Program-made: the position numbers and the translations under genes | Notes under the pieces: generated by a model | What the model was told of the DNA's origin: nothing | The model's input: the letters and a program-made list of their open reading frames with translations, nothing else | Databases searched by the model: none | Shown here: positions 1 to 64,000 of the stretch, in pieces | Position numbering within the stretch: the stretch's first letter is position 1 | Layout: every line of letters starts with the position of its first letter | Assembly (NCBI GenBank): GCA_041911995.1 | Contig: JAYRNW010000216.1 | Location: 261-64,260 of the forward strand | Origin: Casimicrobiaceae bacterium | GTDB lineage: Bacteria; Pseudomonadota; Gammaproteobacteria; Burkholderiales; Casimicrobiaceae | Length of the DNA stretch: 64,000 bases | Direction of reading: 5' to 3'

Positions 1-1
1 G

Positions 2-925
2 CGCGGCGCGACCGCGGTCGACTTCGCGTACGGCGTGCACACGGACATCGGCCACCACTGCGTCGCGGCGCGCGTCAACTACGAACTCCTGCCGCTGCGC
101 ACCGAGCTCAAGAACGGCGACCACGTCGAGATCCTGACTTCGCCCACCGCGCGGCCGAACCCGTCGTGGCTGTCGTTCGTCGCCACCGGCAAGGCGCGCT
201 CGCGCATCCGCCACTATCTCAAGGGCCTGCAGCAGAAGGAGTCGGCGGCGCTCGGCGAGCGGCTGCTGAACCAGGCGCTCGCCACGCTCAAGGTCGAGCC
301 GGACGCGATCAAGTGGGACCGCTGGGAGGCGCTCGCCAAGGAATACGGCGCCAAGAGCCAGCTCGACATCCTCGCCGACATCGGGCTCGGCAAGCGGCTG
401 TCGTTCGTCGTCGCGCAGGCGCTCACGCGTGCGCCGGGCAAGGCCGAGGACGCCCCCGCCCCCGCGAACGCGAAGCTGGGCACGCTGTCGCTGCGCGGCG
501 TCGAGGGCGTGGCGATCCAGTACGCGAAGTGCTGCCGGCCGGTGCCGGGCGACGCGATCATCGGGCAGTTCCGCCGCGGCCACGGCCTCCTCGTGCACAC
601 GCGCGAGTGCGTGTCGCTGCGCAAGCAGCGGCTCGACCCGTCGGAGCTGGTCGACGTCGAGTGGGCGCCCGACGTGCAGGGCGTGTTCGAGACCGGCATC
701 CGGCTGCTGGTCGCCGACCGGCGCGGCCTGCTGGCCGACGTCGCGCTCGCCATCGCCCACGCCGGCGCCAACAGCGACACCGTCTCGATGGAGCGGCCCG
801 ACGGCGGCGACGTGCTCGCGATGTTCTTCGGCGTGCAGGTGCGCGACCGCCGGCACCTGGCGCAGGTGCTGCGCGGCCTGCGCCGCGTGCCGGACGTCAA
901 GCGGGCGGCACGGGCGCGGACGTAG
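2..925 (+). CDS. spoT: RelA/SpoT (p)ppGpp synthetase/hydrolase, C-terminal part (TGS, ZFD, ACT); 5'-truncated by the window edge
   Basis: Frame from nt 2 reads RGATAVDFAYGVHTDIGHHC..ARVN (TGS), then AKCCRPVPGD.I.G and an ACT domain DRRGLLADVA. Confidence 0.93.
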   Translation, partial: RGATAVDFAYGVHTDIGHHCVAARVNYELLPLRTELKNGDHVEILTSPTARPNPSWLSFVATGKARSRIRHYLKGLQQKESAALGERLLNQALATLKVEPDAIKWDRWEALAKEYGAKSQLDILADIGLGKRLSFVVAQALTRAPGKAEDAPAPANAKLGTLSLRGVEGVAIQYAKCCRPVPGDAIIGQFRRGHGLLVHTRECVSLRKQRLDPSELVDVEWAPDVQGVFETGIRLLVADRRGLLADVALAIAHAGANSDTVSMERPDGGDVLAMFFGVQVRDRRHLAQVLRGLRRVPDVKRAARART

Positions 926-952
926 CTCGCGACCGGCGGCGCCGCGGACGTT

Positions 953-1753
953 TCAGCGGCGGGCGAGCCATCGCGCAAGGAATCCCCGCGCCGACGGGCC
1001 GCGCTCGCCGCGCAATGCCGGGACCGGGGCCACGAGCGCGGGCGGCCGATTGTCCAGCACCGCCTGCGGACGCTCGACGACGAGGCGCTGCGCCTCCTCG
1101 GCGCCCACCCACTTCTCGGCGGCGCGGCACCCCTCTGCGAGCAGCGGCCGGCGGCGGGTCGGGTCGTGCGCATCGGTGGCCAGGATGTGCACGAGGCCGT
1201 CGTCGAGCAGCTTCTCCGCGAAGCGCCGGGCGTCCTTGCCGAAGCGTCCGCACAGGCTGCCCGCGGTGACCTGCAGCCACGTTCCGCTGCGCACCATCGC
1301 GGCGAACACGCCGTAGTGGTGCCCGATCCAGGTGAGGCGTTCCGGATGCGTGATCACCGGCACCAATCCGGCGTTGACGAAATCGAAGACCGACTCGGCG
1401 AAGCGCGGCGTCGCCACGGTGTGCGACGGCTCGAGCAGGAAGTAGCGGCTCCCGCCGAGCGTCGGCGCGGTTCCCGCCTCGAGCCGGGCGCGCAGCTCCG
1501 GTGTCAGGTGCGCATCGGCACCCGCAATGAGCCGGAGGTCGATGCCCTCGTCCACCAGTCGCTGCTGCCACGCGGTGACGCGCGCCGCGATGCCTGCGCT
1601 GTCGTTTTCGAACAATCCCGGATAGATGTGCGGGGTGCAGGCGATCGTGCGAATGCCGTCGGCCATGGCGATGCGCGCCATGGCCAGCGACGCCGCCTCG
1701 TCGGCCGCGCCGTCGTCGATGCCGGGCAGCAGGTGGCAATGCAGGTCGATCAC
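953..1753 (-). CDS. CpsB/CapC/YwqE-type PHP-family protein-tyrosine phosphatase
   Basis: MIDLHCHLLPGIDDG, TPH, THPER and ATDAH motifs; lies in the wzc operon. Confidence 0.92.
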   Translation of the reverse strand: MIDLHCHLLPGIDDGAADEAASLAMARIAMADGIRTIACTPHIYPGLFENDSAGIAARVTAWQQRLVDEGIDLRLIAGADAHLTPELRARLEAGTAPTLGGSRYFLLEPSHTVATPRFAESVFDFVNAGLVPVITHPERLTWIGHHYGVFAAMVRSGTWLQVTAGSLCGRFGKDARRFAEKLLDDGLVHILATDAHDPTRRRPLLAEGCRAAEKWVGAEEAQRLVVERPQAVLDNRPPALVAPVPALRGERGPSARGFLARWLARR

Positions 1754-3156
1754 GGCGCGTCGCCCCCGCCGCGACGCCGCGGCCGGTCCCGGTCAGGATC
1801 TGCCGCACCCGGATGCAGCATCACGCCTGCCAGTACCGCAAACCACATCGCGCACGCAGGCATGTGCAGCGCAAAGTCGAACATCGCGTGCAGGAACGGC
1901 GGCACCAGGGCAATGCCCGCCGCAATCTGCAGCAGCGTGAAGCTCCGCGCGTCGGTGCGCCGCAGGAGCTCGCGCATGCGCATGAAGTAAGCTGCCACGA
2001 CCAGCACCACGAGCAGCGGCGCGACCAGCCCGACTTCCATGAACAGCTGCAGAAAGTCGTTGTGCGCATAGTCGATGTAGCCGCCGAAGACGTCGGCCTG
2101 GAAGCGCGGGAACACCGCGGCAAAGGTCGAGAGCCCGCTGCCGAACGGAAGGAACTCGACGGCAGCGCGAAGCGTGGCCGCCGAAAGCGCAAGACGCCCA
2201 CCGCCGGAGAGCCGCAGCTCCGCGGGCCCGAACCTGTCGAGGACCGGTGCCAATCCGATCAGCGCCGCCAGCACGAGCCCTGCCGCCACCAGCGCGAACA
2301 CGAGCCATCGCGCGTGCCGCCGACCCGGCCGCGTCCGCTGGAGCAGGATCGACGAGAGCGCGAGGCCGACCAGCGCCGTCGCGATGCCGCCGCGCGAGAA
2401 TGTGAAGATCAGGCAGACGAGCACCAGCACGGCGGAGGCGAAGATCAAGGCGCGCTGCGAAACCAGGTTCGCACCTTGGCCGGAGTGGAGTCGTCCATCG
2501 TGCCGGCGGCGGCGCGCGTCGAAGGCCAGCAGTCCCACGATCACCGGCAGCATCATGGCCAGCAGCGACGCGAAGTGGTCGCGGTTGACGAAGGTTCCGG
2601 TCGCCATGCCGTTGGTTTGCGTGTTGCGCAGGCTGACGATCGAATCGCCGCCGGCCCCCACCTGCATCAGTCCCAGCATGCCTTCCACGCCGACAAGGAT
2701 CGTCATTGCGAGAAGCAACCGCGACACCTGCGCCGCGGCGAGCGCCCGCACGCCGAACAGGCACGCGAGCGGCGGCAGCAGCGCGAGCCAGCCATACTCG
2801 GTCGCGGCGGGCGCCGCGGAGATCGCGCGCCACACGGACCCGGATGGCGGCGTGGCGAAGCGCTCGACGATGGTCGCATAGTTCGCGCGTCCCGGCAGCA
2901 TGCGCCACAGCGCCTCGGGGAGCGGCACGAGCTGCAGCAGCGGATACGCGAGCGCGAGGGCCAGCGCGATGCGCAGCGGCCAGGGCAGCGCCGGCTCGGG
3001 AACGCGACCCCGGCGCAGCGCCAAGGCGAGCAGCAGCGCTATCGCCGCCAGCTCCAGCAGCAGGAGCGGCACGGCACGATTGCCCGCCTTGTACAGCGGC
3101 GCCGCCAGCACGAAGAGCGCGTACGAATAAAAAAACGTGGAGCCCGCCGGCCCCAC
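1750..3156 (-). CDS. O-antigen ligase / Wzy_C family membrane protein
   Basis: Many TM helices; GTFVNRDHFA, TFSRGG, PFGSGLSTF, YAHNDFLQ motifs. Start uncertain (GTG 3156 chosen; ORF is open to 3351). Confidence 0.85.
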   Translation of the reverse strand: MGPAGSTFFYSYALFVLAAPLYKAGNRAVPLLLLELAAIALLLALALRRGRVPEPALPWPLRIALALALAYPLLQLVPLPEALWRMLPGRANYATIVERFATPPSGSVWRAISAAPAATEYGWLALLPPLACLFGVRALAAAQVSRLLLAMTILVGVEGMLGLMQVGAGGDSIVSLRNTQTNGMATGTFVNRDHFASLLAMMLPVIVGLLAFDARRRRHDGRLHSGQGANLVSQRALIFASAVLVLVCLIFTFSRGGIATALVGLALSSILLQRTRPGRRHARWLVFALVAAGLVLAALIGLAPVLDRFGPAELRLSGGGRLALSAATLRAAVEFLPFGSGLSTFAAVFPRFQADVFGGYIDYAHNDFLQLFMEVGLVAPLLVVLVVAAYFMRMRELLRRTDARSFTLLQIAAGIALVPPFLHAMFDFALHMPACAMWFAVLAGVMLHPGAADPDRDRPRRRGGGDAP

Positions 3157-3188
3157 GTTCGCGTTGCGCGGCGAGGTGGCGATCGCGA

Positions 3189-3881
3189 TCAGTTGGGGCT
3201 GACGGACGGCTTCCTGAAGTACTCGTAGACGCCGACGCCAATGGCTCCGGCGCCGATCAGGCGCAAGGCCGCGTCGTTGGCACCGGCGCCCGCCACGGCC
3301 TCGCCGGGCGCGGGGCCCACCTGCGCGACCTCGCCCAGCAGGCACCGGCAATCGGCGACACGCACGGTGAAGCGCTCGTTCTCCTTGAGCCTGACGTCGC
3401 AGCCGTTGTCGAAGTTGACGACCACTCCGGCGCCCGCGGTGGTCAGCACGCGCGCACCCGACGCCACGCGCTGATCCCTGGCGGCCGCGACCATTGCATC
3501 GTCCCGGCTCACCAGCACATTGCCCTCGAGGTCGATCAGGCGGGCCACCGGGTCGCGGCTGGCCTGCGAATCGTCCTCACCCGCAAGACATGCGCATTCG
3601 CCGTCGTGCACGGTGAAGCGCTGGCTTTCCTTCAGCGTGACGTCGCAGCCCCCGTCGTACCTCACGACCACCCGGGCCCCCTTCCCTGTAACCACCCGCG
3701 TGCCGGTGGCGATCCGCTGGCCGTTGACGGCCGGGACCATCGCGTCGCCCTGGCTCACCAGCACGCTCCCCTGCATGTCGGTGAGGCGCGCCATCGCGCC
3801 GCGCTGCTGTTGTGCGGCGGCGACCCCCGTGACCAGGACGGCGGCCGCGGCCAGCAAAGTGCAAGCGATTCGGATGTCCAT
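3189..3881 (-). CDS. Exported protein with two tandem FecR-like beta domains and a C-terminal hydrophobic tail
   Basis: Signal peptide MDIRIACTLLAAAAVLVTGVAAA; internal duplication ARLTDMQGSVLVS..DGGCDVTLKE / ARLIDLEGNVLVS..DNGCDVRLKE; ends GAGAIGVGVYEYFRKPSVSPN. Confidence 0.7.
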   Translation of the reverse strand: MDIRIACTLLAAAAVLVTGVAAAQQQRGAMARLTDMQGSVLVSQGDAMVPAVNGQRIATGTRVVTGKGARVVVRYDGGCDVTLKESQRFTVHDGECACLAGEDDSQASRDPVARLIDLEGNVLVSRDDAMVAAARDQRVASGARVLTTAGAGVVVNFDNGCDVRLKENERFTVRVADCRCLLGEVAQVGPAPGEAVAGAGANDAALRLIGAGAIGVGVYEYFRKPSVSPN

Positions 3882-3937
3882 GTCGTTCAAAGGCGGCGGG
3901 CGATGCCCGCAGCCCACATTATCGACCCCCGGAAGGG

Positions 3938-5170
3938 CTAGTCAAGGCGGCGCACGCGAAGATCGTCGAACCACAGCCTGCCATCGAGCCGAACCGTGAC
4001 GTCGCCTGGCGTATCGGCATCGCGCCGCGGATTGGCGAGTTCCAGCCGCAGGACCTGCACGGGACAATCCTCGGGCACCCGGAAATCCTCCTGCCATCGA
4101 TTCCATCCGGAACCACCGGCGAAGCGGCCGCTGCGCGCGAGCTGCCGCGGACCGCTCGTGCCTTGCGGAAGGCAATACAGGCCCCACTGAAGGCCAAGCC
4201 AGGTCTGCAGCGCGTCCGCGCGGCCGCGACCTTCGAAGCGGAACCTGCCCGCATCGAGCATCAGGTATTGCTGCACCGGCGGTCCGCTCCAGCGCTTGTT
4301 CAGGAACTCGACCTTCAGCGCGCGACTTCCCCCCGCACCCTCGACGGGCTGGGTGTCGACGGCGGCGGCGTCCCGCGGCGCCACGATCCAGTCGAAGCCC
4401 AAGTCCGACAGCGGCAACTCGAAGTCGCCGTTGAAGACGTAGCCGATGCGCTGTCGCTGCTCGGGCGGCAAGCTGTTGAGCCATGCCTGGTATGCGGTCG
4501 GCCAGCGGTTCTCGCGCTGCAGGCGGCCCACGATGCAGCGGCGCTCGCGGGCGGTGGCCGTTCCCGCTGCGGCACGCACCGTCAGGATGCGCTGCAGCGC
4601 GCCGGCATCGCGCGCTTTCGCGCAGGCGTAATCCGCGAATTCGGGCCACCACTCCGGATTGTCGCGCGCGACACCGGCGAAGAACGGGTACAGGCTCCCG
4701 TCGTCGAGGCCGGACGCCATCGTCGACCAGAGGCCGGATCGCGCATCGGGATAGAGGTCGGCGACGCGCCGCAGCAGCGCCATGGCCGGCGGCGCTTCGC
4801 CCGCGCGCAGGTGGAACGCGGCAGCCTCGAGCAGCGTCTGGCGGTCGGCGGGCGCTTGCCGTACGGCCTCGTCCATGGCGGCACGTGCCTGCGCGACGTC
4901 GCCGCGCGCTTCCGATGCCCGCGCGAGCATCACCAGCGCAACATAGTCGTGGGGCGCGTGCGCGAGTCGATCGCGCCACGCCATTTCCACCGTGCGGGTT
5001 GCCTGCTTCGATGGCGCGGGATCGAGATCCATTGCCCGGTCCGCGTCCCCTCCCGCATTCATCGCGGCGACGATCGCGCGCCACGCAAGCACGAGCGCAA
5101 CGGCGAGCAACGCGGCCGCCGGCAGATGCCGGGCTGGCCGCGCCGGCTCGGTCTCGTTCGGCAACGTCAC
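3938..5170 (-). CDS. Membrane-anchored TPR protein with a C-terminal carbohydrate-binding-like (jelly-roll) domain
   Basis: N-terminal TM; Ala-rich TPR-like helices; VFNGDFE..FDW motif typical of CBM4/9-like domains. Confidence 0.65.
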   Translation of the reverse strand: MTLPNETEPARPARHLPAAALLAVALVLAWRAIVAAMNAGGDADRAMDLDPAPSKQATRTVEMAWRDRLAHAPHDYVALVMLARASEARGDVAQARAAMDEAVRQAPADRQTLLEAAAFHLRAGEAPPAMALLRRVADLYPDARSGLWSTMASGLDDGSLYPFFAGVARDNPEWWPEFADYACAKARDAGALQRILTVRAAAGTATARERRCIVGRLQRENRWPTAYQAWLNSLPPEQRQRIGYVFNGDFELPLSDLGFDWIVAPRDAAAVDTQPVEGAGGSRALKVEFLNKRWSGPPVQQYLMLDAGRFRFEGRGRADALQTWLGLQWGLYCLPQGTSGPRQLARSGRFAGGSGWNRWQEDFRVPEDCPVQVLRLELANPRRDADTPGDVTVRLDGRLWFDDLRVRRLD

Positions 5171-6606
5171 GGCAGTCCCGGAACCTGCGAAATGCGCGTG
5201 ATCACGACGCGACCATCGCGCCGGGCGAGCTCGAGCTCCATCGAAAGTCGCTGCTCGAACTCGCGCCCGTCGCGCCAGCCGATACGCACGTCCGCGTCGG
5301 CGATTGCGCGCATCGCCTCACCGTCGGGCGTCCAGCTCACGCGCGCGAGCCGCATGCGGCGCAGCACCGAATCCCTGTACAGCGCTTCGTACTCGCGCTG
5401 GATCGCATCGCGGCCGCGCACCTGGTTCGTTCGCGCATCGCGGTCGAACAAGCCGGCAAACGCGTCGGGTCGGCCCTGGTTGAACGTATCGGCGAACGCG
5501 ATCAACACGGCCTCGATCTCGTCTTGACCCAACGCGCGCGTGGCGCGGGCCGCCGCATCGTTCACTCGGGCGTCGGCCCCGGTTGCCGCCGGGCCATCGC
5601 TGGCGGACGGCGTGCCGGTCACCGCAGCGCCGGGAGGTCCGGCCGCAACCGCGTTGCCGGAGTCGTCGCGCGGCGCCGGATTGCCTATCGCACGCCCCCC
5701 GTCGGCGGGCATCGCGGGCGACATGGTGCCGGCGCGCGTAGGCTCGGGCTCGAGCACGCGCAAAGGCTCGGCGGGCGCGTCTACGGGCGGACGCGTTACG
5801 GCCGCGGGGGCAGCGACGGAGTCCACCGGCGCGGCTGGCGGCGCGTCGAGCGCGGCCCGCGGCGTCGCCACCGGCAACGCCGCGGGCGCCCGCGCGTCGC
5901 GCATGAGAGGCGCCGCGCCGCGGTCCCACCACGCCGTTCCGACGACGAGCGCCGCGACCCCGGCGAGCGCGGCGAACGCGACCGCCGCCGGATGGCGGCG
6001 CGCGAGCCCGCCGACGCCCGCCGTCAGCCATTCGGGCAGGACGGGACGCGGTGGTGGGCGGCGCCCGACCGCGACCGTGCGCGGCCAGCGCGCCGCGGGG
6101 GTCGCCGCCGCCGCGTTCGCTCGCGCCTGACGCGCGCGGGCGCGGGCCGCGCGCTCGGCCTCGCCGCGATCGAGCGCGCCGCGCGCGCGGTCGTCGCGCA
6201 GCGTGGCGTAGGCGCGGTTCGCCTGCGCTGCGAACGACGGCGGCCATGCCGCACGCGCGCCCTGGCGATCGGGATGGACCAACTGCATCAGCAGCCGGAA
6301 GCGGGCCTTGACGGCCTGTGGCGTCGCGTCCGGCGCGAGTCCGAGCGTTTCGTACGGCGAAGCCTGCGGACGGAACAGCACGTCGCGCACGTACGCGCAC
6401 GCAGCCTCGCGCAGGACGGCGGGGTGGAGCCCGCGCAGCGCCGGATCGCCGAGGTCGACCGACCGCCCGAGCGCCAGCCGCAGCACGACGTCGCCGTCGA
6501 CCGGCTGCGCGCCCGCCCGTCGCATCTCGAAGCGAAAGCGCGAAGGCTCCCGCGCAAACCAGACCAGCAGCCTCGCCGTGTGGTCCGCGGCGGCGCGGTC
6601 GCGCAT
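5167..6606 (-). CDS. J-domain protein with TM helix, Pro/Ala linker and C-terminal NTF2/SnoaL-like domain
   Basis: PYETLGLAPDATPQAVKARFRLLMQLVHPDR (HPD motif); TM AVAFAALAGVAALVVGTAWW; IEAVLIAFADTFNQGRPDAFAGLF...GRDAI. Confidence 0.78.
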   Translation of the reverse strand: MRDRAAADHTARLLVWFAREPSRFRFEMRRAGAQPVDGDVVLRLALGRSVDLGDPALRGLHPAVLREAACAYVRDVLFRPQASPYETLGLAPDATPQAVKARFRLLMQLVHPDRQGARAAWPPSFAAQANRAYATLRDDRARGALDRGEAERAARARARQARANAAAATPAARWPRTVAVGRRPPPRPVLPEWLTAGVGGLARRHPAAVAFAALAGVAALVVGTAWWDRGAAPLMRDARAPAALPVATPRAALDAPPAAPVDSVAAPAAVTRPPVDAPAEPLRVLEPEPTRAGTMSPAMPADGGRAIGNPAPRDDSGNAVAAGPPGAAVTGTPSASDGPAATGADARVNDAAARATRALGQDEIEAVLIAFADTFNQGRPDAFAGLFDRDARTNQVRGRDAIQREYEALYRDSVLRRMRLARVSWTPDGEAMRAIADADVRIGWRDGREFEQRLSMELELARRDGRVVITRISQVPGLP

Positions 6607-6672
6607 GACTACGAGGATGCGGCGCGCGCCTGGAACGCCCGCCGGAGCGGACGCGGCACCGGCGCCGAACCG

Positions 6673-8925
6673 CTACGCGAGGCGCGCGGCATCGTTGGTG
6701 CTCCGATAGTAGTAGTACGCGCTTTCGTAGCCGTACATGCCGTCGCGCAGGTCGAGCTTGGTCATCACCGCGCCGACGGGCGCGACGCTCGCCTGCCGCA
6801 GCCGCTTCAGCGCCGCGCGCAGGTGCGCCTTGCGCGTGGTCCCGGCCGCGACGACGAACAGCACGGCGCCGACCTGGTTGCCGAGCACGAGTGCGTCGGC
6901 GATCCCGAGCACCGGCGGCGCGTCGAGGACGATCGCCGGAAAGCGCGCGGAGAGCTCGGCCAGCAGCTCCAGCAGCTTCGGCCCGGACAGGAGCTCGACC
7001 GGATTGGGCGGCACCGGACCCGCCGGGATCACGAACAGGTTGGGGATCGTCGTCGGCCGCACCACGCCCAGCGCGGGCACGTCGCTCGACAGGAAGTTGG
7101 AAAGGCCGCGCGCGTTGTCGACGCCGAGCAGCCGGTGCAGCGCCGGGTTGCGCAGGTCGGCGTCGATCAGCAGCACCAGCTGGCCTGCCTGCGCCTGGTT
7201 GATGCCGAGCGCGATGGCCGACGTCGACTTGCCCTCCTTCTCCGACGTGCTGGTGACGACGAACTGTCGCGGCGCCCCGTCGCGCGTCGAGAACTGCAGC
7301 GCCGTGCGCACCGAGCGATAGGCCTCGGCGAACGCCGAGCGCGCGTCGACGTGCGACAAGAGCGCGAGCGCGTCGCCGCCCTTGCGCGGCTTGACGCGCG
7401 GAATGACGCCCAGCACCGGCAGGTGCGCGACCCGCTCCATGTCCTCCGGATGCTGCATCGTGTCGTCGAGGTATTCGAGGAAGAACGCGAGCCCGATGCC
7501 GAGGGCCAATCCGAGCAGCGCCGCCACCTGCAGGTTGAGCGCGAGGTTCGGCTTGAACGGCGACCCGGGCACCAGCGCCGAGTCGACGACGGTGACGTTA
7601 TTGGTGCCCACGCCGCCCTGCACGCCGACCTCCTTCAGGCGCTGCAGCAGGCCGTCGTACAGCGAGCGGTTGGTCTCGACCTCGCGCTTCAGCACGTTGT
7701 AACGGATGCTGCGGCCCTGCAGGTCGAGCACGTCCTTCTTGGCGGCCTCGAGCTTCGCCCTGACGCTCGCCTCCTGCTGCACGGCGACGCTGTACGCGCC
7801 CTCGATGGCGCGCCGGGCGATCGCGGTTTCCTCGCCGATCTTCCGGTCGATCTCGTCGATCGCCGCCTTCAGCTGCTGCATTCGCGGATAGGCCGGCTTG
7901 TAGACGCGCGACAGGTCCTGGTACTCGACCTCGAACTTGGTCTTCTGCTCGCGCAGCGCCGTCACCGACTTGCTGTCGAGCATCTGCGGCGAGGACTCCG
8001 GGCTCTCCCGGAACTGCCGCCAGACGGCCTCGGCCTTGATCCGATCCTCGCCGGCCTTGGCCGACGCCGCGTTGTAGGCCGCGAGCGTCTGCGCCAGCAC
8101 GTTCTGCTTCTCGTCGACGTTGATGATCTGCTGGTCGCGCTGGAAGTCGACGAGCGCGCGCTCCGAATCCTCGAGCTTCGCCTTGGTCTGCGCGAGCTGC
8201 TCCTCGAGGAACGTCTTCGCGTACGACGAGGCGTCGTAGCGCCGCTCGAGGTTCACCGCGATGAAGTTCTGCGCCAGCGCGTTGAGCGCGTCGGCAGCGA
8301 GCCGCGGGTCGGGCGAATCGAAATAGAGGCGAACCAGGCGCGAGTTGCGGACGGGCTCGACGGTGAGCGAGCCCAGGAATGCGCCCGCCGCGGCGACGTT
8401 GCGGCCGGCCTCCGGCTCCGCTGCCGGTGCCGGCGCCGGCGCGCGGGCGTCGCCCGGCACGAGGTCCGACCACCAGCTCTTCCGCGGCTCCTCGTTCGCG
8501 GGCGATCGCTGGCGGAGATTGAGCTGAGCGACGACGCGCTCGGCCAGCGAGCGGCTCTTCAGCAGCTCGTACTGCGTCCGGTAGAAATCGAGGTCGCCGA
8601 TCTCCTCGGGCACGACGCTGCCGCCCTTGAAGTCGATCACCTTCGACGCCTCGCGCTCGATCTTGAGCGTGAGCGCCGACCGGTAGATCGGCGTCGCCGC
8701 CAGCGTCACCATCAGCGCCGCCGCGACGACGATCAGGAACGCGGCGATCACGACCCACTTGCGTTTGACGACGACGCGCCACAGGTCGCGGAAGTGGATC
8801 CCGTCGTCGTCGGCTTCCGCGGCGACCGGCGGCAGGACGTACGTCGACAGCGCGCCCTGCGCGCGCACCTGCACCGCGGCGCCGGCCGCGGGCGCCGGTA
8901 CGCCAGGTCTGTCGTGGGCGGCCAT
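6673..8925 (-). CDS. wzc: Polysaccharide co-polymerase / tyrosine autokinase (Wzc/GumC)
   Basis: Two TM segments, coiled coil, Walker A TSEKEGKST, LIDADLRNP, C-terminal Tyr cluster YGYESAYYYY. Confidence 0.95.
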   Translation of the reverse strand: MAAHDRPGVPAPAAGAAVQVRAQGALSTYVLPPVAAEADDDGIHFRDLWRVVVKRKWVVIAAFLIVVAAALMVTLAATPIYRSALTLKIEREASKVIDFKGGSVVPEEIGDLDFYRTQYELLKSRSLAERVVAQLNLRQRSPANEEPRKSWWSDLVPGDARAPAPAPAAEPEAGRNVAAAGAFLGSLTVEPVRNSRLVRLYFDSPDPRLAADALNALAQNFIAVNLERRYDASSYAKTFLEEQLAQTKAKLEDSERALVDFQRDQQIINVDEKQNVLAQTLAAYNAASAKAGEDRIKAEAVWRQFRESPESSPQMLDSKSVTALREQKTKFEVEYQDLSRVYKPAYPRMQQLKAAIDEIDRKIGEETAIARRAIEGAYSVAVQQEASVRAKLEAAKKDVLDLQGRSIRYNVLKREVETNRSLYDGLLQRLKEVGVQGGVGTNNVTVVDSALVPGSPFKPNLALNLQVAALLGLALGIGLAFFLEYLDDTMQHPEDMERVAHLPVLGVIPRVKPRKGGDALALLSHVDARSAFAEAYRSVRTALQFSTRDGAPRQFVVTSTSEKEGKSTSAIALGINQAQAGQLVLLIDADLRNPALHRLLGVDNARGLSNFLSSDVPALGVVRPTTIPNLFVIPAGPVPPNPVELLSGPKLLELLAELSARFPAIVLDAPPVLGIADALVLGNQVGAVLFVVAAGTTRKAHLRAALKRLRQASVAPVGAVMTKLDLRDGMYGYESAYYYYRSTNDAARLA

Positions 8926-8934
8926 GGGCGGCGG

Positions 8935-9717
8935 TCAGTACCGCGGCATGTAGTTGAACGGGTTGACGATGTTGATGACGTCGCCCAGCAGCGAATCGCG
9001 CAGCGCCACCCGGCCCGGCGAGCGCTTGACCACGACGATGTCCTCGTTCACCAGCGACGGGTCCTCGAGCTCGCCCGCGCGGATGCGATCGAGGTCGTAC
9101 ACGTACGTCCGGCGCTCGCCGCCCTCGCGCCGGTACACCATCACCTCGTGCAGGTCGGGCAGCTGGCCCTGGCCACCGCCGATTGCAATGGCCTGCATCA
9201 GCGTCACGCCGCCGCGGATCGGGTAGATGCCGGGCTTAGCGACCGCGCCCTCGATCGTGATCCGCTGGCTCGTGAACTCCTTGATGAACACCGACACCTG
9301 CGGGTCGTGCAGGTAGTCCTTCGCGTACGCGGCGGCGATCTGCGCTTCGGCTTCCTGGCCGGTCTTGCCGGCCAGCACGACCGTGCCGACGAGCGGCAGC
9401 GACACCGTCCCGCGCGAGCTCACCCGCACCTCGCGGCGCAGGTTGTCGATGCCGAACACCTGGATCTCGAGCAGGTCCTGCGGCCCGATCCGGTAGTCGT
9501 CGGCGGCGACCTGCCCGGCGGGAACCGGGATCACCCGCGGGGCGTCGGGGGCGAGCGGCGCCGGGCCGCTCGGCGCCGCGGGCGCCGCAGCGGCCCCGGG
9601 CGCCGGTTGCGCGAACCCGGGCGCACCGACCGCCAGCAAGACGGCGAGGACGAGGACGGCCACGCAGCTTGCCGGAGGGCGGCCGACGGGGCGTGATTCA
9701 TCGAGGAAGCGGGGCAT
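8935..9717 (-). CDS. wza: Polysaccharide export protein (Wza/GumB; Poly_export + SLBB)
   Basis: DYRIGPQDLLEIQVFG, GTVSLPLVG, GAVAKPGIY; AAGGAG RBS ahead of ATG 9717. Confidence 0.92.
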   Translation of the reverse strand: MPRFLDESRPVGRPPASCVAVLVLAVLLAVGAPGFAQPAPGAAAAPAAPSGPAPLAPDAPRVIPVPAGQVAADDYRIGPQDLLEIQVFGIDNLRREVRVSSRGTVSLPLVGTVVLAGKTGQEAEAQIAAAYAKDYLHDPQVSVFIKEFTSQRITIEGAVAKPGIYPIRGGVTLMQAIAIGGGQGQLPDLHEVMVYRREGGERRTYVYDLDRIRAGELEDPSLVNEDIVVVKRSPGRVALRDSLLGDVINIVNPFNYMPRY

Positions 9718-9767
9718 GCGCGTCTCCTTCCCTGGGTGAGGGGCCGGGAGCCGAAAACAATCGGAAG

Positions 9768-9776
9768 AGTCTAGCA
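9768..9776 (-). promoter_or_regulatory. Possible extended -10 element for the wza operon
   Basis: Minus strand TG-C-TAGACT resembles TGnTATAAT, in an AT-richer patch ~50 nt upstream of wza. Confidence 0.3.
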
Positions 9777-9950
9777 TTTCGCAGGAAATGGAGGCCATGG
9801 CGCGCCGTTGGTTCCGAGGGCACGCAAGCCGCGTGCCCGAGCGCGCGATGGCGCCGGGCCGCCCCCGGCGCGAGCGCCCGACCGACGGCGGCCGGCTCTC
9901 CGGTCCGTGGGCTAGAATCGCCTGGAACGTCCCTCGCAGAGCGCCGCCCG

Positions 9951-10217
9951 ATGAAGGTGACCGTCCCCGACAGCGTGCTTTCCACCGAGCTTCAGGACGA
10001 GGGCGTGCTGCTCAACCTGGAGACCGGCGAGTATTTCGGCCTGGACGAGGTCGGCCTCGACATGTGGAAGTCGCTGGCGGCGGCCGGAACCGTGGCCGAA
10101 GCCCAAGCCGCGCTCCTCGCGCAGTACGACGTGGCCGAAGACGTCCTCGCCCGCGACCTCGAGGCGTTCGTCGCGAGACTCGTCGAACGCGGGCTCGTGC
10201 GGAGGGTCGATGACTAG
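9951..10217 (+). CDS. PqqD-family RiPP recognition element (lasso B1)
   Basis: MKVTVPDSVLSTELQDEGVLLNLETGEYFGLDEVG..MW..L..QYDVAEDVLARDL, the classic RRE pattern; overlaps the B2 gene. Confidence 0.92.
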   Translation: MKVTVPDSVLSTELQDEGVLLNLETGEYFGLDEVGLDMWKSLAAAGTVAEAQAALLAQYDVAEDVLARDLEAFVARLVERGLVRRVDD

Positions 10218-10722
10218 CGCCCGCTGGGGCGCCCCGAGGGCGCCCCTCCATAGCTTGCGCCGCTTCCGCGCGCTTCCGTCGCACGAACGGCGGCTGCTGG
10301 TGCGAGCAATGTTCCTGCTGGTGTTGGCCAGGGTGCGGCTGCCGTCGCTCGCCTTTCGTGCCGAGCGGACTGGCGGCGGCCGCGAACCGGCGTCTTCCGC
10401 CGACGGGCGGGGACTGGCGCACGGCCAAGTCGCGGCCCGCCTGCTGGCCATTGCGGCGTCCCGCCTGCCGTTGCACACGACGTGCCTGCATCGTTCGGTC
10501 GCGCTGTGGTGGCTGCTGCGCCGCGACGGCGTGCCGTGCGCGCTGCGCCTCGGAGCCCGCGCGGGCGGCGGAGCGTTCGCGGCGCATGCGTGGGTGGAAT
10601 GCGGCGGTGTGGCGCTCGGCGAGGCGCCCGGGCACGAACGGCGCTACCACCCGTTCGCCGGCAGCGTGTGCCCCGCGCGCGGCGAAGCGTTCGCGACGGG
10701 AAGCGAACAGGCGCTGCGATGA
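10210..10722 (+). CDS. Lasso peptide leader peptidase B2 (transglutaminase-like)
   Basis: TCLHRSVALWWLL..G....LRLGAR...FAAHAWVE: catalytic Cys and His motifs. Confidence 0.92.
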   Translation: MTSARWGAPRAPLHSLRRFRALPSHERRLLVRAMFLLVLARVRLPSLAFRAERTGGGREPASSADGRGLAHGQVAARLLAIAASRLPLHTTCLHRSVALWWLLRRDGVPCALRLGARAGGGAFAAHAWVECGGVALGEAPGHERRYHPFAGSVCPARGEAFATGSEQALR

Positions 10723-12599
10723 GCGGGATCGCCGGTATCGTCCACTTCGACGGCGCGCCGGTGACTCCCGGAGAGGTCGAGCGGATGACCCGCGTGATGG
10801 CGTATCGCGGACCGGACGGGATCGCGCACTGGAAGCGCGGTCCTGTCGCGCTCGGCCAGTGCATGCTGCGCACGACGCCGGAATCGCTGGAGGAGCGGCA
10901 GCCGCTGTCAAACGAGGACGCATCCGTCGTGCTCGTGATGGACGGACGCGTCGACAACTGGGAGGAGTTGCGGCGCGAATTGCTGACGCGTGGCGCGGCG
11001 CTACGCGACCGCTCGGACGCGGAGCTGGTGCTGCGCGCGTACGAGGCGTGGGGGCGCGAATGCCTGGCCCGCATCGACGGCGACTTCGCGCTCGTGATCT
11101 GGGACGCGCGGCGCCGGGAGGCCTTTTGCGCACGCGACCGGATCGGCAACAAGCCTTTCCACTATTGGTGGGACGGCAAGACCTTCGCGTTCGCATCGGA
11201 CGCGCACGCAATACTCGCGTTGCCGTGGGTGCGCGAAGAGCTGAACGAAGGCATGCTCGTCGAGTTCCTGGCAAACGAGTGGCATTCCCCCGACGAGACG
11301 TTCTGGCGTGGCGTGCTGCGGCTGCCGCGGGCGCAACGGATGACCGTGGACGTGCGCGGTCTGCACATCGATCGGTACTGGGAGCCGGACCTCAACGCAG
11401 CGTTGGCATGCACCGATGAACAAGAGGTCGCCCGACAGTACCGGTCGCTTCTCGTGGAAGCCGTGCGCAGAATGACCCGGTCGTCGCGTGCGGTGGCATG
11501 CGAGGTAAGCGGTGGCCTCGATTCTTCGGCAATCCTATCAGTGGCCGAACATCTGCGGCGCGAACACAGGATGCTTGCACCGGCGCTCCACGCCTACACG
11601 CTGGCGTTCGGCGACGGATCGGCGGCCGACGAACTGGCATATGCGCGGGCCGTCGGCGATCATCTCGACCTCCGGGTCCGTGAGGTTGCGCCAACCAGAA
11701 AGCCGCTGTCGTGGTATCGCGAAACTGCAGAGCGACTGCGCGTGTTTCCCGCGTATCCGAACGGGGTGATGGGACTTGGCATCCGTGAAGAAGCTGCCTC
11801 GCGTGGCAGCCGCGCGCTGCTGGTCGGCGTGGGCGGCGACGAGTGGTTGTCCGGGAGCCGCTGCTATTATGCCGACACGATCGCAGCGCGCGATTGGAAA
11901 ATGGTCCGACGATGCCTGCAAGCGGATCGTCGCGATTTCGGACTCTGGCGCAGCACGTGGTGGATCTTCAGGTGTGGGTGGATTCCGCAGCTGCCACGCG
12001 GCGTCCTGGACATGCTGCGCCGTCCGCGCGACGTCGTCCGGGATGTACGGCAGGACCGCAACACGTGGCTGACGCCTGCGATGCTGAAACAGCTTCGCGA
12101 CCGCCGAGCCCGGCATCGCCGCACCGGCGATTCCGGAACGTCCAGTTTCGCGCAATGGCGGCAGCTGCAATCGCTTGAGAGCCCATACCTCGCCCACGCT
12201 CGCGAAATGGAGGAACGGCTCGCCGCGCTTTCCGACATCGAGCTGCGCCGCCCGTTCCTGGACCAGGGTCTCGTCAGGTTCGCGCTGGCGGTGCCCGAGT
12301 GGCTGAGGCTGCGGGGCCGCACCGACAAGTACCTGCACCGAATGTCCATGCGCGGATACCTTCCGGAGACGGTACGGGCGCGGGAGACCAAGGCGGAATT
12401 CGTGATAACGTTTCTCTGGCACCTGCCCGAATTGGAAGCAGCGTTCCTGAGCGGCGCAGTCCGTGCACGTACTTCGTGGGTGACCAGCGAACGCGTGACA
12501 CAGATGAGCGAGCGGATGGCCAGCGCGAAGCTCTCCGGCGCGCCGGAGTGGAAGCTCTGGTCACTGTTCGGATGTGACGCACTGGTTGCGCGCCATTGA
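10719..12599 (+). CDS. Lasso cyclase (asparagine synthetase-like, C protein)
   Basis: Starts MSGIAG (Ser where Gln-hydrolysing AsnB has the catalytic Cys); SGGLDSS PP-loop, GVGGDE, RRPFLD; ATGA overlap with B2. Confidence 0.9.
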   Translation: MSGIAGIVHFDGAPVTPGEVERMTRVMAYRGPDGIAHWKRGPVALGQCMLRTTPESLEERQPLSNEDASVVLVMDGRVDNWEELRRELLTRGAALRDRSDAELVLRAYEAWGRECLARIDGDFALVIWDARRREAFCARDRIGNKPFHYWWDGKTFAFASDAHAILALPWVREELNEGMLVEFLANEWHSPDETFWRGVLRLPRAQRMTVDVRGLHIDRYWEPDLNAALACTDEQEVARQYRSLLVEAVRRMTRSSRAVACEVSGGLDSSAILSVAEHLRREHRMLAPALHAYTLAFGDGSAADELAYARAVGDHLDLRVREVAPTRKPLSWYRETAERLRVFPAYPNGVMGLGIREEAASRGSRALLVGVGGDEWLSGSRCYYADTIAARDWKMVRRCLQADRRDFGLWRSTWWIFRCGWIPQLPRGVLDMLRRPRDVVRDVRQDRNTWLTPAMLKQLRDRRARHRRTGDSGTSSFAQWRQLQSLESPYLAHAREMEERLAALSDIELRRPFLDQGLVRFALAVPEWLRLRGRTDKYLHRMSMRGYLPETVRARETKAEFVITFLWHLPELEAAFLSGAVRARTSWVTSERVTQMSERMASAKLSGAPEWKLWSLFGCDALVARH

Positions 12600-12657
12600 C
12601 GTTGATCGCCCCCGCCTTCGGAGTCCGGATGGAGGATGTTTTACGGAGACTGCCCGT

Positions 12658-12825
12658 ATGGATGACAAAGTGCGCGAAGCTACTCCGCGCGACGCCCAAC
12701 CGCAACCGGTGAGAAGGCACTACACAAGCCCGAAGCTGCAGGATTTCGGCAGGCTGCACCTGATGACGGGAGGAGCTTCCGTGACCGGAATGGCCGATGG
12801 TTCGTCGGGAATGGCCATGCAGTGA
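12658..12825 (+). CDS. Lasso peptide precursor (55 aa); predicted core GASVTGMADGSSGMAMQ
   Basis: Leader YTSPKLQDFGRLHLMTG fits YxxPxLxxxGxxxxxT(-2); core Gly1 with Asp9 acceptor; GGAG RBS; directly follows the cyclase. Confidence 0.88.
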   Translation: MDDKVREATPRDAQPQPVRRHYTSPKLQDFGRLHLMTGGASVTGMADGSSGMAMQ

Positions 12826-12949
12826 CGCATCGCTGCCCGGCCCGCGCTCACGACTCCGAAATCGACCAACTACTCGCGATGCGCAGTTCCGAAGTCTACG
12901 GATCGCCGGCGAGCCTCTCTGAATTCATCGAAAGTCCGGCAGGTTTCTT

Positions 12950-14068
12950 GTGCTTGATGAGCACCTCGGCTACGTCGCCGACCGCGTCAGGCTCGAGCAC
13001 TTCAAGGCCGCAATCGCGCGAACGCTTAACCCTGGCGATCGCGTCGTGGACGTCGGGACCGGCTCCGGGATCCTGGCGCTACTATGCCTGCAGGCCGGCG
13101 CGGCGCGGGTTGTCCTGATCGATTCCACGGCCATGCTCGACGTGGCACGCGATACCCTCGCACGCACGGGAATGGCCGATCGCTGCGAGTTCATTCGCGC
13201 ATCTTCGTATCGGACAACACTCGACGCGCCGGCCGATGTCGTGATCTGTGACCACGTTGGCCACTTCGGATTCGACTACGACATCGCGCAAACGATCAGG
13301 GACGCTCGACGACGATTCCTGGCGCCCGGGGGTCGCGTGATTCCGCAGCGGCTCCGTCTGGAAGTCGGCGCCGTCGAATCGGCGGCCGCTCGGACGAAAG
13401 TGGACGGGTGGCGCGACGATCGCGTTCCCGGCGAATTCCACTGGCTGGTACAACGTGCCGCCAACCGCAAGCACGCGATCAGATTCTCTCCGGAATCGCT
13501 TCTTGGCGGACCAGCCGAACTCGGCACGATTCACCTCCGGATTGATTCTGCGGAGTACTTCCGCTGGACGGCAGAGCTGCGCATCGAGCGAGATGGCGTC
13601 ATGCACGGTCTCGCCGGCTGGTTCGAATGCGAACTCGCGGACGGCGTTTGGATGACCAATTCGCCGCTCGAGGATCGCGCGATCGACCGCTCGCAGGCGT
13701 TCCTGCCGATCGACGAATCGGTCCCCGTGCGCGCGGGCGACGCGGTCAAGGTCACCGTGATGGCGCGACCCGAGGACAATCTGATCGCGTGGATCGTCGA
13801 ACTGCCTGCGGCGGGTCGGCGCTTCAGCCACTCGACCTGGCAGGGGTCGCTGCTGGCCCGGGATGGACTCCTGCGCGCGCAACCAGATCGCGTGCCGAGA
13901 TTGAGCCGGGAAGGCGCGGCGCGCGCAATCGTTCTCGGCTACTGCGACGGCCGGCGCTCCGTGCGCGAGATCGAACAGGCCGTGTTGATGGACCATCCGG
14001 ACCTGTTCCCGTCGCGCGGGGAGATCGCGCGGTTCGTGGCCCAGGTGCTGGGCCGGGATACCAACTGA
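12950..14068 (+). CDS. PRMT-like class I SAM methyltransferase with a C-terminal PqqD/wHTH-like extension
   Basis: EHLGYVADRVRLEHFKAAI, VVDVGTGSGIL, G.VIP, HGLAGWFE..L..GVWMTNSP (PRMT-like barrel); tail LGYCDGRRSVREI. Confidence 0.8.
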   Translation: MLDEHLGYVADRVRLEHFKAAIARTLNPGDRVVDVGTGSGILALLCLQAGAARVVLIDSTAMLDVARDTLARTGMADRCEFIRASSYRTTLDAPADVVICDHVGHFGFDYDIAQTIRDARRRFLAPGGRVIPQRLRLEVGAVESAAARTKVDGWRDDRVPGEFHWLVQRAANRKHAIRFSPESLLGGPAELGTIHLRIDSAEYFRWTAELRIERDGVMHGLAGWFECELADGVWMTNSPLEDRAIDRSQAFLPIDESVPVRAGDAVKVTVMARPEDNLIAWIVELPAAGRRFSHSTWQGSLLARDGLLRAQPDRVPRLSREGAARAIVLGYCDGRRSVREIEQAVLMDHPDLFPSRGEIARFVAQVLGRDTN

Positions 14069-14931
14069 TGGCCGCATTCCACGTCGCGCCGCATCGTCCG
14101 CAAGCGACGGTATCGATCCCGCCCTTCCATACCTGGTCTTTCGCCGACGGAACGACGTGGACGCAGTTCTACCGCGCCGATGGCGGGTACTTGGTGCGCT
14201 TTCCCCGGCTCGCGGACTTCGAAGTTTCCGCGGACGCAGACGGCGTCACGTGCTTCCCCACACCCGAAGCGTCCGAAGCCACGGTAGAGCATCTCTTTCT
14301 CAACCAGGTCCTGCCGCTGATCGAGAGCAGACGCGGCAAGCTCGTGTTCCATGCGAGCGCGGTCGAGGTCGGCGCCGTGGCCATCGCGTTCGTCGCCGAA
14401 TCCGGCCGCGGCAAGTCCACGCTGGCGGCTGCCTTCGCCGCCGCTGGCTACCGGCTGTTGACGGACGACGGCTTGGTCGTGGAAACGGGCGAGCACGGAT
14501 TCGAGATCCTTCCCAGTCATCCTTCCATCCGGTTGTGGGACGACAGCCGCGAGGCGCTGCTACCTCCAAGCGTCGCCCAAGCGCCGGCACTGGACTTCAC
14601 GACCAAGGCGAGGGTTCTCGCCGGTGACAGCCTTCCATTCTGCGCGGCGGCGCGACCATTGCTGCATGCGTATTTCCTCGGCGACGGCAGTGCCGATCGC
14701 ATCACGATCGCGCCCATGCATCAGGTTGACGCACTCGTGGCGTGGATCGGCCACTCCTTCCTGCTCGACATCGAGGAGAAGACCCGGCTGGCCTCCCATT
14801 TCACTCAAGTCGCCGTGCTGGCGAAGCAAGCGATCCATTACCGGCTGGACTATCCCAGGAAGTTCGATCATTTGGCGGAGCTCCGTCAGACCATCCTGGA
14901 GCACGCGTGCCATGCAACCGATGCCGTGTGA
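14068..14931 (+). CDS. HPr kinase-like peptide kinase
   Basis: FHASAVE, Walker A ESGRGKST, LLTDD; TGATG coupling to the methyltransferase. Confidence 0.85.
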   Translation: MAAFHVAPHRPQATVSIPPFHTWSFADGTTWTQFYRADGGYLVRFPRLADFEVSADADGVTCFPTPEASEATVEHLFLNQVLPLIESRRGKLVFHASAVEVGAVAIAFVAESGRGKSTLAAAFAAAGYRLLTDDGLVVETGEHGFEILPSHPSIRLWDDSREALLPPSVAQAPALDFTTKARVLAGDSLPFCAAARPLLHAYFLGDGSADRITIAPMHQVDALVAWIGHSFLLDIEEKTRLASHFTQVAVLAKQAIHYRLDYPRKFDHLAELRQTILEHACHATDAV

Positions 14932-15034
14932 CCTGCGCGAGCGGTTCCCCGATGCGGCGGGCCGCGCGCTTCCCGTGCTGCACGCGAGGCGGTGGCTCGC
15001 CGCCTTCGCCCGCGGCGCGCCACGCGCCAGGTGA
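14930..15034 (+). pseudogene. Probable C-terminal relic of a nucleotidyltransferase-family gene
   Basis: DLRERFPDAAGRALPVLHARRWLAAFARGAPRAR* resembles the C-terminus of the NTase at 56346-57443 (DYMHRKFRGRSPWLLPWWYVRRAVEG); its stop overlaps the ABC GTG. Confidence 0.4.
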
Positions 15035-16734
15035 CGGCAAGCTCCCCGTCGACGTGGCAGGCGCTGGCCGTCCCGGCCGCGCCGTACCGCGGGCCATTGC
15101 TGTGGGCCGCGGCGCTCATGCTGCTCGAGAGCGCATTGGCGCTCGGCGTGCCGTGGCTCGGCGGACGCCTCGCGGGGATGCTGCTGCCGGGCGGCGCGCA
15201 CGGGTCGGCCGGCGTGGCGACGATCCTCATGGCGCTCCTCGCGGTGTTCGCGGCGCAGGCGCTGCTGCGCTTCGGCCATGCGTTCCTGCTTGGCGACGCC
15301 GCCGAGCGGATGGTTCGCGACCTCAAGGTCCGGCTGTACGACCACCTGCAGGCGCTCCCGCTCGCGTACTTCCACGCGCGTCGGCACGGCGAGACGCTGG
15401 CGCTGCTCACGCGCGACGTCCACGTCGTCTCCGGCTATGCGACCGGAACGCTGGTGCCGCTCGCGCCGCTGCTGTTCACCGTCGCCGGGTCGCTGCTGCT
15501 GATGTTCCGGCTGCAGCCGTGGCTCGCGCTCGCGGCGGCCGTGGCGATTCCGCTCTTCTACCTCGCGCTCAAGGTCGTCGGCCGCCGGCTGCGCCCGCTC
15601 GCCGCGGCGCTGCAGGACGAGCACGCGACCGCGATCGCGATCGCCGAGGAGAACTTGGGCATGCTGCCCGCCATCAAGTCGTTCACCCGCGAGCGCGTCG
15701 AGTCGTCGCGGTTCCGGCAGCAGGTCGACCGTGTGCTGCAGCTCACGCGCCGGCAGCTCGCCATGCACGCGGCGCTCGGCCCCGTCGTGCAGTTCGTCGC
15801 CGCGCTCGGCGTCGTGGCGTTGCTCGCGCTCGCGAGCCGGGAGCTCGCCGACGGCCGGATGACGCCGCCCGAGCTCGTCGCCTTCCTGCTCTACGCGATG
15901 CTGCTCGCGCGGCCGGTCGCCGGGCTGGCCGACGTCTACGGGCAGACGCAGACGGCGCGCGGCGCGCTCGCGCGGCTCCTGCAGGCGCTGGACGCGCCGC
16001 CCGAGCCGGCGGCCACCACCGGTGTCGCGCTGCCGCCGGTGCGCGGCGCGATCGCGTTCGAGCACGTGTCGTTCGCCTATCCGGGAAGGCCGCCGGCGCT
16101 GCGCGACGTCGACCTGCACGTGCGGCCGGGCGAGACGGTGGCGATCGTCGGGCCCAACGGTGCGGGCAAGAGCACGCTCGCCCACCTGCTGGTCCGCCTG
16201 CACGAGCGCACCGGAGGGCGCATCGCGATCGACGGGGTCGACGTCGCGACGGTGTCGCTCGAGAGCCTGCGGCGCGTCGTCGGCGTCGTCCCGCAGCACG
16301 TGCTGCTGTTCAACGCGACGGTCCGCGACAACATCGCGTACGGCCGCGCCGAAGCGACGCAGCCGGCGATCGAGGCGGCGGCGCGCCTCGCCCGCGCGCA
16401 CGATTTCGTCGTCGCCCTGCCGCACGGCTACGACACCGTCGTCGGCGACCGGGGCGTGCGCCTGTCGGGCGGGCAGCAGCAGCGGCTCGCGCTCGCACGG
16501 GCGCTGCTCAAGGACCCGCCGATCCTGATCCTCGACGAGGCGACCGCGATGTTCGATCCGCAGGGGGAGCGCGAATTCCTCGAAGCGTCGCGCGACGCGC
16601 TGCGCGGACGTACCGTGCTGCTGATCACGCACCGGGCGGCCAGCCTCGCAGTGGCAGACCGCATCGTGCGGATGGAGGACGGACACGTGGTCGACGACGG
16701 CGCGGCGGCGGCGCGTCCGCCGGTGTCGGTGTAG
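15031..16734 (+). CDS. ABC exporter, fused permease/ATPase (lasso D-like)
   Basis: TM domain followed by GPNGAGKST, LSGGQQQR, ILDEAT; start GTG 15031 (alternative 14992). Confidence 0.92.
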   Translation: MTASSPSTWQALAVPAAPYRGPLLWAAALMLLESALALGVPWLGGRLAGMLLPGGAHGSAGVATILMALLAVFAAQALLRFGHAFLLGDAAERMVRDLKVRLYDHLQALPLAYFHARRHGETLALLTRDVHVVSGYATGTLVPLAPLLFTVAGSLLLMFRLQPWLALAAAVAIPLFYLALKVVGRRLRPLAAALQDEHATAIAIAEENLGMLPAIKSFTRERVESSRFRQQVDRVLQLTRRQLAMHAALGPVVQFVAALGVVALLALASRELADGRMTPPELVAFLLYAMLLARPVAGLADVYGQTQTARGALARLLQALDAPPEPAATTGVALPPVRGAIAFEHVSFAYPGRPPALRDVDLHVRPGETVAIVGPNGAGKSTLAHLLVRLHERTGGRIAIDGVDVATVSLESLRRVVGVVPQHVLLFNATVRDNIAYGRAEATQPAIEAAARLARAHDFVVALPHGYDTVVGDRGVRLSGGQQQRLALARALLKDPPILILDEATAMFDPQGEREFLEASRDALRGRTVLLITHRAASLAVADRIVRMEDGHVVDDGAAAARPPVSV

Positions 16735-16750
16735 CGGCCGGGACGCGCGG

Positions 16751-17350
16751 CTACTTCTTCACGAAGTAGTAGCCGAGCTTGATGAACTCCATGATCACGA
16801 AGCCGCCCGACCGCTCTTCGCGCCACCAATCGGCGGGCGCCCACCAGTCCGGCTTCGACGCGACCAGCACGTAGTCGAGGCTCGAGCCGTCGAACACGCG
16901 GGCCCACGTCCACGCGAGCCGGCGCATGTGCGGCGGATCGCTGATCACGATCACGGAGCGCCAGCCCTGCGCGCGCATCAGAGCGAGGATGTTGACGGCC
17001 TCGGTGTAGCTGTTGCGCGAGTCGACCTCGAACCGGAGTGCGGAGCGCGGCACGCCGCGCGCTTCCAGGAAGCCCGCGCGCCACGTGAGCGCGGCCGGCG
17101 GCGCGGCGTCACCGTACTCCAGGCCGGTAAGAACGACCACCGGCGCGAAGCCGGCGCGATAGAGCTCCGCCGCGCGCAGCGCGCGGTCGCCCTCGTCGCC
17201 GCCGAGCACGACGATCGCGTCGGCGCGGCGCGGCGTCTGCGCGGGTGCTTCGAGCCAGCGTCCGGCGCCGACCCATGCGTACGCGGCGGCGGCGGCGAGC
17301 GCCGCCGCGCCGAGCGCGAACCAGAGCAGGATTCGGGGGAGCCGACGCAT
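16751..17350 (-). CDS. YdcF/ElyC (DUF218) family protein
   Basis: N-terminal TM; ADAIVVLGG, SRNSYTEA, ISDPPHMRR, MEFIKL. Confidence 0.88.
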   Translation of the reverse strand: MRRLPRILLWFALGAAALAAAAAYAWVGAGRWLEAPAQTPRRADAIVVLGGDEGDRALRAAELYRAGFAPVVVLTGLEYGDAAPPAALTWRAGFLEARGVPRSALRFEVDSRNSYTEAVNILALMRAQGWRSVIVISDPPHMRRLAWTWARVFDGSSLDYVLVASKPDWWAPADWWREERSGGFVIMEFIKLGYYFVKK

Positions 17351-17375
17351 CGCCGAAACATTGTAAGATCGCACG

Positions 17376-18335
17376 ATGAATCCCGATTCGCGCATTTACG
17401 TTGCCGGCCACACGGGCCTCGCCGGGTCCGCATTGGTTCGCGCGCTGCGCGCGGCCGGCTACGCGAACCTCGTCGTGCGCACGCACGCGGAGCTCGAGCT
17501 CACCGACGCGCGCGCGACCGCGGAATTCTTCGCGGCGGAGCGGCCGGAGGTCGTGTTCCTCGCCGCCGGGCGCGTCGGCGGCATCCTCGCGAACAACACG
17601 TTTCCGGCCGAGTTCATCGAGGAGAACCTCGCCATCGAGATGAACGTGATCCGCGAGGCGTGGCGCGTCGGCGTGCGGCGGCTGCTGTTCCTCGGCTCGT
17701 CGTGCATCTACCCGCGCGACTGCCCGCAGCCGATCCGCGAGGAGTACCTGCTGACCGGCCCGCTCGAGCCGACGAACCGGCCGTACGCGGTCGCCAAGAT
17801 CGCCGGCATCGAGATGTGCTGGTCGCACAACCGGCAACACGGCACGCATTACTTTTGCGTGATGCCGACCAACCTGTACGGCCCCGGCGACAACTACGAT
17901 CCGCAGACGAGCCACGTGCTGCCGGCGCTGATCCACCGCTTCCACGTGGCGAAGGTGCGCGGCGAGCGCAGCGTCGCGCTGTGGGGCACCGGCGCGCCGC
18001 GCCGCGAGTTCCTCTACAGCGACGACATGGCGGCGGCGTGCGTGCACCTGATGCGCCTCGCGCCCGAGGCGCTGGCCGCGACCGGCGGCGCCGACACGCC
18101 GCCGATGGTCAACGTGGGCTGCGGCGAGGACCAGACGATCCGCGAGCTGGCCGAGCTCGTGCGCCGGGTCGTGGGGGCGGACGTGGCGATCGAGTGGGAC
18201 GCGTCGAAGCCGGACGGCACGCCGCGCAAGCAGCTCGACGTCGGCCGGCTGACCGCGCTGGGCTGGCGGCAAACGGTCGGGCTGGAAGAGGGCATCCGGC
18301 GCACGTACGCCGACTACGTCGCGACGCACGGCTGA
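17376..18335 (+). CDS. fcl: GDP-L-fucose synthase
   Basis: IYVAGHTGLAGSA, LGSSCIYP, YAVAKIAG, MPTNLYGPGDN, KPDGTPRK. Confidence 0.95.
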   Translation: MNPDSRIYVAGHTGLAGSALVRALRAAGYANLVVRTHAELELTDARATAEFFAAERPEVVFLAAGRVGGILANNTFPAEFIEENLAIEMNVIREAWRVGVRRLLFLGSSCIYPRDCPQPIREEYLLTGPLEPTNRPYAVAKIAGIEMCWSHNRQHGTHYFCVMPTNLYGPGDNYDPQTSHVLPALIHRFHVAKVRGERSVALWGTGAPRREFLYSDDMAAACVHLMRLAPEALAATGGADTPPMVNVGCGEDQTIRELAELVRRVVGADVAIEWDASKPDGTPRKQLDVGRLTALGWRQTVGLEEGIRRTYADYVATHG

Positions 18336-18348
18336 CGCCGTTGCGGCA

Positions 18349-19584
18349 TCAGGCGCGCGGCACGGGCTCGCCGCTGCCCACCGCCTGCAGCAGCGCCTGC
18401 CACTGCCGCGCGGCGATCCGCCGCTCGTAGCGCGCTTCGAGCAGCGCCCGCGCGTTGCTGCCCATGCGTTCGCGCCGCGGCACGTCGTCGCGCAGCGCGC
18501 GAATCGCGGCGACGAGCCCGGCGGCGTCGCCTTCGCGCACGCACAGGCCGCACTCGCTGCGGCGGACTTCCGCGCCGATCTCGCCGTCCGGGTCGCCGAT
18601 CGCGATCGCCGGGCGGCCCGCGGCGGCGATGCCGTAGAACTTGCTCGGGACGATCAGCCCTTCGAGCGCCGGCCGCAGCGTCACGACGTGAACGTCCGCG
18701 GCGCTCAGGCTCTCGTGCAGACGCTCGCGCGGCTGGTACGGCTCGAACCGCAGGCTCGCGAGGCCGCGCTCGCGCGCGGCGGTGGCGACCGCTCCCCGCT
18801 GCGCGCCGTCGCCGATCAGCAGGAACACGATTCCCGCGTCGTCGCGCAGCGCCGACGCGGCGTCGAGCAGCGTGCCGAACTCGTGCGCGCGGCCCATGTT
18901 GCCCGAATAGCCGACGACGAACCGGTCGCGCAGGTCCCAATCGCGCCGCAGCGCGTTCGCCTCGGGCGGCACCGGATGGATCGCGTCGCCGTCGGCCCAG
19001 TTCGGGATGACGGTCAGCGTCGCCGGGTCGATGCCGCGCGCCGCCACGCGATCGCGCATGCACTCGCCGATCGCGACGTTGGCGACCGCGGACCGCAGCG
19101 AAGCGTCGCGCATGCGCGCGGCCAGCCGTCCGATCGGCCCGCGCGCGACGCGCAAGCCGAGCTCGGCGGCGACCTCCGGAAACACGTCCTGCAGCCAGTT
19201 GACGTGGCGTGCGCCGCGAACGCGCGCGCACCAGCCCGCCGGCACCGACACGAGCGGCGGGTCGGTCTTGGCGACCACGACGTCGCCCCGCTCGAGCAGG
19301 CGCAGCAGCCGCGCCGCGACGGCGGCGTGGAACGTCAAGTAGTCGGCAGCGCGCCCCGCGAGCGCGCCGCGCCCGACCGCGGTCGAGCCGACGCGATGGA
19401 CGGTCACGCCGTCGCGCACCTCGCTGCGCGGCAGGCGCACCCCGGGCTCGTCGTACCGCAGGCGACTCGTCACGACGTGCACGTCGACGCCGTCCGCCGC
19501 CAGCGACGTCGCGAGGTCCGTCAGCATCTGGCTCGTCGCCGAATGATCGGGCGCGTAGAACCGGTTGACGAAGACGACCTTCAT
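18349..19584 (-). CDS. GT4 glycosyltransferase (WcaI/WbuB-like)
   Basis: MKVVFVNRFYAPD, KTDPP, WLQDVFPE, YSGNMGRAH, VPSKFYGIAAAGRP. Confidence 0.9.
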   Translation of the reverse strand: MKVVFVNRFYAPDHSATSQMLTDLATSLAADGVDVHVVTSRLRYDEPGVRLPRSEVRDGVTVHRVGSTAVGRGALAGRAADYLTFHAAVAARLLRLLERGDVVVAKTDPPLVSVPAGWCARVRGARHVNWLQDVFPEVAAELGLRVARGPIGRLAARMRDASLRSAVANVAIGECMRDRVAARGIDPATLTVIPNWADGDAIHPVPPEANALRRDWDLRDRFVVGYSGNMGRAHEFGTLLDAASALRDDAGIVFLLIGDGAQRGAVATAARERGLASLRFEPYQPRERLHESLSAADVHVVTLRPALEGLIVPSKFYGIAAAGRPAIAIGDPDGEIGAEVRRSECGLCVREGDAAGLVAAIRALRDDVPRRERMGSNARALLEARYERRIAARQWQALLQAVGSGEPVPRA

Positions 19585-21335
19585 CGCGCCTCGTCGCGCG
19601 TCACGACCCACGTGCCCAGCACGAGCACGTCCATGCGCGTGCGCAGGAAGCACGCGAGCGCCTCATCCGGCGTGCACGCGATCGGCTCGCTCTCGTTGAA
19701 CGACGTGTTGAGGACCATCGGCACGCCGGTGAGGTCGCGGAACGCCGCGATCAGCCGGTAGTAACGTGGGTTGTCCTCGCGCCGCACCGTCTGCAGCCGG
19801 CCCGTGCCGTCGGCGTGGGTCACCGCGGGGATCCGCGCGCGACGGTCCTCGCGAACGGGAAAGACGTGCGTCATGAACGGCACGTCGCCGTCCTGCTCGA
19901 ACCACTCGGGCACCGCCTCGCGCAGGATCGACGGCGCGAACGGCCGGAACGGCTCGCGGCGCTTGATCCGGACATTGAGGATGTCCTTCATGTCGGCGCG
20001 CCGGGGGTCGCCGAGGATCGACCGGTTGCCGAGCGCGCGCGGCCCCCACTCCATCCGGCCCTGGAACCAGCCGACGACTTTCGCGTCGGCGATCGCCGCC
20101 GCCACGCGACCGCACAGCGCGGCCTCGTCGTCGACGCACTCGACGCGGCAGCCGGCCGCGGCGAAGTCGGCGGTGCGCGCGCGCAGGAGCTCGCCGACCG
20201 TGCCGTCGTCGTACGCCGGCCCCCAGTACGCGTGCGTCATCGCCGGGACGCGCGTCCCGCCCAGCGCGTGCCACGCCGCGTACGCGGCGCCGAGCGCGCC
20301 GCCCGCATCGCCCGCCGCCGGCTGCACGAACACCTCGGTGAACGGCGTGTGCCGCGTCACCTTGCCGTTGGCGAGCGAGTTCATCGCGCAGCCGCCGGCG
20401 AGCGCCACCGCGGGAAGGCCGTGCCGCCGATGCACCGCGCCGAGCAGATGGAAGAGCGCGTCCTCGTACATCCGCTGCGCCGAGCACGCGAGGTCGCGGT
20501 GGCGCTGCTCGAGCGGCCCGTCGCGCTCGCGCGGCGGCCCGAGCAGGTCCGACAGCGCGGGCGCGTACAGCGTACCGACGCCCGGCGTCCCGCCGTCCCA
20601 CTCGTACTCGATCCGCTCCCGGTGGTGGCGAAAGTACGCGAGGTCGAGCGCGTAGCCGCCGTCGTCCTCCAGCCGCACGATGCGCCGCATCTCCGGCAGG
20701 AACGCCGGCTCGCCGTACGCCGCGAGGCCCATCACCTTGTACTCGTCGCCATAGTCCGGGAAGCCCAGGAACTGCGTGATCGCCTGGTAGAAGATGCCGA
20801 GCGAGTGCGGGAAGTGGACGCGGCCGTCGACGTCGATCCGCGTCCCGCCGCCGCGCCCCCACGCGGCGCTCGCGAAGTCGCCGAAGCCGTCCACCGATAC
20901 GACCGACGCCTCGGCGAGCGACGAGGCGTGGAACGCCGACGCCAGGTGCGCGACGTGGTGCTCGATCGCGTGCACGCGGCCGCGAAAGCGCGCGTCGGGA
21001 AACGCCGTCTGCAGCAGCGCGCCGATGCCGGCGCGCTCGCGCCGGTGGCGGATCCGGTCCAGCAGCAGGCCGACGTCGGGACGCCGGGCCAGCGCGAACG
21101 CGACCTTCCGGCCGAGGTTCGCCGCCGAATCCTGATTCACCGCGACGTGGTCGACGCCGGCGAGGTCGATGCCGGCCTCCTCCAGGCAATACGCAATGGC
21201 CTGCGCCGGGAACCCGGCCCAGTGCTTCACGCGGCGGAACCGTTCCTCCTCGGCCGCCGCGACGAGCACGCCATCGCGCAGCAGGCACGCCGCCGCGTCG
21301 CCGTGGAAGGCGTTGATGCCGAGGACCGTCGTCAC
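19581..21335 (-). CDS. Carbamoyltransferase (NodU/CmcH family)
   Basis: HGDAAACL, EEERF.RVKH, EHHVAH, EYKVMGLA, GPRALGNRS, LNTSFN. Confidence 0.95.
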   Translation of the reverse strand: MTTVLGINAFHGDAAACLLRDGVLVAAAEEERFRRVKHWAGFPAQAIAYCLEEAGIDLAGVDHVAVNQDSAANLGRKVAFALARRPDVGLLLDRIRHRRERAGIGALLQTAFPDARFRGRVHAIEHHVAHLASAFHASSLAEASVVSVDGFGDFASAAWGRGGGTRIDVDGRVHFPHSLGIFYQAITQFLGFPDYGDEYKVMGLAAYGEPAFLPEMRRIVRLEDDGGYALDLAYFRHHRERIEYEWDGGTPGVGTLYAPALSDLLGPPRERDGPLEQRHRDLACSAQRMYEDALFHLLGAVHRRHGLPAVALAGGCAMNSLANGKVTRHTPFTEVFVQPAAGDAGGALGAAYAAWHALGGTRVPAMTHAYWGPAYDDGTVGELLRARTADFAAAGCRVECVDDEAALCGRVAAAIADAKVVGWFQGRMEWGPRALGNRSILGDPRRADMKDILNVRIKRREPFRPFAPSILREAVPEWFEQDGDVPFMTHVFPVREDRRARIPAVTHADGTGRLQTVRREDNPRYYRLIAAFRDLTGVPMVLNTSFNESEPIACTPDEALACFLRTRMDVLVLGTWVVTRDEAR

Positions 21336-21377
21336 GCGCGCCTCGTTGCAGGTGGATGCGGCGTCGCGCCGGCGGGC

Positions 21378-21866
21378 CTATCGGCTCGCATGACGGCGCA
21401 GCGCTTCGGCGACGATGGCGACGGCCGCCGGCGGATCGTGCGAGGCCTTGGCGTCGCGCTGGCGCGCCAGTGCAGTGTGTACCGCGGTGCGCAGGTCAGG
21501 GGCTTCGGCCGCCCGCACGATGCGCCCGATGCCTGCCAGAGCGCGCGCGAACTCGACCTGGTGGTCGTCGACGTGCTCACCGTGCGCCGCCTGGCGCGAC
21601 ATCACCACCGGGACCTTGCCGGCGCGCACGGCCGTCAGCACCGACCCCGCGCCGGCGTGCATGATCAGCAGGTCGGCGTCCGCGACGCGGCGTTCGAATT
21701 CGTCCATCGGGACGAACGCCGCGCACGTGCAGTGCTCCGCCGCGAACGGCGTGCTGCCGTGCTGCACGAACACGGGCTGCGGCAGGTCCGCGACCAGCGT
21801 CGCCACCGCGTCGAGCAGCCGCGAGAACGGCTGCGTCGCGTTGCCGACGGTGACGAACGTGCTCAC
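21378..21866 (-). CDS. PssE/Cps14G (Alg13-like) glycosyltransferase subunit
   Basis: FVTVGN.TQPFSRL, MHAGAGS, EHVDDHQ. Confidence 0.9.
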   Translation of the reverse strand: MSTFVTVGNATQPFSRLLDAVATLVADLPQPVFVQHGSTPFAAEHCTCAAFVPMDEFERRVADADLLIMHAGAGSVLTAVRAGKVPVVMSRQAAHGEHVDDHQVEFARALAGIGRIVRAAEAPDLRTAVHTALARQRDAKASHDPPAAVAIVAEALRRHASR

Positions 21867-22306
21867 AGCAGCGCCCCGCAGCAGCGACCCTTGGGAAAGT
21901 ACCGCCGCAGGCCCTCCCACTGGTAGAAGAAGTCGTGCGCGAGCCGGTACATGAGCCGTCCCGTCAGCGACGGCCGGTCGACGCGCGTGATCGTCTCGAC
22001 GAACACGACGCGCGTGCCGAAGAGGATGCGCCCGACGAGCGCAAACGGCACGGCCGGGCCGGCGCCGGTGCTGAGGATCACCTGCGGCCGCTCGGCGCGC
22101 AGGATCGCGTACGCTTCGAACAAGTTGCGCAGGACGCGCCAGTCGCGCTCGGCGTGCGTGATGAATCGCGTCCGCCCGACCATGTCCGGCGGCAGCAGCG
22201 CTGCGTCGTTGAGCACGTAGAAGTGCTCGTAGCCGGCGTAGGCAGGCGCAAGGCAGCGCACCTCGGTCAGGTGGCCGCCGCACGACGAGACGATGCACAC
22301 CTTCAT
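21863..22306 (-). CDS. PssD/Cps14F (Alg14-like) glycosyltransferase subunit
   Basis: MKVCIVSSCGGHLTE, STGAGPAVP, VFVETITRV..PSLTGR, YQW. Confidence 0.9.
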   Translation of the reverse strand: MKVCIVSSCGGHLTEVRCLAPAYAGYEHFYVLNDAALLPPDMVGRTRFITHAERDWRVLRNLFEAYAILRAERPQVILSTGAGPAVPFALVGRILFGTRVVFVETITRVDRPSLTGRLMYRLAHDFFYQWEGLRRYFPKGRCCGALL

Positions 22307-22395
22307 CGGTCGCGTGCCCCCCGCGGACAGCGCCGCTTCGCGCCTGGCGTCGGCCGGTCCCGGCGCGGCGGATTCGCGGTCGTGGGTCACGGTGA

Positions 22396-23529
22396 TCACA
22401 CGTGCGCCGTGCGCTCGATCGCGGCGAGCGTGCCTGCGCATGCGGCATCCCAGTCGAGGCGGCCGGCCGCGGCGAGACTGCGCGCCGACTGCGCCGCATA
22501 CGCGCCGGCGTCGTCCATGATCGTCGCGACGGCTTCCGCGAGACCCTGCCAGTCACCGGGCGCGAACGCGAGCGCGTCCTCGCCCGCGACCTCCGCGTTG
22601 CCGGGCGTTCGCGCGATCGCCACCGGCAACGCCCGCGCCATCGCCTCGGCGAGCGGGAAACCGAACGACTCGCACAGCGAAGGGAACACCAGCACGTCGA
22701 GCTCGTCGTAGAGCGCGGCCACGGCGTCGCGACCGAGCTCGCCGCGGTTGTCGACGCGCGCGCCGATGCCGAGCGCGTCCGCGTCGCGCAAAACCTCCGC
22801 CACGCCCGGGACCCGGGGGTCGAGCGTCAGGACGAGCGTAACGTCGCGCCCGCGCTGCGCCAACGAGCGGATCGCGCGCAGCGCCGTCGCGAAGTCCTTC
22901 TGCACGCCGAACTTGCTGACGTAGCCGATTCGCCACGGACGGCCGCTCGGCCACGGGCGCGGCCGGTCCACGTGCGTCGCCAGTCCCGGCCCGTGCGCGA
23001 CGACGTCGATCCGCGCGCGGGGAACGTCGGCCTGCGTCGCGATGGCCGCGGCGAGCGCCGCCGTCTGGACGATCACCCGGTCTGCGCTGCGGACCGACGC
23101 GCGCACCCACGCGCTCTTGCGCCGCCACGCCCACACCGCGGCCCGCGTGCCGGCGTAGCGCTCCATCAGGCGCTTGAACTCCGGCGAGAAGTGGCCCGCG
23201 TGCTGCTCGAGCAACAGCGTGGGGCATGCGACCCGCCGCCGCGGCAGGTAATTGGTTTGCGAGAAGAGCACGTCGGCGCCGATCCGGCGGACGAGCGCGG
23301 GCAGCGCCAGCTCGTACCAGCCGATGACGCGCACCGCGGATCGCCCGAACCACGGGAACGTCCACGTGGTGACGGTCCGGGGCAAAATTTCCTGCCGTGC
23401 GACGGTCCGGTCGACGGCGGCATGCCACTCGATGTCGGGCCGGCGCTGCGCCATGCCGGCGAGCAGCCGCGACAGGACGACCAGTGACCCGCCCTCCTTC
23501 ACCGAGATCGCGTTGACCAGCACCTTCAT
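22396..23529 (-). CDS. GT4 glycosyltransferase
   Basis: MKVLVNAIS..EGG; FPSLCESFGFPLAEAMA. Confidence 0.9.
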   Translation of the reverse strand: MKVLVNAISVKEGGSLVVLSRLLAGMAQRRPDIEWHAAVDRTVARQEILPRTVTTWTFPWFGRSAVRVIGWYELALPALVRRIGADVLFSQTNYLPRRRVACPTLLLEQHAGHFSPEFKRLMERYAGTRAAVWAWRRKSAWVRASVRSADRVIVQTAALAAAIATQADVPRARIDVVAHGPGLATHVDRPRPWPSGRPWRIGYVSKFGVQKDFATALRAIRSLAQRGRDVTLVLTLDPRVPGVAEVLRDADALGIGARVDNRGELGRDAVAALYDELDVLVFPSLCESFGFPLAEAMARALPVAIARTPGNAEVAGEDALAFAPGDWQGLAEAVATIMDDAGAYAAQSARSLAAAGRLDWDAACAGTLAAIERTAHV

Positions 23530-24314
23530 GCGGTCCGGCTCCGCGCGCGCTGGACGAGACCCAGGTAGTCCCAGTCGCCCCGCACGATCGCCTCGAGGTC
23601 GTCGAGCGAGCAATCGCGCGCGACGTTGATCCGGGGAAACGCCATCGCGTCGAAGCCCTCGCGTACCGGACCGTGGAGGCCGCCCGCCGCGAAGCGGTAA
23701 CCGCTTGCCGCCACGCGGCGACGCAGTGGTGCCGTGCTGCGGCCCCATGGATAGGCGAGATGGCGGCAATCGGTGCCGAGGCGGCTTTCGATCGCCGCGC
23801 GGGACCTTCGCAACTGGTCGTCGCACTGCGCCTCCGGCAGTTCGGTGAAGTCGACATGGTCGACGCCGTGCGATCCGACGGTCCATCCGGCGCGCGCGAG
23901 CGCTTCGAGGTCCCGCCAGCGCATGAACGACTCGCCGGGGTAGTGCCCGAGCCGCGGTTCGGACGCGACCACCTCGCGTTCGGCGATGCACGCCGTGTTG
24001 ACGTAGACGGTCGCCGGCGCCCCGATCGCGGCAAGAACGGGGAACGCCGCGTCCTGCACGCTGGCGTAGCCGTCGTCAAACGTCAACGCGACCTCGAGCC
24101 CCGAATGCGGCCCCGGCTCCAGCAGCGCGTCGAGCGCGACGATGCGCGCCGCGCCTGCCAGCCATTCGACCTGGCGGCGAAACGCGGCCGTGGCGAGCGC
24201 CCACGGACCGTCGCCCACCGCGTGGTACAGGAGCACGATCCGGCGGGCGTCCGACCGCGACAGCCATCCGACGGCCTTGCCGATGCGGCGCTTCCAGACG
24301 AGATTGGTCGCCAT
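23526..24314 (-). CDS. Polysaccharide deacetylase (CE4)
   Basis: LLYH, LTFDDGY, GSHGVDH, AYPWG. Confidence 0.92.
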   Translation of the reverse strand: MATNLVWKRRIGKAVGWLSRSDARRIVLLYHAVGDGPWALATAAFRRQVEWLAGAARIVALDALLEPGPHSGLEVALTFDDGYASVQDAAFPVLAAIGAPATVYVNTACIAEREVVASEPRLGHYPGESFMRWRDLEALARAGWTVGSHGVDHVDFTELPEAQCDDQLRRSRAAIESRLGTDCRHLAYPWGRSTAPLRRRVAASGYRFAAGGLHGPVREGFDAMAFPRINVARDCSLDDLEAIVRGDWDYLGLVQRARSRTA

Positions 24315-24324
24315 GTCGTCGCGA

Positions 24325-25620
24325 TCACCGCCGGCCGCGACCGGCGCCCGCCGCCAAGTGCCAGTGTTCGTCAGCAGCGGGTAGCGCGCCTCGCCTGCGC
24401 GCGGCGAGCCACCTGCGCGTGTCGGCGTTCAGGCCGAGCGCAACGCCGCACAGCGCCCAGAAGTACGCCGCTTCCGGGGAACCCGGCGCGACCCACCACG
24501 CCTCGAACAGCGATTGCGCGATCTGGCCGGCGAGCGCGCCCAGCACGATCGCGCCCATGACCTTGCGGTCGCGCTCGGCCGACTGCCGCACCGGCACGGC
24601 GGCGGCGCGAAACAGCGTGAACAGGACGACCAGGTACAGCACGAAGCCCACGACCCCCGTCTCCTCGAAGATGGCGAGTTGGGAGTTGCCCTTCTCGCGT
24701 CCGTAGCCGACGGCTGTGACCCCTACGATGAACGCAGTGTCGCCGATCGTAACGCCGAATCCGCCGCCGACGAGGCCACCTTCGACGGCAAGCTCGTAGG
24801 ACTCCTCCCAGACGTCCCGCCGCGAGCCGAGGATCTCGCCCTCCGCGTCGTCGGCGACCTTCCGCACGTAGCGCTGCTCGAGCGTGGTGAGGACGTCGGG
24901 CACGGCCGCGATCGCGCCCACTGCCACGACGACAACGATCGCATAGGCGACGGCGTTGCGCCGCACGCCCACGACCGCGAGAAACGCAACGCACGTCACG
25001 ATTGCGGCGAGGATCGAGGAACGCGAGACCGACATCAAGAGTACCGCGATGACGAATGCGAGCAGTCCCAACCAGACGACCAGCCGGCGCGGCGTGGCAC
25101 GCGTGCGGTAACTGTGCCAGAGCAGCAGCGGGATCGCCATGTTCATCAGCGACCCCAGCATGTTCGGATTGCCTGCGAGTCCGCCATAAAGCGACAGCGA
25201 GCCTGTCGGCTGCTCGATGCCCTGTTGTCCGAACGCGCCGGCGAAGAGCGCAAGCGCCAGCAATGGAAAGAGATAATCGAGCGACCGCCGCCAGCCGAGC
25301 CGCGCGACCCACTGCTGTCCGCCGGCCACCAGCCCGACGGCGACCAGCGCGAACGCGCCCGACTTCATCAGCGTCAGTTCAGGGACCCCCGACCAGAAGT
25401 AGGTCACCCCGCACCAGGTCAGATACGCGACGATCGCGATGCCGGCGCCGTGCCGCAGGATGGCGAAGGCCCGGCCGGAACCGAGTAGGACGACGGCGAG
25501 TACGGCGACTACCCCCCACCTCACCGTCGTCGTAAAGACCACGTTGACGTATGCGATCGCCGGGCCGACGAACGCCAGCACGGCGAGGGGAAACGCGAGC
25601 AGCCAGAGGTTGCTCTTCAC
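24325..25620 (-). CDS. Wzy-like O-antigen polymerase/ligase membrane protein
   Basis: Many TM helices; GNPNMLG, SVSRSS, G.GFG, EETGVVG; inside the GT operon; start approximate. Confidence 0.8.
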   Translation of the reverse strand: MKSNLWLLAFPLAVLAFVGPAIAYVNVVFTTTVRWGVVAVLAVVLLGSGRAFAILRHGAGIAIVAYLTWCGVTYFWSGVPELTLMKSGAFALVAVGLVAGGQQWVARLGWRRSLDYLFPLLALALFAGAFGQQGIEQPTGSLSLYGGLAGNPNMLGSLMNMAIPLLLWHSYRTRATPRRLVVWLGLLAFVIAVLLMSVSRSSILAAIVTCVAFLAVVGVRRNAVAYAIVVVVAVGAIAAVPDVLTTLEQRYVRKVADDAEGEILGSRRDVWEESYELAVEGGLVGGGFGVTIGDTAFIVGVTAVGYGREKGNSQLAIFEETGVVGFVLYLVVLFTLFRAAAVPVRQSAERDRKVMGAIVLGALAGQIAQSLFEAWWVAPGSPEAAYFWALCGVALGLNADTRRWLAARRRGALPAADEHWHLAAGAGRGRR

Positions 25621-25692
25621 GTCGCAGAGACGCGCCCGATGACGCCTGGCCATGCCGCGCCGCCTCCCGTGCGCACGACGACCGGCGTCATC

Positions 25693-26829
25693 TCATGCCT
25701 CCCGGGCCCGGTGCCACGCGGCCACCACGCAGTCCGCCTCGGCTTCGATGGTCCAGTCGGCAATCAGGCGGCGAGCCGCAGCCCCCATCGCCGCGCGCAG
25801 CGCCGCGTCGCCAGCGATGCGCACCATCGCCGTCCCGACCGCATCGGCATCGACGGCCTGGACAACGAGGCCCGTCCGTCCGTCCACGACGAGGTCGTCG
25901 ACGCAACCCACGCGCGCCGACGCGATCACCGGCAGGCCCGCCGCCATCGCTTCGTTGACGACGAGCCCCCACGGCTCGAACCGCGACGGCAACACGAGGA
26001 CGTCGGCGGCCGCATAGGCGGCCGTCAGCGCGTCGCCGCTCAACCGCCCGGAGCAACGGACGCGCGGCAGCGCTTGCTGCGCGCGTTCCGTCGCGTCACG
26101 CAGCGGACCGTCGCCGACGACGTGCAGGTGCTGATGCGGACTGGCAGCGCTCGCGCGCGCGAACGCGTCGATCAGCACGTCGACCCCCTTGTCGGCGGTC
26201 AGGCGACCGACGAAGAGGAACTGGCAGTCGCCTGGCGCGACCCCCATACCGGCGCGATGCGCGGCGCGCGACGCGGCGGGGACCGCGGTCACCGCACGCG
26301 CAATCGCGTCGACGTCCACGGTCATCTGCGCGACCGCGATCCGGGACTCGGGCACCCCGTAGCGCTGCAGGTATCGCTTCTGGCGGGTGCCACCGGGCAA
26401 GAACATCGTGGGCATCTTCAGCATCGCGGGATAGAGCAGCGCCTTCGCGGCCCGCCTGCGCCACGGCTGCGCGGGGACCATCGTCGAGTCGGATTCTACG
26501 GCGATCGGCAGTCCGCGAAGCCGTCCCGACACCATCGCCGCCATGAGCACCGGATGTCCCCAGCCGGCCAAGTGGAGCAGCCCGTACGCTCGCTCGCGCA
26601 AACGCCGCGCGATCGCGCGCGACGCCGCGAACGTGCCGGGCGGCAGATATTCGGCGACGAGGCCCTCCAGCGTCGCGTGCCACGGTTGCGAGGCGTTCGC
26701 CTCGATGAAGAGCGACTCGACGGGCGCCCCGGCGCGCGCCGCGACGGCGCGGATCAGCGCGAGGATGTACGGCGCGGGCTCGACGTAGACCATCAACACC
26801 GGCCGGTCCGCGCCGCGATCAGCACCCAT
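25693..26829 (-). CDS. GT4 glycosyltransferase
   Basis: FVGRL...KG, LPSRFEPWGLVVNEAMAAGLPV. Confidence 0.92.
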   Translation of the reverse strand: MGADRGADRPVLMVYVEPAPYILALIRAVAARAGAPVESLFIEANASQPWHATLEGLVAEYLPPGTFAASRAIARRLRERAYGLLHLAGWGHPVLMAAMVSGRLRGLPIAVESDSTMVPAQPWRRRAAKALLYPAMLKMPTMFLPGGTRQKRYLQRYGVPESRIAVAQMTVDVDAIARAVTAVPAASRAAHRAGMGVAPGDCQFLFVGRLTADKGVDVLIDAFARASAASPHQHLHVVGDGPLRDATERAQQALPRVRCSGRLSGDALTAAYAAADVLVLPSRFEPWGLVVNEAMAAGLPVIASARVGCVDDLVVDGRTGLVVQAVDADAVGTAMVRIAGDAALRAAMGAAARRLIADWTIEAEADCVVAAWHRAREA

Positions 26830-28006
26830 GGACAGCCTCCGCGAGAACGGCGGCGAGCTTCTCGGCATGCCGCGCCCACGTGTACTCGGCGCAGACGTGC
26901 CGCTGGCCCGCCGCGGCGATGGCGCGCATGGCGGGCCGTTCTTCCATCGCCGACCGCATCGCCGTGCAGAGCGCGTCGACGTCGTTCGGGCGCACGAGCA
27001 GCCCGGTCACGCCATCCTCGATGAAGGCGGACGGGCCCTGTCCGGCGACGCCGATCGCGAGCAGGCCGAGCGCCATCGCCTCGACGTACGCGATGCCGAA
27101 GGCTTCGCGGTAGGAGGGGAGCACGAAGGCGTCCGCGCAGGCGACCCTCCGCAAGGTGACGTTGTGCGGAAGCCTTCCGTGGAAGGCCACCTTCCCGCGC
27201 AGGCCGAGCTCGGCGGTCAACGCCTCGAGGCGCACGCGTTCGGCACCTTCCCCGACGACGTCGTACGTCCAGTCGACCATACCCTCATGCGCGAGCCGGC
27301 CCAGTGCCCGGAGCACGAGGTCGATCCCCTTGCCTTCGTGCAGGTTCGCCACGCTGATCCAGCGCAACGTCCCGTCGTGCGCATCGGGCGCGCCTCCCTG
27401 GGGTGCCTCGGGCAGCGCGAATCCGTTCGGCACCACGCGAAAGCGGTCGTCGCGGCCGGCGAGTTCCGCGTAGGTCGCCCGCAGAGGCTCGCCGACCAGC
27501 ACGACGCGCGCGGCTGCGTTCAGCGCGTCGTGCATGCGCCTGCGTTTCCACGGCGTGTCGAGCAACCGCGGTGCGGGATTGATGCCGTGCACGGTCACGA
27601 CAAACGGGAGGCGCAGCCCGGCTGCGATCGGACGGATGGCGTGCCCGACACCTTCGGTGTGCACGTGCAGGACGTCGGGCCGGAACGCACGGGCGCGGCG
27701 GACGATCGCTCGCCGTGTCCCGGCGCGAAAGAGCGGGCCGGCAAGCTCGTTCCAGTAGTTGCGGGGAATGCTCAAATGGTGGGCGACTTCGACGTTCAGG
27801 GCGGTATCGAAGAGCCCCGTCCGTACGCGCGGGCGCCGCCAGTCTGGATGGAACGCCGCGAGGATTCGTGGCGTCCACGGCCGCACGACGAGTACCGACA
27901 CGGCCACGCCGGCTTCGCGCAGCGCGGTGACCGAGTGCAGGACGAAGCTCCCCGACGGATCCTGCGGATCGCCGGGGAACCATGGCGTGACCACCAACAC
28001 GCGCAT
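26819..28006 (-). CDS. GT4 glycosyltransferase (TuaC-like)
   Basis: MRVLVVTPWFP, VTVHG, PSYREAFGIAYVEAMA. Confidence 0.9.
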   Translation of the reverse strand: MRVLVVTPWFPGDPQDPSGSFVLHSVTALREAGVAVSVLVVRPWTPRILAAFHPDWRRPRVRTGLFDTALNVEVAHHLSIPRNYWNELAGPLFRAGTRRAIVRRARAFRPDVLHVHTEGVGHAIRPIAAGLRLPFVVTVHGINPAPRLLDTPWKRRRMHDALNAAARVVLVGEPLRATYAELAGRDDRFRVVPNGFALPEAPQGGAPDAHDGTLRWISVANLHEGKGIDLVLRALGRLAHEGMVDWTYDVVGEGAERVRLEALTAELGLRGKVAFHGRLPHNVTLRRVACADAFVLPSYREAFGIAYVEAMALGLLAIGVAGQGPSAFIEDGVTGLLVRPNDVDALCTAMRSAMEERPAMRAIAAAGQRHVCAEYTWARHAEKLAAVLAEAVHGC

Positions 28007-28008
28007 CG

Positions 28009-29148
28009 TCACCCCTCGAGGCCGAGCGTCCGGAACAACAGCGCGAACCGCCGGGCCCACGTGTGGTCGGCGGTTGCGCGCCGGCGCCCCGCCTCGGCGA
28101 TCCGCCTGCGCTCTTCGTCATGATCGAGGTAGTGGCGGATCTTGGCGACGAGCTCGTCCACGCTCGCCCAGGTCTCGACCTCCACGCCCGGACGGAAGAA
28201 CGCCTCGTACTCGGCGACCCGCTCGACGAGGTAGAAGCCGCCGGCGAGCGGCACCTCGAAATCGCGAAGCTTGACCTGCGTGGCGCCGGGACGGTCCGGG
28301 TCGTCGCCCGTCATCCGCGTGAAGCCCAGGTTGACCGCGCTGCGTGCGAACAGCGAGGCGAGCGCCGCGTCGGGCACGAAGCCCTTGCACAGCGCAGCGG
28401 GCAGCGGATCGGCGGCGCGGTCGCCACTGCGCGCCACCCGTCGCCCCGCCGCTGCGAGCAGGCCCGCCGCCCCCTCGGCGCGCCACTTCGGCGCGAGGTA
28501 GTGCCGCACGTCGTGCAGCACCTTCTCGCGTGTGGCGGGTGCGGATGCCTGGCGCTGCTCCTGCCAGTACTTGCCGTAGACCGCGAGCGGAATGCCGGCG
28601 CGGTGAAGCCGCTGCAGGACGCGGGTCCGATACGGCATCGGCGTGCCGACGAACGTCACCGGCGCCGCGGGCTCGAACGCCGCCTCCGCGGGCGCCGGCG
28701 CTGGAGGCGCAATGCCGGCCATCGGGAAGTGCAGCACCCGCGGGTTGTACCGCGCCAGCCGGTCCATGTTCGCGCGCTGCGCGCACAGCATCAGCGAGAA
28801 GTACGGCGCCGTACGCGTCTGCCGGTACCACTGCGTCAACATGTCGACGTTGTAGTTGACGAGCGGGACGCGAAGCCCGGCCAGCGCGCGTGCCGTGTCC
28901 ACGTCGAGGAAGTCGTCGTAGACGTAGCAGAACACGAGGTCGAGGCCGGCACCCGAGCGAAGCGCCTCGGCCTGCGCGAGCAGCGCGCGGTTCTTCGCCG
29001 CGCGCTCCGGCGCCCGCGCGCGGCCGTAGAACTCGCCGACCGCGGGGCCGTACCGGAACACGGTGACGCCGTGGCCGAGCGCGCGCAGCGAGCCCGCGAG
29101 GTGCGTCTCCGCCCACGATCCGCTCTCGATGACGCAGAGGATGTTCAA
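28009..29148 (-). CDS. CgeB-like glycosyltransferase (Glyco_trans_1_2)
   Basis: VTFVG...YR, VYG.YW, KLRDFEVP.AGGF, HTW..R. Confidence 0.85.
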   Translation of the reverse strand: MNILCVIESGSWAETHLAGSLRALGHGVTVFRYGPAVGEFYGRARAPERAAKNRALLAQAEALRSGAGLDLVFCYVYDDFLDVDTARALAGLRVPLVNYNVDMLTQWYRQTRTAPYFSLMLCAQRANMDRLARYNPRVLHFPMAGIAPPAPAPAEAAFEPAAPVTFVGTPMPYRTRVLQRLHRAGIPLAVYGKYWQEQRQASAPATREKVLHDVRHYLAPKWRAEGAAGLLAAAGRRVARSGDRAADPLPAALCKGFVPDAALASLFARSAVNLGFTRMTGDDPDRPGATQVKLRDFEVPLAGGFYLVERVAEYEAFFRPGVEVETWASVDELVAKIRHYLDHDEERRRIAEAGRRRATADHTWARRFALLFRTLGLEG

Positions 29149-29199
29149 GCTTCGCGAGGTGTCGTTGCGTGCAGGTCGACGGGAACCGGCGGCAGTGCG

Positions 29200-30165
29200 C
29201 TAGATTCGTCCCACCGCGCGCCCGGTCGCCAGCGCGACCCGGCCGCGCAAATCGAGCGCCGATCCGCGAATCGGCGGAAGGGTCACGATCGTGCCGCGCA
29301 ACTCGCGCTTGAAGGCGGCCACCCCCGCGTTCGTGGCCGAATCCACGCCGCCGAGATCATAGCGTGCCACGCCGGCAGCGATCGCCGATCGCATCGCTTC
29401 CCAATGCAGGAGCCGCGTCGGCGACCGTTTGCCGCGCACCGTGGCGCTCTGCATCAGCTGCATCGTCGCGCCGACGACCATTACGAGGATCCCGCCGCCG
29501 AACTGCCCTTCCCGCGAAGCGCAGAACAGCCGCGCACGGACCGGGGCATCGTCCGCCGACTGCAGCAGCCGGCGGACGAGAGCCAGGTCACCCTGATGAC
29601 GGTAACCTCGCGCGGCGCTGTGGCGCTCGCATTCCGCGACGAACCGGGCGACGGTGGCCTCGTCGAGATTCGCGCGAACCTCGCAGCCGTGCCGCTGCGC
29701 CGCGCGAACCTGGTTGCGAAAGTCCGGGCCCAAGCGCGTCCAGAGCGCCGCCTCGCCCGGCGTCAGGTCGACGATGCTGGTCGTCGCCGCCTCGCCGACG
29801 GCTTGGCCCTGCTCGCCGTAACGCGGCGGCGCCACCGGGCAGGGATTCTCGAAGCAGACGTGGTAGCCGCGCCGGCGCAACCGCGCCTTGAGCTCGACGC
29901 TCGCGTCGAACGCGAGGCCCGGGTCCACGTACACGGGGCCCTGCGGGATCCAGGCGATCTTTCCCGCCAGCGGGTGCCGGCGGACCTCGACGCGCGCGAA
30001 CAGTGCCGGCGTTGCGTCGCGCGCGAGAATCAGGCGCTCGCTGGCCGTGCCGTCGCTCGCCGCGCGCGCGTCGCCCCAGAGCGCGGTCTGGAGCGGGCCG
30101 CCGCCGTGGGCGGCGACCAGCGCATCCCAATGCGCGGCGTCCATTGCAGTGCCGAGCGTCCACAT
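29200..30165 (-). CDS. FemAB/FemX-like GNAT aminoacyltransferase
   Basis: PLQTALWG, WIPQGPV, VDL, LLHWEAM...YDLGG...GVAAFK. Confidence 0.82.
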   Translation of the reverse strand: MWTLGTAMDAAHWDALVAAHGGGPLQTALWGDARAASDGTASERLILARDATPALFARVEVRRHPLAGKIAWIPQGPVYVDPGLAFDASVELKARLRRRGYHVCFENPCPVAPPRYGEQGQAVGEAATTSIVDLTPGEAALWTRLGPDFRNQVRAAQRHGCEVRANLDEATVARFVAECERHSAARGYRHQGDLALVRRLLQSADDAPVRARLFCASREGQFGGGILVMVVGATMQLMQSATVRGKRSPTRLLHWEAMRSAIAAGVARYDLGGVDSATNAGVAAFKRELRGTIVTLPPIRGSALDLRGRVALATGRAVGRI

Positions 30166-30176
30166 GGCGCGATGCC

Positions 30177-31589
30177 TCAGCCGCCCGACGGTTCGCGCAG
30201 CAACGCACCGACCTCGCGGTGCGCGAGAACGACAACCGCGAGCGCGTAGAGGGCGGCACCCAGGGCCACCTTCTGCCACACGTCGAGTACGCCGCCGGGA
30301 AGGATGCCCAGCACGAGCGCCATCGCGGCACTCGCGGCGAGCGGCGCCGCCACCAGACGCCCGCGCCATACGCACCTCGCGTCGTCGGGCGCCGTAAGCC
30401 AGGCCACGGCGGCCACGACCAACTGGCTCGACACGAAGATCGTGCACGCCATGCCGGCGCCAAACGCAGGAATCAGCGTCACGTTGGCCACGATGCCGAA
30501 CGCCGCTCCGGCCGCCGTGGCCGCGAGGTAGCGGTGGCGCAGGCCGAGCGCGTAGAGCACCGTTCCGGCGAAGAACACCGACAGCGAGTTCGCGAGCAGG
30601 TAGAAGCTCGCAATGCGGAGGAGCTCGCCCGCCGCTGCATATTGCGGTCCGAGCACCGCGGTGGCGAGCTCGGGTGCGAGAAGGCTGCCGCCCACCGCGA
30701 GCGGCACGCTGACCGCCCACGTCACGGCGAATCCATTGCGCAACAGCAGGCGCCTCCGGTTCGCGTCGTGGGCATGAAGCGCCATCCTCGGCATGAGCAG
30801 GCCGAACAGGATCGCGACGAAGCCGTGGACGATTTCGACCAGTCGGATCACGGCCGAGTACAGACCGAGAGCTGTTTCGCCGAGCGCCCACTTGACGACG
30901 ATGTGCCCCGACCGCGTGTAGGCCTGCGACGCGAGCGAGGCTGCGCCGAGCGGCAGGCTGTGCCGCAGGATGTCCGCCCACTTCGCAGGCACCCAGGACC
31001 AGCGCAGTGCGTATCCAAGACGTGATAGCTCGATCCAGCCGACCGCCGAGGAGAGCGCGGCGCTCGCGAGGGTGGCCAAGGCAAGCGTCGCGAGGTCGTC
31101 TTCGCTGCGCACGAGCGCAAACACCGCAGCCGCGTAGAGCCCCTGCGAGACCATTTGCTGCAACGAGGCCCAGTGGAAGCGCTCGGTGGCGGTCAGCAGG
31201 TACGCGGACTGGACGGCGCCCAGCAGCAGCATCGGCACGCCGTAGAGGAGCAGGAGCGACCGTACCTGAGGGTCGGACTCCACCGTCCATGCGTAGGCTG
31301 CGAGCAGCACCGACCCCGCGCTGCCCAGCACGGTGCGCAAGGCGAACACGTCCGCCACGACCGAATTCGCCTCCAGGCGGCGCGCGGCCACCTCGCGCGC
31401 GGCAAAGGCGACCAGGCCGGGATTGGTCGCGAGTTCGCAGAAGCCGACGACCGCCAGCACGTAGCTCCATCGGCCGAAGCCCTCGATGCCGACCATCCTG
31501 ACGACGAACGGAAACGTCACCGCCGACAGCAGCATCGTCACCGTGCGGGCACCGGCGACGGAGGCGAAATGTGTGGCGTGGCGCTTCAT
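30177..31589 (-). CDS. wzx: Wzx flippase
   Basis: Multi-TM; FPFVVRMVG.EGFG, ALGLYSA..RL, N.TLIPAFG. Confidence 0.9.
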   Translation of the reverse strand: MKRHATHFASVAGARTVTMLLSAVTFPFVVRMVGIEGFGRWSYVLAVVGFCELATNPGLVAFAAREVAARRLEANSVVADVFALRTVLGSAGSVLLAAYAWTVESDPQVRSLLLLYGVPMLLLGAVQSAYLLTATERFHWASLQQMVSQGLYAAAVFALVRSEDDLATLALATLASAALSSAVGWIELSRLGYALRWSWVPAKWADILRHSLPLGAASLASQAYTRSGHIVVKWALGETALGLYSAVIRLVEIVHGFVAILFGLLMPRMALHAHDANRRRLLLRNGFAVTWAVSVPLAVGGSLLAPELATAVLGPQYAAAGELLRIASFYLLANSLSVFFAGTVLYALGLRHRYLAATAAGAAFGIVANVTLIPAFGAGMACTIFVSSQLVVAAVAWLTAPDDARCVWRGRLVAAPLAASAAMALVLGILPGGVLDVWQKVALGAALYALAVVVLAHREVGALLREPSGG

Positions 31590-31653
31590 GTGGCAAATGG
31601 GAGGCGAGGATGACCCGACATGGAAGCGATCGATGTGGCGGGCGGCGCGTCCG

Positions 31654-32775
31654 TCAGCCGGCGCGCGCCAGCCCGACGATGCGCTCCTCCCATTGCGGCG
31701 CTGCGACGTCCCAGCTCCAGCGCGCCGCCATTTCAAGCGAGCGAGCGCACATCGATTGCCGCAAGCCCCGATCCTGCGCTAGCTGCCCGATCCTCGCCAC
31801 CAGCTCCTGATCGGTCCATACGACGAAGCCGTTGCCGCCGTCGACGACCGACGGCGGCTCGAAGTGCCCGAAGGCGACAACCGGAAGGCCGCACGCGGCG
31901 GCTTCCTGGATCACCTTCGGCGCGCCCTCGGATCGCGAGGGAAGGACGAAGACGTCGGCCACGCGAAACGCCTCGGCGAGGTCGGCGGGGCTCTTCGCTC
32001 CGGAGAATTCGACGTTGGCGAGCCCGCGCGAACGTGCGAGCTGGATCAATTCGCCTCGCTCGGCGCCCTCTCCGTACCAGCGGAAGCGAAGGTCCGAATA
32101 CCTGGCGGCCAGGTCGACGAACACCGAGGGACGCTTGTGCGCGCTGACGTGTCCGGCGGCGACGACGACCGCTGCCCCGCACCCCTCGCGTCGCGCAGCG
32201 GGGTGGAACACCGCCGCATCCACGCCGAGTGGCAGGACCGAGAACTTGTCGCCGTACAGGACCCGGCCCATCCGCGCAAGGAACGGGCTGATCGCGACGA
32301 CGTGGTCGGCCCGTCCAAGCACGGCGCGCACGCGGCCGAGCACGCTGCCCTCGACGCGATGGCAGGAGACCGGATGGCCCGCTGCGCGTTCGAGCGCCGC
32401 CTCCGCAGCGGCGTCGCCCGCCAATCCCTCAAACGTCGCGATCACCGGCACCCGCTTGCGGATCATTCCGCGCAGCACGAGCCCCCGGGCGTCGAACCAC
32501 TCGAACCCCGGGTAGAAGATTGCATCGACGTTCGAGAGGTAACGCGACGCGGCGTGCCAGGTCCAGAGGCGGCGGCGCATCAGGCGGACCAGGTGCACGC
32601 GCGGATTGGCCGCCACACCGGGATCTGGTCTGCCGTAATGAAGACCGACCCACGTAACCTCCGGCCGTCGGAAGCGCGCCAGGAGCGCCTTGGCATTGAG
32701 GTTCTGCGCGTTCGTGTTGTCCGCATCGAGCAGGCGCGGAACCAGTACGCGGAGCCGACCGGCGTCATGGCCCAT
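31654..32775 (-). CDS. GT4 glycosyltransferase
   Basis: FVLPSRSEGAPKVIQEAAACGLPVV. Confidence 0.88.
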   Translation of the reverse strand: MGHDAGRLRVLVPRLLDADNTNAQNLNAKALLARFRRPEVTWVGLHYGRPDPGVAANPRVHLVRLMRRRLWTWHAASRYLSNVDAIFYPGFEWFDARGLVLRGMIRKRVPVIATFEGLAGDAAAEAALERAAGHPVSCHRVEGSVLGRVRAVLGRADHVVAISPFLARMGRVLYGDKFSVLPLGVDAAVFHPAARREGCGAAVVVAAGHVSAHKRPSVFVDLAARYSDLRFRWYGEGAERGELIQLARSRGLANVEFSGAKSPADLAEAFRVADVFVLPSRSEGAPKVIQEAAACGLPVVAFGHFEPPSVVDGGNGFVVWTDQELVARIGQLAQDRGLRQSMCARSLEMAARWSWDVAAPQWEERIVGLARAG

Positions 32776-32778
32776 CGG

Positions 32779-34527
32779 TCATCCGGCACGACACGATTGC
32801 GTCAGCCGCGCCAGTTCCGTCTGCAACACGGCGCCGGATGTCGCCGCGAGAAACGGCTCGACGTCGTTCGCGAAGGGAGGCAATCGGCCGCCGGCGGCGT
32901 CGGCAATCAACGATCGCAGATGGGACAGGTCGCGCGCGAAATGGAAGACACCCCACTGTTCGATCTGCTTCCGGTAACTGAAGTCGTGCCAGCCGAAGCC
33001 GACGATCGGGACGCCATGGCGCAGGCAGTCGAGGAAGACCGTGGAGCCGAAAGTCACGGCGACGGCCGCCCGCGCCAGGACGTCGTCCAGTCCCGGGCCC
33101 TGGCTGTAGCTTACCGCCGGTGATTTCGCCATCCCCGCCACGATGCCGTCCACCCGTTGCCGGTAGTGCGCGACGAGTTCGAGCGGATGGACGCGTATCA
33201 CCAGCTCGCGGCCGGTCTCGGCCGCCGCTGCGATCAGCGCCGACAGGATTTCGTCGAGGTCGTTCTCGTCGAGGAACTCGTGCGGCGAATAGGGTGCGGT
33301 GATGAACACCAGCGTTCCGTGACCCCGCGCGGCGCGCGTTGCGGCGAAGGGCGGAGCGGGATTCAGCACACGGGCCCTCTGTCGCGCTGCCGGCGCCAGG
33401 AACTCCTTCCAGAACTCGCCGCGTATGACGTAATGGTCCGCGGGCGGATCGACGAACTGGCAGAAGTCGCCGAGGATGCCATGCTGCAACAGGATTGTCG
33501 GAATGCCGTTGCGCCGAGCCGCGTGCAGCGCGTATCCCTCGAAGACCGGATTACCCACGACGACGGCATCCGGTCGCACCGCCTCGATCCAGCGCTCGAA
33601 CAACGCGGTGCCGAACAGCCCCGACGGCAGCAGGCGTAGGAAAAACGTCTGCATGAACGCACTGCGAAGGAACATTGCCCGAGCCACCTCGTCCTCGCCT
33701 TGCAGCGCAACCCGGGCGATGTGCGCGGTCACGGCGGCGGCCGCGTCGTCGACCTCGTGCCGCGTCGGAGCGTCCGCCCACGATGCGAACTCGTAGAGGC
33801 CGACGAACGGGCGCCCGGCTTCGCGCAGCGCGCGTCCGCCTGTCGCCGCGTTCTCGATCAGAAACCTGAACGGCGCGGGGAAGTGCGGCTCGTACAGGAG
33901 GCCGATCTTCGTGTACGTGTACGCAGTGCTGTAGAACCAGAGCCCGCCGGGCTTCACGGTGCGACGCGGCCGCAGCGCACTGCGGCGGTGATACGGATCG
34001 ATCCGGTTCAGCACGAGTGCCAGCTCTGCACGGACCCCCGCACCGGCGAGGCGCGAGCTGCGCAGGCGCCGCACGCTGTTGGCCAGGCTCCGGACGACCG
34101 GGAAGCGCTGGCGCTCGGCGGGCACGTCGATCTCCACGTCGAGCTCCCCCTGACCACGGAGATCCGCGAGTCCCTGCGCGAATCGCGAGGACCTCCCGAA
34201 CCGGCACCGGCGGGCGCCCAGCGCAATCAGCTGCCGGCGCAGGTGCAGCGTGTGCAGCGCATACTGCAGCTCCCGGATCACGACCTCTTCGAAGACGCGC
34301 AGTTGAGCGAGGCCGCGCAGCAGCGGCTCGCCGGCAAGCAGGCGCGCAGCCAAGTCGAACGCCCGCCGCTTGACAGCGTCGAAGTCCCCGATGAGCTCGG
34401 GCAGTCCCAACGCGGCGGCGTGACGGCGACGCACGAGGCTGTCGGGCGCGCACTCGAAAAGAAGCCCTACCGGGCCCGTGATTCGCTCGAATGGGTCGCC
34501 CGGCTGCAGGATGGTCAACTCGGTCAA
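32779..34527 (-). CDS. Uncharacterised GT-B-like protein; candidate nonulosonate (Pse) transferase
   Basis: ILLQHG, IRVHP.E and TFGSTVFLD motifs of CMP-sugar/capsule-type GT-B folds; follows pseI directly. Confidence 0.55.
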   Translation of the reverse strand: MTELTILQPGDPFERITGPVGLLFECAPDSLVRRRHAAALGLPELIGDFDAVKRRAFDLAARLLAGEPLLRGLAQLRVFEEVVIRELQYALHTLHLRRQLIALGARRCRFGRSSRFAQGLADLRGQGELDVEIDVPAERQRFPVVRSLANSVRRLRSSRLAGAGVRAELALVLNRIDPYHRRSALRPRRTVKPGGLWFYSTAYTYTKIGLLYEPHFPAPFRFLIENAATGGRALREAGRPFVGLYEFASWADAPTRHEVDDAAAAVTAHIARVALQGEDEVARAMFLRSAFMQTFFLRLLPSGLFGTALFERWIEAVRPDAVVVGNPVFEGYALHAARRNGIPTILLQHGILGDFCQFVDPPADHYVIRGEFWKEFLAPAARQRARVLNPAPPFAATRAARGHGTLVFITAPYSPHEFLDENDLDEILSALIAAAAETGRELVIRVHPLELVAHYRQRVDGIVAGMAKSPAVSYSQGPGLDDVLARAAVAVTFGSTVFLDCLRHGVPIVGFGWHDFSYRKQIEQWGVFHFARDLSHLRSLIADAAGGRLPPFANDVEPFLAATSGAVLQTELARLTQSCRAG

Positions 34528-34530
34528 TTT

Positions 34531-35574
34531 TCAGTCCAGCAGATCCCAGCGCAGCGGCGTTCCCCGAGCCAATGCCTCGCGGACCTTCCTCCCGAGAACG
34601 GCGTCGTAGTGCTTCGGCGCGAGCCCTCCTCCGGGGCGAATCGCCCGCACGTTGTCGGCGGTGAGCACGTCGCCGGCACGCAGGTCCGTGACGACATGCA
34701 GCGAGCGACGGAAAGCAAGCGACGGCCGCTCGGCCGCGGTGGGACCGTACATCACTGCGCCCAACGCCTGCCACGCGCGCGCCGTCTCCACGACGAGCTG
34801 CGCCATCTCCGCGGGCTCCATCGAGAACGCGGCGTCGACCCCGCCTTCCGCGCGGGACAGCGTAAAGTGCTTCTCGATGACCGTGGCCCCAAGCGCAACG
34901 CTCGCGACGGACACGCCGATGCCCGTCGTGTGGTCCGAGAGACCCACCTCGGTTCCGAACCGCGAGCGCAGATCCGGGATCGTCAGCAGGTTGGTGTCCG
35001 CGGGCGCTGCCGGATACGTGCTCGTGCACTTGAGCAGCACGAGGTCCCGACATCCCGCGTCCCGCGCGACCTGCACGGTCTCCTCCAGTTCCGCCTCCGT
35101 GGCCATTCCCGTCGACACGATCATCGGCTTGCCGGTCGCCGCCACCTTGCGGATCAGCGGAACGTCGGTGTTCTCGAACGACGCGATCTTGTAGCAGGGC
35201 ACGTCGAGCCCTTCGAGGAAGTCGACCGCCGTCGCGTCGAAGGGCGTGCTGAACGCGATCATGCCGAGGCTGCGCACGCGCTCGAAGATCGGCCCGTGCC
35301 AATCCCAGGGCGTGTGGGCCCTTTCGTAGAGCGCGTGCAGCGTGCTCCCCGCCCACGGGCTCGCCGGATCGGCAATCCGGAAGGCGCCGTCGGCCACGTC
35401 CAGGGTCATCGTGTCCGCCGTATAGGTCTGGATCTTGAGCGCGTGGGCGCCGGCGGCGGCGGCGGCATCCACGATCGCCAGCGCGCGCCCGAGCGACTGG
35501 TTGTGGTTGCCGGACATCTCCGCCACGACGAACGGCGCGACGTGTCGACCGACCTCGCGGGATGCGATCTTCAC
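34531..35574 (-). CDS. pseI: Pseudaminic acid synthase
   Basis: AEMSGNHNQS, KIQTYTADTMT, KIASFE, LKCTS.YP, GLSDHT, C-terminal SAF domain. Confidence 0.95.
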   Translation of the reverse strand: MKIASREVGRHVAPFVVAEMSGNHNQSLGRALAIVDAAAAAGAHALKIQTYTADTMTLDVADGAFRIADPASPWAGSTLHALYERAHTPWDWHGPIFERVRSLGMIAFSTPFDATAVDFLEGLDVPCYKIASFENTDVPLIRKVAATGKPMIVSTGMATEAELEETVQVARDAGCRDLVLLKCTSTYPAAPADTNLLTIPDLRSRFGTEVGLSDHTTGIGVSVASVALGATVIEKHFTLSRAEGGVDAAFSMEPAEMAQLVVETARAWQALGAVMYGPTAAERPSLAFRRSLHVVTDLRAGDVLTADNVRAIRPGGGLAPKHYDAVLGRKVREALARGTPLRWDLLD

Positions 35575-35577
35575 GCC

Positions 35578-37116
35578 TCAGCCTCCCGGGATCTCGCGAA
35601 CGAATACGGCACGATCGGCAACGAATCCCGCCTTCGCGAATGCCCGGACGGACGCGGCATTGCGCGCGTCGATCTCCGCGCGAATCTCCCGAACCTCAGG
35701 TCGATGGTCGCGCAGCCACGCCTCACCCAGCCGGATCAGCTCGGGCCCCAAGCCACGGCCCTGCCGGCCGGGGACCAAGTACACGGAAATCGTCGCCGAG
35801 TGCCCGGTCACGTCGTAACGCAACACGCCAACGGCGCCCTCGGCATTCTCGCCGATCAGGAGCACCCGACTCCGGTTCTGCAGCGCGGCCGCATACCAGC
35901 GTCGATGCTCGGAGAGCTCGATGACGCCCGGATCGTTGGAATACTGCCGGACAGTTGAATCGTTCCGCCACCGCCAAACTGAGTCGCAGTCGTCGAGCGT
36001 AGCGCGCCGGAGCGCCATGGCGCTTGCGAGGAGATTCGCGACCACGCGGCCGCAGCCGCGGCCATCCACGATCTTCTCCGCCATCGCCCCCATGTGGCGC
36101 ACGAGTTCCGGCGCAGCCGACAGCACGTCGATCGCTGCCGCAAGCCGCGCGACCGGGACCTCGGGCGCGCTACCCATGAACAGCGCGCCTCCACGCGCGG
36201 CCACCGCGCGGGATGCAGCGAGCTGGTTTTCGGCAATGGCAACGACGATCGAAGGCAGGCCCAGCGCGCAGCGCTCGAGCAGCGCCACGCCGCCACCGCC
36301 GATCGCGAGATCGCTCCCGGCCATCAGCGCGGCTATGTTCCCGGGTTGGCAGTGAAATTGCAGCGGCGGATACTCCGCGCAGATCTTCTCGATTTCCTGC
36401 CGCCGGGGATTCGCGGCGCCGACGACGACGTCCGCCTTCACTCCGCCACGATCCCGGGACAGCAGCGCATCAATCGCCATCCGCGTCGCGTTCGCCGGGT
36501 CCGAGCCGCCGAACGACACGAGAACGCGCCGAACCTCCCCCGTGCGCTCTCGCGGGCGCTCACGCGCCTCGGCGAACTCCGGCCGCAACAACGCATACTC
36601 CGGTCCGAGCAGCTTCCTGCACGCGCTTGGCACGAGTGCGTCGTATCGCGTTATGGTGGCGTCGGTGCAGTTGTGGTCGAGCAGCAGGTCGCAGTCGTGC
36701 GGCCTGTCGGCGAGATCGTCGATTACCATGATGCTACGAACTGTCGGGTGCAGCATGGCTTCCCAGCGGGCCTCCAGCGCATAGTGATCCACGACCAGCC
36801 AATCGGCTTCGCCCCATTCCTTGATGGCATGTATGGTTTGCTTCGCGTCCTCGCTCCATGGAACGTCATCCCGGTCGGCACGAGGCGGACATTGTGGCGT
36901 CGACAGATCCGGGTCACGAGTACGTGCACCGCCCGAAAGGCGGGCCACCGGGAAGCCTTGCTCGACAAGGTAATCGTTGAGGTGGCCGGGATGATCGCGG
37001 CAAATGAAGAGAGTCTCGGCGCCGGCGCGCCCGAGTGCGCTCGCGAGGGTCACGCAGCGCGTAACGTGTCCGCTGCCGATTGCCGCGGAGGCGTCGACGC
37101 GGAAGGCGATCCTCAT
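35578..37116 (-). CDS. pseG: PseG UDP-sugar hydrolase fused to a PseH-like GNAT N-acetyltransferase
   Basis: RVDAS..IGSGHVTRC, VVDHY, IDDLADR, FGGSD; C-terminal WRWRND..VR...N.AS...F.KAGF. Confidence 0.9.
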   Translation of the reverse strand: MRIAFRVDASAAIGSGHVTRCVTLASALGRAGAETLFICRDHPGHLNDYLVEQGFPVARLSGGARTRDPDLSTPQCPPRADRDDVPWSEDAKQTIHAIKEWGEADWLVVDHYALEARWEAMLHPTVRSIMVIDDLADRPHDCDLLLDHNCTDATITRYDALVPSACRKLLGPEYALLRPEFAEARERPRERTGEVRRVLVSFGGSDPANATRMAIDALLSRDRGGVKADVVVGAANPRRQEIEKICAEYPPLQFHCQPGNIAALMAGSDLAIGGGGVALLERCALGLPSIVVAIAENQLAASRAVAARGGALFMGSAPEVPVARLAAAIDVLSAAPELVRHMGAMAEKIVDGRGCGRVVANLLASAMALRRATLDDCDSVWRWRNDSTVRQYSNDPGVIELSEHRRWYAAALQNRSRVLLIGENAEGAVGVLRYDVTGHSATISVYLVPGRQGRGLGPELIRLGEAWLRDHRPEVREIRAEIDARNAASVRAFAKAGFVADRAVFVREIPGG

Positions 37117-37736
37117 TGCTTCCGCAGGAGGAACCACGTGAGGTCGTCCATGGGAAACACGCCGGCACGATGATATGCAAATCCGCAATCGACGAGGCGC
37201 AGGTCCGGAAACCTGTCCAGCATGTCACCCGCAAAGTCGCGCTTGAACAGCACGTCACTGTGTCCGCGGTAGGAAACGGCGACCGGCGACCGGCTGTAGT
37301 ACTCGCAGATGCAGATATAGGTCTTCGCCGCGGCGTGCAGGAGATCGTATGCCTTCGCAAGCTGGTTCGGATTGACGTGGATGAGTACGCCCTTGGCCAG
37401 CGTCATGTCCCATTGCCTGTGCGCCCGGAACTCCAGCAGCGACTGGACGTGCACTCGAGCCTGGCCCCATCGCGCAAGCTCATCGGCGGCTGATTCGTTC
37501 AGTTCGACCGCATCGAGCTCGGCATGGGGAAGCAACGACCGGATTGCGCGCAGGTTGAGGCCGATGTTGGCGCCCAGCTCGAGTACCGACGCGACGCCGG
37601 ATGCACGCTCGAGAATCTTCGAGAAGAGATGTACGTTGCCGGCCACGATCTCGTCGCCGACATTGCGTCGACTGTACTCCGTACCAAACTCGCCGGCCCA
37701 GAAGGCTTCCTGGGGAGTCGCGTAGTGCCTGGCCAT
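37113..37736 (-). CDS. Pseudaminic acid biosynthesis-associated methylase
   Basis: QEAFWAGEFG.EY..RN, ELGANIGLN, GVLIHVNP, YRGH...LFKRDFAG. Confidence 0.9.
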   Translation of the reverse strand: MARHYATPQEAFWAGEFGTEYSRRNVGDEIVAGNVHLFSKILERASGVASVLELGANIGLNLRAIRSLLPHAELDAVELNESAADELARWGQARVHVQSLLEFRAHRQWDMTLAKGVLIHVNPNQLAKAYDLLHAAAKTYICICEYYSRSPVAVSYRGHSDVLFKRDFAGDMLDRFPDLRLVDCGFAYHRAGVFPMDDLTWFLLRKQ

Positions 37737-37862
37737 GTTCGCGCAGATCCGCTGATCAACGCAGCGCGTGCCCAGGCACGACGCATCGGATAGCTGACCG
37801 GCTTCGGCGCGCGTGGCCGAGGACGAAGTAACGACGAAGATCCGCGGGCAGGACGGCAGCGC

Positions 37863-38566
37863 TCATGGCGCCCGCCCTTCGACTTGCAGCCGCCACGCCC
37901 GATAGAGCATCTCCGCCCGCTGCCAGTCTTCTTCCGTGTCGATGTCCTGCACGAGCGCCCGCGGTACGAGCACCGGAACGGACGCGCGCGAAAAAGTGGG
38001 CACGTCGTTCAGGAAGGCGCTCGCGGTTCCCCAGTAGAACTGGCCGGCATCGTGGTAGGCGGGCTCGAGGTCCTGCGACCGGGCGAGCGCATGCTCGGGA
38101 AACATCGGCGCGATGCGGCCCTCCCCGTCGATGCGAAGGGCCCGTTGCACCGGATAGGGAAACGACGTCACGGAGAAGGCAAAGGCGCAGCCGCTCGCGA
38201 CGAGCTTGTCCAGGCCTTCGCGTAGTCGCGCCGCATCGAGAAATGGCGCCGTCGCGTAGATGCAGCAGACGTGGGTCGCGCCAACTCCTTGCCCGTTCGT
38301 CCACTCGACGGCGTGGCGGACGACCGCGTTCGTGCGGGTGCGGTCGTCGGCCAGCGCCGCAGGCCGGACGAACGGCACCTCGGCGCCCGCCGCCCTGGCC
38401 ACGTCGGCGATCCGTGCGTCGTCCGTGGAGACGAGGATGCGCTCGAAGAGTCCGGAAGCGCGCGCAGCCGCGATCGAGTACGCGATGATCGGCTTGCCCG
38501 CGAAGGGCCGGATGTTCTTCAGCGGAATCCGCTTGCTCCCACCCCGCGCGGGGATCACCGCGATCT

Positions 38567-38570
<4 letters not shown>
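37863..38570 (-). CDS. pseF: Pseudaminic acid cytidylyltransferase
   Basis: IPARGGSKRIP.KN, CCIYATAP, RSQDL...YHDAGQFYW, DIDTEEDW. Confidence 0.93.
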
Positions 38571-40734
<2,164 letters not shown>

Positions 40735-40820
40735 TTACGCAAGTCGCATGGAGCCGTCGACGGGGCGCCTCCGCTGCGGCCGAATGGGTGACGAGAGCGC
40801 GGCTGCGCGTCGGTCGGCGG

Positions 40821-42071
40821 CTACTGCGACCGCTTCGCTGCATCGGCCGTCTGCTCCAGGATCCCCGCCGGCTCCGGCGCGCGCCGCCGCGCGAACCGCA
40901 CCAGCGATCGGTACCGGCCCACGTAGACGGCCGCGTACGCCAGCAGGCCCGCCCACAGTGCCGGCGTATTGTCGTGCCACAGGACGGCCAGCGCGAAGCA
41001 CAGCACGCCATGCAGCCACAGGCGCGGCGCCACGTAGGCGTTGGCGCGCTGGAGGCTGGCCTCGGGCGCGCGGCGATCCTGCCCGCGGCGCTCGTCCCGC
41101 CGGCGCTCGCCGAAGCGCGCCACGAACGACGGGTCCGCCGCCTGCCGGCGCTCGCCGCGGCGCCGGTCGCCGGCGCGGCGCTCGTCCTCGGCTCGCCGCA
41201 CCGCCGGCACGGCGACGCGGCGGAACATCAGCGTGTGCAGGTGCAGGCGGTCCGGCGCCATCACCGGCATCCGGCGCACGACGCCGCGCCGGTACATCGA
41301 GAACAGGGTGTCGACGATCGGATAGCCCGCAAGCATCACGACGTACCACGCCGAGATGCCGGAATTGCGCGCGACTAGCTGGATCGCAAGCTCGGCGTAC
41401 ATGAAGCCTATGAAATACGCGCCGGCGTCGCCCAGGAAGATCCTGCCGCGCGGGTAGTTCCAGCAGAGGAACCCGGCGACGGCGCCCATCATCGCCAGCG
41501 CCGGGGCGAGCGTCAGCGCGTCGCCCGACCACGCGGCCGCGAGCGCGAGGCCGGCGAACATGATGAACGCGGTGCCGCCGGCCAGGCCGTGCGCGCCGTC
41601 GACGAGATTGATCGCGTTGCACGCACCCGCGACCATGAACCACGTGAGCGCGAGCGCGATCCAGCGGTGCGCCAGCAGCGCGTCCACCCAGCCGACGTCG
41701 ACGCGCGGGACGACGCCGTCCGCGATCTGGCTCGCAATCGCGGCGGACGCGACCGCGGCGAGCAGCCGGTAGCGCGGCCGCACGCCGCGGACGACGTCCT
41801 CCATCGTGCCGACCAGCACGACCGGCACGGCGGCGAGGACGAGGGGCATGGACAGCCAGAGCGCCGCAGCGCCTGCGATCTTCGCGACCAGGGCGACCGC
41901 CACGAAGGCGGCGACGATGATCGCCCCGCCCAGGCGCGACGTCGGTGCGACGTGGAGCTTCTGGACCCCGCCGGCGGGACCGTCGTCGTCCGAGCGTGCC
42001 CGCATGGCCGCCGGCATCAGGATGCCGGCAAAGGCCGCAGATGCCAGCAGGGGCCACCACTCGAGACTCAT
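40821..42071 (-). CDS. WecA/MraY-family polyprenyl-phosphate HexNAc-1-P transferase with an Arg-rich insertion
   Basis: QKLH..PTSRLGG, NAINLVDG.HGL, WNYP..RIFLGDAGAY, PDRLHLH. Confidence 0.88.
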   Translation of the reverse strand: MSLEWWPLLASAAFAGILMPAAMRARSDDDGPAGGVQKLHVAPTSRLGGAIIVAAFVAVALVAKIAGAAALWLSMPLVLAAVPVVLVGTMEDVVRGVRPRYRLLAAVASAAIASQIADGVVPRVDVGWVDALLAHRWIALALTWFMVAGACNAINLVDGAHGLAGGTAFIMFAGLALAAAWSGDALTLAPALAMMGAVAGFLCWNYPRGRIFLGDAGAYFIGFMYAELAIQLVARNSGISAWYVVMLAGYPIVDTLFSMYRRGVVRRMPVMAPDRLHLHTLMFRRVAVPAVRRAEDERRAGDRRRGERRQAADPSFVARFGERRRDERRGQDRRAPEASLQRANAYVAPRLWLHGVLCFALAVLWHDNTPALWAGLLAYAAVYVGRYRSLVRFARRRAPEPAGILEQTADAAKRSQ

Positions 42072-42142
42072 GACAGCGTCGTGCAGGTGTCGATCAGGGG
42101 GCGGATGACGAAGACCATCGTTGGGCGAATCCCGATTCAGGC

Positions 42143-42158
42143 TGCAAGACACGTGCCA
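42143..42158 (-). promoter_or_regulatory. Sigma54 (RpoN) -24/-12 promoter for the wecA-pse glycan operon
   Basis: Minus strand TGGCAC-GTGTC-TTGCA matches TGGCACG-N4-TTGC, ~70 nt upstream of ATG 42071 in intergenic DNA. Confidence 0.75.
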
Positions 42159-42303
42159 CGCACCGCCTTCCGGCACGCCGTTGCCGCCCATGCGCGATCC
42201 GGACGCGCCGGCACCCGCTCCGGCCGGCCACGCGCGGCACGGGGCTCATTGTAATCGGAAGAGGGGCCGCCTCGCCGGGCGTGGCGCGGGGCCGGCCGGC
42301 CGC

Positions 42304-43506
42304 TCACCACGCCGTTTCCCGCTCCGCCGTCGCGCTGATCTTGTGGATCGTGAGGTCGGCGCCGTTGAACTCCTCTTCGGGATCGAGCCGCAGGCAGACG
42401 GTCGCCTTGAGCGTCCCGTAGACGATCGCGGCGCCGGTCACGGCGATCAGGATGCCGAGCGCCGTGCCCGCAAGCTGGGCGCCGAACGCGACGCCGCCCA
42501 ACCCTCCCAGCGCCTTCGCGCCGAAGATGCCGGCGGCGAGGCCGCCCCACGCGCCGCAGATGCCGTGCAGCGGCCACACGCCGAGCACGTCGTCGATCTT
42601 CCAGCGGTTCTGCGTCTGCGTGAACAGGAACACGAACAGCGCCCCGGCGACCAAGCCCGTGACCAGCGCGCCCAGCGGGTGCATGACGTCGGAGCCCGCG
42701 CAGACGGCCACCAGCCCGGCGAGCGGACCGTTGTGCACGAAGCCCGGGTCGTTGCGGCCGGCGACGAACGCCGCGAGCGTGCCGCCCGCCATCGCCAGCA
42801 GCGAGTTCATCGCGACCAGCCCCGAGATCTTGTCGAGCGTCTGCGCCGACATCACGTTGAACCCGAACCAGCCGACCGACAGCACCCACGCGCCCAGCGC
42901 GAGGAACGGGATCGACGACGGCGGGTGCGCGGAGACGCCACCCTCGCGCGAGTAGCGGCCGCGTCGCGCGCCGAGCAGCAGCACGGCGACGAGGCCGATC
43001 CAGCCGCCGAACGCGTGGACGACCACGCTGCCGGCGAAGTCGTGGAACTCCTCGCCGAACGCGGACTTGAACCAGCCCTGGATGCCGAAGTGCTGGTTCC
43101 ACGCGATGCCCTCGAAGAACGGGTACACGAAGCCGACCAGCAGGAACGTCGCCGCGAGCTGCGGATTGAACTTCGCGCGCTCGGCGATGCCGCCCGACAC
43201 GATCGCCGGGATCGCCGCGGCGAACGTGAGCAGGAAGAAGAACTTGACGAGCTCGTAGCCGCTCTTCGGCACCAGCGCCTCCGCGCCTGTGAAGAAGGTG
43301 ACGCCGTAGGCGATCGCATAGCCGACGAAGAAGTACGCGATCGTCGACACGGCGAAGTCGACGAGGATCTTGACCAGCGCGTTGACCTGGTTCTTCTTGC
43401 GGACCGTGCCGAGCTCGAGGAACGCGAAGCCGGCGTGCATCGCCAGCACCATGATCGCGCCCAGCAGGATGAACAGCGTGTCGCTCGCCGCTTTCAGCGT
43501 TTCCAT
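42304..43506 (-). CDS. amt: Ammonium transporter
   Basis: MHAGFAFLE.G.VRKKN, IVSGGIAER, DFAGS.VVH, GWFGFN, DDVLGVWPLHG. Confidence 0.95.
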   Translation of the reverse strand: METLKAASDTLFILLGAIMVLAMHAGFAFLELGTVRKKNQVNALVKILVDFAVSTIAYFFVGYAIAYGVTFFTGAEALVPKSGYELVKFFFLLTFAAAIPAIVSGGIAERAKFNPQLAATFLLVGFVYPFFEGIAWNQHFGIQGWFKSAFGEEFHDFAGSVVVHAFGGWIGLVAVLLLGARRGRYSREGGVSAHPPSSIPFLALGAWVLSVGWFGFNVMSAQTLDKISGLVAMNSLLAMAGGTLAAFVAGRNDPGFVHNGPLAGLVAVCAGSDVMHPLGALVTGLVAGALFVFLFTQTQNRWKIDDVLGVWPLHGICGAWGGLAAGIFGAKALGGLGGVAFGAQLAGTALGILIAVTGAAIVYGTLKATVCLRLDPEEEFNGADLTIHKISATAERETAW

Positions 43507-43567
43507 CGACTTCCCCCTCGTTGGCGAATGTCCGCCGCGCGGCCTCGATGGGCCCGCGCGGCGGTCG

Positions 43568-43594
43568 AAAAAAAGGGCCGCTCGCCGGCGGCCC
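43568..43594 (-). terminator. Rho-independent terminator after grxD
   Basis: Minus strand GGGCCGC-cggcga-GCGGCCC-TTTTTTT. Confidence 0.8.
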
Positions 43595-43625
43595 CCTTGA
43601 CCGTGCGCTGCGTCGCGGCCGCCCG

Positions 43626-43946
<321 letters not shown>

Positions 43947-44014
43947 GGCGGCCTCCGGCGATCGAAACCGCGTATTCTACGCCCGCGCGCGGCCGGCGGA
44001 CGGGGGCGCCGCCG

Positions 44015-44902
44015 CTACTCCTTGACGGCGCCCGTCAGCCCCGACACGTAGTACTCGACGAAGAACGAGTACAGGATCGCCACCGGCAGCGAGCCCAGCA
44101 GCGCGCCCGCCATCAGCGACCCCCAGTGGTAGACGTCGCCCTCGACCAGCTCGGTGACCACGGCCACCGGCACGGTCTTGACCTCCGACGACGACACGAA
44201 CGTCAGCGCGTAGATGAACTCGTTCCACGACAGCGTGAACGCGAAGATGCCGGCCGAGATGAGCCCGGGCACCGCCAGCGGCAGCACGATCTTCACCAGG
44301 ATCTGCAGCCGCGAGGCGCCGTCGATCAGCGCGCACTCCTCGAGCTCGTACGGGATCGACTTGAAGTAGCCCATCAGCAGCCACGTGCAGAACGGCACGA
44401 GGAACGTCGGGTACGTGAGGATCAGCGCGAGCCGCGTGTCGAAGAGCTGCAGCTGGTAGATGATCGTCGCGAGCGGGATGAACAGGATCGACGGCGGGAC
44501 GAGGTAGGCCAGGAAGATGCTCATGCCGACGTAGCGCGCGCCGCGGAAGCGCAGCCGCTCGATCGCGTAGGCGGCGAGCACGCTCGCCACCAGCGACAGG
44601 AACGTCGCGACCACGGCGACCAGCATCGTGTTCCACAGCCAGTCGGGATACGCGGTGTCGAACAGCAGCTTTTTCACGTGCGCGAGCGTCGGATTCTTCA
44701 CCCAGAACGGGTTGCCCTCGCGCGACAGCAGCTCCTCGTTGGGCTTGAACGTCGTGATCGCCATCCAGTAGAACGGGAACAGCAGCACGACCAGGAACGC
44801 GCCGAGCGGCACGTACAGCGTGACGATGCGCCGCGGCAGCGAGACGAGGTAGTCCATCCCCTGCGAGTCGACGGCGTCCGGGGCGGCGTTGCGCTCGCTC
44901 AC
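44015..44902 (-). CDS. Carbohydrate ABC transporter permease
   Basis: ELEECALIDGAS (EAA loop), SWNEF, GLTGAVKE; GTG start overlapping the upstream stop. Confidence 0.93.
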   Translation of the reverse strand: MSERNAAPDAVDSQGMDYLVSLPRRIVTLYVPLGAFLVVLLFPFYWMAITTFKPNEELLSREGNPFWVKNPTLAHVKKLLFDTAYPDWLWNTMLVAVVATFLSLVASVLAAYAIERLRFRGARYVGMSIFLAYLVPPSILFIPLATIIYQLQLFDTRLALILTYPTFLVPFCTWLLMGYFKSIPYELEECALIDGASRLQILVKIVLPLAVPGLISAGIFAFTLSWNEFIYALTFVSSSEVKTVPVAVVTELVEGDVYHWGSLMAGALLGSLPVAILYSFFVEYYVSGLTGAVKE

Positions 44903-45819
44903 TTGTCGGTGCCTCCCTGCTGCCACGCGCGCCGCTGCAGCCCGAAGTACGAGACGAGGATCGCCGCGAGCAGGAACGGCACCATCGCCGTCGCGATCGC
45001 CGCGCCCTCGCCCAGGCTGCCGCCGGGGATCGCGCGCTGGAACGACAGCGTCGCCATCAGGTGGGTCGCGTTGAGGGGCCCGCCGCGCGTCAGCACGTAG
45101 ATCAGCTGGAAGTCGGTGAACGTGAACAGCACCGAGAACGTCATGACGACGGCGATGATCGGCGTCAGCAGCGGCAGCGTCACGTAGCGGAACTGCTGCC
45201 AGTCGGACGCGCCGTCGAGGCTCGCCGCCTCGTAGTACGACGGCGAGATCGTCTGCAGGCCGGCCAGCAGGCAGATCGCGACGAACGGCACGCCGCGCCA
45301 GATGTTGGCGGCGATCGTCGAGAACCGCGCGAGCCACGGGTCGCCTAAGAAGTCGATGTAGCGGTCGATCAGCCCGGCCTTGACCAGCGCCCAGCTCACG
45401 ATCGAGAACTGCGCGTCGTAGATCCACCAGAACGCGATCGCCGACAGCGCGGTCGGGATGATGAACGGCAGCAGCACGATCGCGCGGAAGAACGCCTTGA
45501 ACGGCAGGTGCTTGTTCAGCAGCAGCGCGAGCCACAGGCCGAGCCCGAACTTGATCACGCTCGCGACCGCCGTATAGAACAGCGTGTTGAAGAGTGCGAG
45601 GCGCGTGACGTCGTCGCCCCAGAGGAAGCGGAAGTTGTCGAGGCCGACCCACTCGCCGGGACGGCCGATCTTGGCGTCGGTGAACCCGAGCCACGTGCCC
45701 AGCCCGAGCGGGTACGTGAGGAACAGCAGCAGCAGCAGCCCCGCCGGCACCATGAACAGCGCGCCGAGCAGGTGGCGGTTGTCGAGCGCGCGGGCGAGCG
45801 CGGAGGAATGCGCAGGCAT
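44899..45819 (-). CDS. Carbohydrate ABC transporter permease
   Basis: GLDNF, YEAASLDGAS, LTRGGP. Confidence 0.93.
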   Translation of the reverse strand: MPAHSSALARALDNRHLLGALFMVPAGLLLLLFLTYPLGLGTWLGFTDAKIGRPGEWVGLDNFRFLWGDDVTRLALFNTLFYTAVASVIKFGLGLWLALLLNKHLPFKAFFRAIVLLPFIIPTALSAIAFWWIYDAQFSIVSWALVKAGLIDRYIDFLGDPWLARFSTIAANIWRGVPFVAICLLAGLQTISPSYYEAASLDGASDWQQFRYVTLPLLTPIIAVVMTFSVLFTFTDFQLIYVLTRGGPLNATHLMATLSFQRAIPGGSLGEGAAIATAMVPFLLAAILVSYFGLQRRAWQQGGTDK

Positions 45820-45837
45820 GAAGAATCAAAGACCTCT

Positions 45838-45904
45838 CACAACGAGACGCCGAGGCGCCGAGAACTGCTCAACGGGATACTCTGCGTCCCGGCGTCTCTT
45901 TGTG
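45838..45904. repeat. Imperfect 25-bp inverted repeat (REP-like stem-loop)
   Basis: CACAACGAGACGCCGAGGCGCCGAG (45838-45862) pairs with the reverse complement of 45880-45904, CACAAAGAGACGCCGGGACGCAGAG. Confidence 0.65.
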
Positions 45905-45909
45905 GACGG

Positions 45910-47232
45910 TCAGACCTTGTAGTACCGCTCGGCCCGCTTCTGCGCGCGCTCGGCCGCTTCCTTCGGCGTCTTCGACCCGGACGCCGCCTCGGCGACCATG
46001 TTGACGACGATGAAGTCCGACAGCGCGCCGGCCGACGCGTAGCCCATCTTGCCCGCGTAGCCCGACGGGACCATGTTGACCATCGAGTTGCGGTACGGCG
46101 TGTGCTTCGGGTCGACCGTCCAGATCGGGTTCTTCTCGTAGTACCTGAGCGCCGGCGTCACGTAGCCGATGGCCGCCTGCACCCACGGGTCCATCTGCTC
46201 GGCCTCCATCATGAAGCGCAGGAACTCCTTGGCGGCCTTCGGGTACTTCGTGTACTTGAAGATCATCTGGTTGAAGAACAGCTGGAACTCGGTCGGCCGG
46301 CCGACCGGGCCGATCGGCATGTTCGCGTGGTTGATGTCCGCGGCCATCTCCTTGACCTTCGGATCCTGCGAGTTCTTCGCCGCGTAGTAGATCGAGATCC
46401 CGTTGTTGGTGAGCGAGATCTGGCCGTCGAGGAACGCCTTGTTGTTGTTGGGGTCGAGCCACGACAGCGTGCCGGGCACGAACGTGCCGTAGAGCTCGCG
46501 CACGTACTCCAGCGCCTTGATCGTCTCCGGGCTGTCGATGACGACCTTGTTGTTCGCGTCGACCAGCTTGCCGCCGAACGCCCACACGAGCCACTGGCAC
46601 CACGTGTTGCCGTCGCCGGTCGCGTTGCCGAGCGCGAAGCCCGGCGGCGTGCCCTTGTCCTTCAGCCCCTTGCAGAGCTTCAGGAAGCCGTCGGTGTCCT
46701 TCGGGAAGCTGTCGAAGCCGGCCGCCTTGATGTGGCTCTCGCGGTAGACCATGCACACGCCGGCCACGCCGAGCGGCACGCCGATCCACTTCTTGCCGTC
46801 CGGCTTGAGGTACGGGTCGCACACCGGGTACCAGCCGCCGTACTTCGCGCCCAGGTAGTTGCAGACGTCGGTGACGTCGACGAGCTTCTCGGGGTACAGG
46901 TTGGCGTCGTCGTTGGTCGACAGGATGATGTCCGGGCCCGCCCCGGTGTTGGCCGCCACGGCGGCCTTCGGGCGCACGTCCTCCCAGCCCTCGTTGTCGA
47001 CGCGCACCTCGACGCCGTACTTGTCCTGGAACGCCTTGACGTTGACCATGTACCGGTCGATGTCGCCCTGCACGAACCGGCTCCAGCGCAGCACGCGCAG
47101 CTTCGCGCCCTTCTCGGGCGTGTTGCTCCACTGCGCGTTCGCGTCCTTGACCCAGATGAACGGGCCGACCGTGGCCCCGGCGGCGACCGCCGCCGTCGAT
47201 TGCAGGAACTTGCGCCGCTTGAACTCGCTCAT
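45910..47232 (-). CDS. ABC transporter substrate-binding protein (Tat signal)
   Basis: KRRKFL twin-arginine signal; AANTGAGPDI; strongly biased codon usage. Confidence 0.92.
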   Translation of the reverse strand: MSEFKRRKFLQSTAAVAAGATVGPFIWVKDANAQWSNTPEKGAKLRVLRWSRFVQGDIDRYMVNVKAFQDKYGVEVRVDNEGWEDVRPKAAVAANTGAGPDIILSTNDDANLYPEKLVDVTDVCNYLGAKYGGWYPVCDPYLKPDGKKWIGVPLGVAGVCMVYRESHIKAAGFDSFPKDTDGFLKLCKGLKDKGTPPGFALGNATGDGNTWCQWLVWAFGGKLVDANNKVVIDSPETIKALEYVRELYGTFVPGTLSWLDPNNNKAFLDGQISLTNNGISIYYAAKNSQDPKVKEMAADINHANMPIGPVGRPTEFQLFFNQMIFKYTKYPKAAKEFLRFMMEAEQMDPWVQAAIGYVTPALRYYEKNPIWTVDPKHTPYRNSMVNMVPSGYAGKMGYASAGALSDFIVVNMVAEAASGSKTPKEAAERAQKRAERYYKV

Positions 47233-47292
47233 GGCTTCCTCCTCCGGTGGTGGACTTCGATTGCGCCTGCGGTCCGATGTCCGATCGGATCG

Positions 47293-48354
<1,062 letters not shown>

Positions 48355-48427
48355 CGTGCCTCCTCGCCCGTTGCGTGGTCCGCGGCGCGCGCCGGGCGGT
48401 GCCCGCGCCGCGTGAGGTGCGCGAACG

Positions 48428-49396
48428 TCAGGGCTTGCGCGTCCCGCGGACGACGACGTAGTCGGGCCGCCCGGTGGCGAGCCACGTGACGAGGTTCTGC
48501 GCCGCCTTCCGGCGCAGCTCCTTCTCCGCCTCCACCGAGAAGAACGCCGAGTGCGGCGTCAGGATCACCCGCGGATGGCCGAGCAGCGGCGAGTCGCGCG
48601 GCACCGGCTCCTCCGGCAGTACGTCGAGACCGGCGCCGGCCAGCGTGCCCGCGCCGAGCGCCGCCACGAGCGCCGGGACGTTCACGACGGCGCCGCGCGC
48701 GGTGTTCACGAGGTGCGCGCCGGGCTTCAGCGCGGCGAAGAACGCGGCGTCGATCATGCCGCGGGTCTCGGCGGTGAGTGGCGTGTGCAGCGACACGACG
48801 TCCGACTGCTGCGCCAGCGCGCCGAGCGTCGCGGCGCGCTCGACGTACGCCGGGAAGTCGCCGTCGATCAGGTACGGGTCGTACGCGACGACGCGCCGGA
48901 ACACGTTGCGCGACACGTGCGCCATCCGCTTGCCGATCCGGCCCAGCCCGACGATGCCGAGCGTGAGCTGCGACGGCCGCGCGAGCGGGCCCGACGACAT
49001 GAAGTGCCACGTGCCGGCCGCGATGTCGCGGTGGTACGCGACGATGTTGCGGATCGACGCCAGCGCCAGACCCAGCGCGTGCGTCGCGACCTCGCCCACG
49101 CCGTAGTCGGGCGAGTTGCCGACCCAGACGCCGGCCTTCTCGCAGGCGTCCGTGTCGACGGTGTCGTAGCCGGCGCCGATCCGGCTCACGATGCCGACCT
49201 CGGGCAGCGCGGCGAGCACCTTCGCGGTGATCGGCGCGTACTGCAGCAGGATCGCGCAGCAGCCCTTCGCGTGCGCGATGACGTCGTCCTCGGTCCGGCA
49301 CTGCGCGACGACGACGTCGATGCCGGCGGCGGCGAACAGCGCGCGCTCGAGGTCGACGTCCGTGTAGTCGTTGTCGGCGTAGAGGATCCTGGGCAT
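48428..49396 (-). CDS. D-isomer 2-hydroxyacid dehydrogenase (CtBP-like)
   Basis: GLGRIG, SLHTPL, VNTARG, GLDV..EEP, TPH.AF. Confidence 0.92.
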
Positions 49397-49560
49397 GGGA
49401 ACGGAAACGGGGCGATGACGGGAGGGCGGCGGCGACGGCGGGGCAAGGGTACGGGCGAACGCGCGCGGCGGTCAAGTGGCCAGACCGGTTGCGCGGCGCC
49501 CGCCACTCGCGGCCTTTCCCCACCACTATAATCGCGCGTCCCCTCGCCCGGTACAACGCC

Positions 49561-50592
49561 ATGACGACGCTGCTGCAGACCACGATCGCCGGTAGCCTGC
49601 CCAAGCCCGCGTGGCTCGCCGAACCCGGCGCGCTGTGGGCGCCGTGGAAGCTCGACGGCGACGCGCTCGCGCAGGGCAAGCAGGACGCCGTACGCCTCGC
49701 GCTGTTCGACCAGGAGCACGCCGGCATCGACATCGTCACCGACGGCGAGCAGACGCGGCGGCACTTCGTCACCACGTTCATCGAGGGGCTCGACGGCGTG
49801 GACTTCGCGCTCAAGCGGACCGTGCGCATCCGCAACCGCTACGACGCCGACGTGCCGGTCGTCGTCGGGCCGGTCGCGCGGCGGCACCCGATCTACGTCG
49901 ACGACGCCCGCTTCGTCCGGGGACAGACGCAGCGCAAGGTCAAGTACACGCTGCCCGGCCCGATGACGATGGTCGACACGCTCTACGACGCGCACTACCG
50001 GAGCCGCGAGAAACTCGCGTGGGCGTTCGCCGAGATCCTGAACGAGGAGGCGCGCGCGATCGCCGCCGCCGGCGTGGACGTGATCCAGTTCGACGAGCCG
50101 GCGTTCAACGTCTACTTCGACGAGGTGCGCGACTGGGGCGTGGCGGCGCTCGAGCGGGCGGCGCAGGGGCTCGCCTGCACGACGGCCGTCCACATCTGCT
50201 ACGGCTACGGGATCAAGGCCAACATCGAGTGGAAGAAGACGCTGGGCTCCGAGTGGCGGCAGTACGAGCAGACGTTCCCGCTGCTCGCGGGCTCGAAGAT
50301 CGGCCAGGTGTCGCTCGAATGCGCGAACTCGCACGTGCCTCTGGAGCTCATGCGGCTGCTGGCCGGCAAGGACGTGCTGGTCGGCGCGATCGACGTGGCG
50401 ACCGACCGGGTCGAGACGCCCGAGGACGTCGCGGCGACGCTGCGCGCCGCGCTCGCATACGTGCCCGCCGAGCGGATGTACCCGTGCACGAACTGCGGGA
50501 TGGTCCCGCTCGCCCGCGACGTGGCCCGGGGCAAGCTCCGGGCGCTCGCCGCCGGGGCGGCGCTGGTCCGCCGGGAGCTCGCGGGGGTCTGA
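49561..50592 (+). CDS. mesD: Single-domain cobalamin-independent methionine synthase (MesD-like)
   Basis: AGSLPKP.WLA, DGEQTR.HFVTTFIE, HICYGYGIKAN, NCGM; close to my recollection of proteobacterial MesD. Confidence 0.8.
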   Translation: MTTLLQTTIAGSLPKPAWLAEPGALWAPWKLDGDALAQGKQDAVRLALFDQEHAGIDIVTDGEQTRRHFVTTFIEGLDGVDFALKRTVRIRNRYDADVPVVVGPVARRHPIYVDDARFVRGQTQRKVKYTLPGPMTMVDTLYDAHYRSREKLAWAFAEILNEEARAIAAAGVDVIQFDEPAFNVYFDEVRDWGVAALERAAQGLACTTAVHICYGYGIKANIEWKKTLGSEWRQYEQTFPLLAGSKIGQVSLECANSHVPLELMRLLAGKDVLVGAIDVATDRVETPEDVAATLRAALAYVPAERMYPCTNCGMVPLARDVARGKLRALAAGAALVRRELAGV

Positions 50593-50658
50593 GCCGGGGG
50601 CCGGAACGCCCCCGGACGGGGCCCCGGCCGGCAATTCCCCACCAACGTACTAGGGTAT

Positions 50659-50686
50659 TTGCAAACCGGCCGGATTCGCGTATGCT
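50659..50686 (+). promoter_or_regulatory. Sigma70-like promoter for csp, followed by a long AT-rich 5' UTR
   Basis: TTGCAA-N16-TATGCT about 150 nt upstream of the csp ATG; long leaders are typical of csp genes. Confidence 0.5.
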
Positions 50687-50833
50687 CCCAAAGGTGTTTT
50701 GTTTCAAGTACTAGAGCACGCCAAAGCCCGGCACGAGCTTCCGCCGCGGTCCCGTACTTTTCTGTCCTTGAGAATGAAACATGGGGCGGGCATCCGCCCG
50801 CCGATTATTTTTTATCTTGAGGAAATACGGAAA

Positions 50834-51037
50834 ATGGCAACTGGCACCGTGAAGTGGTTCAATGACGCGAAGGGTTTCGGGTTCATCACGCCGGACGGCG
50901 GCGGCGAAGATCTGTTCGCGCATTTCTCGGCAATCAACATGCCCGGCTTCAAGACGCTGAAGGAAGGCCAGAAGGTCTCCTTCGAAGTCACGCAGGGCCC
51001 GAAGGGCAAGCAGGCGAGCAACATCCAGGCGGTCTAG
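50834..51037 (+). CDS. Cold-shock protein (CspA family)
   Basis: [34 protein letters not shown]. Confidence 0.97.
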
Positions 51038-51059
51038 CCTTCGCTGCCGCTTCGGTGTG

Positions 51060-51088
51060 AAAAAAGCCGGGGACCTCCCCGGCTTTTT
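51060..51088. terminator. Bidirectional intrinsic terminator between csp and gdh
   Basis: AAAAAA-GCCGGGG-acct-CCCCGGC-TTTTT. Confidence 0.9.
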
Positions 51089-51137
51089 CTTCGGGTGCTG
51101 CCGGTCGCGTGGCGCGACCCTCCTCGGCGCGGCCCCG

Positions 51138-54100
51138 TCAGGCAAGGCTGCGCAATTCGCGCAGCGCCACCGACAGCATTGCCGCATCGGGCGCCGGCGC
51201 CGTGCGCAGCTCGTCGATGAGCTGCGCCGCCCGCTCGAGCGCGCGGCGATTCCGGTCCTCCCAGGCGGCGACGAGCGCGGGCGTCTTGGCGGTGGCGTCG
51301 CCGTCCGCGACGACGTGCGCGGTCACCGTCCGCGCGAGGCCCGCCAGGTCGTCGTGCATGGCGCTGCGCGCCAGCGTCTGCCAGTGCGCGTCGCCGGGCA
51401 GCGCCGCGATCTTCTCGCGCAGCCACGCGAGCCCCAGCCGGTCCGTCACCGCGAAGTGGACGGCGGCGACCGCGTCCACCGGCCGGTCCGCGGTCGCGGC
51501 GACCTCGGCGATGTCGAGCGCCGAGTACAGCGTGTCGAACGTGACGACGCGCTCGGCCAGGTCGCGCGGCACGCCGGAGGCGGCGAGCGCCGCGACGGCG
51601 GCGTCCACGCGCGCGCGCTCGGCGGGCGCGATCAGCTTCGGCAGCCGCGCCGAGAGCGCCTCGACGTTGGGCCGGAAATGGGCGATCGTCGCCGCCATGT
51701 CGTCGCCCAACCGGCGCGAGCGCAGGAACCACAGCGTGCCGCGCTCGAGCTGGCCGCTGGTGTCGATCAGCATCGCCGACTGCACGGCGTCGTCGACCCT
51801 GTTGTCGAGCGCCTCGATCGCGTGCCACAGCGGCACCAGCCCGAAGATCTCGCGGGCGAGCAGGTACGCGCGGACGACCTCGTGGGGCTTCGCGCCGGTC
51901 GTCTCCGCCAGGCGGTGCACGAACGTGCTGCCGACGCGGTTGACCATGCTGTTCAGCACGTGCGTCGCGATGATCTCGCGCTTCAGCGGATGCCGGTTCA
52001 TGTACGGCGCGTACTTCGGCTGCAGCGCGGCGGGGAAGTACCGCGCCAGCGCGGTGGCCACCCACGGGTCGTCGGGCAGCTCCGAGGCGACCAGCTCGTC
52101 GGCGAGCCAGAGCTTGCAGTACGCCAGCAGCACGGCGGCCTCCGGGCTGGTGAGCCCGGCCCCCGCCTTGCGCCTCGCGGCGATCTCGTGGTCCGACGGC
52201 AGGAACTCGATCGCGCGGTTGAGCCGGCCGGCCTTCTCGAGGTAGTGCATGAAGCGCGCCTGCGCATCGAGCAGCGCCGGCGCGATGCGCTTGGTCACCG
52301 ACAGCACCTGCGTCTGGAAGTAGTCGTCGCGCAGCACGAGCGCCGCGACGTCGTCGGTCATCGCCGCGAGCAGCGTGTTGCGCTGCTTCCCGGTCAGCTC
52401 GCCGTCGGCCACGGCGAGCCCGAGCAGGATCTTGATGTTGACCTCGTGGTCGGACGTGTCCACGCCGGCCGAATTGTCGATGGCGTCGGTGTTGATGCGC
52501 CCGCCGGCCTGCGCGAACTCGATGCGGCCCAGCTGCGTGCAGCCCAGGTTGCCGCCCTCGACGAAGACCTTGCAGCGCAATTCGCGGCCGTTCACGCGCA
52601 GCGCGTCGTTCGCGCGGTCGCCGACCTGCGCGTGCGTCTCGGACGTCGCCTTCACGTACGTGCCGATGCCGCCGTTGTAGATCAGATCGACCGGCGCCTT
52701 GAGGATCGCGTTGACGAGCTCCGTGGGCGTCAGCGCGTCTGCGTCGATCGCGAGCGCGGCTCCGACCTCCGGCGTGATCGCGATCGACTTGGCGCTGCGC
52801 TCGTGGACGCCGCCGCCTGCCGACAGGCGCTTCACGTCGTAGTCGGCCCACGACGAGCGCGGCAGCCGCGCGATCCGCTCGCGCTCGGTGAGGCTCGCCG
52901 CGGCGTCGGGGTCGGGGTCGAGCAGGATGTGCCGGTGGTCGAACGCCGCGACGAGCCGGATGTGCGGCGACAGCAGCATGCCGTTGCCGAACACGTCGCC
53001 CGACATGTCGCCGATGCCCACGACCGTGAAGTCGGTCGCCTGCGTGTCCACGCCCATCTCGCGAAAGTGGCGCTTGGTCGCCTCCCACGCGCCGCGCGCG
53101 GTGATCCCCATCGCCTTGTGGTCGTAGCCCGCCGAGCCGCCGGACGCGAACGCGTCGCCCAGCCAGAATCCGTACTCCTCGCTGACGGCGTTCGCGAAGT
53201 CGGAGAAGGCGGCCGTGCCCTTGTCCGCCGCGAGGCCGTGGTCGGGGTCGTCGCGGGGGTGCCGCCGCACCGGGGGCGGCGGGACCACGCGGTCGCCTGC
53301 GCGGTTGTCGGTGAGGTCGAGCAGCCCGCGCAGGTAGTCCTGGTAACAGGCGATGCCTTCCTTCAGGTACGCGTCGCGGTCACTCGCCGCGGGCGCGCGC
53401 TTCAGCACGAAGCCGCCCTTCGAGCCGACGGGCACGATGACGGTGTTCTTCACCATCTGCGCCTTCATGAGGCCGAGCACCTCGGTACGGAAGTCCTCCG
53501 GCCGGTCGGACCAGCGCAGGCCGCCGCGCGCGACCGGGCCGCCGCGCAGGTGCACGCCCTCGAACCGCGTCGCGTAGACGAAGATCTCGAACGCGGGCCT
53601 GGGCTCCGGCAGCCCGGGCACCTTCGCCGGGTCGAACTTGAACGACAGGAACGGCCGCCGTCGCCCGGCCGCGTCGCGGCGCCAGAAATTCGTGCGCGTC
53701 GTCGCCAGGATCAGCGCGAGGTACTGCCGCAGCACGCGATCCTCGGACAGGTTCGCCACACCGTCGAGCGCGGCCTCGATCGCGCGCACGGTTTCGCCGG
53801 CGCGCGCGGCCGCCCCGTCGCCGCCGTCCGGCGCGAAGCGCGCGTCGAAGAGGTCGATCAGCCGCCGCGCGATCCCGGCGTGCGCCGACAGCGTGCCCTC
53901 GATGAACGTCTGCGACAGCGCGAAACCGGTCTGGCGCATGTACTTCGCGTAGGCGCGCAGCACGACGATCTGCTCGGCCGGGATGCGCGCCGCGACGACC
54001 AGCCGGTTGAAGTCGTCGCTCTCGACCTCGCCGCGGAAGATGCGGCCGAACGCGTCCTCGAACACCTCGTGCAGCGCGTCGACCTCCATGTCGGCGTCGG

Positions 54101-55967
54101 GCAGCGCCGTCTGGATGCCGAAGTCGTGCATCCAGACCGGCGGCATGCCGTCGGGCGTGACGCGGTGCGGGCGCTCGTCGAGCACACGCAACCCCATGTG
54201 CTCCAGCATCGGCAGGCTGTCGGACAGCGTCACCGGCCGGCCCAGGTGGATGAGCTGGAAGCGCAGCGTGCCGGGCGGAGCCTCCAGCGGACGGTACAGC
54301 GAGAGCGCGAGCGGCTCGGCCTCGGACAGCCGTGCCATCAGCGCGATGTCGGGGACCGCGGCGCGCGCGGGGAACTCCTCGCGGTAGCCCGCCGGGAATG
54401 CGTGGCCGAACCGGCGGAAGCGCTCGTTGCCCTGCGCCTCGCCGAGCGCGTCGACCAGCGCCGCCTTCAGGTCGTCGGTCCAGCGCCGCGCGGCGTGCCG
54501 CAGGCGCGCCTCGAGGTCGCGGACGTCGAACTCGGGGATCGCGCCCGGATTGGTGCGCACCGTGATGTGGATGCGCGCCAGCATCGATTCGGACAGGCTC
54601 ACGTTGAACTCGGAGCTCGTGCCGTTGAACGCGGTCTTGAGGATCGACTGCCACTTCTGCCGCATGTCGGTCGAGTAGATCTCGCGCGGCGCGTAGATGA
54701 GGCACGACACGAAGCGCTCGAACGGGTCGCGGCGGACGAACAACCGGAAGCGCTGGCGATCGTACAGGTGCAGGATGCCCATCGCCGTCTGCAGCAGGTC
54801 GTCCTCGCCGGTCTGGAACAGCTCGTCGCGCGGATACGTCGCGAGGATGTTGAGCAGCGCCTTGCCGGCGTGGCTGCCCGGCGTCAGGCCGGCGCGCGCG
54901 ACGACGTTGGCGACCTTCCGGCGCAGCAGCGGGATCTCGGCCGGGTTCGCGCTGTACGCGGTCGACGTGAAGAGGCCGAGGAAGCGGTCCTCGCCGACGA
55001 CGTTGCCGGCCGCGTCGAAGCGCTTGACCGCGATGTAGTCGAGGTAGCCGGGGCGGTGCACGGTCGACCGCGACGTCGACTTGGTGATGACGAGGAGCTC
55101 CGGCCGCCGCGCGTAGGCGCGGATCTCCGGCGGCAGCGCGGCGAAGCTCGCCGCGACGTCCTTCGGCGCGCGCTCGCGCAGCACGCCGAGGCTCGAGCCC
55201 GCGACCACCTTGAGCGCGTCCTGTCCGTCGGCGCTCACGAGCTCGTGCCGGCGATAGCCGAGGAACGTGAAGTGGTTCTCCGCGAGCCAGCGCAGGAACG
55301 CGCGGCCCTCGTCGAGCTCGTCCTGGGGAATGGTCGGCGGCCGTGCGGCGAGTTCCGCCTCGACGGCGAGCGCCACCTGCTGCATCGGCTTCCAGTCGCC
55401 GACCGCCGCACGCACGTCGGCGAGCACGCGCGCCAAGTCCGCCGCGAGCGCGTCGAGCGCCGCATGACCGGTGACGCGGTCGACCTCGACGTGGATGAAC
55501 GACTCGCGCACCGCGCCCGGCGCGCCGGCCGCCGCGAGCCCCGCGAGCGTGCCGTCGGCGCCGCGCGCCACCGTGAGGATCGGGTGGACGATGAGGTGCA
55601 GCGTCAGCCCGTGCCGGTTGGCCTCCATCGTCATCGAGTCGACGAGGAACGGCATGTCGTCGTTGACGATCTCGACGATCGTGTGCGTCGACTGCCAGCC
55701 GTGCTCCTCGATCGTCGGGTTGAACGCGCGCACGCGCACGCGGCCCGGCTCGCGCTTGCGCGCGAAGCTCCAGTGCGACAGTGCGGCTCCGTACAGGTCG
55801 GCCAGCTGGCGGTCGGCGAGATCGTCCGGGTCGACCTGTCCGTAGTATTCGCGCACGAAGGTCGCGAGCGCCGCGCGCTGCTCGGGCGCGACCTTGGCCT
55901 CGACCAGCGCGACCAGTTCCGCCAGGCGTTCCATGCGGCGATCCTGTTCGACCGTGCTGCGGTTCAT
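51138..55967 (-). CDS. gdhB: Large NAD-specific glutamate dehydrogenase
   Basis: DDMPFLVDS, ARGGLRWSDR.EDFRTE, AADKGTA, GDMSGDVFGNG, DNSAGV..SDHEVN; GGAG RBS. Confidence 0.95.
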   Translation of the reverse strand: MNRSTVEQDRRMERLAELVALVEAKVAPEQRAALATFVREYYGQVDPDDLADRQLADLYGAALSHWSFARKREPGRVRVRAFNPTIEEHGWQSTHTIVEIVNDDMPFLVDSMTMEANRHGLTLHLIVHPILTVARGADGTLAGLAAAGAPGAVRESFIHVEVDRVTGHAALDALAADLARVLADVRAAVGDWKPMQQVALAVEAELAARPPTIPQDELDEGRAFLRWLAENHFTFLGYRRHELVSADGQDALKVVAGSSLGVLRERAPKDVAASFAALPPEIRAYARRPELLVITKSTSRSTVHRPGYLDYIAVKRFDAAGNVVGEDRFLGLFTSTAYSANPAEIPLLRRKVANVVARAGLTPGSHAGKALLNILATYPRDELFQTGEDDLLQTAMGILHLYDRQRFRLFVRRDPFERFVSCLIYAPREIYSTDMRQKWQSILKTAFNGTSSEFNVSLSESMLARIHITVRTNPGAIPEFDVRDLEARLRHAARRWTDDLKAALVDALGEAQGNERFRRFGHAFPAGYREEFPARAAVPDIALMARLSEAEPLALSLYRPLEAPPGTLRFQLIHLGRPVTLSDSLPMLEHMGLRVLDERPHRVTPDGMPPVWMHDFGIQTALPDADMEVDALHEVFEDAFGRIFRGEVESDDFNRLVVAARIPAEQIVVLRAYAKYMRQTGFALSQTFIEGTLSAHAGIARRLIDLFDARFAPDGGDGAAARAGETVRAIEAALDGVANLSEDRVLRQYLALILATTRTNFWRRDAAGRRRPFLSFKFDPAKVPGLPEPRPAFEIFVYATRFEGVHLRGGPVARGGLRWSDRPEDFRTEVLGLMKAQMVKNTVIVPVGSKGGFVLKRAPAASDRDAYLKEGIACYQDYLRGLLDLTDNRAGDRVVPPPPVRRHPRDDPDHGLAADKGTAAFSDFANAVSEEYGFWLGDAFASGGSAGYDHKAMGITARGAWEATKRHFREMGVDTQATDFTVVGIGDMSGDVFGNGMLLSPHIRLVAAFDHRHILLDPDPDAAASLTERERIARLPRSSWADYDVKRLSAGGGVHERSAKSIAITPEVGAALAIDADALTPTELVNAILKAPVDLIYNGGIGTYVKATSETHAQVGDRANDALRVNGRELRCKVFVEGGNLGCTQLGRIEFAQAGGRINTDAIDNSAGVDTSDHEVNIKILLGLAVADGELTGKQRNTLLAAMTDDVAALVLRDDYFQTQVLSVTKRIAPALLDAQARFMHYLEKAGRLNRAIEFLPSDHEIAARRKAGAGLTSPEAAVLLAYCKLWLADELVASELPDDPWVATALARYFPAALQPKYAPYMNRHPLKREIIATHVLNSMVNRVGSTFVHRLAETTGAKPHEVVRAYLLAREIFGLVPLWHAIEALDNRVDDAVQSAMLIDTSGQLERGTLWFLRSRRLGDDMAATIAHFRPNVEALSARLPKLIAPAERARVDAAVAALAASGVPRDLAERVVTFDTLYSALDIAEVAATADRPVDAVAAVHFAVTDRLGLAWLREKIAALPGDAHWQTLARSAMHDDLAGLARTVTAHVVADGDATAKTPALVAAWEDRNRRALERAAQLIDELRTAPAPDAAMLSVALRELRSLA

Positions 55968-56345
55968 GCGTGTCTCCTCGCGGGCGCGGATGGAAGCTCG
56001 TGGCTTCCTCGGCGCGGTTGGCGTTGTTGTGCCTACATTATGTCGCGATTCCCCGCACCGCGCCGGCTTGCGGGCCCGACGCCGCGGCGGCGGTGCGGGC
56101 GCGTCGGCCATCGTACGCTCCCGGCGTGCCCGGGCGAGCCCGAGCCTCGACTTCCGGCACCCATCGCCCCCGTCGCAAGCGTGCCGGTTGCGGATGGCAT
56201 ACTGTCGGCGATGCAACGAGTCCATTTGCGCCGACGACGGAACGGGCCGCCGGGCACGGCTCCGGCGGGCGGCGCTCGCGGGCATCCGGGGGAACCGTTC
56301 GTTGCCATCCCCGCGCCGGCCTCGCCGGTGCCGTCGCCGGACGGC

Positions 56346-57443
56346 ATGCTGTGCCAGGCCCTTCGTGGCGAACCGTCGGCATGGCCGGAAGGAGACGCCG
56401 CGCGGCTCGAGCAGCAACTCCTCGAGTCCTGCCGCGTCGAGGCGGTCGGCCCCCTCCTCCATCACGGCCTGCGCCCGTCGGCGGTCGCGGCGACGTGGCC
56501 CCTTGCGGTGCGCGAGTTCCTCGCGCACGAGTCGAGGATGCACGCGGCGCTCGACCTGCTGCGCGAGAACGAGCTGCGCGTCGTGCTTGCCGCGATGGCC
56601 GCAGCGGGTATCGCGACGCTGCTGCTCAAAGGTGCGGCGCTCGGCTACACGCACTATCCCAGCCCGGCGCTGCGGACCCGTTGCGATGCCGACGTGTGGA
56701 TCCGGCCGGAAGACCGCGACGACGGCGCGCGCGTGCTGGAAGCCATGGGCTACGTACGCTACGACGCCATCGCCGGCTCGCTGGTGAGCTACGAGGATGC
56801 GTTCCGCAAGCGCTGCGGCACGATCGAGCACGTGGTGGACCTGCACTGGCAGGTCAACAACGGCCAGGTGTTCGCGCACGCGTTTGCCTGGGACGATGCT
56901 TACGCGCGTTCCGTGCCGGTGCCGCAGCTTGGCGCAAGGGTGCGCACGCCGTATCCGCCGCATGCGCTCCTGATCGCTTGCATGCACCGCGCGGCACACC
57001 TCGGCATGGAAGGTCCCGGCGGAGTCCGCCTCATCTGGCTCTTCGACCTGCACCTCATCGCCGGCGCGATGCGCGACTCCGAGTGGCAGGAATTCGTCGA
57101 GCATTGCAGGACCACGAAGATGCGCGCGATCGCGATGGATGCCCTCCTGTGCACGCAGCGGCGGTTCCGGACGGCGCTCCCCGCCGGTGTGATCGCCGCG
57201 CTGACGGAGCGCACGCCGCCGGAGCTCTCGGCCCGGTATCTTCACGCCGGCCGCGCCGGCGTCCTGCTCACCGATCTGCGGGCCTTGCCGACCTGGCGCA
57301 AGCGCGCGAGGCTGCTGCGCGAATCGTGGTTGCCCTCGCGCGATTACATGCACCGCAAGTTCCGGGGGCGCAGCCCCTGGCTGCTGCCGTGGTGGTATGT
57401 GCGGCGCGCGGTTGAAGGCGCGTTGAAACTCGCGCGCCACTGA
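56346..57443 (+). CDS. Nucleotidyltransferase family protein (NTP_transf_5-like, RiPP-associated)
   Basis: LLLKGAAL...Y....LR...DADVW, VDLHW, RLIWLFDL; start uncertain (alternative ATG 56211). Confidence 0.85.
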   Translation: MLCQALRGEPSAWPEGDAARLEQQLLESCRVEAVGPLLHHGLRPSAVAATWPLAVREFLAHESRMHAALDLLRENELRVVLAAMAAAGIATLLLKGAALGYTHYPSPALRTRCDADVWIRPEDRDDGARVLEAMGYVRYDAIAGSLVSYEDAFRKRCGTIEHVVDLHWQVNNGQVFAHAFAWDDAYARSVPVPQLGARVRTPYPPHALLIACMHRAAHLGMEGPGGVRLIWLFDLHLIAGAMRDSEWQEFVEHCRTTKMRAIAMDALLCTQRRFRTALPAGVIAALTERTPPELSARYLHAGRAGVLLTDLRALPTWRKRARLLRESWLPSRDYMHRKFRGRSPWLLPWWYVRRAVEGALKLARH

Positions 57444-57510
57444 GCGAGAGGCTCGCACCACGCAATTTCCGCTGCGCCAGTGCCGCGCAGGCCACGATCC
57501 CGGCTCCCCG

Positions 57511-58425
57511 ATGAATTTTGCCGAACGTTATCTCAACGAGCCCGACCTGTTTCCCGCGCGTCAGAGCGGCGAGCCTTGGGGCCCGGAGCAGGTGATCGTC
57601 CGGTTCGCAGGCAACGACTATCGCTGCACCGACTTGAGCGCAACGCAGGCTGCGGCAATGCGGGAGCGCTTCGGCGCGCTCTGCGTCCCGTCCGCCGACG
57701 GCTCGCGGCCGACGGCGGACATCCGCCTGTTCCGCGCGCCCTATTCGGATTTCGTGGCCGGCGAGCACGAGTGGGAGTTCGACTTCGCACTGGAATATGC
57801 GCCGGAATCCGTGTGCTTCGCCGGCTCCCACTTCGTGGGCCGCCTCGACTGGCAGCCGCACCTCCGGGCCGCCCTGTGGACGCCCGAGGACGAGCGCCTC
57901 GTTGCGCACGCCATCCTCGAGAACGTGCTCCGGACCGTGGTGGCGTATCACCTCCTGGAGCAGCGCTCGGTGTTGCTGCACAGCGCGGCCGTCGTCGACG
58001 GCGGCGGTGCGCACGTCTTCTTCGGTCCCTCCGGCGCCGGCAAGTCGACCATCTCGCGCCTCGGCGTCGCGAGCGGCCGCGCCGTCCTGAGCGACGACAT
58101 GAATGCGTTGCGCGTCACGGCCGAAGGCGTCGTCGCGGAGCAGCTGCCGTTTGCCGGAGACCTCGGCCAGGCCATGGCGACCGACGCCGGCAGGTACCCG
58201 GTGCGCAACCTCTGCCGCCTGCGCAAGGGGGACACGGCCAGCCTGCGCCCCATGCGGCCCGCGGCCGCCATCGCCGCATTGCTGGAGTGCGCGCCGTTCG
58301 TCAATCGTAACCCGTTCCGGCACGACGAACTGGTGGCAGCGCTCGCCGGCCTCAACGACAGGCTTCCGGTGCAGGTGCTAACATTTGCGCCCGACGCGCG
58401 CGTCTTCGACCTGTTCCGGCACTGA
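57511..58425 (+). CDS. HPr kinase-related P-loop kinase
   Basis: LLHSAAVV, FFGPSGAGKST, LSDD, PF.G. Confidence 0.8.
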   Translation: MNFAERYLNEPDLFPARQSGEPWGPEQVIVRFAGNDYRCTDLSATQAAAMRERFGALCVPSADGSRPTADIRLFRAPYSDFVAGEHEWEFDFALEYAPESVCFAGSHFVGRLDWQPHLRAALWTPEDERLVAHAILENVLRTVVAYHLLEQRSVLLHSAAVVDGGGAHVFFGPSGAGKSTISRLGVASGRAVLSDDMNALRVTAEGVVAEQLPFAGDLGQAMATDAGRYPVRNLCRLRKGDTASLRPMRPAAAIAALLECAPFVNRNPFRHDELVAALAGLNDRLPVQVLTFAPDARVFDLFRH

Positions 58426-58435
58426 AGCATTCGCG

Positions 58436-58714
58436 ATGACACTCACGACGACTTTCCGGAAGCGACCGGATGTCCGCTTTCGCAACATCGGCGGCGAGGG
58501 CATCGTCGTCATGCAATCCTCGGCCGAGGTCCTCGTGGTGAGCGAAGTGGGCGCGCGCGTGCTCGAGCTCATCGAGTCCGGCAACGCCGTCGGCGGCATC
58601 CTGACCGCGATCTCCGCGGAATACGACGTGGACAGCGCCGTCCTCGAGCACGACGCGCTGGCCTATCTGCAGCAGCTGCTGGATGCGGACGTCATCGAAG
58701 TCGCGACGGCCTGA
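58436..58714 (+). CDS. PqqD-family RiPP recognition element
   Basis: FRNIGGEGIVV..SEVGARVLELI...I...ISAEYDVD...LEHD...YL. Confidence 0.9.
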   Translation: MTLTTTFRKRPDVRFRNIGGEGIVVMQSSAEVLVVSEVGARVLELIESGNAVGGILTAISAEYDVDSAVLEHDALAYLQQLLDADVIEVATA

Positions 58715-58765
58715 TTCGCCGATGGCCGTCGCCCCGACGAACGCGAAACCGGACGGCGCCGTAGC

Positions 58766-59824
58766 GTGAGCTTCGGGCAGACGCAAAAGCGGATCTGGCG
58801 CGAGAACATCCTGTTCTCCGCGCTGGTCGAGCTCACCTACCGCTGCAACCTCGACTGCTACTTCTGCTACAACGACACCGGGCTCAAGGGCGCTCCCCTG
58901 ACGACCGCGGAGTACTTCCGGTTCTTCGAGGACCTGCGCGACCTGGGAACGCTCAACCTGACGCTGTCCGGCGGCGAGCCGCTCGCGCATCCCGAGTTCT
59001 TCGTGCTGGGCGCGAAGGCCCGCGCGCTTGGCTTCGTGGTGCGCGTGAAATCCAATGGTCATGCGCTGCGCGGCACGCTGGCGCGCCGGATGAAGGACGA
59101 GGTCGACCCGTTCATCGTCGAGGTGAGCCTGCATGGCGCTTCCGCCGACGTGCACGACCGCCAGACGCGTGTTCCCGGCAGCTTCGCGCGCCTCATGGCC
59201 AACGTCCGCGCGGCGCAGGCGCTGGGATTGCGGATCAAGCTGAACAGCCCCCTGACCGCGTGGAACGAACACCAGGTCGAGGCCATGTTCGCGTTGGCGG
59301 ACGAGCTGGCCGTGCCGATCCAGTTCGACGCGGAGGTCACGGGGCGCGACAACGGGGACCCTTCCCCGCGGACCATCAGCCCGTCGAAGGAAGGCGTTGC
59401 GAGGTTGCTGCAGGTGGAGCAGCGCCGGGCTGGCGCGCATTTTCAGGCCCGCGGGCCGGACCTGGTCCGTGCTGCGGACGCAGTCCCTGCGGAGCCGACG
59501 GATCCGATTCCCGACAAGCATTGCGGTGCGGGCTCCTCGTCGCTCACCGTGGATCCCTACGGAAACGTGTACCCGTGCGTGCAGTGGCGTCGGCGCGTGG
59601 GCAACCTGCACATGGACTCGGTGAAGGCGCTCTGGCAGGGTTCGCCGGAGCTGCACCGCGTGCGTGCGCTCGCGGTCGAGGTCAAGCAGACGGTCGATCG
59701 CTTCGGGGCACCCGGACTGGGATTCTGTCCGGGGCTCGCCGAACGGGAGGCCGGTCACGCCACTCGCGTGTATCCGATGGCGCAGGTCATGCTCGACCTG
59801 CGCAAGCGCCCGCAGGTGACGTGA
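58766..59824 (+). CDS. Radical SAM enzyme with SPASM/twitch-like C-terminal domain
   Basis: ELTYRCNLDCYFCY (CxxxCxxC), SGGEP, SNG, VSLHG, CGAG....TVDPYGNVYPC, FCPG. Confidence 0.93.
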   Translation: MSFGQTQKRIWRENILFSALVELTYRCNLDCYFCYNDTGLKGAPLTTAEYFRFFEDLRDLGTLNLTLSGGEPLAHPEFFVLGAKARALGFVVRVKSNGHALRGTLARRMKDEVDPFIVEVSLHGASADVHDRQTRVPGSFARLMANVRAAQALGLRIKLNSPLTAWNEHQVEAMFALADELAVPIQFDAEVTGRDNGDPSPRTISPSKEGVARLLQVEQRRAGAHFQARGPDLVRAADAVPAEPTDPIPDKHCGAGSSSLTVDPYGNVYPCVQWRRRVGNLHMDSVKALWQGSPELHRVRALAVEVKQTVDRFGAPGLGFCPGLAEREAGHATRVYPMAQVMLDLRKRPQVT

Positions 59825-59925
59825 CACCGGGTCCCGCCGGCGGCGATCCGGAACCGGCCACCGCACCCGAGCGCCTTGCGCGCCATCGTTCCCCTGGAGT
59901 ACGCGCCAAGCGGCATCGCGCCGCG

Positions 59926-60123
59926 TCAGGACTTCGCGATGCCGCAGATGGCCGCGTTCGGCTTGCCGCGCGACGTGCCGCCCGGGCAGGTCGCCGCCAT
60001 CGCCTCCAAAGCCTCGCGCGACAGGATCCGCGGGGGCTCGTATCGCTTGCGCGACGGGTGCCTTTCCGGCTGCGGAGAACTCGTCGTTGTCGTGGCGGCG
60101 GCCGGTTTCGTGTTGTCGGACAT
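59926..60123 (-). CDS. Putative RiPP precursor (65 aa) MSDNTKPAAATTTTSSPQPERHPSRKRYEPPRILSREALEAMAATCPGGTSRGKPNAAICGIAKS
   Basis: GGAG RBS; RRE-binding-type motif KRYEPPRI; two Cys and C-terminal Ser; fills the gap between the rSAM and C25 genes. Confidence 0.78.
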   Translation of the reverse strand: MSDNTKPAAATTTTSSPQPERHPSRKRYEPPRILSREALEAMAATCPGGTSRGKPNAAICGIAKS

Positions 60124-60182
60124 GATGCTCTGCTCCCGAATGCGCTTCGCCGGTGCTCGCAGCCGCCGCGCGCTGCCGGTTC

Positions 60183-63100
60183 TCAGCGCGGAATCCGCAG
60201 CGCCGGGTCGCCGATGACCTGGTAGATGTCCATCATATAGCGTTGCCCGCCCTTCCTGGCAAGGTCCGCCAGGGCGGATACGGCTGCCTCGCCAAGGGTC
60301 GCACGCGGGTTGGGTCCGGCCAGCGCGTCGACGAGACTCAGGCTCAACGTGCTCGCCTGCTCGTCGACGGACAGCCCGGTGGGCGCGAAGGCCGCGACGG
60401 CGCCGCCGCCCTTCCGCCACAGCAGCGTCTCCACCAGCGAGGTGGTGCCGGGATAGCTCCCATCGCCCACTTCGCAGGTGAACGCCGTGAAGATCGGCAA
60501 TCGCGCGCCGTTGTCGAGCAGGCTCACGTCGTCGTTGCTGAACAGCGGGTCGCCGGGGTCGTGCCCGAGTTCGAAGTACGCGCCGTGGCCAAAGTAGTTG
60601 AACAGTCCCACGCCGGTGGTCGAATTGAGCGCGGCGACCACCGTCTGGCGCACCTCGTTTCCAGACGCGCTTGCGGCACGATTGACCGTCGTCACGGCGA
60701 CTTTCCGGGACTGCAGGGCCTGTGCCACGAGCAGGCTGTCGGCCGTGAAATTACCGGCTTCCGGATCGGGGTTGTCGGCGACCAGCAGGGCCGGGCTCAA
60801 ACCGGTGCGCATGCCAACGGCCGGGAAGGCAGTCTCGTACGCGCGCAACTTGGCGACGTAGTTGGTGACATCGTCGACGGTTCGCGCGGGAATGCGGCCG
60901 ATGGCGATGTCGGGTACGCCGTCGTCGTTGAAATCGGCGTAGCGGTTGTCCGAGTTGAACAGGCCATTCGGCGTCGGCGCAAGAAGCACAGGGAAGAGGT
61001 TGTAGGCAAAACCCCGGTATTCCTTCGGGTCGATCGTGCCCTTGCCCAGCAGCGCGACATTACTCGGCCGCGTGCTCCAGTTCCGATAGGCGTACGCGAG
61101 GAAGTCCCGGATCGCATGCGGATTGGCGATACCGTAGTTGAACTCGTCGTAGATGTCCTGCAGGCCCACGACCTTTCCCCCGCGATATGCGGCGAGCAGG
61201 TCGGCCCCGGTGCGCAACGATTGGGGCGTCAGAACGAGGTAGCTTGCGGCATTTGCCGTGCTCTTCAGCGTCGACGGCGTGCCGGCCTCGACCGAGTACG
61301 GAGGCTGCGCTACGGCCGCGAGGTACGTCGGGACGGACCCGGTCGGCGCGAAACTGACGGCGAAAGGCGCGCCGGACGACACGGTGGCATTGCTCATCCA
61401 CCGCGGCTTGCGCGGATCGCTGATATCGAGCACGACGATGTCGGATCGGCTGAATCCGTCGACGCGGACCACCGCGTTGCCGGCGCCACGCAGGCGCAGG
61501 CGATCGCCGAGCGCCCGGTACGCACGCGAGTAGCCGACGTCGAACGCCTTCACCCAGAAGAAGCTGTCCGCGCCGGACGGCACGTCGGCGGTCATGCGGA
61601 CGATGTTGTCGCCGCTGTTGAGACAGCTCGCCGCAAACGGCTGCGTCGTGAACACCTGGGGCGCGATCCCCTTCCACGCGGGACTGGCGCCGAGGTCGCA
61701 ATTCTGGGACGACGGATTGAGCGTCAGGCGCGCGCTGCGCTGGTCGCTGCTCGCCCCCAGCATCGTCACGGTCAGGGTGGCGGTCCCCCCCGCGCCAGCC
61801 ACGTCCGGCACCGGGACCCGGAAGTCGGTCGCGCCGCCGCCGGCCCAGACGTAGTCCCAATACCAGAGGTCGGCGTCGGGATCGGTGAACAGGAAGTACA
61901 GCGGCTTGCCGTACTGCGCCACATGAACACTGGATGGGAACGACTGCCCCGCCGGCGCCGCACCGGAACGTGGAGCACCGGCGGTGCCCATCGCAAGCCC
62001 CGCGCCCTGGTCGAGCCAGTAGACGTTGTAGCGCGTGTACACGCTGTCGTTCCCGCTGACCGCCTCGCCGTAGAAGAACAGGCGATCATTCTGCGATCCG
62101 GCCTTCCAGGCGACCTGCTGGCCGCCCTGCTGCAGCCGCAGCTGGCTTCCAGCGATCCACTGGCGGACATCGATCGGATTCGCGCCGAGCGCGGTCGCGA
62201 TCTGGTCTGCGGTGATCACGTAGAGACCCTCGTCCTCGACCCGGATGCGCATGGCGGAGCCCGGGTTCGCGATCCCGGATGACGCGTTCTTCGGGCTGAT
62301 CGAAGCGGCGGGCGCGGGGTTGGCCACTGCGAGGTCGGATGCGTGCGCCACGCGCTCGAATTTCTGCGCCCCCGGCGTCGACCGCGGATTCGGCCGCACG
62401 GGGGCGACCTCCGCGATCGCGCGCCGGGGGGCCGGCTTCGCACTGCCCCCGACGACGGAGAACGGTCCGTAAACGCGTCGATTGCCGCTGGCTTCGATTT
62501 CCTCGATGCCGTAGGTGGTGGCGACACCGGGAACCACGAGCGGGTCCGCAAACCGATAGACCCCGCCCTGTCGCGTCGCCCCCAGCGCCGGCAGCAGTCG
62601 ATCGTTCAGCTTGACGAACGTGTCCGTGCTCGCATCGAGCCGATAAACGTTGAAGCCCGTCGTACCGATTTCCGAGGCGGTTTCCCACTCGAACCATGAC
62701 TGTCCGCCGGCGGCGTAAGCGCGGACATCCGCGATCACCGCGTGCGTGGCGAGAACCACGTCGGAGAACACGAGATCGGAAAGCCAGATGACCTGGACGC
62801 TCGGGTTGCCGCCACACCCGCCGCCGCAGTCCCCCGGCGTGTATTGAAGCAGGACCGAGCGAACGGACTTGGTCGCGAAATTGAACGATGCCCACGTCGA
62901 TGGATCGCTTTCGTTGCCCGCGCCACCGCCGGTGCCGGTTGCACTGACGGAATTGCTGGAAGTGCAAATCGATGTCGTCGTCGCGCCCGCAGGGCCGCCG
63001 CTGATCCCGTGCGACCCGGCCGCGACCGCCGCGGTCGCACACTGCCCGGTACCGGCACGGGCCCACCCGGGCGCCGCCGCGGTGAACTGGGTCAGGGCAT

Positions 63101-63647
63101 CGGGATTGATCAGCGTTCCGGTCGAATCCCGTGCCGTGACCGTGACGACATCCATGTAGTTGTTGGCGTTCGACCGGTCGATGTCCCGGACCGCGACGCC
63201 CCTGACCGACGCCGGCTTCGCGGTGCACGATGTCACCGTGGCGCCCGGCTGGCAGAACTCGTACAGCAACGTGATGTTCGACGTCGTGAGATTGCTGAAG
63301 TTGATGCCCAGAAACAGCTCCGGGCCCTGGCCCGGACTGTTGTTGAGGCAGGGGACGACCGGCGCGTTCCCCCCGCAGGGCCCCCCGCCGTACGACGACC
63401 AGGCCCCGTTGACCATTCCGATGCTCACCCGGATGTCGTACCCCGACCCCGCGACGTTCGCATAGACGCGCGGAGCGGTGGAGCCGGAGGTCCAGCCACC
63501 CGCCGTGGTCCAGTCGAACGTCCATTCGGTGGCCGCCGACTGCGGCACCACGCCGACGAGCGTCAGGATGCCGAGAAGCACGGCAGCAAAGAACCGTCCG
63601 GCGCCGCGGCCGATCGCCGACGCCGTGCATCGTGGATTCGTGATCAT
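60183..63647 (-). CDS. Large exported C25-family (gingipain-like) cysteine peptidase with an N-terminal beta/adhesin-like region
   Basis: Signal/TM segment; QDIYDEFNYG, ALLGKGT.D, SDN.Y.D...D..PDIAIGRIP, NYFGHG (His), FTCEVG (Cys), GGAVA, IGDP; ATGA overlap with the upstream gene. Confidence 0.88.
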   Translation of the reverse strand: MITNPRCTASAIGRGAGRFFAAVLLGILTLVGVVPQSAATEWTFDWTTAGGWTSGSTAPRVYANVAGSGYDIRVSIGMVNGAWSSYGGGPCGGNAPVVPCLNNSPGQGPELFLGINFSNLTTSNITLLYEFCQPGATVTSCTAKPASVRGVAVRDIDRSNANNYMDVVTVTARDSTGTLINPDALTQFTAAAPGWARAGTGQCATAAVAAGSHGISGGPAGATTTSICTSSNSVSATGTGGGAGNESDPSTWASFNFATKSVRSVLLQYTPGDCGGGCGGNPSVQVIWLSDLVFSDVVLATHAVIADVRAYAAGGQSWFEWETASEIGTTGFNVYRLDASTDTFVKLNDRLLPALGATRQGGVYRFADPLVVPGVATTYGIEEIEASGNRRVYGPFSVVGGSAKPAPRRAIAEVAPVRPNPRSTPGAQKFERVAHASDLAVANPAPAASISPKNASSGIANPGSAMRIRVEDEGLYVITADQIATALGANPIDVRQWIAGSQLRLQQGGQQVAWKAGSQNDRLFFYGEAVSGNDSVYTRYNVYWLDQGAGLAMGTAGAPRSGAAPAGQSFPSSVHVAQYGKPLYFLFTDPDADLWYWDYVWAGGGATDFRVPVPDVAGAGGTATLTVTMLGASSDQRSARLTLNPSSQNCDLGASPAWKGIAPQVFTTQPFAASCLNSGDNIVRMTADVPSGADSFFWVKAFDVGYSRAYRALGDRLRLRGAGNAVVRVDGFSRSDIVVLDISDPRKPRWMSNATVSSGAPFAVSFAPTGSVPTYLAAVAQPPYSVEAGTPSTLKSTANAASYLVLTPQSLRTGADLLAAYRGGKVVGLQDIYDEFNYGIANPHAIRDFLAYAYRNWSTRPSNVALLGKGTIDPKEYRGFAYNLFPVLLAPTPNGLFNSDNRYADFNDDGVPDIAIGRIPARTVDDVTNYVAKLRAYETAFPAVGMRTGLSPALLVADNPDPEAGNFTADSLLVAQALQSRKVAVTTVNRAASASGNEVRQTVVAALNSTTGVGLFNYFGHGAYFELGHDPGDPLFSNDDVSLLDNGARLPIFTAFTCEVGDGSYPGTTSLVETLLWRKGGGAVAAFAPTGLSVDEQASTLSLSLVDALAGPNPRATLGEAAVSALADLARKGGQRYMMDIYQVIGDPALRIPR

Positions 63648-64000
63648 GCGTTCTGCCAAGGAATGCCGAGCATCTTCTGCAACCTGCGCAATGCGGCGGA
63701 AGGCAATCCGCCAAGCCGGCGCCCGCCGGCCGAGCGACGGCCGGCCACCTGCCAACCTCGCATGATCACCCGTGCAAGCACGCAGTGTGCCAGCGAGGAT
63801 CGCCGCATGACCCAGGCCACGGCCCGCAGCGCCGCCGTCTCCCGCCGGAGGACGGCATGCTCGCCGTGCATGCGCCGCACGGCGACGACCACGCCAAGCA
63901 CGTCGGCAACGTGCACCGGCAGGTCAGGATGCGCCGTCGCGTCGCCCTGGGTCAGCAGCACGGCGTCCGGTGCGGCAGGCGACCTGCCGGTGACCCGATG
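63644..64000 (-). CDS. S24/S26 signal-peptidase-like protein, C-terminal part (runs off the window)
   Basis: Frame from 64000 reads HRV.......VLLTQGDA...PD.PV...DVLGVV, matching the S26 HR / GD boxes. Confidence 0.7.
   Translation of the reverse strand, partial: HRVTGRSPAAPDAVLLTQGDATAHPDLPVHVADVLGVVVAVRRMHGEHAVLRRETAALRAVAWVMRRSSLAHCVLARVIMRGWQVAGRRSAGGRRLGGLPSAALRRLQKMLGIPWQNA

Follow-up and report, generated by a model that had tools for sequence, protein, structure and literature searches.

The window, a 64,000-nucleotide stretch of DNA from a Casimicrobiaceae bacterium, carries seven plus-strand genes in the order B1-B2-C-A-MT-K-ABC, with polysaccharide genes on either side. The window sequence and profile searches place each gene at the position given beforehand in a first-pass annotation, whose gene order is fully borne out; the divergent region of about 230 nt that it had described between wza and the cluster measures 232 nt. 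The features are the following.

6673..8925, minus strand: wzc, chain-length determinant / tyrosine autokinase (context; TIGR01007 above cut-off; Wzz, GNVR)
8935..9718, minus strand: wza, polysaccharide export protein (context; Poly_export, SLBB), likely start ATG 9718 from the sequence
9719..9950, no strand: divergent intergenic region of 232 nt, common to wza and B1 (sequence)
9951..10217, plus strand: B1, stand-alone RiPP recognition element (PF05402, 67 bits against a cut-off of 23, E 1.5e-18)
10210..10722, plus strand: B2, leader peptidase (NF033537, 73.8 bits against a cut-off of 33)
10719..12599, plus strand: C, lasso cyclase (best NCBIfam match the lasso cyclase NF033535, 390 bits, under its cut-off of 525; Asn-synthase domains)
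12658..12825, plus strand: A, precursor of 55 aa (RRE motif at 12721, Y-x-x-P-x-L leader, Thr at -2)
12772..12822, plus strand: predicted core GASVTGMADGSSGMAMQ, 17 residues (Gly1-Asp9 ring, Ser3, Met7/Met14/Met16)
12950..14068, plus strand: MT, SAM-dependent methyltransferase of PRMT fold; active site altered, three-helix domain at the C-terminus
14068..14931, plus strand: K, HPrK-like kinase with His-Lys-Asp-Asp motif, start overlapping the MT stop (TIGR04352, E 5e-12, below cut-off)
14933..15034, plus strand: remaining 3' end of an otherwise deleted nucleotidyltransferase gene (NTP_transf_5), a stub of about 33 codons (best match of congener NT5 proteins)
14992..16734, plus strand: ABC, MsbA-like exporter without peptidase domain, predicted D (profile matches)
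16751..17395, minus strand: DUF218 protein (context), conserved next to the ABC gene in congeners
17376..18335, plus strand: fcl, GDP-L-fucose synthase-like gene opening the glycosyltransferase/pse block (context; NF047922, 442 bits)

Besides DUF218 and fcl, the flank beyond the ABC gene holds GT4, carbamoyltransferase and further glycosyltransferase genes, wzx, NeuB-family (34531-35574) and pseB-like (39721-40725) genes, and a glycosyltransferase family 4 (wecA-like) gene. A scan of positions 9600-17500 found no sigma-70-like site, in the wza/B1 intergenic region or elsewhere, and terminator-like sites in that interval did not exceed chance level. The stretch wza-B1-B2-C is spanned by one contig of another study.

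Judged by its gene content, the cluster is a lasso-peptide cluster: it encodes a recognition element (B1), a transglutaminase-like peptidase (B2) and an Asn-synthetase-like cyclase (C), the last scoring under its cut-off with its motifs intact. B2 carries Cys92, His126 and an acidic residue 12 positions after the histidine, a spacing that we take to be the signature of a transglutaminase-like peptidase. The cyclase has its ATP-pyrophosphatase motif at 264 and, at position 2, Ser in place of the glutaminase Cys, as do 54 of the 57 cyclase starts scored at MT loci. An alternative assignment of C as an EPS/PEP-CTERM amidotransferase was rejected (TIGR03108, 211 bits against a cut-off of 817; Ser at position 2). 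By analogy with known lasso biosynthesis, the ABC protein is the predicted exporter of the peptide. The description of the cluster as complete holds for this core machinery and fails for NTP_transf_5, whose gene stands between K and ABC in relatives and is here reduced to a stub.

The precursor itself has no Pfam or NCBIfam match. It is not a chance find, since the leader profile, run against the whole 3.7-Mb genome, matches nothing else. The predicted core begins with Gly1, places Asp at position 9 (Asp or Glu stands at position 8 or 9 in 99 of 102 family cores), contains no Arg, Lys, Cys or C-terminal Ser, and ends in Gln; its computed lasso mass is 1538.62 Da. The Met14 column is at least 90% conserved among 35 stand-alone precursors. 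Here too the precursor stands alone, with a stop directly after the core and 124 nt to MT, and we found no S74 domain or remnant behind it. By comparison, a Peptidase_S74 domain ends 66 of 134 family precursors. These fused precursors are predicted to self-cleave: Ser and Lys lie five residues apart at the junction in 68/68 fused matches, partly by definition of the search pattern, and PF13884 scores above cut-off in all eight tested. The same domain with the same junction residues is known from the chaperone domains of endoNF and MyRF, where it follows a beta-helical fibre, whereas in the lasso relatives it sits after a short core (PMC8326128). A review of RiPP proteases contains no occurrence of S74 (PMC10885120), and PMC5686519 has no passage on lasso peptides.

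The first-pass annotation had called the cluster paeninodin-like. Split B1/B2 genes, a cyclase and an HPrK-like kinase are indeed common to the paeninodin and pseudomycoidin clusters (PadeK, ThcoK, SyanK, PsmK, PsmN), and the kinase motif His-Lys-Asp-Asp is the one defined in PMC9266682 and PMC10368454. These clusters, together with pba/lpp, further resemble the present family in their MsbA-like exporter, their placement in polysaccharide loci and, for most relatives, NTP_transf_5. On its predicted sequence, however, the cluster is not a strict paeninodin member, because its 17-residue core lacks the C-terminal Ser; such a Ser ends 2 of 102 family cores versus 11 of 18 K/NT5-type control cores without MT. 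It also differs in the added PRMT-fold methyltransferase, the Met-rich tail and the deleted NTP_transf_5, and the family differs in being about half S74-fused and mainly from Pseudomonadota (74 of 80 GTDB loci). Proteobacterial lasso kinases are already known in SyanK and BsfK (PMC8498205, PMC10368454). The bsf cluster of Bradymonas sediminis, in which BsfK phosphorylates ring Ser3 (PMC10368454), is similar in its Gram-negative host, its A-B1-B2-C-D-K(-N) organization, the absence of a C-terminal Ser and a Ser at core position 3; it has Ile rather than Thr at -2 of the precursor and no methyltransferase. Ser3 is present in the window's core, but just 34 of the 102 cores of the family have Ser or Thr at this position, which leaves the kinase site variable; Ser or Thr occurs somewhere in the ring in 101.

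NTP_transf_5 is found at 39 of 51 MT loci, and the window's cluster lacks an intact copy. The stub is the best match for all four congener NT5 proteins (up to 64% identity over 25 aa, E 3e-6 against a 1-kb subject). An assembly artefact was rejected as its cause: contigs from two other studies (runs X6 and X8) span the K-ABC junction with 0 differences. This loss bears on the suggestion that the peptide is a phospho-glycan acceptor, with K adding phosphate and the nucleotidyltransferase or neighbouring glycosyltransferases adding sugars of the EPS pathway. The prevalence of NTP_transf_5 among the relatives speaks for it, as does the PsmN-dependent hexosylation of pseudomycoidin (PMC9266682, PMC8498205), and the contig has another NTP_transf_5 gene at a distance of about 40 kb. 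That copy, however, sits inside a different K-PqqD-radical-SAM cassette, and the core lacks the C-terminal Ser to which the sugar of pseudomycoidin is attached. The idea is weakened for this genome because the cluster's own gene is deleted and because EPS markers are absent from 20 of 51 well-covered MT loci, and we consider it quite unlikely.

What had been annotated simply as a methyltransferase can be specified as a PRMT-fold protein. The best PDB matches of MT, by sequence (phmmer, E 1.4e-17) and by fold (Foldseek, PRMT3, E 3e-26, TM 0.82 by target), are all PRMTs, and the structure model (pLDDT 89.9) predicts a core of Rossmann fold and beta-barrel, as in protein arginine methyltransferases. 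MT shares this fold, SAM-binding motif I and 19-23% identity with the eukaryotic enzymes PRMT1/3/6 and CARM1. In PRMTs, the double-E and THW loops hold the arginine. Unlike those enzymes, MT has Asp101 for the first Glu of the double-E loop (142 of 143 family sequences) and Tyr110 for the second (130 of 143), and x-x-x-R247-x-Q249 replaces the THW loop (143 homologues); Arg247 and His5/Arg14 are invariant. The added C-terminal three-helix domain was examined as a candidate RRE: it gave no Foldseek match at E 0.001 and an HHalign probability of 0.4%, and PqqD (3g2b) ranked first among structural matches but tied (Z 5.9, rmsd 2.5, 50 residues aligned, helices only). An atlas search with one homologue gave only bacterial clusters under the automatic names PrmA/PRMT_C, and a predicted complex of MT, SAM and precursor scored 0.01, with no usable placement.

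MT is a lasso gene. B1, B2, C or K accompanies it at 148 of 160 loci, the other 12 being fragments shorter than 3.6 kb, and K is present at 50 of the 51 MT loci of at least 15 kb; among the loci examined this bacterial enzyme is confined to lasso cassettes, which again sets it apart from eukaryotic PRMTs. It is very improbable that MT methylates the nitrogen of arginine (or lysine), be it in the precursor or in another protein, as a genuine PRMT would. All its top PDB matches are PRMTs and some databases label its homologues PRMT1, but other residues stand in place of both the double-Glu pair and the THW loop, and the window's core contains neither Arg nor Lys.

The residue that accompanies MT is Met. 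Of 102 distinct cores next to an MT gene, 96 have Met in the tail, and Met makes up 21% of their tail residues. The corresponding counts are 1 of 24 for control cores without MT, 0 of 18 for those of the K/NT5 type and 4 of 4 for MT-bearing control cores. Arg, Lys and Cys are not general among the 102 (present in 30, 27 and 12). The Fisher p value of 1e-18 overstates this link, which lies mostly in one clade, because the kinase tree offers only 2 independent contrasts (sign test p 0.5) if restricted to supported branches, and 4 if all branches are counted. Only 27 of 100 control loci yielded a precursor, and a search for further MT-less controls in one alphaproteobacterial family matched 5 of 201 genomes, 4 of which carry MT. 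Met is absent from L244 and L272, which lack MT although they are nested within its kinase clade, and from two MT-less congener clusters at the same locus as the window's (L340, L345). Conversely, tail Met is missing despite MT at 5 of 93 loci on the kinase tree and in 6 of 102 adjacent cores. A chemical precedent exists in longipeptin A, which has S-methyl-Met13, a sulfonium, at the plug-equivalent tail position (PMC10028836). The likeness ends there: its candidate enzyme LopH has an MTHFR domain as top structural match, unlike MT, and its cluster is actinobacterial, with a P450 and without kinase or EPS context. S-methylation of a tail Met is our preferred reading of MT, at about even odds.

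Alternatively, MT might place its methyl group elsewhere than on Met: on the phosphate added by K, to form a methyl-phosphate cap, on the carboxylate at the C-terminus or on an amide of the backbone. The Met-rich tail would then serve another purpose, for example Cu(I)/Ag binding or oxidant scavenging. Methylation of a lasso C-terminal carboxyl is known from StspM (PMC9266682). The MT stop overlaps the K start here and the two genes occur together at 50 of 51 loci, the invariant Arg247 and His5/Arg14 could hold an anion, several tails have more Met than one plug would need, and some MT-bearing clusters have none. However, K is widespread without MT and then goes with Met-free, often Ser-ended cores (11 of 18); both nested losses of MT lack Met, and the C-terminal residue varies, so that no other conserved candidate site is left. 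On balance this alternative seems unlikely.

The first-pass annotation had tied the peptide to the polysaccharide system, as a possible surface component, glycan acceptor or regulator, and had named synteny in relatives among the checks on this idea. The outcome that would have spoken against it, homologous clusters unlinked to EPS loci, did not arise, and its reading is partly supported. EPS markers lie near 31 of 51 MT loci and near 28 of 50 independently chosen kinase/nucleotidyltransferase lasso loci, versus 0 of 15 TonB-type lasso loci and 5 of 40 background windows. Among the loci examined, the association is real for kinase/nucleotidyltransferase-type lasso clusters and absent for the TonB type. 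It is not new as such: PMC13381572 describes paeninodin-like clusters that lie inside capsular polysaccharide loci in Bacilli and are co-upregulated with an EPS gene, among them the capsule-embedded pba/lpp clusters of Paenibacillus alginolyticus.

It is possible, though somewhat doubtful, that the placement reflects hitch-hiking, since polysaccharide loci are recombination hot spots, and that the product is a secreted lasso peptide of the usual antimicrobial or signalling kind, functionally unrelated to the capsule. Modules are evidently exchanged at this locus, because C, MT and K are discordant with their flanks in GC3 (0.77-0.79, versus 0.91-0.95 for wza, wzc, ABC and fcl) and in identity to a congener, L059 (56%, 59% and 53%, versus 83% for Wzc and 87% for Fcl); on these sequence comparisons, C-A-MT-K is shown to be a swapped-in module. 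The deletion of the nucleotidyltransferase fits hitch-hiking as well, and EPS markers are missing from 20 of 51 MT loci (within about 10 kb) as well as from 22 of 50 control loci of the K/NT5 type. Against this, TonB-type clusters, likewise accessory, are never found beside EPS genes (0 of 15), whereas the EPS link recurs in 12 of 17 taxonomic groups and in Bacilli (PMC13381572). Moreover, all 8 congeners that carry this wza have B1-B2 facing away from it, even though the downstream module varies. A search of 138 congeners, many with incomplete genomes, turned up no empty locus in which this wza stands without lasso genes; the 8 that carry it all have B1-B2.

We favor, at even weight, a lasso cluster within a Wzy-type polysaccharide locus whose product is predicted to be phosphorylated, likely on a ring Ser, and is likely S-methylated on a tail Met, then cyclised and exported. 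Following known lasso biosynthesis, B1 would bind the leader, B2 would cleave two residues past the Thr, C would close the Gly1-Asp9 ring and the ABC protein would export the product. Before cyclisation and export, K might phosphorylate Ser3, as BsfK does, and MT might methylate Met14, five residues past the ring Asp, or Met16, as suggested by correlation and precedent. The resulting branched and permanently charged sulfonium could act as a steric plug in a tail otherwise made of small residues. The weakest step is the last, in which the exported phospho/sulfonium peptide would probably act alongside the polysaccharide, on the cell surface or within the floc matrix. A broader reading, which we hold to be rather unlikely in its entirety, is that a PRMT scaffold has been repurposed as a peptide Met S-methyltransferase that forms a sulfonium plug, combined with ring phosphorylation and often a C-terminus set by a self-cleaving S74 domain of phage type, so that a widespread proteobacterial lasso family would supply a charged peptide as a working part of the EPS or floc matrix.

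Compared with the EPS co-location, MT is the more novel part of the finding. The PRMT-fold, Met-tailed proteobacterial lasso family is apparently unpublished: no PRMT-fold lasso methyltransferase or S74-fused lasso precursor appeared in the titles and abstracts searched, which came largely from open-access papers. PMC13381572 has co-occurrence tables that may be relevant to this novelty. If the proposal is true, a PRMT-fold bacterial enzyme with a rewired pocket would represent new RiPP tailoring chemistry, a possible site-selective tool for forming sulfoniums and a clue to the history of the PRMT scaffold. Why kinase-type lasso clusters occupy capsule loci is a question already put in print for Bacilli; the same link is now seen in Proteobacteria, with TonB-type clusters as a link-free control group. 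Cultured hosts for tests exist in the Mesorhizobium and Erythrobacteraceae isolates among L053, L056, L076, L077, L084, L085 and L089. Finally, DNA near-identical to the window's is present in activated-sludge metagenomes, a setting in which EPS drives floc formation.

The seven genes of the lasso cluster lie where the first-pass annotation placed them, in the order B1-B2-C-A-MT-K-ABC, with wza divergent from B1 across 232 nt and glycosyltransferase, flippase and pse-like genes on the opposite flank. Family search identifies B1 as a PqqD-family RRE; the leader peptidase B2 scores above the lasso B2 family cut-off; and the cyclase C is an asparagine-synthetase homologue that, among NCBIfam families, scores highest against the lasso cyclase model, though under the cut-off. 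HprK-related kinase families match K weakly, and the ABC protein resembles MsbA. Catalytic motifs are intact throughout B2, C and K, and the glutaminase Cys of C is replaced by Ser. The cluster had been called complete: B1, B2, C and the precursor are indeed present, but an NTP_transf_5 gene has been lost. A leader profile found no second precursor in the window's genome, which is only 66% complete. The precursor and the adjacent methyltransferase gene are:

12658-12825, precursor A: 55 residues, Y-x-x-P-x-L motif, Thr at -2, 17-residue core with Gly1 and Asp9
12950-14068, +, methyltransferase MT

To place the cluster among its relatives, 160 MT-homologue loci were fetched (80 from the 103 confirmed in GTDB genomes, 80 from the 218 in metagenomes), together with 100 control loci chosen solely for a B2-family gene and 40 background windows from the same genomes, ~300 kb away. 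Profiles built on Pfam-checked seed proteins served as exopolysaccharide (EPS) markers, and EPS counts were restricted to loci of at least 15 kb (51/160 MT loci, 79/100 controls). Homologous clusters are associated with EPS loci: at least one marker occurs in 31/51 MT loci and 28/50 kinase/NT5-type controls (NT5, NTP_transf_5), against 0/15 TonB-type loci, 3/14 others and 5/40 background windows, although the seed proteins came from lasso neighbourhoods, so that the profiles may favour lasso loci. For at least two markers the counts are 27/51, 21/50, 0/15, 3/14 and 3/40, respectively. Elsewhere in the window's own genome, 2/49 windows on other contigs carry one marker. With kin collapsed the signal is lower but kept, at 12.8/32 genera for the kinase/NT5 type and 9.5/17 taxonomic groups for MT loci. 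Because of these counts by cluster type and the kin-collapsed signal, we regard the EPS link as real and type-specific, and not as obligatory. Lasso-EPS co-location is already in print for Bacilli: PMC13381572 describes paeninodin-like clusters inside capsular polysaccharide loci, upregulated together with an EPS gene, their role unknown. A surface or matrix role for the lasso peptide is speculative.

The lasso cluster is a mosaic that has lost one gene. GC3 is 0.77-0.79 in C, MT and K versus 0.91-0.95 in wza, wzc, ABC and fcl, and the identity of C, MT and K to syntenic relatives is out of step with that of the flanks. Among 138 congeners searched (window's genome counted, and overlapping the MT-locus set, hence not independent of it), MT occurs in 6 and the window-type wza in 8, with B1-B2 divergent from wza in 8/8. 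Three of these eight genomes carry a different, MT-less cyclase-kinase module (L340, L342 and, on a second contig, L345). Congeners have NTP_transf_5 between K and ABC; the window keeps only its last ~33 codons, and contigs of two other studies span the K-ABC deletion junction unchanged.

MT has at least 779 matching database proteins, and lasso genes are present in 148/160 MT loci, the remainder being short fragments. Its nearest solved relatives are eukaryotic PRMTs, both by sequence (E 1.4e-17) and by fold (E 3e-26; model pLDDT 89.9). Two glutamates hold the arginine in PRMTs. In MT, Asp101 and Tyr110 align with these glutamates and the THW loop is absent, changes that are near-invariant across 143 homologues; MT is predicted to share the PRMT fold but lacks the active-site motifs, on which it fails as a member of the PRMT class. 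Its three-helix C-terminal domain may resemble PqqD. No PRMT-fold lasso enzyme was found described in the literature searched.

A candidate substrate emerged from the cores. Across the MT loci the leader-only profile yielded 134 distinct cores on the same strand, once a false hit, a frameshifted copy and two Met-free, opposite-strand precursors belonging to second cassettes had been set aside. The tail, behind the ring-closing acid, contains Met in 96/102 MT-adjacent cores, most commonly five residues past the acid (Met14 in the window core); Arg occurs in 30 of these cores, Lys in 27 and Cys in 12. Among controls, where a precursor was detected in only 27/100 loci, 1/24 MT-less and 4/4 MT-bearing cores have a tail Met. 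A kinase tree built with FastTree from 112 loci groups the MT clusters into what is essentially a single clade, within which two MT-less clusters, both without Met, are nested. Since supported branches give just 2 independent contrasts (p 0.5), the MT-Met correlation is suggestive, not proven, and we give Met S-methylation by MT an even chance. PMC10028836 places S-methyl-Met at a plug-equivalent site in longipeptin A; the enzyme predicted there has something other than a PRMT as its best structural match.

The annotation "paeninodin-like" survives in part. The workings of the cluster are those of a kinase-type lasso cluster, yet the C-terminal Ser test goes against paeninodin membership: paeninodin-type kinases require that residue, according to PMC8498205 and PMC9266682, and it ends 2/102 MT-family cores versus 11/18 MT-less kinase/NT5 control cores. 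Phosphorylation of Ser3 is reported for BsfK (PMC10368454) and LppK (PMC13381572). Ser3 is present in the window core; position 3 is Ser/Thr in only 34/102 MT-family cores, and 101/102 have Ser/Thr somewhere in the ring. We propose that B1 guides phosphorylation of the precursor, likely at Ser3. MT might S-methylate Met, a step we consider a toss-up, and leader removal and Gly1-Asp9 cyclisation would give a predicted 1538.62 Da product for export.

In relatives, 66/134 family cores run in frame into a ~77-residue Peptidase_S74 domain, with PF13884 above cut-off in 8/8 fused precursors tested. The Ser/Lys spacing matches the self-cleaving dyad described in PMC8326128. In L088, L094 and L271 a stop codon falls on the junction Ser or immediately ahead of it and is followed by an S74 remnant; these sequences suggest that stand-alone precursors, the window's included, can derive from fused ones and share their end point. 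The window has no S74 remnant, and the literature searched yielded no description of an S74-fused lasso precursor. Junction-cut precursors with a remnant in or near frame, via stop or frameshift, lie at L271:7398-7631, L088:911, L094:8233 and L065:9701. The fused-precursor junction is Ser-Ala or Ser-Ser, not Ser-Asp, in L040, L049, L145 and L166, three of which have two core Cys.

A second RiPP-like cassette occupies ~56400-63755; a precursor was looked for there and none identified. Its features, with the overlapping dehydrogenase, are:

51138-57461, -, large NAD-glutamate dehydrogenase
~56400-57170, +, NTP_transf_5 domain (residues 1786-2037 of frame 51057-57443)
57511-58425, HPrK-like kinase
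to 58714, PqqD protein
58766-59824, radical SAM/SPASM protein
60183-63755, -, large C25 peptidase/PorU-like protein

The + frame overlying the dehydrogenase is equally long and mostly shadow. L070 likewise has a kinase and C25 peptidase downstream of its lasso cassette. Beyond wzc, 953-6606 encodes a CpsB phosphatase, an O-antigen-ligase-like (Wzy_C) protein that may be a polymerase or a protein O-glycosyltransferase, a small secreted protein with a retention module, and one TPR and one J-domain protein. Most of the block is conserved in congeners. Arrays in L052, L136, L137 and L144 each combine two cyclases with two or three different precursors, some with Cys. Small Uma2, DUF29 and Fic/Doc-like accessory genes lie between precursor and MT or near K in several gammaproteobacterial cassettes (L023, L027, L034, L054, L068, L103, L104, L110). 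In each of six genomes of the alphaproteobacterial genus g435 (L233-L258), two B2 genes lie 11-29 kb apart within one EPS region; MT is absent and the detected cores end in Ser.

Follow-up and report, generated by a model that had tools for sequence, protein, structure and literature searches.

A candidate RiPP cassette with a radical SAM enzyme, an HPr-kinase-like kinase and an S26 peptidase occurs together with a predicted secreted C25-family protein

We analyzed a 64,000-nucleotide stretch of DNA from a Casimicrobiaceae bacterium (assembly GCA_041911995.1, contig JAYRNW010000216.1), referred to below as the window, and found a locus that represents, at the least, a widespread and uncharacterised RiPP class with a predicted cross-linked and phosphorylated peptide. 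In the fuller reading, for which we see about even chances, the cassette makes a Cys-cross-linked, Ser-phosphorylated, S26-cut peptide that acts extracellularly with a C25-family protein, most plausibly as the acceptor of its passenger. The gene set comprises seven genes, a plus-strand operon of four facing a minus-strand operon of three:

56346-57443, + strand: NTP_transf_5 (PsmN/LppN-like) protein; Pfam E = 1.8e-38; DxD at 114-116
57511-58425, + strand: HPr-kinase-like kinase; TIGR04352 E = 4e-6, far under the cut-off
58436-58714, + strand: stand-alone PqqD-type RRE; E = 3e-11
58766-59824, + strand: radical SAM enzyme; E = 4e-19; SPASM E = 3e-8
59926-60123, - strand: gene for the 65-aa precursor peptide
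59929-59994, - strand: predicted 22-aa core, Ala44-Ser65 (Cys46, Lys54, Cys60, terminal Ser65)
60025-60042, - strand: leader motif YxxPxI, Tyr28-Ile33, predicted to bind the RRE
60183-63647, - strand: 1154-aa C25-family protein, predicted to be secreted; PF01364 E = 2.5e-65
60192-61241, - strand: C25 catalytic domain with His1021 and Cys1058
62454-62759, - strand: C25 junction domain, ~100 aa, conserved, W-x-T-x-S-E-x-G-T-x-G-F
62760-63536, - strand: C25 passenger region, variable and Cys-rich
63537-63647, - strand: predicted C25 signal peptide, about residues 1-37, by hydropathy only
63644-64000, - strand: soluble S26/SipW-like peptidase, 3′ part within the window (full protein, 189 aa)

All seven genes listed in a first-pass annotation of this DNA were found in the window. 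The S26 gene extends 213 nt beyond the window end, to contig position 64473; its start codon and Ser34 lie outside, and His72 is at the window edge. The TGA of this gene overlaps the ATG of the C25 gene (ATGA). GC3 was 0.81-0.88 across all seven frames, and contigs of two sequencing runs not marked as source (one study) covered the end of the radical SAM gene, the peptide gene and the end of the C25 gene with 0 differences. A promoter/terminator scan of the locus stayed at chance level. The host genome contained no paralogues or further precursors except one distant radical SAM homologue (29%), and a kinase search in 40 relatives gave only partial, weak matches in 8 of them, suggesting that the cassette is patchy among relatives. 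Homologues were surveyed in 80 related loci, the family survey being drawn from GTDB genomes, and open reading frames were clustered across loci with a codon model against shadow frames. As the majority of the 80 loci come from related Thermoanaerobaculia, the locus counts are not independent.

Precursors were searched for with a pattern that fixed only Y/W-x2-P-x-I/V/L and the first Cys. It gave 73 matches across 70 of the 80 related loci, and 70 of these 73 also had a Lys, a second Cys and a terminal Ser, none of which had been selected for. Elsewhere in the host genome (3.75 Mb) this pattern had five other matches, all of which lacked both the leader L-E-x-x-A motif and a terminal Ser. These counts are above chance and mark the 65-residue peptide as a genuine precursor. 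The proposal of a conserved RiPP cassette with a predicted precursor motif was borne out by intact precursor homologues in 70 of the 80 loci; no intact precursor was found in the other 10. Without exception, the 70 intact close homologues carry Ala at -1 and Glu at -4, have Cys at +3 (a position imposed by the search pattern itself), place a Lys between the two Cys residues and end in Ser. The predicted core, Ala44-Ser65, has an unmodified monoisotopic mass of 2059.03 Da. Another 33 precursors were collected from distant loci, one of which (L142) is without Lys; since the selection patterns partly included Cys, Lys and the terminal Ser, their presence there is not independent evidence. Seven distant loci that were checked gave no convincing precursor. 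We found no description of this system in the published literature; the supplementary network tables of the study on LPP, the linear polyphosphorylated peptides (Popov et al. 2026, PMC13381572), might include radical SAM-linked S26 clusters.

The C25 gene adjoins the cassette in 44 of the 80 loci and lies elsewhere in the genome for 33 of 35 of the rest. In a sample of 161 genomes from the Acidobacteriota, the phylum of genome G041, 16 of 17 radical SAM homologues adjoin a C25 gene, and orphan-type C25 proteins occur in 46 genomes. Among 34 genomes with C25 but without a close radical SAM homologue, 21 carry a more distant radical SAM-plus-kinase cassette beside C25; the cassette was missing from the other 13 C25 loci examined, including 3 whose contigs measured ≤8 kb. 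Among 200 further genomes from the same phylum as the window, none had the module. Where loci bear C25, 34 of 43 precursors are located within 400 nt behind the stop codon of a co-oriented C25 gene, and L105 combines a single enzyme set with two C25 genes that each have a separate precursor behind them. In genomes that carry the cassette, nine C25 loci not linked to it (L171-L179; 8 of the 9 from six genomes) showed no precursor behind C25. Radical SAM and C25 proteins have the same nearest neighbours across hosts, and their tree distances gave a rho of 0.46 (82 pairs, 0/500 permutations), a value that is descriptive only, as kin share history. In 44 of 80 loci the upstream DNA includes an O-antigen-ligase-like gene, which the window cassette lacks; an ABC transporter was detected with a single-seed profile in only 1 of 80 loci, and none is evident in the window cassette. 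Taken together, a functional coupling of peptide and C25 appears highly probable.

Judged by its sequence, the C25 protein is secreted and joins a passenger to a protease, and it is one of the core partners in the cassette. A signal-like hydrophobic N-terminal segment is followed by the passenger, the junction domain and a PorU/gingipain-like module. The passenger region matched nothing in NCBIfam or Pfam, and among the C25 N-terminal regions compared, the window passenger was shared only with L018 (40%). In L101-L104 protease and passenger-plus-junction are encoded by separate genes, and where the gene is naturally split, the junction domain forms the C-terminal end of the passenger protein. 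That the junction domain is the sorting signal of a large cargo family is not supported, since five genomes had one copy of it or none that could be found, and it was terminal in only 4 of 24 proteins of five others. The longest C25 protein has 5,380 aa, and a single genome can hold as many as eight matches. With a C25 profile, required because a single-sequence PDB search with the module gave no match, the best match among solved structures was the sortase PorU (131.6 bits), and RgpB scored 98.3 bits; against the PorU profile NF033707 the protein reached 178.1 bits (cut-off 420). Comparison of the fold gave RgpB (Z 40.9, rmsd 2.4, 319 aligned), Kgp (Z 35.9) and PorU in its latent form (Z 18.9, rmsd 4.4, 255 aligned), so that by fold the C25 domain is nearer to the plain proteases RgpB and Kgp than to PorU. 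The T9SS families PF18962 and PF14349 were found in 0 of 5 genomes, where control searches were equally silent.

Because the pathway travels with C25, the peptide may provide the attachment point through which C25 fastens proteins to the cell surface. In PorU-type anchoring an aminoacyl amine serves as acceptor (PMC7468200). By analogy, the mature peptide would be exported, and its free N-terminal Ala or the conserved Lys would take the C25 acyl-enzyme in a PorU-like transpeptidation. C25 would sever its own or a neighbouring passenger at the junction domain and ligate it onto the peptide, whose phospho-sugar end would tie to a surface glycan. We put forward only tentatively that the peptide is such a genetically encoded surface anchor. 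With the same biosynthesis, the mature peptide might instead be a C25 ligand, either a Lys loop that inhibits the enzyme or keeps it latent, or an extracellular substrate that is clipped to release a signal. Gingipains have an acidic S1 pocket for Arg or Lys, and the nearness of the C25 fold to these proteases would suit a ligand, as would the Lys between the two Cys residues in 70 of 70 close homologues, the co-oriented placement and the one precursor per C25 gene in L105. However, the acidic residue after the RgpB ES motif, which we take to be the S1 specificity Asp, aligns with a gap at or beside an invariant C25 Phe; in this ambiguous alignment Lys specificity of C25 is not supported. Moreover, the distant L142 precursor is without Lys, and the variable passengers would be left unexplained. 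A ligand role is possible but doubtful.

The peptide proposed as anchor would first be cross-linked. The radical SAM enzyme carries the CX3CX2C motif at Cys 27/31/34 and only three auxiliary Cys residues (253/271/321), and the alignment of 80 sequences contains only six invariant Cys residues. It is thus predicted to have one auxiliary cluster with an open site. With only three auxiliary Cys residues kept, the second SPASM cluster is absent and the enzyme is not a full SPASM enzyme, which corrects its first-pass designation as rSAM-SPASM. The auxiliary spacing of 18 and 50 compares with 19 and 51 in the three-Cys AuxI of the thioether-forming CrpC. Foldseek matched entries of PqqE, SuiB, SkfB and CteB (14-21% identity) and also anSME. 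Across nine radical SAM sequences and their loci, enzymes with two clusters are paired with precursors that have three Cys residues, and enzymes with one cluster with precursors that have two. From these sequence features, a cross-link in the precursor is the best inference. Cys46 alone among the core residues keeps a constant distance to the leader; the enzyme would abstract a hydrogen and form a Cys thioether, probably from Cys46, a proposal we somewhat favour. Trp/Tyr cross-links are argued against by the 37 of 73 pattern matches that have no aromatic residue in the core. A fixed Cys-Lys bridge is disfavoured, as the Cys-to-Lys spacing ranges from 0 to 8. Anaerobic sulfatase maturases oxidise Cys to formylglycine, and it is conceivable, if unlikely, that this enzyme forms no thioether and oxidises Cys46 in such a manner or modifies the Lys, the two Cys residues forming a disulfide. 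The variable Cys/Lys/Cys spacing, the C-x-P after the first Cys in many cores and the match to anSME would be in line with this, but the CrpC-like three-Cys AuxI pattern and the parallel between precursor Cys number and cluster number in the nine sequences argue for the thioether.

The kinase has His157, a Walker A motif at 172-180 and Asp195-Asp196, a pair that resembles the essential one of PsmK (PMC6993621). From its sequence it is predicted to phosphorylate the terminal Ser of the precursor, and (poly)phosphorylation of Ser65 by this enzyme is quite probable. No kinase was found in some C25-rSAM-precursor loci (L107, L167, L168). Of the 57 loci whose upstream DNA was long enough, 39 had the NTP_transf_5 gene, and few of them, e.g., L016 and L017, had it immediately before the kinase, which speaks against the core role that had been assigned to the NTase. 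The first-pass annotation had also proposed nucleotidylation or glycosylation as possible; the characterised family member is needed for addition of a hexose, not of a nucleotide (PMC6993621). By analogy, the NTP_transf_5 protein is likely an accessory part that adds a hexose to phospho-Ser; that it puts a hexose on the Ser65 phosphate wherever it is present is a balanced proposition.

The full-length S26 protein scored 51.5 bits against TIGR02228 (cut-off 51.85). Its catalytic set is Ser34, His72 and Asp97, with Cys in place of Ser in 36 of 43 aligned sequences. Tyr at -16, Leu at -10 and the -1 position of the precursor coincide with the LPP leader, which is cut by an S26-like enzyme with help of the RRE (PMC13381572). 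In a modelled complex of RRE, precursor and S26, the latter as scored partner reached 0.77, compared to 0.01 for the best of three controls and 0.01 after replacement of the RRE; of 157 solved complexes 116 came up to the mark used, as did 2 of 215 mismatched pairs, and these figures are only roughly valid here. At least 75% of the contacts agreed between runs, and the partner pLDDT was at least 81. In the model, Ala41 contacts Leu28/Val30/Val71, and Ala43 contacts Gly32/Val71 beside Ser34 and His72. Since the leader is in register with LPP and the model points to Ala43|Ala44, S26, not C25, is likely the leader peptidase. With the RRE bound to YxxPxI of the leader, S26 would cut at Ala43|Ala44, and this RRE-dependent cut is predicted to yield the 22-residue core.

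It had been suggested that S26 and C25 both process the precursor. The part concerning S26 stands, whereas C25, with its signal-like segment and variable passenger, does not look like a precursor-processing enzyme, as S26 alone accounts for leader removal. This bears on the original reading of the product as a free phospho-(nucleotidyl)-macrocyclic natural product matured by S26 and then C25. C25 does keep His1021/Cys1058 and is co-oriented with the precursor, and in both the window and L016 NTase and kinase point the same way; but S26 plus RRE accounts for leader removal, C25 proteins with passengers, of such size and number per genome, are unlike a dedicated maturase, and the characterised NTP_transf_5 member is needed for hexose addition (PMC6993621). 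We consider a free product quite improbable. Least probable is that the C25 link is mere shared genomic context in surface-polymer islands and the peptide an independent LPP-like product: LPP clusters too occur in capsule loci (PMC13381572) and 13 of 34 C25 loci are without the cassette, but the 16/17 adjacency, the duplicated C25-precursor pairs and the nearest neighbours shared by both proteins across hosts speak against it.

The cassette builds on the LPP logic described in 2026 by adding a one-auxiliary-cluster radical SAM enzyme and, often, a Cys-type S26 peptidase. The predicted cut site gives exact masses, which makes the class testable by simple co-expression. That the cassette is so tightly paired with C25 proteins that bear passengers points to a possible function of a large orphan C25 group, and the cassette bears on why phosphopeptide RiPP genes occur in polysaccharide loci, a question left open in the LPP paper. 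If the anchor reading is true, this would be a new Gram-negative protein-anchoring route outside the T9SS lineage and a new job for a RiPP.

The closest characterised system is LPP (lppA-K-B-S-D-N, Popov et al. 2026, PMC13381572). It shares with the window the discrete RRE, the HprK-like kinase, the S26/SipW-like leader peptidase, the NTP transferase, the YxxPx[IV]L leader cut 16 residues after Tyr and the links to polysaccharide loci. Core position 3 is Cys in the window and a phosphorylated Ser in LPP. Unlike LPP, whose product is linear, the window has a conserved terminal Ser, the Lys, the second Cys, an extra radical SAM enzyme as core gene and the predicted secreted C25; an MsbA-like transporter as in LPP is not among the window cassette genes (1 of 80 loci). 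The terms radical SAM, C25 and Acidobacteria are absent from the main text of the LPP paper. LPP was not named in the first-pass annotation.

Phosphorylated lasso peptides (paeninodin; pseudomycoidin PsmK/PsmN; PMC6993621) have in common with the window the terminal Ser, a stand-alone RRE, the HprK kinase Asp-Asp pair and an NTP_transf_5-type protein with DxD. The macrolactam synthetase and B2 peptidase are absent from the seven window genes, so any ring would come from the radical SAM enzyme. Sactipeptide/ranthipeptide maturases (SkfB, CteB, CrpC; PMC13692751) are similar in the radical SAM fold, the three-Cys auxiliary cluster and the Cys-containing core; the window differs in having no second auxiliary cluster, the RRE as a separate gene and kinase, S26 and C25 partners. 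SynChlorMet (TIGR04248-TIGR04251), to which the locus had been likened, has the same set of kinase-like, PqqD and radical SAM genes, but as membership this likeness fails, every score being far under cut-off: the radical SAM enzyme scored 76.8 and 57.5 bits (cut-offs 400), ScmC and ScmD gave no match, and there is one radical SAM gene, not two. Distant relatives of the window cassette match ScmC/ScmD/ScmE weakly. PorU and the gingipains share with the window C25 protein the C25 fold, the His/Cys dyad and the GHG motif, and PorU also the region upstream of the catalytic domain. In contrast to them, the window protein does not reach the PorU cut-off, has the catalytic domain as its last part, is fused to variable passengers and is linked to a RiPP cassette, and the hosts of the C25 cassette, unlike those of the T9SS proteins PorU and gingipains, are Acidobacteriota and Proteobacteria.

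All seven genes claimed by the first-pass annotation were found at their places among the open reading frames of the window sequence. The region contains the following features:

49489-51037, + strand: open reading frames resembling a methionine synthase II of the cobalamin-independent type and a cold-shock protein
51138-55967, - strand: a large open reading frame, presumably an NAD-specific glutamate dehydrogenase
56346-64000: the cassette, with an NTP_transf_5 protein (NTase), a kinase, a PqqD protein (RRE) and a radical SAM enzyme (rSAM) on the + strand, and a 65-aa peptide, a C25 protease and an S26 peptidase on the - strand

Profiles assigned NTP_transf_5, a weak HprK-related kinase, PqqD, a radical SAM protein with a partial SPASM match, and peptidase C25. 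The S26 gene runs on 213 nt past the window end, and its protein falls narrowly under the cut-off of the archaeal-type signal peptidase profile (51.5 versus 51.85 bits). The cassette is present in one copy in the host genome (66% complete), is slightly GC-poor (0.66-0.70 versus 0.72), and lies between the putative NAD-glutamate dehydrogenase gene and unrelated genes. Just ahead of the ADKGT motif, a short segment of the dehydrogenase-like frame deviates from the usual pattern, possibly through a local assembly error or a compensated frameshift. Among 40 relatives, no full-length kinase orthologue was found. Contigs from the sequencing runs X8 and X9 (one study, neither run marked as source) span the rSAM, peptide and C25 genes with zero differences, and the runs listed for this DNA are mostly sludge or wastewater metagenomes.

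With the rSAM as query, 168 relatives were obtained, and the best 80 loci (53-66% identity) were retained. Their hosts are mainly Thermoanaerobaculia, but also Competibacteraceae and other Proteobacteria; the kinase is present in 75, PqqD in 76 and an adjacent C25 gene in 44 of these 80 loci. A search pattern that required nothing beyond the Y/W-x-x-P-x-I/V/L motif and the first Cys returned 73 matches in 70 of the 80 loci, two being junk and one damaged. In each of the remaining 70 matches, which come from 69 loci, positions -4 and -1 relative to the predicted cut Ala43|Ala44 are Glu and Ala, a Lys lies between two Cys, and the last residue is Ser. Judged by this conservation, the 65-aa peptide is a real precursor, as the first reading had claimed. 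An additional precursor, in locus L088, was found by profile search; nine loci had no match by either route, and in three of them the sequence stops right behind the rSAM. Commonly (34/43), the precursor sits behind the C25 stop. Locus L011 (6408-10558) has an rSAM and a precursor with an inverted kinase-plus-PqqD copy on each side, and no C25 module was found in its genome.

In linear polyphosphorylated peptides (LPP), an S26-like peptidase, LppS, cleaves with RRE help 16 residues past the Tyr of the leader motif, and core Ser3 is phosphorylated; no crystal structure of the LppS complex was obtained (PMC13381572). The cassette precursors share this register, with A-x-A ahead of the cut, but have Cys at +3 where LPP has Ser. 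In a three-chain model of RRE, precursor and S26, the S26 scored 0.77, compared to 0.01 for the best of three controls, with a contact agreement of at least 75% and a partner pLDDT of at least 81; swapping out the RRE abolished the score. Of 157 solved complexes 116 attained the mark applied, as did 2 of 215 mismatched pairs; these rates hold only approximately for a model of this kind. The pass may partly reflect likeness to known structures, because RRE-leader complexes have already been solved. In the model, Ala41 and Ala43 pack against residues beside Ser34 and His72 of S26. This placement is what would be expected of P3 and P1, with the pockets assumed from signal peptidase I. S26 and RRE would thus cleave the leader and leave a predicted core of Ala44-Ser65. 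An S26 gene was found in 61 of the 70 loci having enough upstream DNA, almost always directly before the kinase. Most cassette S26 peptidases have a Cys nucleophile in place of the catalytic Ser (36/43 aligned, e.g., L057:6027-6416 and homologues), and 32/43 have a second conserved Cys; the window S26 is Ser-type and is placed in front of C25 instead of the kinase.

The kinase sequence retains the His, the Walker A motif and an Asp-Asp pair resembling that described as essential in the pseudomycoidin kinase PsmK (PMC6993621). There, the terminal Ser of pseudomycoidin is phosphorylated, and the NTP_transf_5-type protein PsmN is then required for hexose addition. Since +3 is Cys and by the parallel with pseudomycoidin, the kinase likely phosphorylates the conserved terminal Ser. 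Among the 57 loci with 5.5 kb or more of upstream sequence, 39 have an NTase gene, although in part this gene belongs to a second cassette. This cassette adjoins the first in Thermoanaerobaculia (L057:9891-14340 and ~24 similar loci, such as L030, L036, L070 and L073) and encodes, in order, a ~490-aa secreted protein, a ~25-aa peptide, PqqD, a lasso B2 peptidase, an HprK kinase and NTP_transf_5, again a secreted protein followed by a tiny phospho-peptide gene. The peptide, found in 26 copies, has a lasso-type leader that would leave a core of only three residues, Phe-Ser-Phe; no cyclase was seen at these loci.

In 80 aligned rSAM sequences, the only six invariant Cys are those of the SAM motif and Cys 253, 271 and 321; the four AuxII ligands are absent. 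The auxiliary spacing matches that of the three-Cys AuxI of the thioether-forming CrpC, whose free AuxI iron is proposed to bind the substrate Cys (PMC13692751). The rSAM model (pLDDT 86) matches PqqE, SuiB, SkfB and CteB at 14-21% identity, predicted likenesses that do not fix its reaction. Aromatic residues are missing from half of the cores, and the Cys-Lys-Cys spacings vary; from these features and the CrpC-like AuxI, our best guess is that the rSAM would form a thioether from Cys46 (+3), the Cys in fixed register. In distant cassettes, AuxII-retaining rSAMs pair with three-Cys precursors. A distant branch of this kind (L096-L100, L109-L111, L145, L148), with weak SynChlorMet profile matches, has three-Cys precursors with Cys and Lys adjacent and also lies next to C25; the five rSAMs examined from it retain the complete seven-Cys SPASM set.

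The C25 protein starts with a hydrophobic segment, followed by a variable passenger, a conserved junction domain of ~100 aa and a PorU/gingipain-like module that carries His1021 and Cys1058. Among the 36 of 80 rSAM loci without adjacent C25, 35 genomes were tested, and the module occurred elsewhere in 33. One tested genome, G048 (C2, C3), with one known cassette, has eight module matches, several in open frames of 1,888-5,380 aa and a further one interrupted by three stops. Of 161 genomes sampled from the phylum of the Acidobacteriota genome G041, 17 have the rSAM (E<=1e-60) and 46 the module; C25 adjoins 16/17 rSAMs (15/16 without the centre genome), and in 21 of the other 34 C25 genomes, the neighbour of the best C25 match is a more distant cassette with rSAM and kinase. 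A search of 200 other genomes from the phylum of the window did not find the module, yet the nearest relatives of the window rSAM and C25 come largely from the same loci. In L105 the C25-precursor pair is duplicated. We conclude that C25 is a core partner of the cassette and not a simple maturase. The processing role first assigned to it is made unlikely by the passenger-plus-protease layout, the frames of up to 5,380 aa and the S26-based model of leader cleavage.

C25 might attach a protein to the peptide, as the type IX sortase PorU does with its cargo, a tentative reading that we consider rather unlikely. It is favoured because PorU is the best sequence match, because the cargo of PorU-type sortases is joined through an amide bond to a seryl or glycyl amine carried by a sugar (PMC7468200), because in L101-L104 the C25 gene is split directly after the junction domain, the protease gaining a new signal-like N-terminus, which mirrors cargo and sortase, and because 44/80 loci have an O-antigen-ligase-like gene ahead of the cassette. 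Against such anchoring, the modelled fold is nearer the gingipains RgpB and Kgp than latent PorU, the score lies under the PorU cut-off, an exporter was found in only 1/80 loci, the window has no O-antigen-ligase-like gene, the junction domain rarely forms the end of a stand-alone protein, and C25 is without a precursor at nine unlinked loci. That the peptide is instead a regulatory ligand of C25 is equally doubtful.

No paper describing this gene combination was found in the openly accessible literature. Leader handling and tailoring resemble the LPP and phosphorylated lasso pathways, although the cassette belongs to neither; by profile scores it does not qualify as a SynChlorMet cassette, nor the window C25 as a PorU. 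The system is real, and the combination of its parts appears to be new.

What the first reader, a model, noticed from the sequence alone, without database searches (positions are those of the whole stretch)
59926..60123. Easily missed 65-aa precursor with an RRE-binding leader and a C-x13-C...S core
Seen: it appears only as the tail of a longer ORF in the track but has its own GGAG RBS and ATG at 60123. It has a low-complexity N-terminus, KRYEPPRI (like the lasso YxxPxL RRE motif), then LSREALEAMAA and the core TCPGGTSRGKPNAAICGIAKS. There is no Asp/Glu in the core, so it cannot be a lasso peptide. Inference: the Cys residues could form thioethers (sacti/ranthi-type) or a disulfide, and the terminal Ser fits the adjacent kinase.
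Basis: partly seen in the sequence, partly recalled or inferred. Interest (0 to 1): 0.8.

Follow-up and report, generated by a model that had tools for sequence, protein, structure and literature searches.

The report
Modified-peptide precursor partnered with sortase-like enzyme
This tiny gene is real and belongs to a family of hundreds of undescribed peptides that keep a cysteine, a lysine, a second cysteine and a final serine; neighbouring enzymes likely trim, cross-link and phosphorylate the peptide, which sits beside, and in some bacteria is fused to, a likely secreted sortase-like protease.

Summary
Confirmed. The 65-aa ORF (60123-59926, minus strand) is a real gene. It has coding-like GC3 and homologues in 132 of 160 related rSAM loci. 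In a blind draw of about 400 genomes it occurs in the same 6 genomes as the rSAM. Its profile hits 849 clusters at 50% identity.

1. A Lys between the Cys pair is as conserved as the terminal Ser (148 of 149 each).
2. The leader is in exact register with the LPP leader. An Ala-x-Ala signal-peptidase site predicts a cut at Ala43|Ala44 by the cassette's SipW-like S26, and Cys46 falls on LPP's phospho-Ser3.
3. The gene lies just downstream of a PorU-like C25 protease. Two MYXO-CTERM protein clusters carry the precursor as an in-frame C-terminal tail; one is a full C25 protein.

It is not a lasso peptide. The likely product is a 22-residue thioether-bridged, Ser-phosphorylated peptide that works with the C25 enzyme; the chemistry is untested. 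Ten paper searches found no description. The scan had noted this cassette before in other genomes.

The parts
59926..60123 (-). Precursor peptide gene, 65 aa (the finding)
60133..60136 (-). GGAG ribosome-binding site, 9 nt before the ATG
   Evidence: sequence
60022..60042 (-). RRE-recognition motif Tyr28-x-x-Pro31-x-Ile33-Leu34
   Evidence: Tyr/Trp, Pro, Ile/Val in nearly all homologues; weak-support complex model with the RRE; LppA leader 9x8z aligns at E 1.1
59995..60003 (-). Predicted signal-peptidase-type site Ala41-Met-Ala43; cut predicted after Ala43
   Evidence: Ala at this -1 position in 108 of 109 and 148 of 149; small or aliphatic residue at -3; same register as LppA F-3 E-2 T-1 (PMC13381572); inference
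59929..59994 (-). Predicted 22-aa core with Cys46 (59988-59986), Lys54 (59964-59962), Cys60 (59946-59944), Ser65 (59931-59929)
   Evidence: Lys between the Cys pair 108 of 109 and 148 of 149; terminal Ser 108 of 109 and 148 of 149
58766..59824 (+). Radical SAM enzyme with a truncated SPASM (Twitch-like) domain; auxiliary Cys253, Cys271, Cys321 only
   Evidence: Pfam PF04055 and PF13186; below every NCBIfam cut-off; alignment A1; Cys counts; fold hits SuiB, SkfB, PqqE, CteB
58385..58714 (+). Discrete RRE (PqqD family)
   Evidence: PF05402 E 5e-11; PDB hits TbiB1, 9x90, 9x8z
57511..58425 (+). HprK-like peptide kinase (His157, GxxGxGK, Asp-Asp conserved)
   Evidence: TIGR04352 E 4e-6, below cut-off; alignment A4; hhalign 97% probability to a paeninodin-cluster kinase
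56346..57443 (+). PF14907 nucleotidyltransferase (PsmN/LppN-like), accessory
   Evidence: E 2e-38; present in 37 of 57 long loci
60183..63647 (-). PorU-like C25 cysteine protease/transpeptidase, 1154 aa from the ATG at 63647, with N-terminal signal peptide; ends 60 nt before the precursor ATG
   Evidence: PF01364 E 2e-65; His and Cys conserved in 35 of 35; best PDB match PorU 6za2 E 2e-38; hydrophobic N-terminus
63644..64000 (-). 3' part of an S26/SipW-like peptidase (continues to window-equivalent 64213); its stop overlaps the C25 start (ATGA)
   Evidence: TIGR02228 51.5 bits against cut-off 51.85; G-x-S-M-x-P, His and Asp motifs

Best explanation
The ORF is the precursor gene of an undescribed RiPP family, whose product is likely a 22-residue thioether-bridged, serine-phosphorylated peptide that probably works with the neighbouring PorU-like C25 enzyme.

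SHOWN: the gene is real and conserved, co-occurs with this rSAM, and carries a fixed-length leader plus a C..K..C..S-stop core.

INFERRED STEPS:
(1) The RRE binds Tyr28-Leu34 (about 0.9).
(2) With the leader held, Cys46 lies at a fixed distance and can bind the open iron of the rSAM's single three-Cys auxiliary cluster. The enzyme makes at least one Cys-S-to-carbon bridge (about 0.55). The acceptor is most likely the conserved Lys54, with Cys60 six residues away as the better-spaced donor (about 0.3).
(3) The HprK-like kinase (poly)phosphorylates Ser65 (about 0.7). Where present, the nucleotidyltransferase decorates that phosphate, as PsmN does.
(4) The RRE presents Ala43|Ala44 to the SipW-like S26 peptidase, as LppB does for LppS (about 0.7).
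(5) The mature peptide acts with the secreted C25 enzyme at the cell envelope (about 0.65); how is open.
For: GENE AND FAMILY.

CO-OCCURRENCE WITH THE rSAM: precursor in 132 of 160 rSAM loci, and 122 of 132 with at least 600 nt downstream. All 5 of 5 genomes tested whose locus lacked it carry it elsewhere. In the blind class draw the precursor and rSAM hit the same 6 of 399 other scored genomes. In 57 loci with at least 6 kb on both sides: kinase 57, RRE 57, precursor 55, S26 54, NTase 37, C25 31.

REGISTER: Tyr to first Cys has no indel in 136 of 137 and 149 of 149 sequences. It matches the LppA leader (Tyr is residue 12 of 27 in 9x8z; cut after T-1 by LppS, PMC13381572).

rSAM: 148 of 150 have exactly three Cys from the first auxiliary Cys on, and none has CxxC. 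CteB binds core Cys3 of CteA at an open AuxI site (PMC6231123). Lys-to-next-Cys spacing is 6 in 106 of 148.

KINASE: catalytic motifs intact; homologous to a paeninodin-cluster kinase whose peptide ends in Ser; PsmK/PsmN precedent (PMC6993621).

RRE-LEADER MODEL: 0.58 against best control 0.01. The mark was reached by 116 of 157 solved and 2 of 215 mismatched pairs, but at 0.60 or under by only 18 solved pairs and by both mismatches. Runs agree in at least 91% of contacts, partner pLDDT at least 56. Like complexes are solved, so the pass may reflect memory.

C25 LINK: precursor within 500 nt downstream of C25 in 62 of 76 loci with both. C25 in 5 of the 6 precursor genomes against 10 of the other 394. 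In G231 the cassette is split and the precursor stays with C25. In-frame C25-MYXO-CTERM-precursor fusion P0243 (11 of 11 cluster members from JGI, Logan and ENA keep the tail) and fragment P0274.
Against: No chemistry has been tested.

[quoted passage not shown] StsB reads Y,T,I,S,K,L and CteB F,F,T,S,H,Q (PMC10288494), so there is no match to either thioether group. Both spacings vary (first Cys to Lys 2-13, Lys to next Cys 5-11), which sits poorly with one rigid cross-link. The two Cys could simply form a disulfide.

LppK and BsfK phosphorylate core Ser3, the register of Cys46, so the kinase site is uncertain.

39 loci with room upstream have no C25 in the fetched flank. Of 5 such genomes checked, 4 have C25 elsewhere above cut-off and G061 has only a sub-threshold match. 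G323 (81% complete) has none. No exporter recurs in the cassette. The DNA context of the fusions could not be fetched. One precursor (L012) lacks Lys and ends in Thr.

Conservation counts partly reflect selection by an HMM that includes the core, and the loci are dominated by related Thermoanaerobaculia.
Confidence: 0.55

Rival explanations
1. Sortase-linker model: the rSAM bridges the Cys residues elsewhere and leaves Lys54 free. The Lys amine is the nucleophile onto which the PorU-like C25 enzyme transfers cargo proteins, while phospho-Ser65 (extended by the nucleotidyltransferase) ties the peptide to surface glycan or lipid. The peptide would be a ribosomally made stand-in for the seryl-sugar of A-LPS.
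For: Lys is near-invariant yet position-flexible. The C25 is closest to PorU and has no conserved acid at the Arg- or Lys-gingipain S1 positions (residue roles recalled). PorU joins cargo to an aminoacyl-sugar amine (PMC7468200). The loci lie among O-antigen-ligase, sugar-transferase and polysaccharide-export genes. C25 adjacency and fusion.
Against: No exporter in the cassette. In the fusions the peptide is on the cytoplasmic side and the protease domain outside (topology from PMC11980579). No cargo signal identified. The NTase is missing from 20 of 57 long loci.
Confidence: 0.2
2. The Cys pair forms a disulfide, and the rSAM does non-thioether chemistry on Lys54 or on the C-terminal (phospho)Ser, for example MftC/AhbD-like oxidative decarboxylation or side-chain oxidation.
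For: Best family-model scores are NirJ, AhbD, PqqE and MftC, all far below cut-off. An invariant Lys95 faces the active site in place of the neutral residue of StsB/CteB, and several invariant Arg could bind an anion. Variable Cys-Cys loop length (5-14) suits a disulfide.
Against: The three-Cys auxiliary site, and a Cys at a fixed distance from the RRE motif, point to Cys engagement. Whole-length similarity predicts rSAM chemistry poorly (PMC10288494).
Confidence: 0.17
3. The kinase acts at core position 3 as LppK and BsfK do, here on Cys46 (S-phosphorylation or activation), and the terminal Ser is kept for another step.
For: Exact register of Cys46 with LppA Ser3; BsfK is strictly regioselective for residue 3 (PMC10368454).
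Against: A Ser as the very last residue in 148 of 149, whatever the core length, is the PadeK/PsmK signature. LppK rejected even Thr and Tyr. The one lasso kinase I could compare was of the terminal-Ser type; Ser3-type kinases were not available for comparison.
Confidence: 0.06
4. Not a gene, or a lasso precursor served in trans by the lasso cluster 47 kb away in the same window.
For: It is the tail of a longer open frame in GC-rich DNA. A full lasso cluster with a YxxPxL precursor exists at 9.9-16.7 kb.
Against: Codon bias, synonymous drift and family data. No Asp/Glu in this core. Cyclase-like genes in only 2 of 160 loci. That lasso cluster has its own precursor with Thr-2 and Asp9.
Confidence: 0.02

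Closest known systems
Linear polyphosphorylated peptides (LPP; LppA/K/B/S/D/N), PMC13381572
   Same: YxxPx(V/I)L leader in the same register; discrete RRE; SipW-type leader peptidase; HprK-like kinase; PF14907-type NTP transferase; polysaccharide-locus setting.
   Different: Has a radical SAM enzyme and a C25 protease and lacks the MsbA-like exporter. Core position 3 is Cys, not Ser. The core is short with conserved Cys, Lys, Cys and terminal Ser, whereas LPP C-termini are variable. Found in Acidobacteriota and Pseudomonadota MAGs rather than Bacillota. The S26 nucleophile is Cys in most homologues.
Phosphorylated lasso peptides (paeninodin PadeK, pseudomycoidin PsmK/PsmN; PMC6993621)
   Same: YxxP leader, discrete RRE, conserved C-terminal Ser, homologous kinase, nucleotidyltransferase.
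   Different: No macrolactam cyclase or B2 protease in the cassette, no Thr at -2, no conserved ring Asp/Glu.
Sactipeptides and ranthipeptides (SkfB, CteB, StsB; PMC6231123, PMC10288494)
   Same: RRE-dependent SPASM/Twitch rSAM with an apparently open auxiliary site; Cys-containing core; fold hits to SkfB and CteB.
   Different: Below all family cut-offs (StsB model 75 against 625 bits); active-site profile differs; only two Cys with a conserved Lys between; kinase, S26 and C25 partners are unknown in these classes.
PorU, the type IX secretion sortase (6za2; PMC7468200)
   Same: Best solved match of the partner's C25 domain; His-Cys dyad conserved; signal peptide.
   Different: Below the PorU cut-off (178 against 420 bits); hosts are not Bacteroidota; no cargo signal known; linked to a RiPP precursor.
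NCBIfam SynChlorMet (TIGR04249-51), GeoRSP (TIGR04302-3) and HPr-rel-A (TIGR04352) cassettes
   Same: Uncharacterised rSAM, PqqD and HprK-like gene sets.
   Different: All models score far below cut-off; one rSAM only; no NCBIfam model matches any of 41 precursors.

Membership tests
RiPP precursor (RRE-dependent) | Small conserved ORF co-occurring with RRE and modifying enzymes | tested here: met
RiPP precursor (RRE-dependent) | Leader binds the cognate RRE | tested here: inconclusive
   Weak support 0.58 against control 0.01; YxxP is a known recognition motif (PMC12710340)
RiPP precursor (RRE-dependent) | Expressed and modified in vivo | tested here: inconclusive
   One RNA-library run has exact contigs over 59856-60078 and 60144-60296 only; control stretch sparse; strand unknown; modification not testable
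Lasso peptide | Asp/Glu at core position 7-9 and Thr at leader -2 | tested here: not met
   No D/E in this core; D/E anywhere in 18 of 109 and 74 of 149 cores, at no fixed place
Lasso peptide | Macrolactam cyclase in the cluster | tested here: not met
   Asn-synthetase-like hits in 2 of 160 loci; none among recurring families scanned
LPP | SpI-like peptidase, RRE, HprK kinase, NTP transferase | tested here: met
   All four are in this locus; S26 in 54 and NTase in 37 of 57 long loci
LPP | YxxPxVLxHQxIxFETxxS leader with Ser at core position 3 | tested here: not met
   Register kept, but the motif is YxxPxILxRExLEAxAxxC with Cys at position 3
LPP | MsbA-like exporter in the cluster; no cyclising enzyme | tested here: not met
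   No recurring exporter; rSAM present
Sactipeptide/ranthipeptide | SPASM/Twitch rSAM with a site able to bind substrate Cys | tested here: met
   Three auxiliary Cys in 148 of 150; cluster occupancy itself not testable
Sactipeptide/ranthipeptide | Catalytic-site-proximity profile of known thioether enzymes | tested here: inconclusive
   Y,S,K,S,V,Q against StsB and CteB only; other profiles are in figures not seen
Sactipeptide/ranthipeptide | Cys-S to carbon thioether in the product | not testable with these tools
   Needs mass spectrometry or NMR
PorU / T9SS sortase (partner gene) | C25 domain with His-Cys dyad | tested here: met
   35 of 35; PorU best PDB match
PorU / T9SS sortase (partner gene) | Scores above NF033707; T9SS cargo tails in the genome | tested here: not met
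   178 against 420 bits. TIGR04183 in 0 of 5 genomes, but the control rang nowhere either, so that half is uninformative
Lys-gingipain-like protease cutting at the core Lys | Acidic S1 pocket residue | tested here: not met
   Kgp Asp516 position (numbering recalled) aligns near Ala300, Ala in 30 of 35; RgpB Asp163 position is variable

The most novel reading that the evidence does not exclude
A ribosomally made, radical-SAM-bridged phosphopeptide is the surface anchor for an orphan PorU-like sortase outside Bacteroidota. Its conserved Lys accepts cargo proteins by transpeptidation and its terminal phospho-Ser joins envelope glycan. In some lineages the peptide is made one-to-one as the cytoplasmic tail of the MYXO-CTERM-anchored sortase itself. 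This would be a RiPP used as a protein-sorting part rather than as an antibiotic or signal. A lesser novelty, not excluded, is a Cys-to-Lys thioether made by a radical SAM enzyme.
Probability: 0.2. Interest if true: 0.92.

Novelty: new variant of a known kind. Interest (0 to 1): 0.72.

Why it matters
It supplies the substrate for a widespread, uncharacterised rSAM-kinase-S26-C25 cassette (849 precursor clusters at 50% identity) and makes its chemistry directly testable with named residues: Ala43|Ala44, Cys46, Lys54, Cys60, Ser65. It joins two open questions. One is what phosphorylated RiPPs in polysaccharide loci do (stated as unknown in PMC13381572). The other is what PorU-like C25 enzymes do in bacteria outside Bacteroidota. 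The C25-precursor fusions tie the two. Likely new enzymology includes a radical SAM reaction involving Lys and a signal-peptidase fold with a Cys nucleophile.

Tried and rejected
- Pfam and NCBIfam: no family for the precursor or for 41 aligned members. PDB sequence search gave nothing significant.
- No second copy of this precursor, rSAM, kinase or C25 in the own genome. rSAM not found in 60 relatives, 36 of the same genus, and C25 above cut-off in none of them, so the cassette looks recently acquired. GC is only slightly lower (67-70% against about 72%).
- No sigma-70 promoter and no terminator above chance between the convergent genes.
- Lipobox reading of A-A-T-C rejected: the residue before Cys is mostly V/T/I, and there is no hydrophobic stretch (motif recalled). 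Sulfatase-type C-x-P-x-R rejected: not conserved (recalled motif).
- C25 as a Lys-specific leader or ring protease rejected.
- P0138 and P0156, long proteins ending in the precursor, set aside as probable frameshift read-throughs: singletons that keep their own Met.
- A search for more long fusions with the P0243 tail found only P0243 among 274 candidates. None of the C25 ORFs in the 160 loci is fused.
- Fold search did not discriminate rSAM chemistry. The protein atlas was unavailable for the kinase and rSAM.
- The kinase could not be placed between the Ser3 and terminal-Ser classes: only one lasso kinase was obtainable.
- Run X2 is probably DNA and does not cover the gene. Lack of cover elsewhere is not evidence. 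The T9SS-tail search was uninformative.
- Dropped rows: L131 (not parsed); P0001 itself among the 150 listed; G313 not scored; 7 of 101 S26 rows not parsed.

Full report
Observation. The quoted peptide is encoded at 60123-59926 on the minus strand, as the tail of a longer open frame, with GGAG 9 nt before its ATG. Its GC3 (0.88) matches the neighbouring genes (0.84-0.88) and not the upstream in-frame extension (0.61). Two close homologues begin with the same four residues.

Surroundings. On the plus strand lie a PF14907 nucleotidyltransferase (56346-57443), an HprK-like kinase (57511-58425), a PqqD/RRE (58385-58714) and a radical SAM/SPASM enzyme (58766-59824). Facing them on the minus strand are an S26/SipW-like peptidase that runs off the window, a 1154-aa C25 protein whose start overlaps the S26 stop, and, 60 nt after its stop, the peptide gene. 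No member reaches an NCBIfam cut-off, and no model matches the peptide. The rSAM was not found in 60 relatives and the C25 reached cut-off in none, so the cassette looks like an insertion between the gdhB-like gene and a flavin-reductase-like ORF (those two labels are my reading, from no family call).

Family. I fetched the best 80 of 168 genome loci (mostly Thermoanaerobaculia and other Acidobacteriota, some Competibacteraceae and other Pseudomonadota) and the best 80 of 243 metagenome loci around rSAM relatives. A profile grown from four peptides found a homologue in 132 of 160 loci, and in 122 of 132 with at least 600 nt downstream. The best reversed-sequence decoy had E 0.23. Five of five genomes whose locus lacked it carry it elsewhere. 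In an even draw from the window's class, the peptide profile and the rSAM profile hit the same 6 of 399 other scored genomes; all seven new peptides keep C..K..C..S-stop. Against 1.84 billion representatives the profile finds 849 clusters at E up to 0.001 and 167 at 1e-10.

Anatomy. The distance from the Tyr/Trp of YxxP to the first Cys has no indel in 136 of 137 locus-derived sequences (109 unique) and 149 of 149 top database hits (Pro and Cys were required by the parse). Beyond that: Glu at leader position 13 in 109 of 109 and 148 of 149, Ala at 16 in 108 and 148, a second Cys in 109 and 148, a Lys between the Cys residues in 108 and 148, and Ser as last residue in 108 and 148. These counts are partly selected by a profile that includes the core. 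A leader-only profile found 133 ORFs among 29,717 segments, and 132 had the full core; the core pattern occurs in 4 of 19,828 background segments. Changes in the leader codons are mostly third-position. Its spacing to the next Cys is 6 in 106 of 148; from the first Cys it is more spread (4-7 in 144 of 148).

Leader and cut site. The LPP paper (PMC13381572; abstract and sections 6, 7, 11, 12 read) reports a YxxPxVLxHQxIxFETxxS leader, cut after T-1 by the SipW-like LppS with RRE help, and polyphosphorylation of core Ser3. The solved LppA leader aligns to this family with its Tyr at residue 12 of 27 (E 1.1), so the cut follows the 16th residue counted from Tyr. Here that residue is Ala43, with Ala41 at -3, the signal-peptidase (-3,-1) pattern (rule recalled). 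The predicted core is Ala44-Ser65, and Cys46 is core residue 3. The window's S26 keeps Ser, His and Asp motifs. Among 101 S26 rows in the loci the nucleophile is Cys in 86, Ser in 7, Ala in 1, unparsed in 7. The RRE-leader model scored 0.58 against 0.01 for the best of three controls: weak support, possibly from memory of solved lasso and LPP complexes (calibration counts given under Best explanation).

Radical SAM enzyme. CxxxCxxC is invariant and only Cys253, Cys271 and Cys321 follow. 148 of 150 full-length relatives have exactly three such Cys and none has CxxC, which implies one auxiliary cluster with an open iron. In CteB such a site binds core Cys3 of the substrate (PMC6231123, passages). 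The model (pLDDT 77.6) matches SuiB, SkfB, PqqE and CteB without discriminating. Against a thioether reading, the six active-site-proximity residues (mapped by motif) match neither StsB nor CteB (PMC10288494, passages), and the loop sizes vary. A search of that paper's one held supplement found none of the figure terms; its dataset may list this group.

Kinase and transferase. The kinase keeps His157, the P-loop and the Asp pair and is homologous to a paeninodin-cluster kinase (97%). PsmK phosphorylates the C-terminal Ser and PsmN is needed to add hexose to it (PMC6993621, passages), whereas BsfK and LppK act on Ser3 (PMC10368454, passages). A Ser fixed as last residue whatever the core length favours the terminal site. 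The transferase is accessory (37 of 57 long loci).

The C25 partner. It has a signal peptide, His and Cys conserved in 35 of 35, PorU as best solved match (E 2e-38, against 4e-26 RgpB and 7e-15 Kgp) and no conserved acid at the gingipain S1 positions (S1 numbering recalled). The peptide gene lies within 500 nt downstream of it in 62 of 76 loci with both. 39 other loci with room have none in the flank; 4 of 5 such genomes tested have C25 elsewhere. In the blind draw C25 is in 5 of the 6 peptide genomes and 10 of the other 394; kin are not independent and two of the six share a genus. P0243 (1426 aa) is signal peptide, C25 domain, MYXO-CTERM (26.5 bits, cut-off 20) and then the precursor in frame; all 11 cluster members from three sources keep the tail. 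P0274, a separate cluster, has the same MYXO-CTERM-precursor end with no Met between helix and leader. By MYXO-CTERM topology (PMC11980579, passages) the peptide would stay in the cytoplasm and be made one-to-one with the protease. Their genomic context could not be fetched. PorU joins cargo to an aminoacyl-sugar amine (PMC7468200, passages), which motivates the linker hypothesis; the loci often neighbour O-antigen-ligase and polysaccharide genes.

Expression. In one metatranscriptome run, the only long exact contigs listed within 56-64 kb cover 59856-60078 and 60144-60296. A 19.5-kb control stretch had any depth in 8 of 30 bins, with only short pieces listed. This is a weak, strand-blind hint from one study.

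Literature. Ten full-text searches found no description of this peptide or cassette; the library lacks most subscription papers. Term look-ups in PMC7470986 (no hits), PMC12710340, PMC13622209 and PMC11002830 did not describe it. The scan's own notes show the cassette in other genomes; they gave me the LPP paper, and the sortase-anchor reading is also theirs.

Verdict. A real precursor of an undescribed RiPP family that works like LPP and paeninodin tailoring plus a radical SAM step, but fails membership of lasso peptides and LPPs and is unproven as a sacti/ranthipeptide. New variant of a known kind; interest 0.72.

Noticed in passing
window 9669-16734 (+): A separate lasso-type cluster inside a polysaccharide locus: PqqD/B1 (to 10217), B2 (10210-10722), cyclase-like gene (to 12599; NF033535 390 bits, below cut-off 525), an unannotated 55-aa precursor at 12658-12825 with YxxPxL, Thr-2 and Asp9, then methyltransferase, HprK-like kinase and MsbA-like exporter. 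The genome thus holds two YxxP pathways, as in the LPP paper.
   Followed up: partly
S26 genes in loci L002-L162; window 63644-64000: The signal-peptidase-fold enzyme has Cys in place of the catalytic Ser (G-x-C-M-x-P) in 86 of 101 rows; the window's copy and L089 keep Ser and sit upstream of C25 rather than before the kinase.
   Followed up: partly
proteins P0243 (and P0276-P0285), P0274: C25 protein fused through a MYXO-CTERM signal to an in-frame precursor; context not retrievable.
   Followed up: partly
L021, L027-L029, L033, L065 and others: A second RRE-kinase-nucleotidyltransferase module often lies next to the cassette in Thermoanaerobaculia loci; its substrate is unknown.
   Followed up: no
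L012:12352-12534: The one precursor lacking Lys and ending in Thr, separated from the rSAM by inserted small genes; possibly decaying.
   Followed up: partly
L078; G141 (L163, L170); G469 (L175, L177): Genomes or loci with two precursor genes; in G141 one sits beside a lone RRE on another contig.
   Followed up: no
G062, G064, G065: Six to eight C25 matches per genome, in open frames up to about 5,400 aa.
   Followed up: no
L061:3689-6070 and L032:6537-8384: Recurring neighbours: an O-antigen-ligase-TPR protein (45 loci) and a roughly 800-aa ORF with no Pfam match (41 loci).
   Followed up: no
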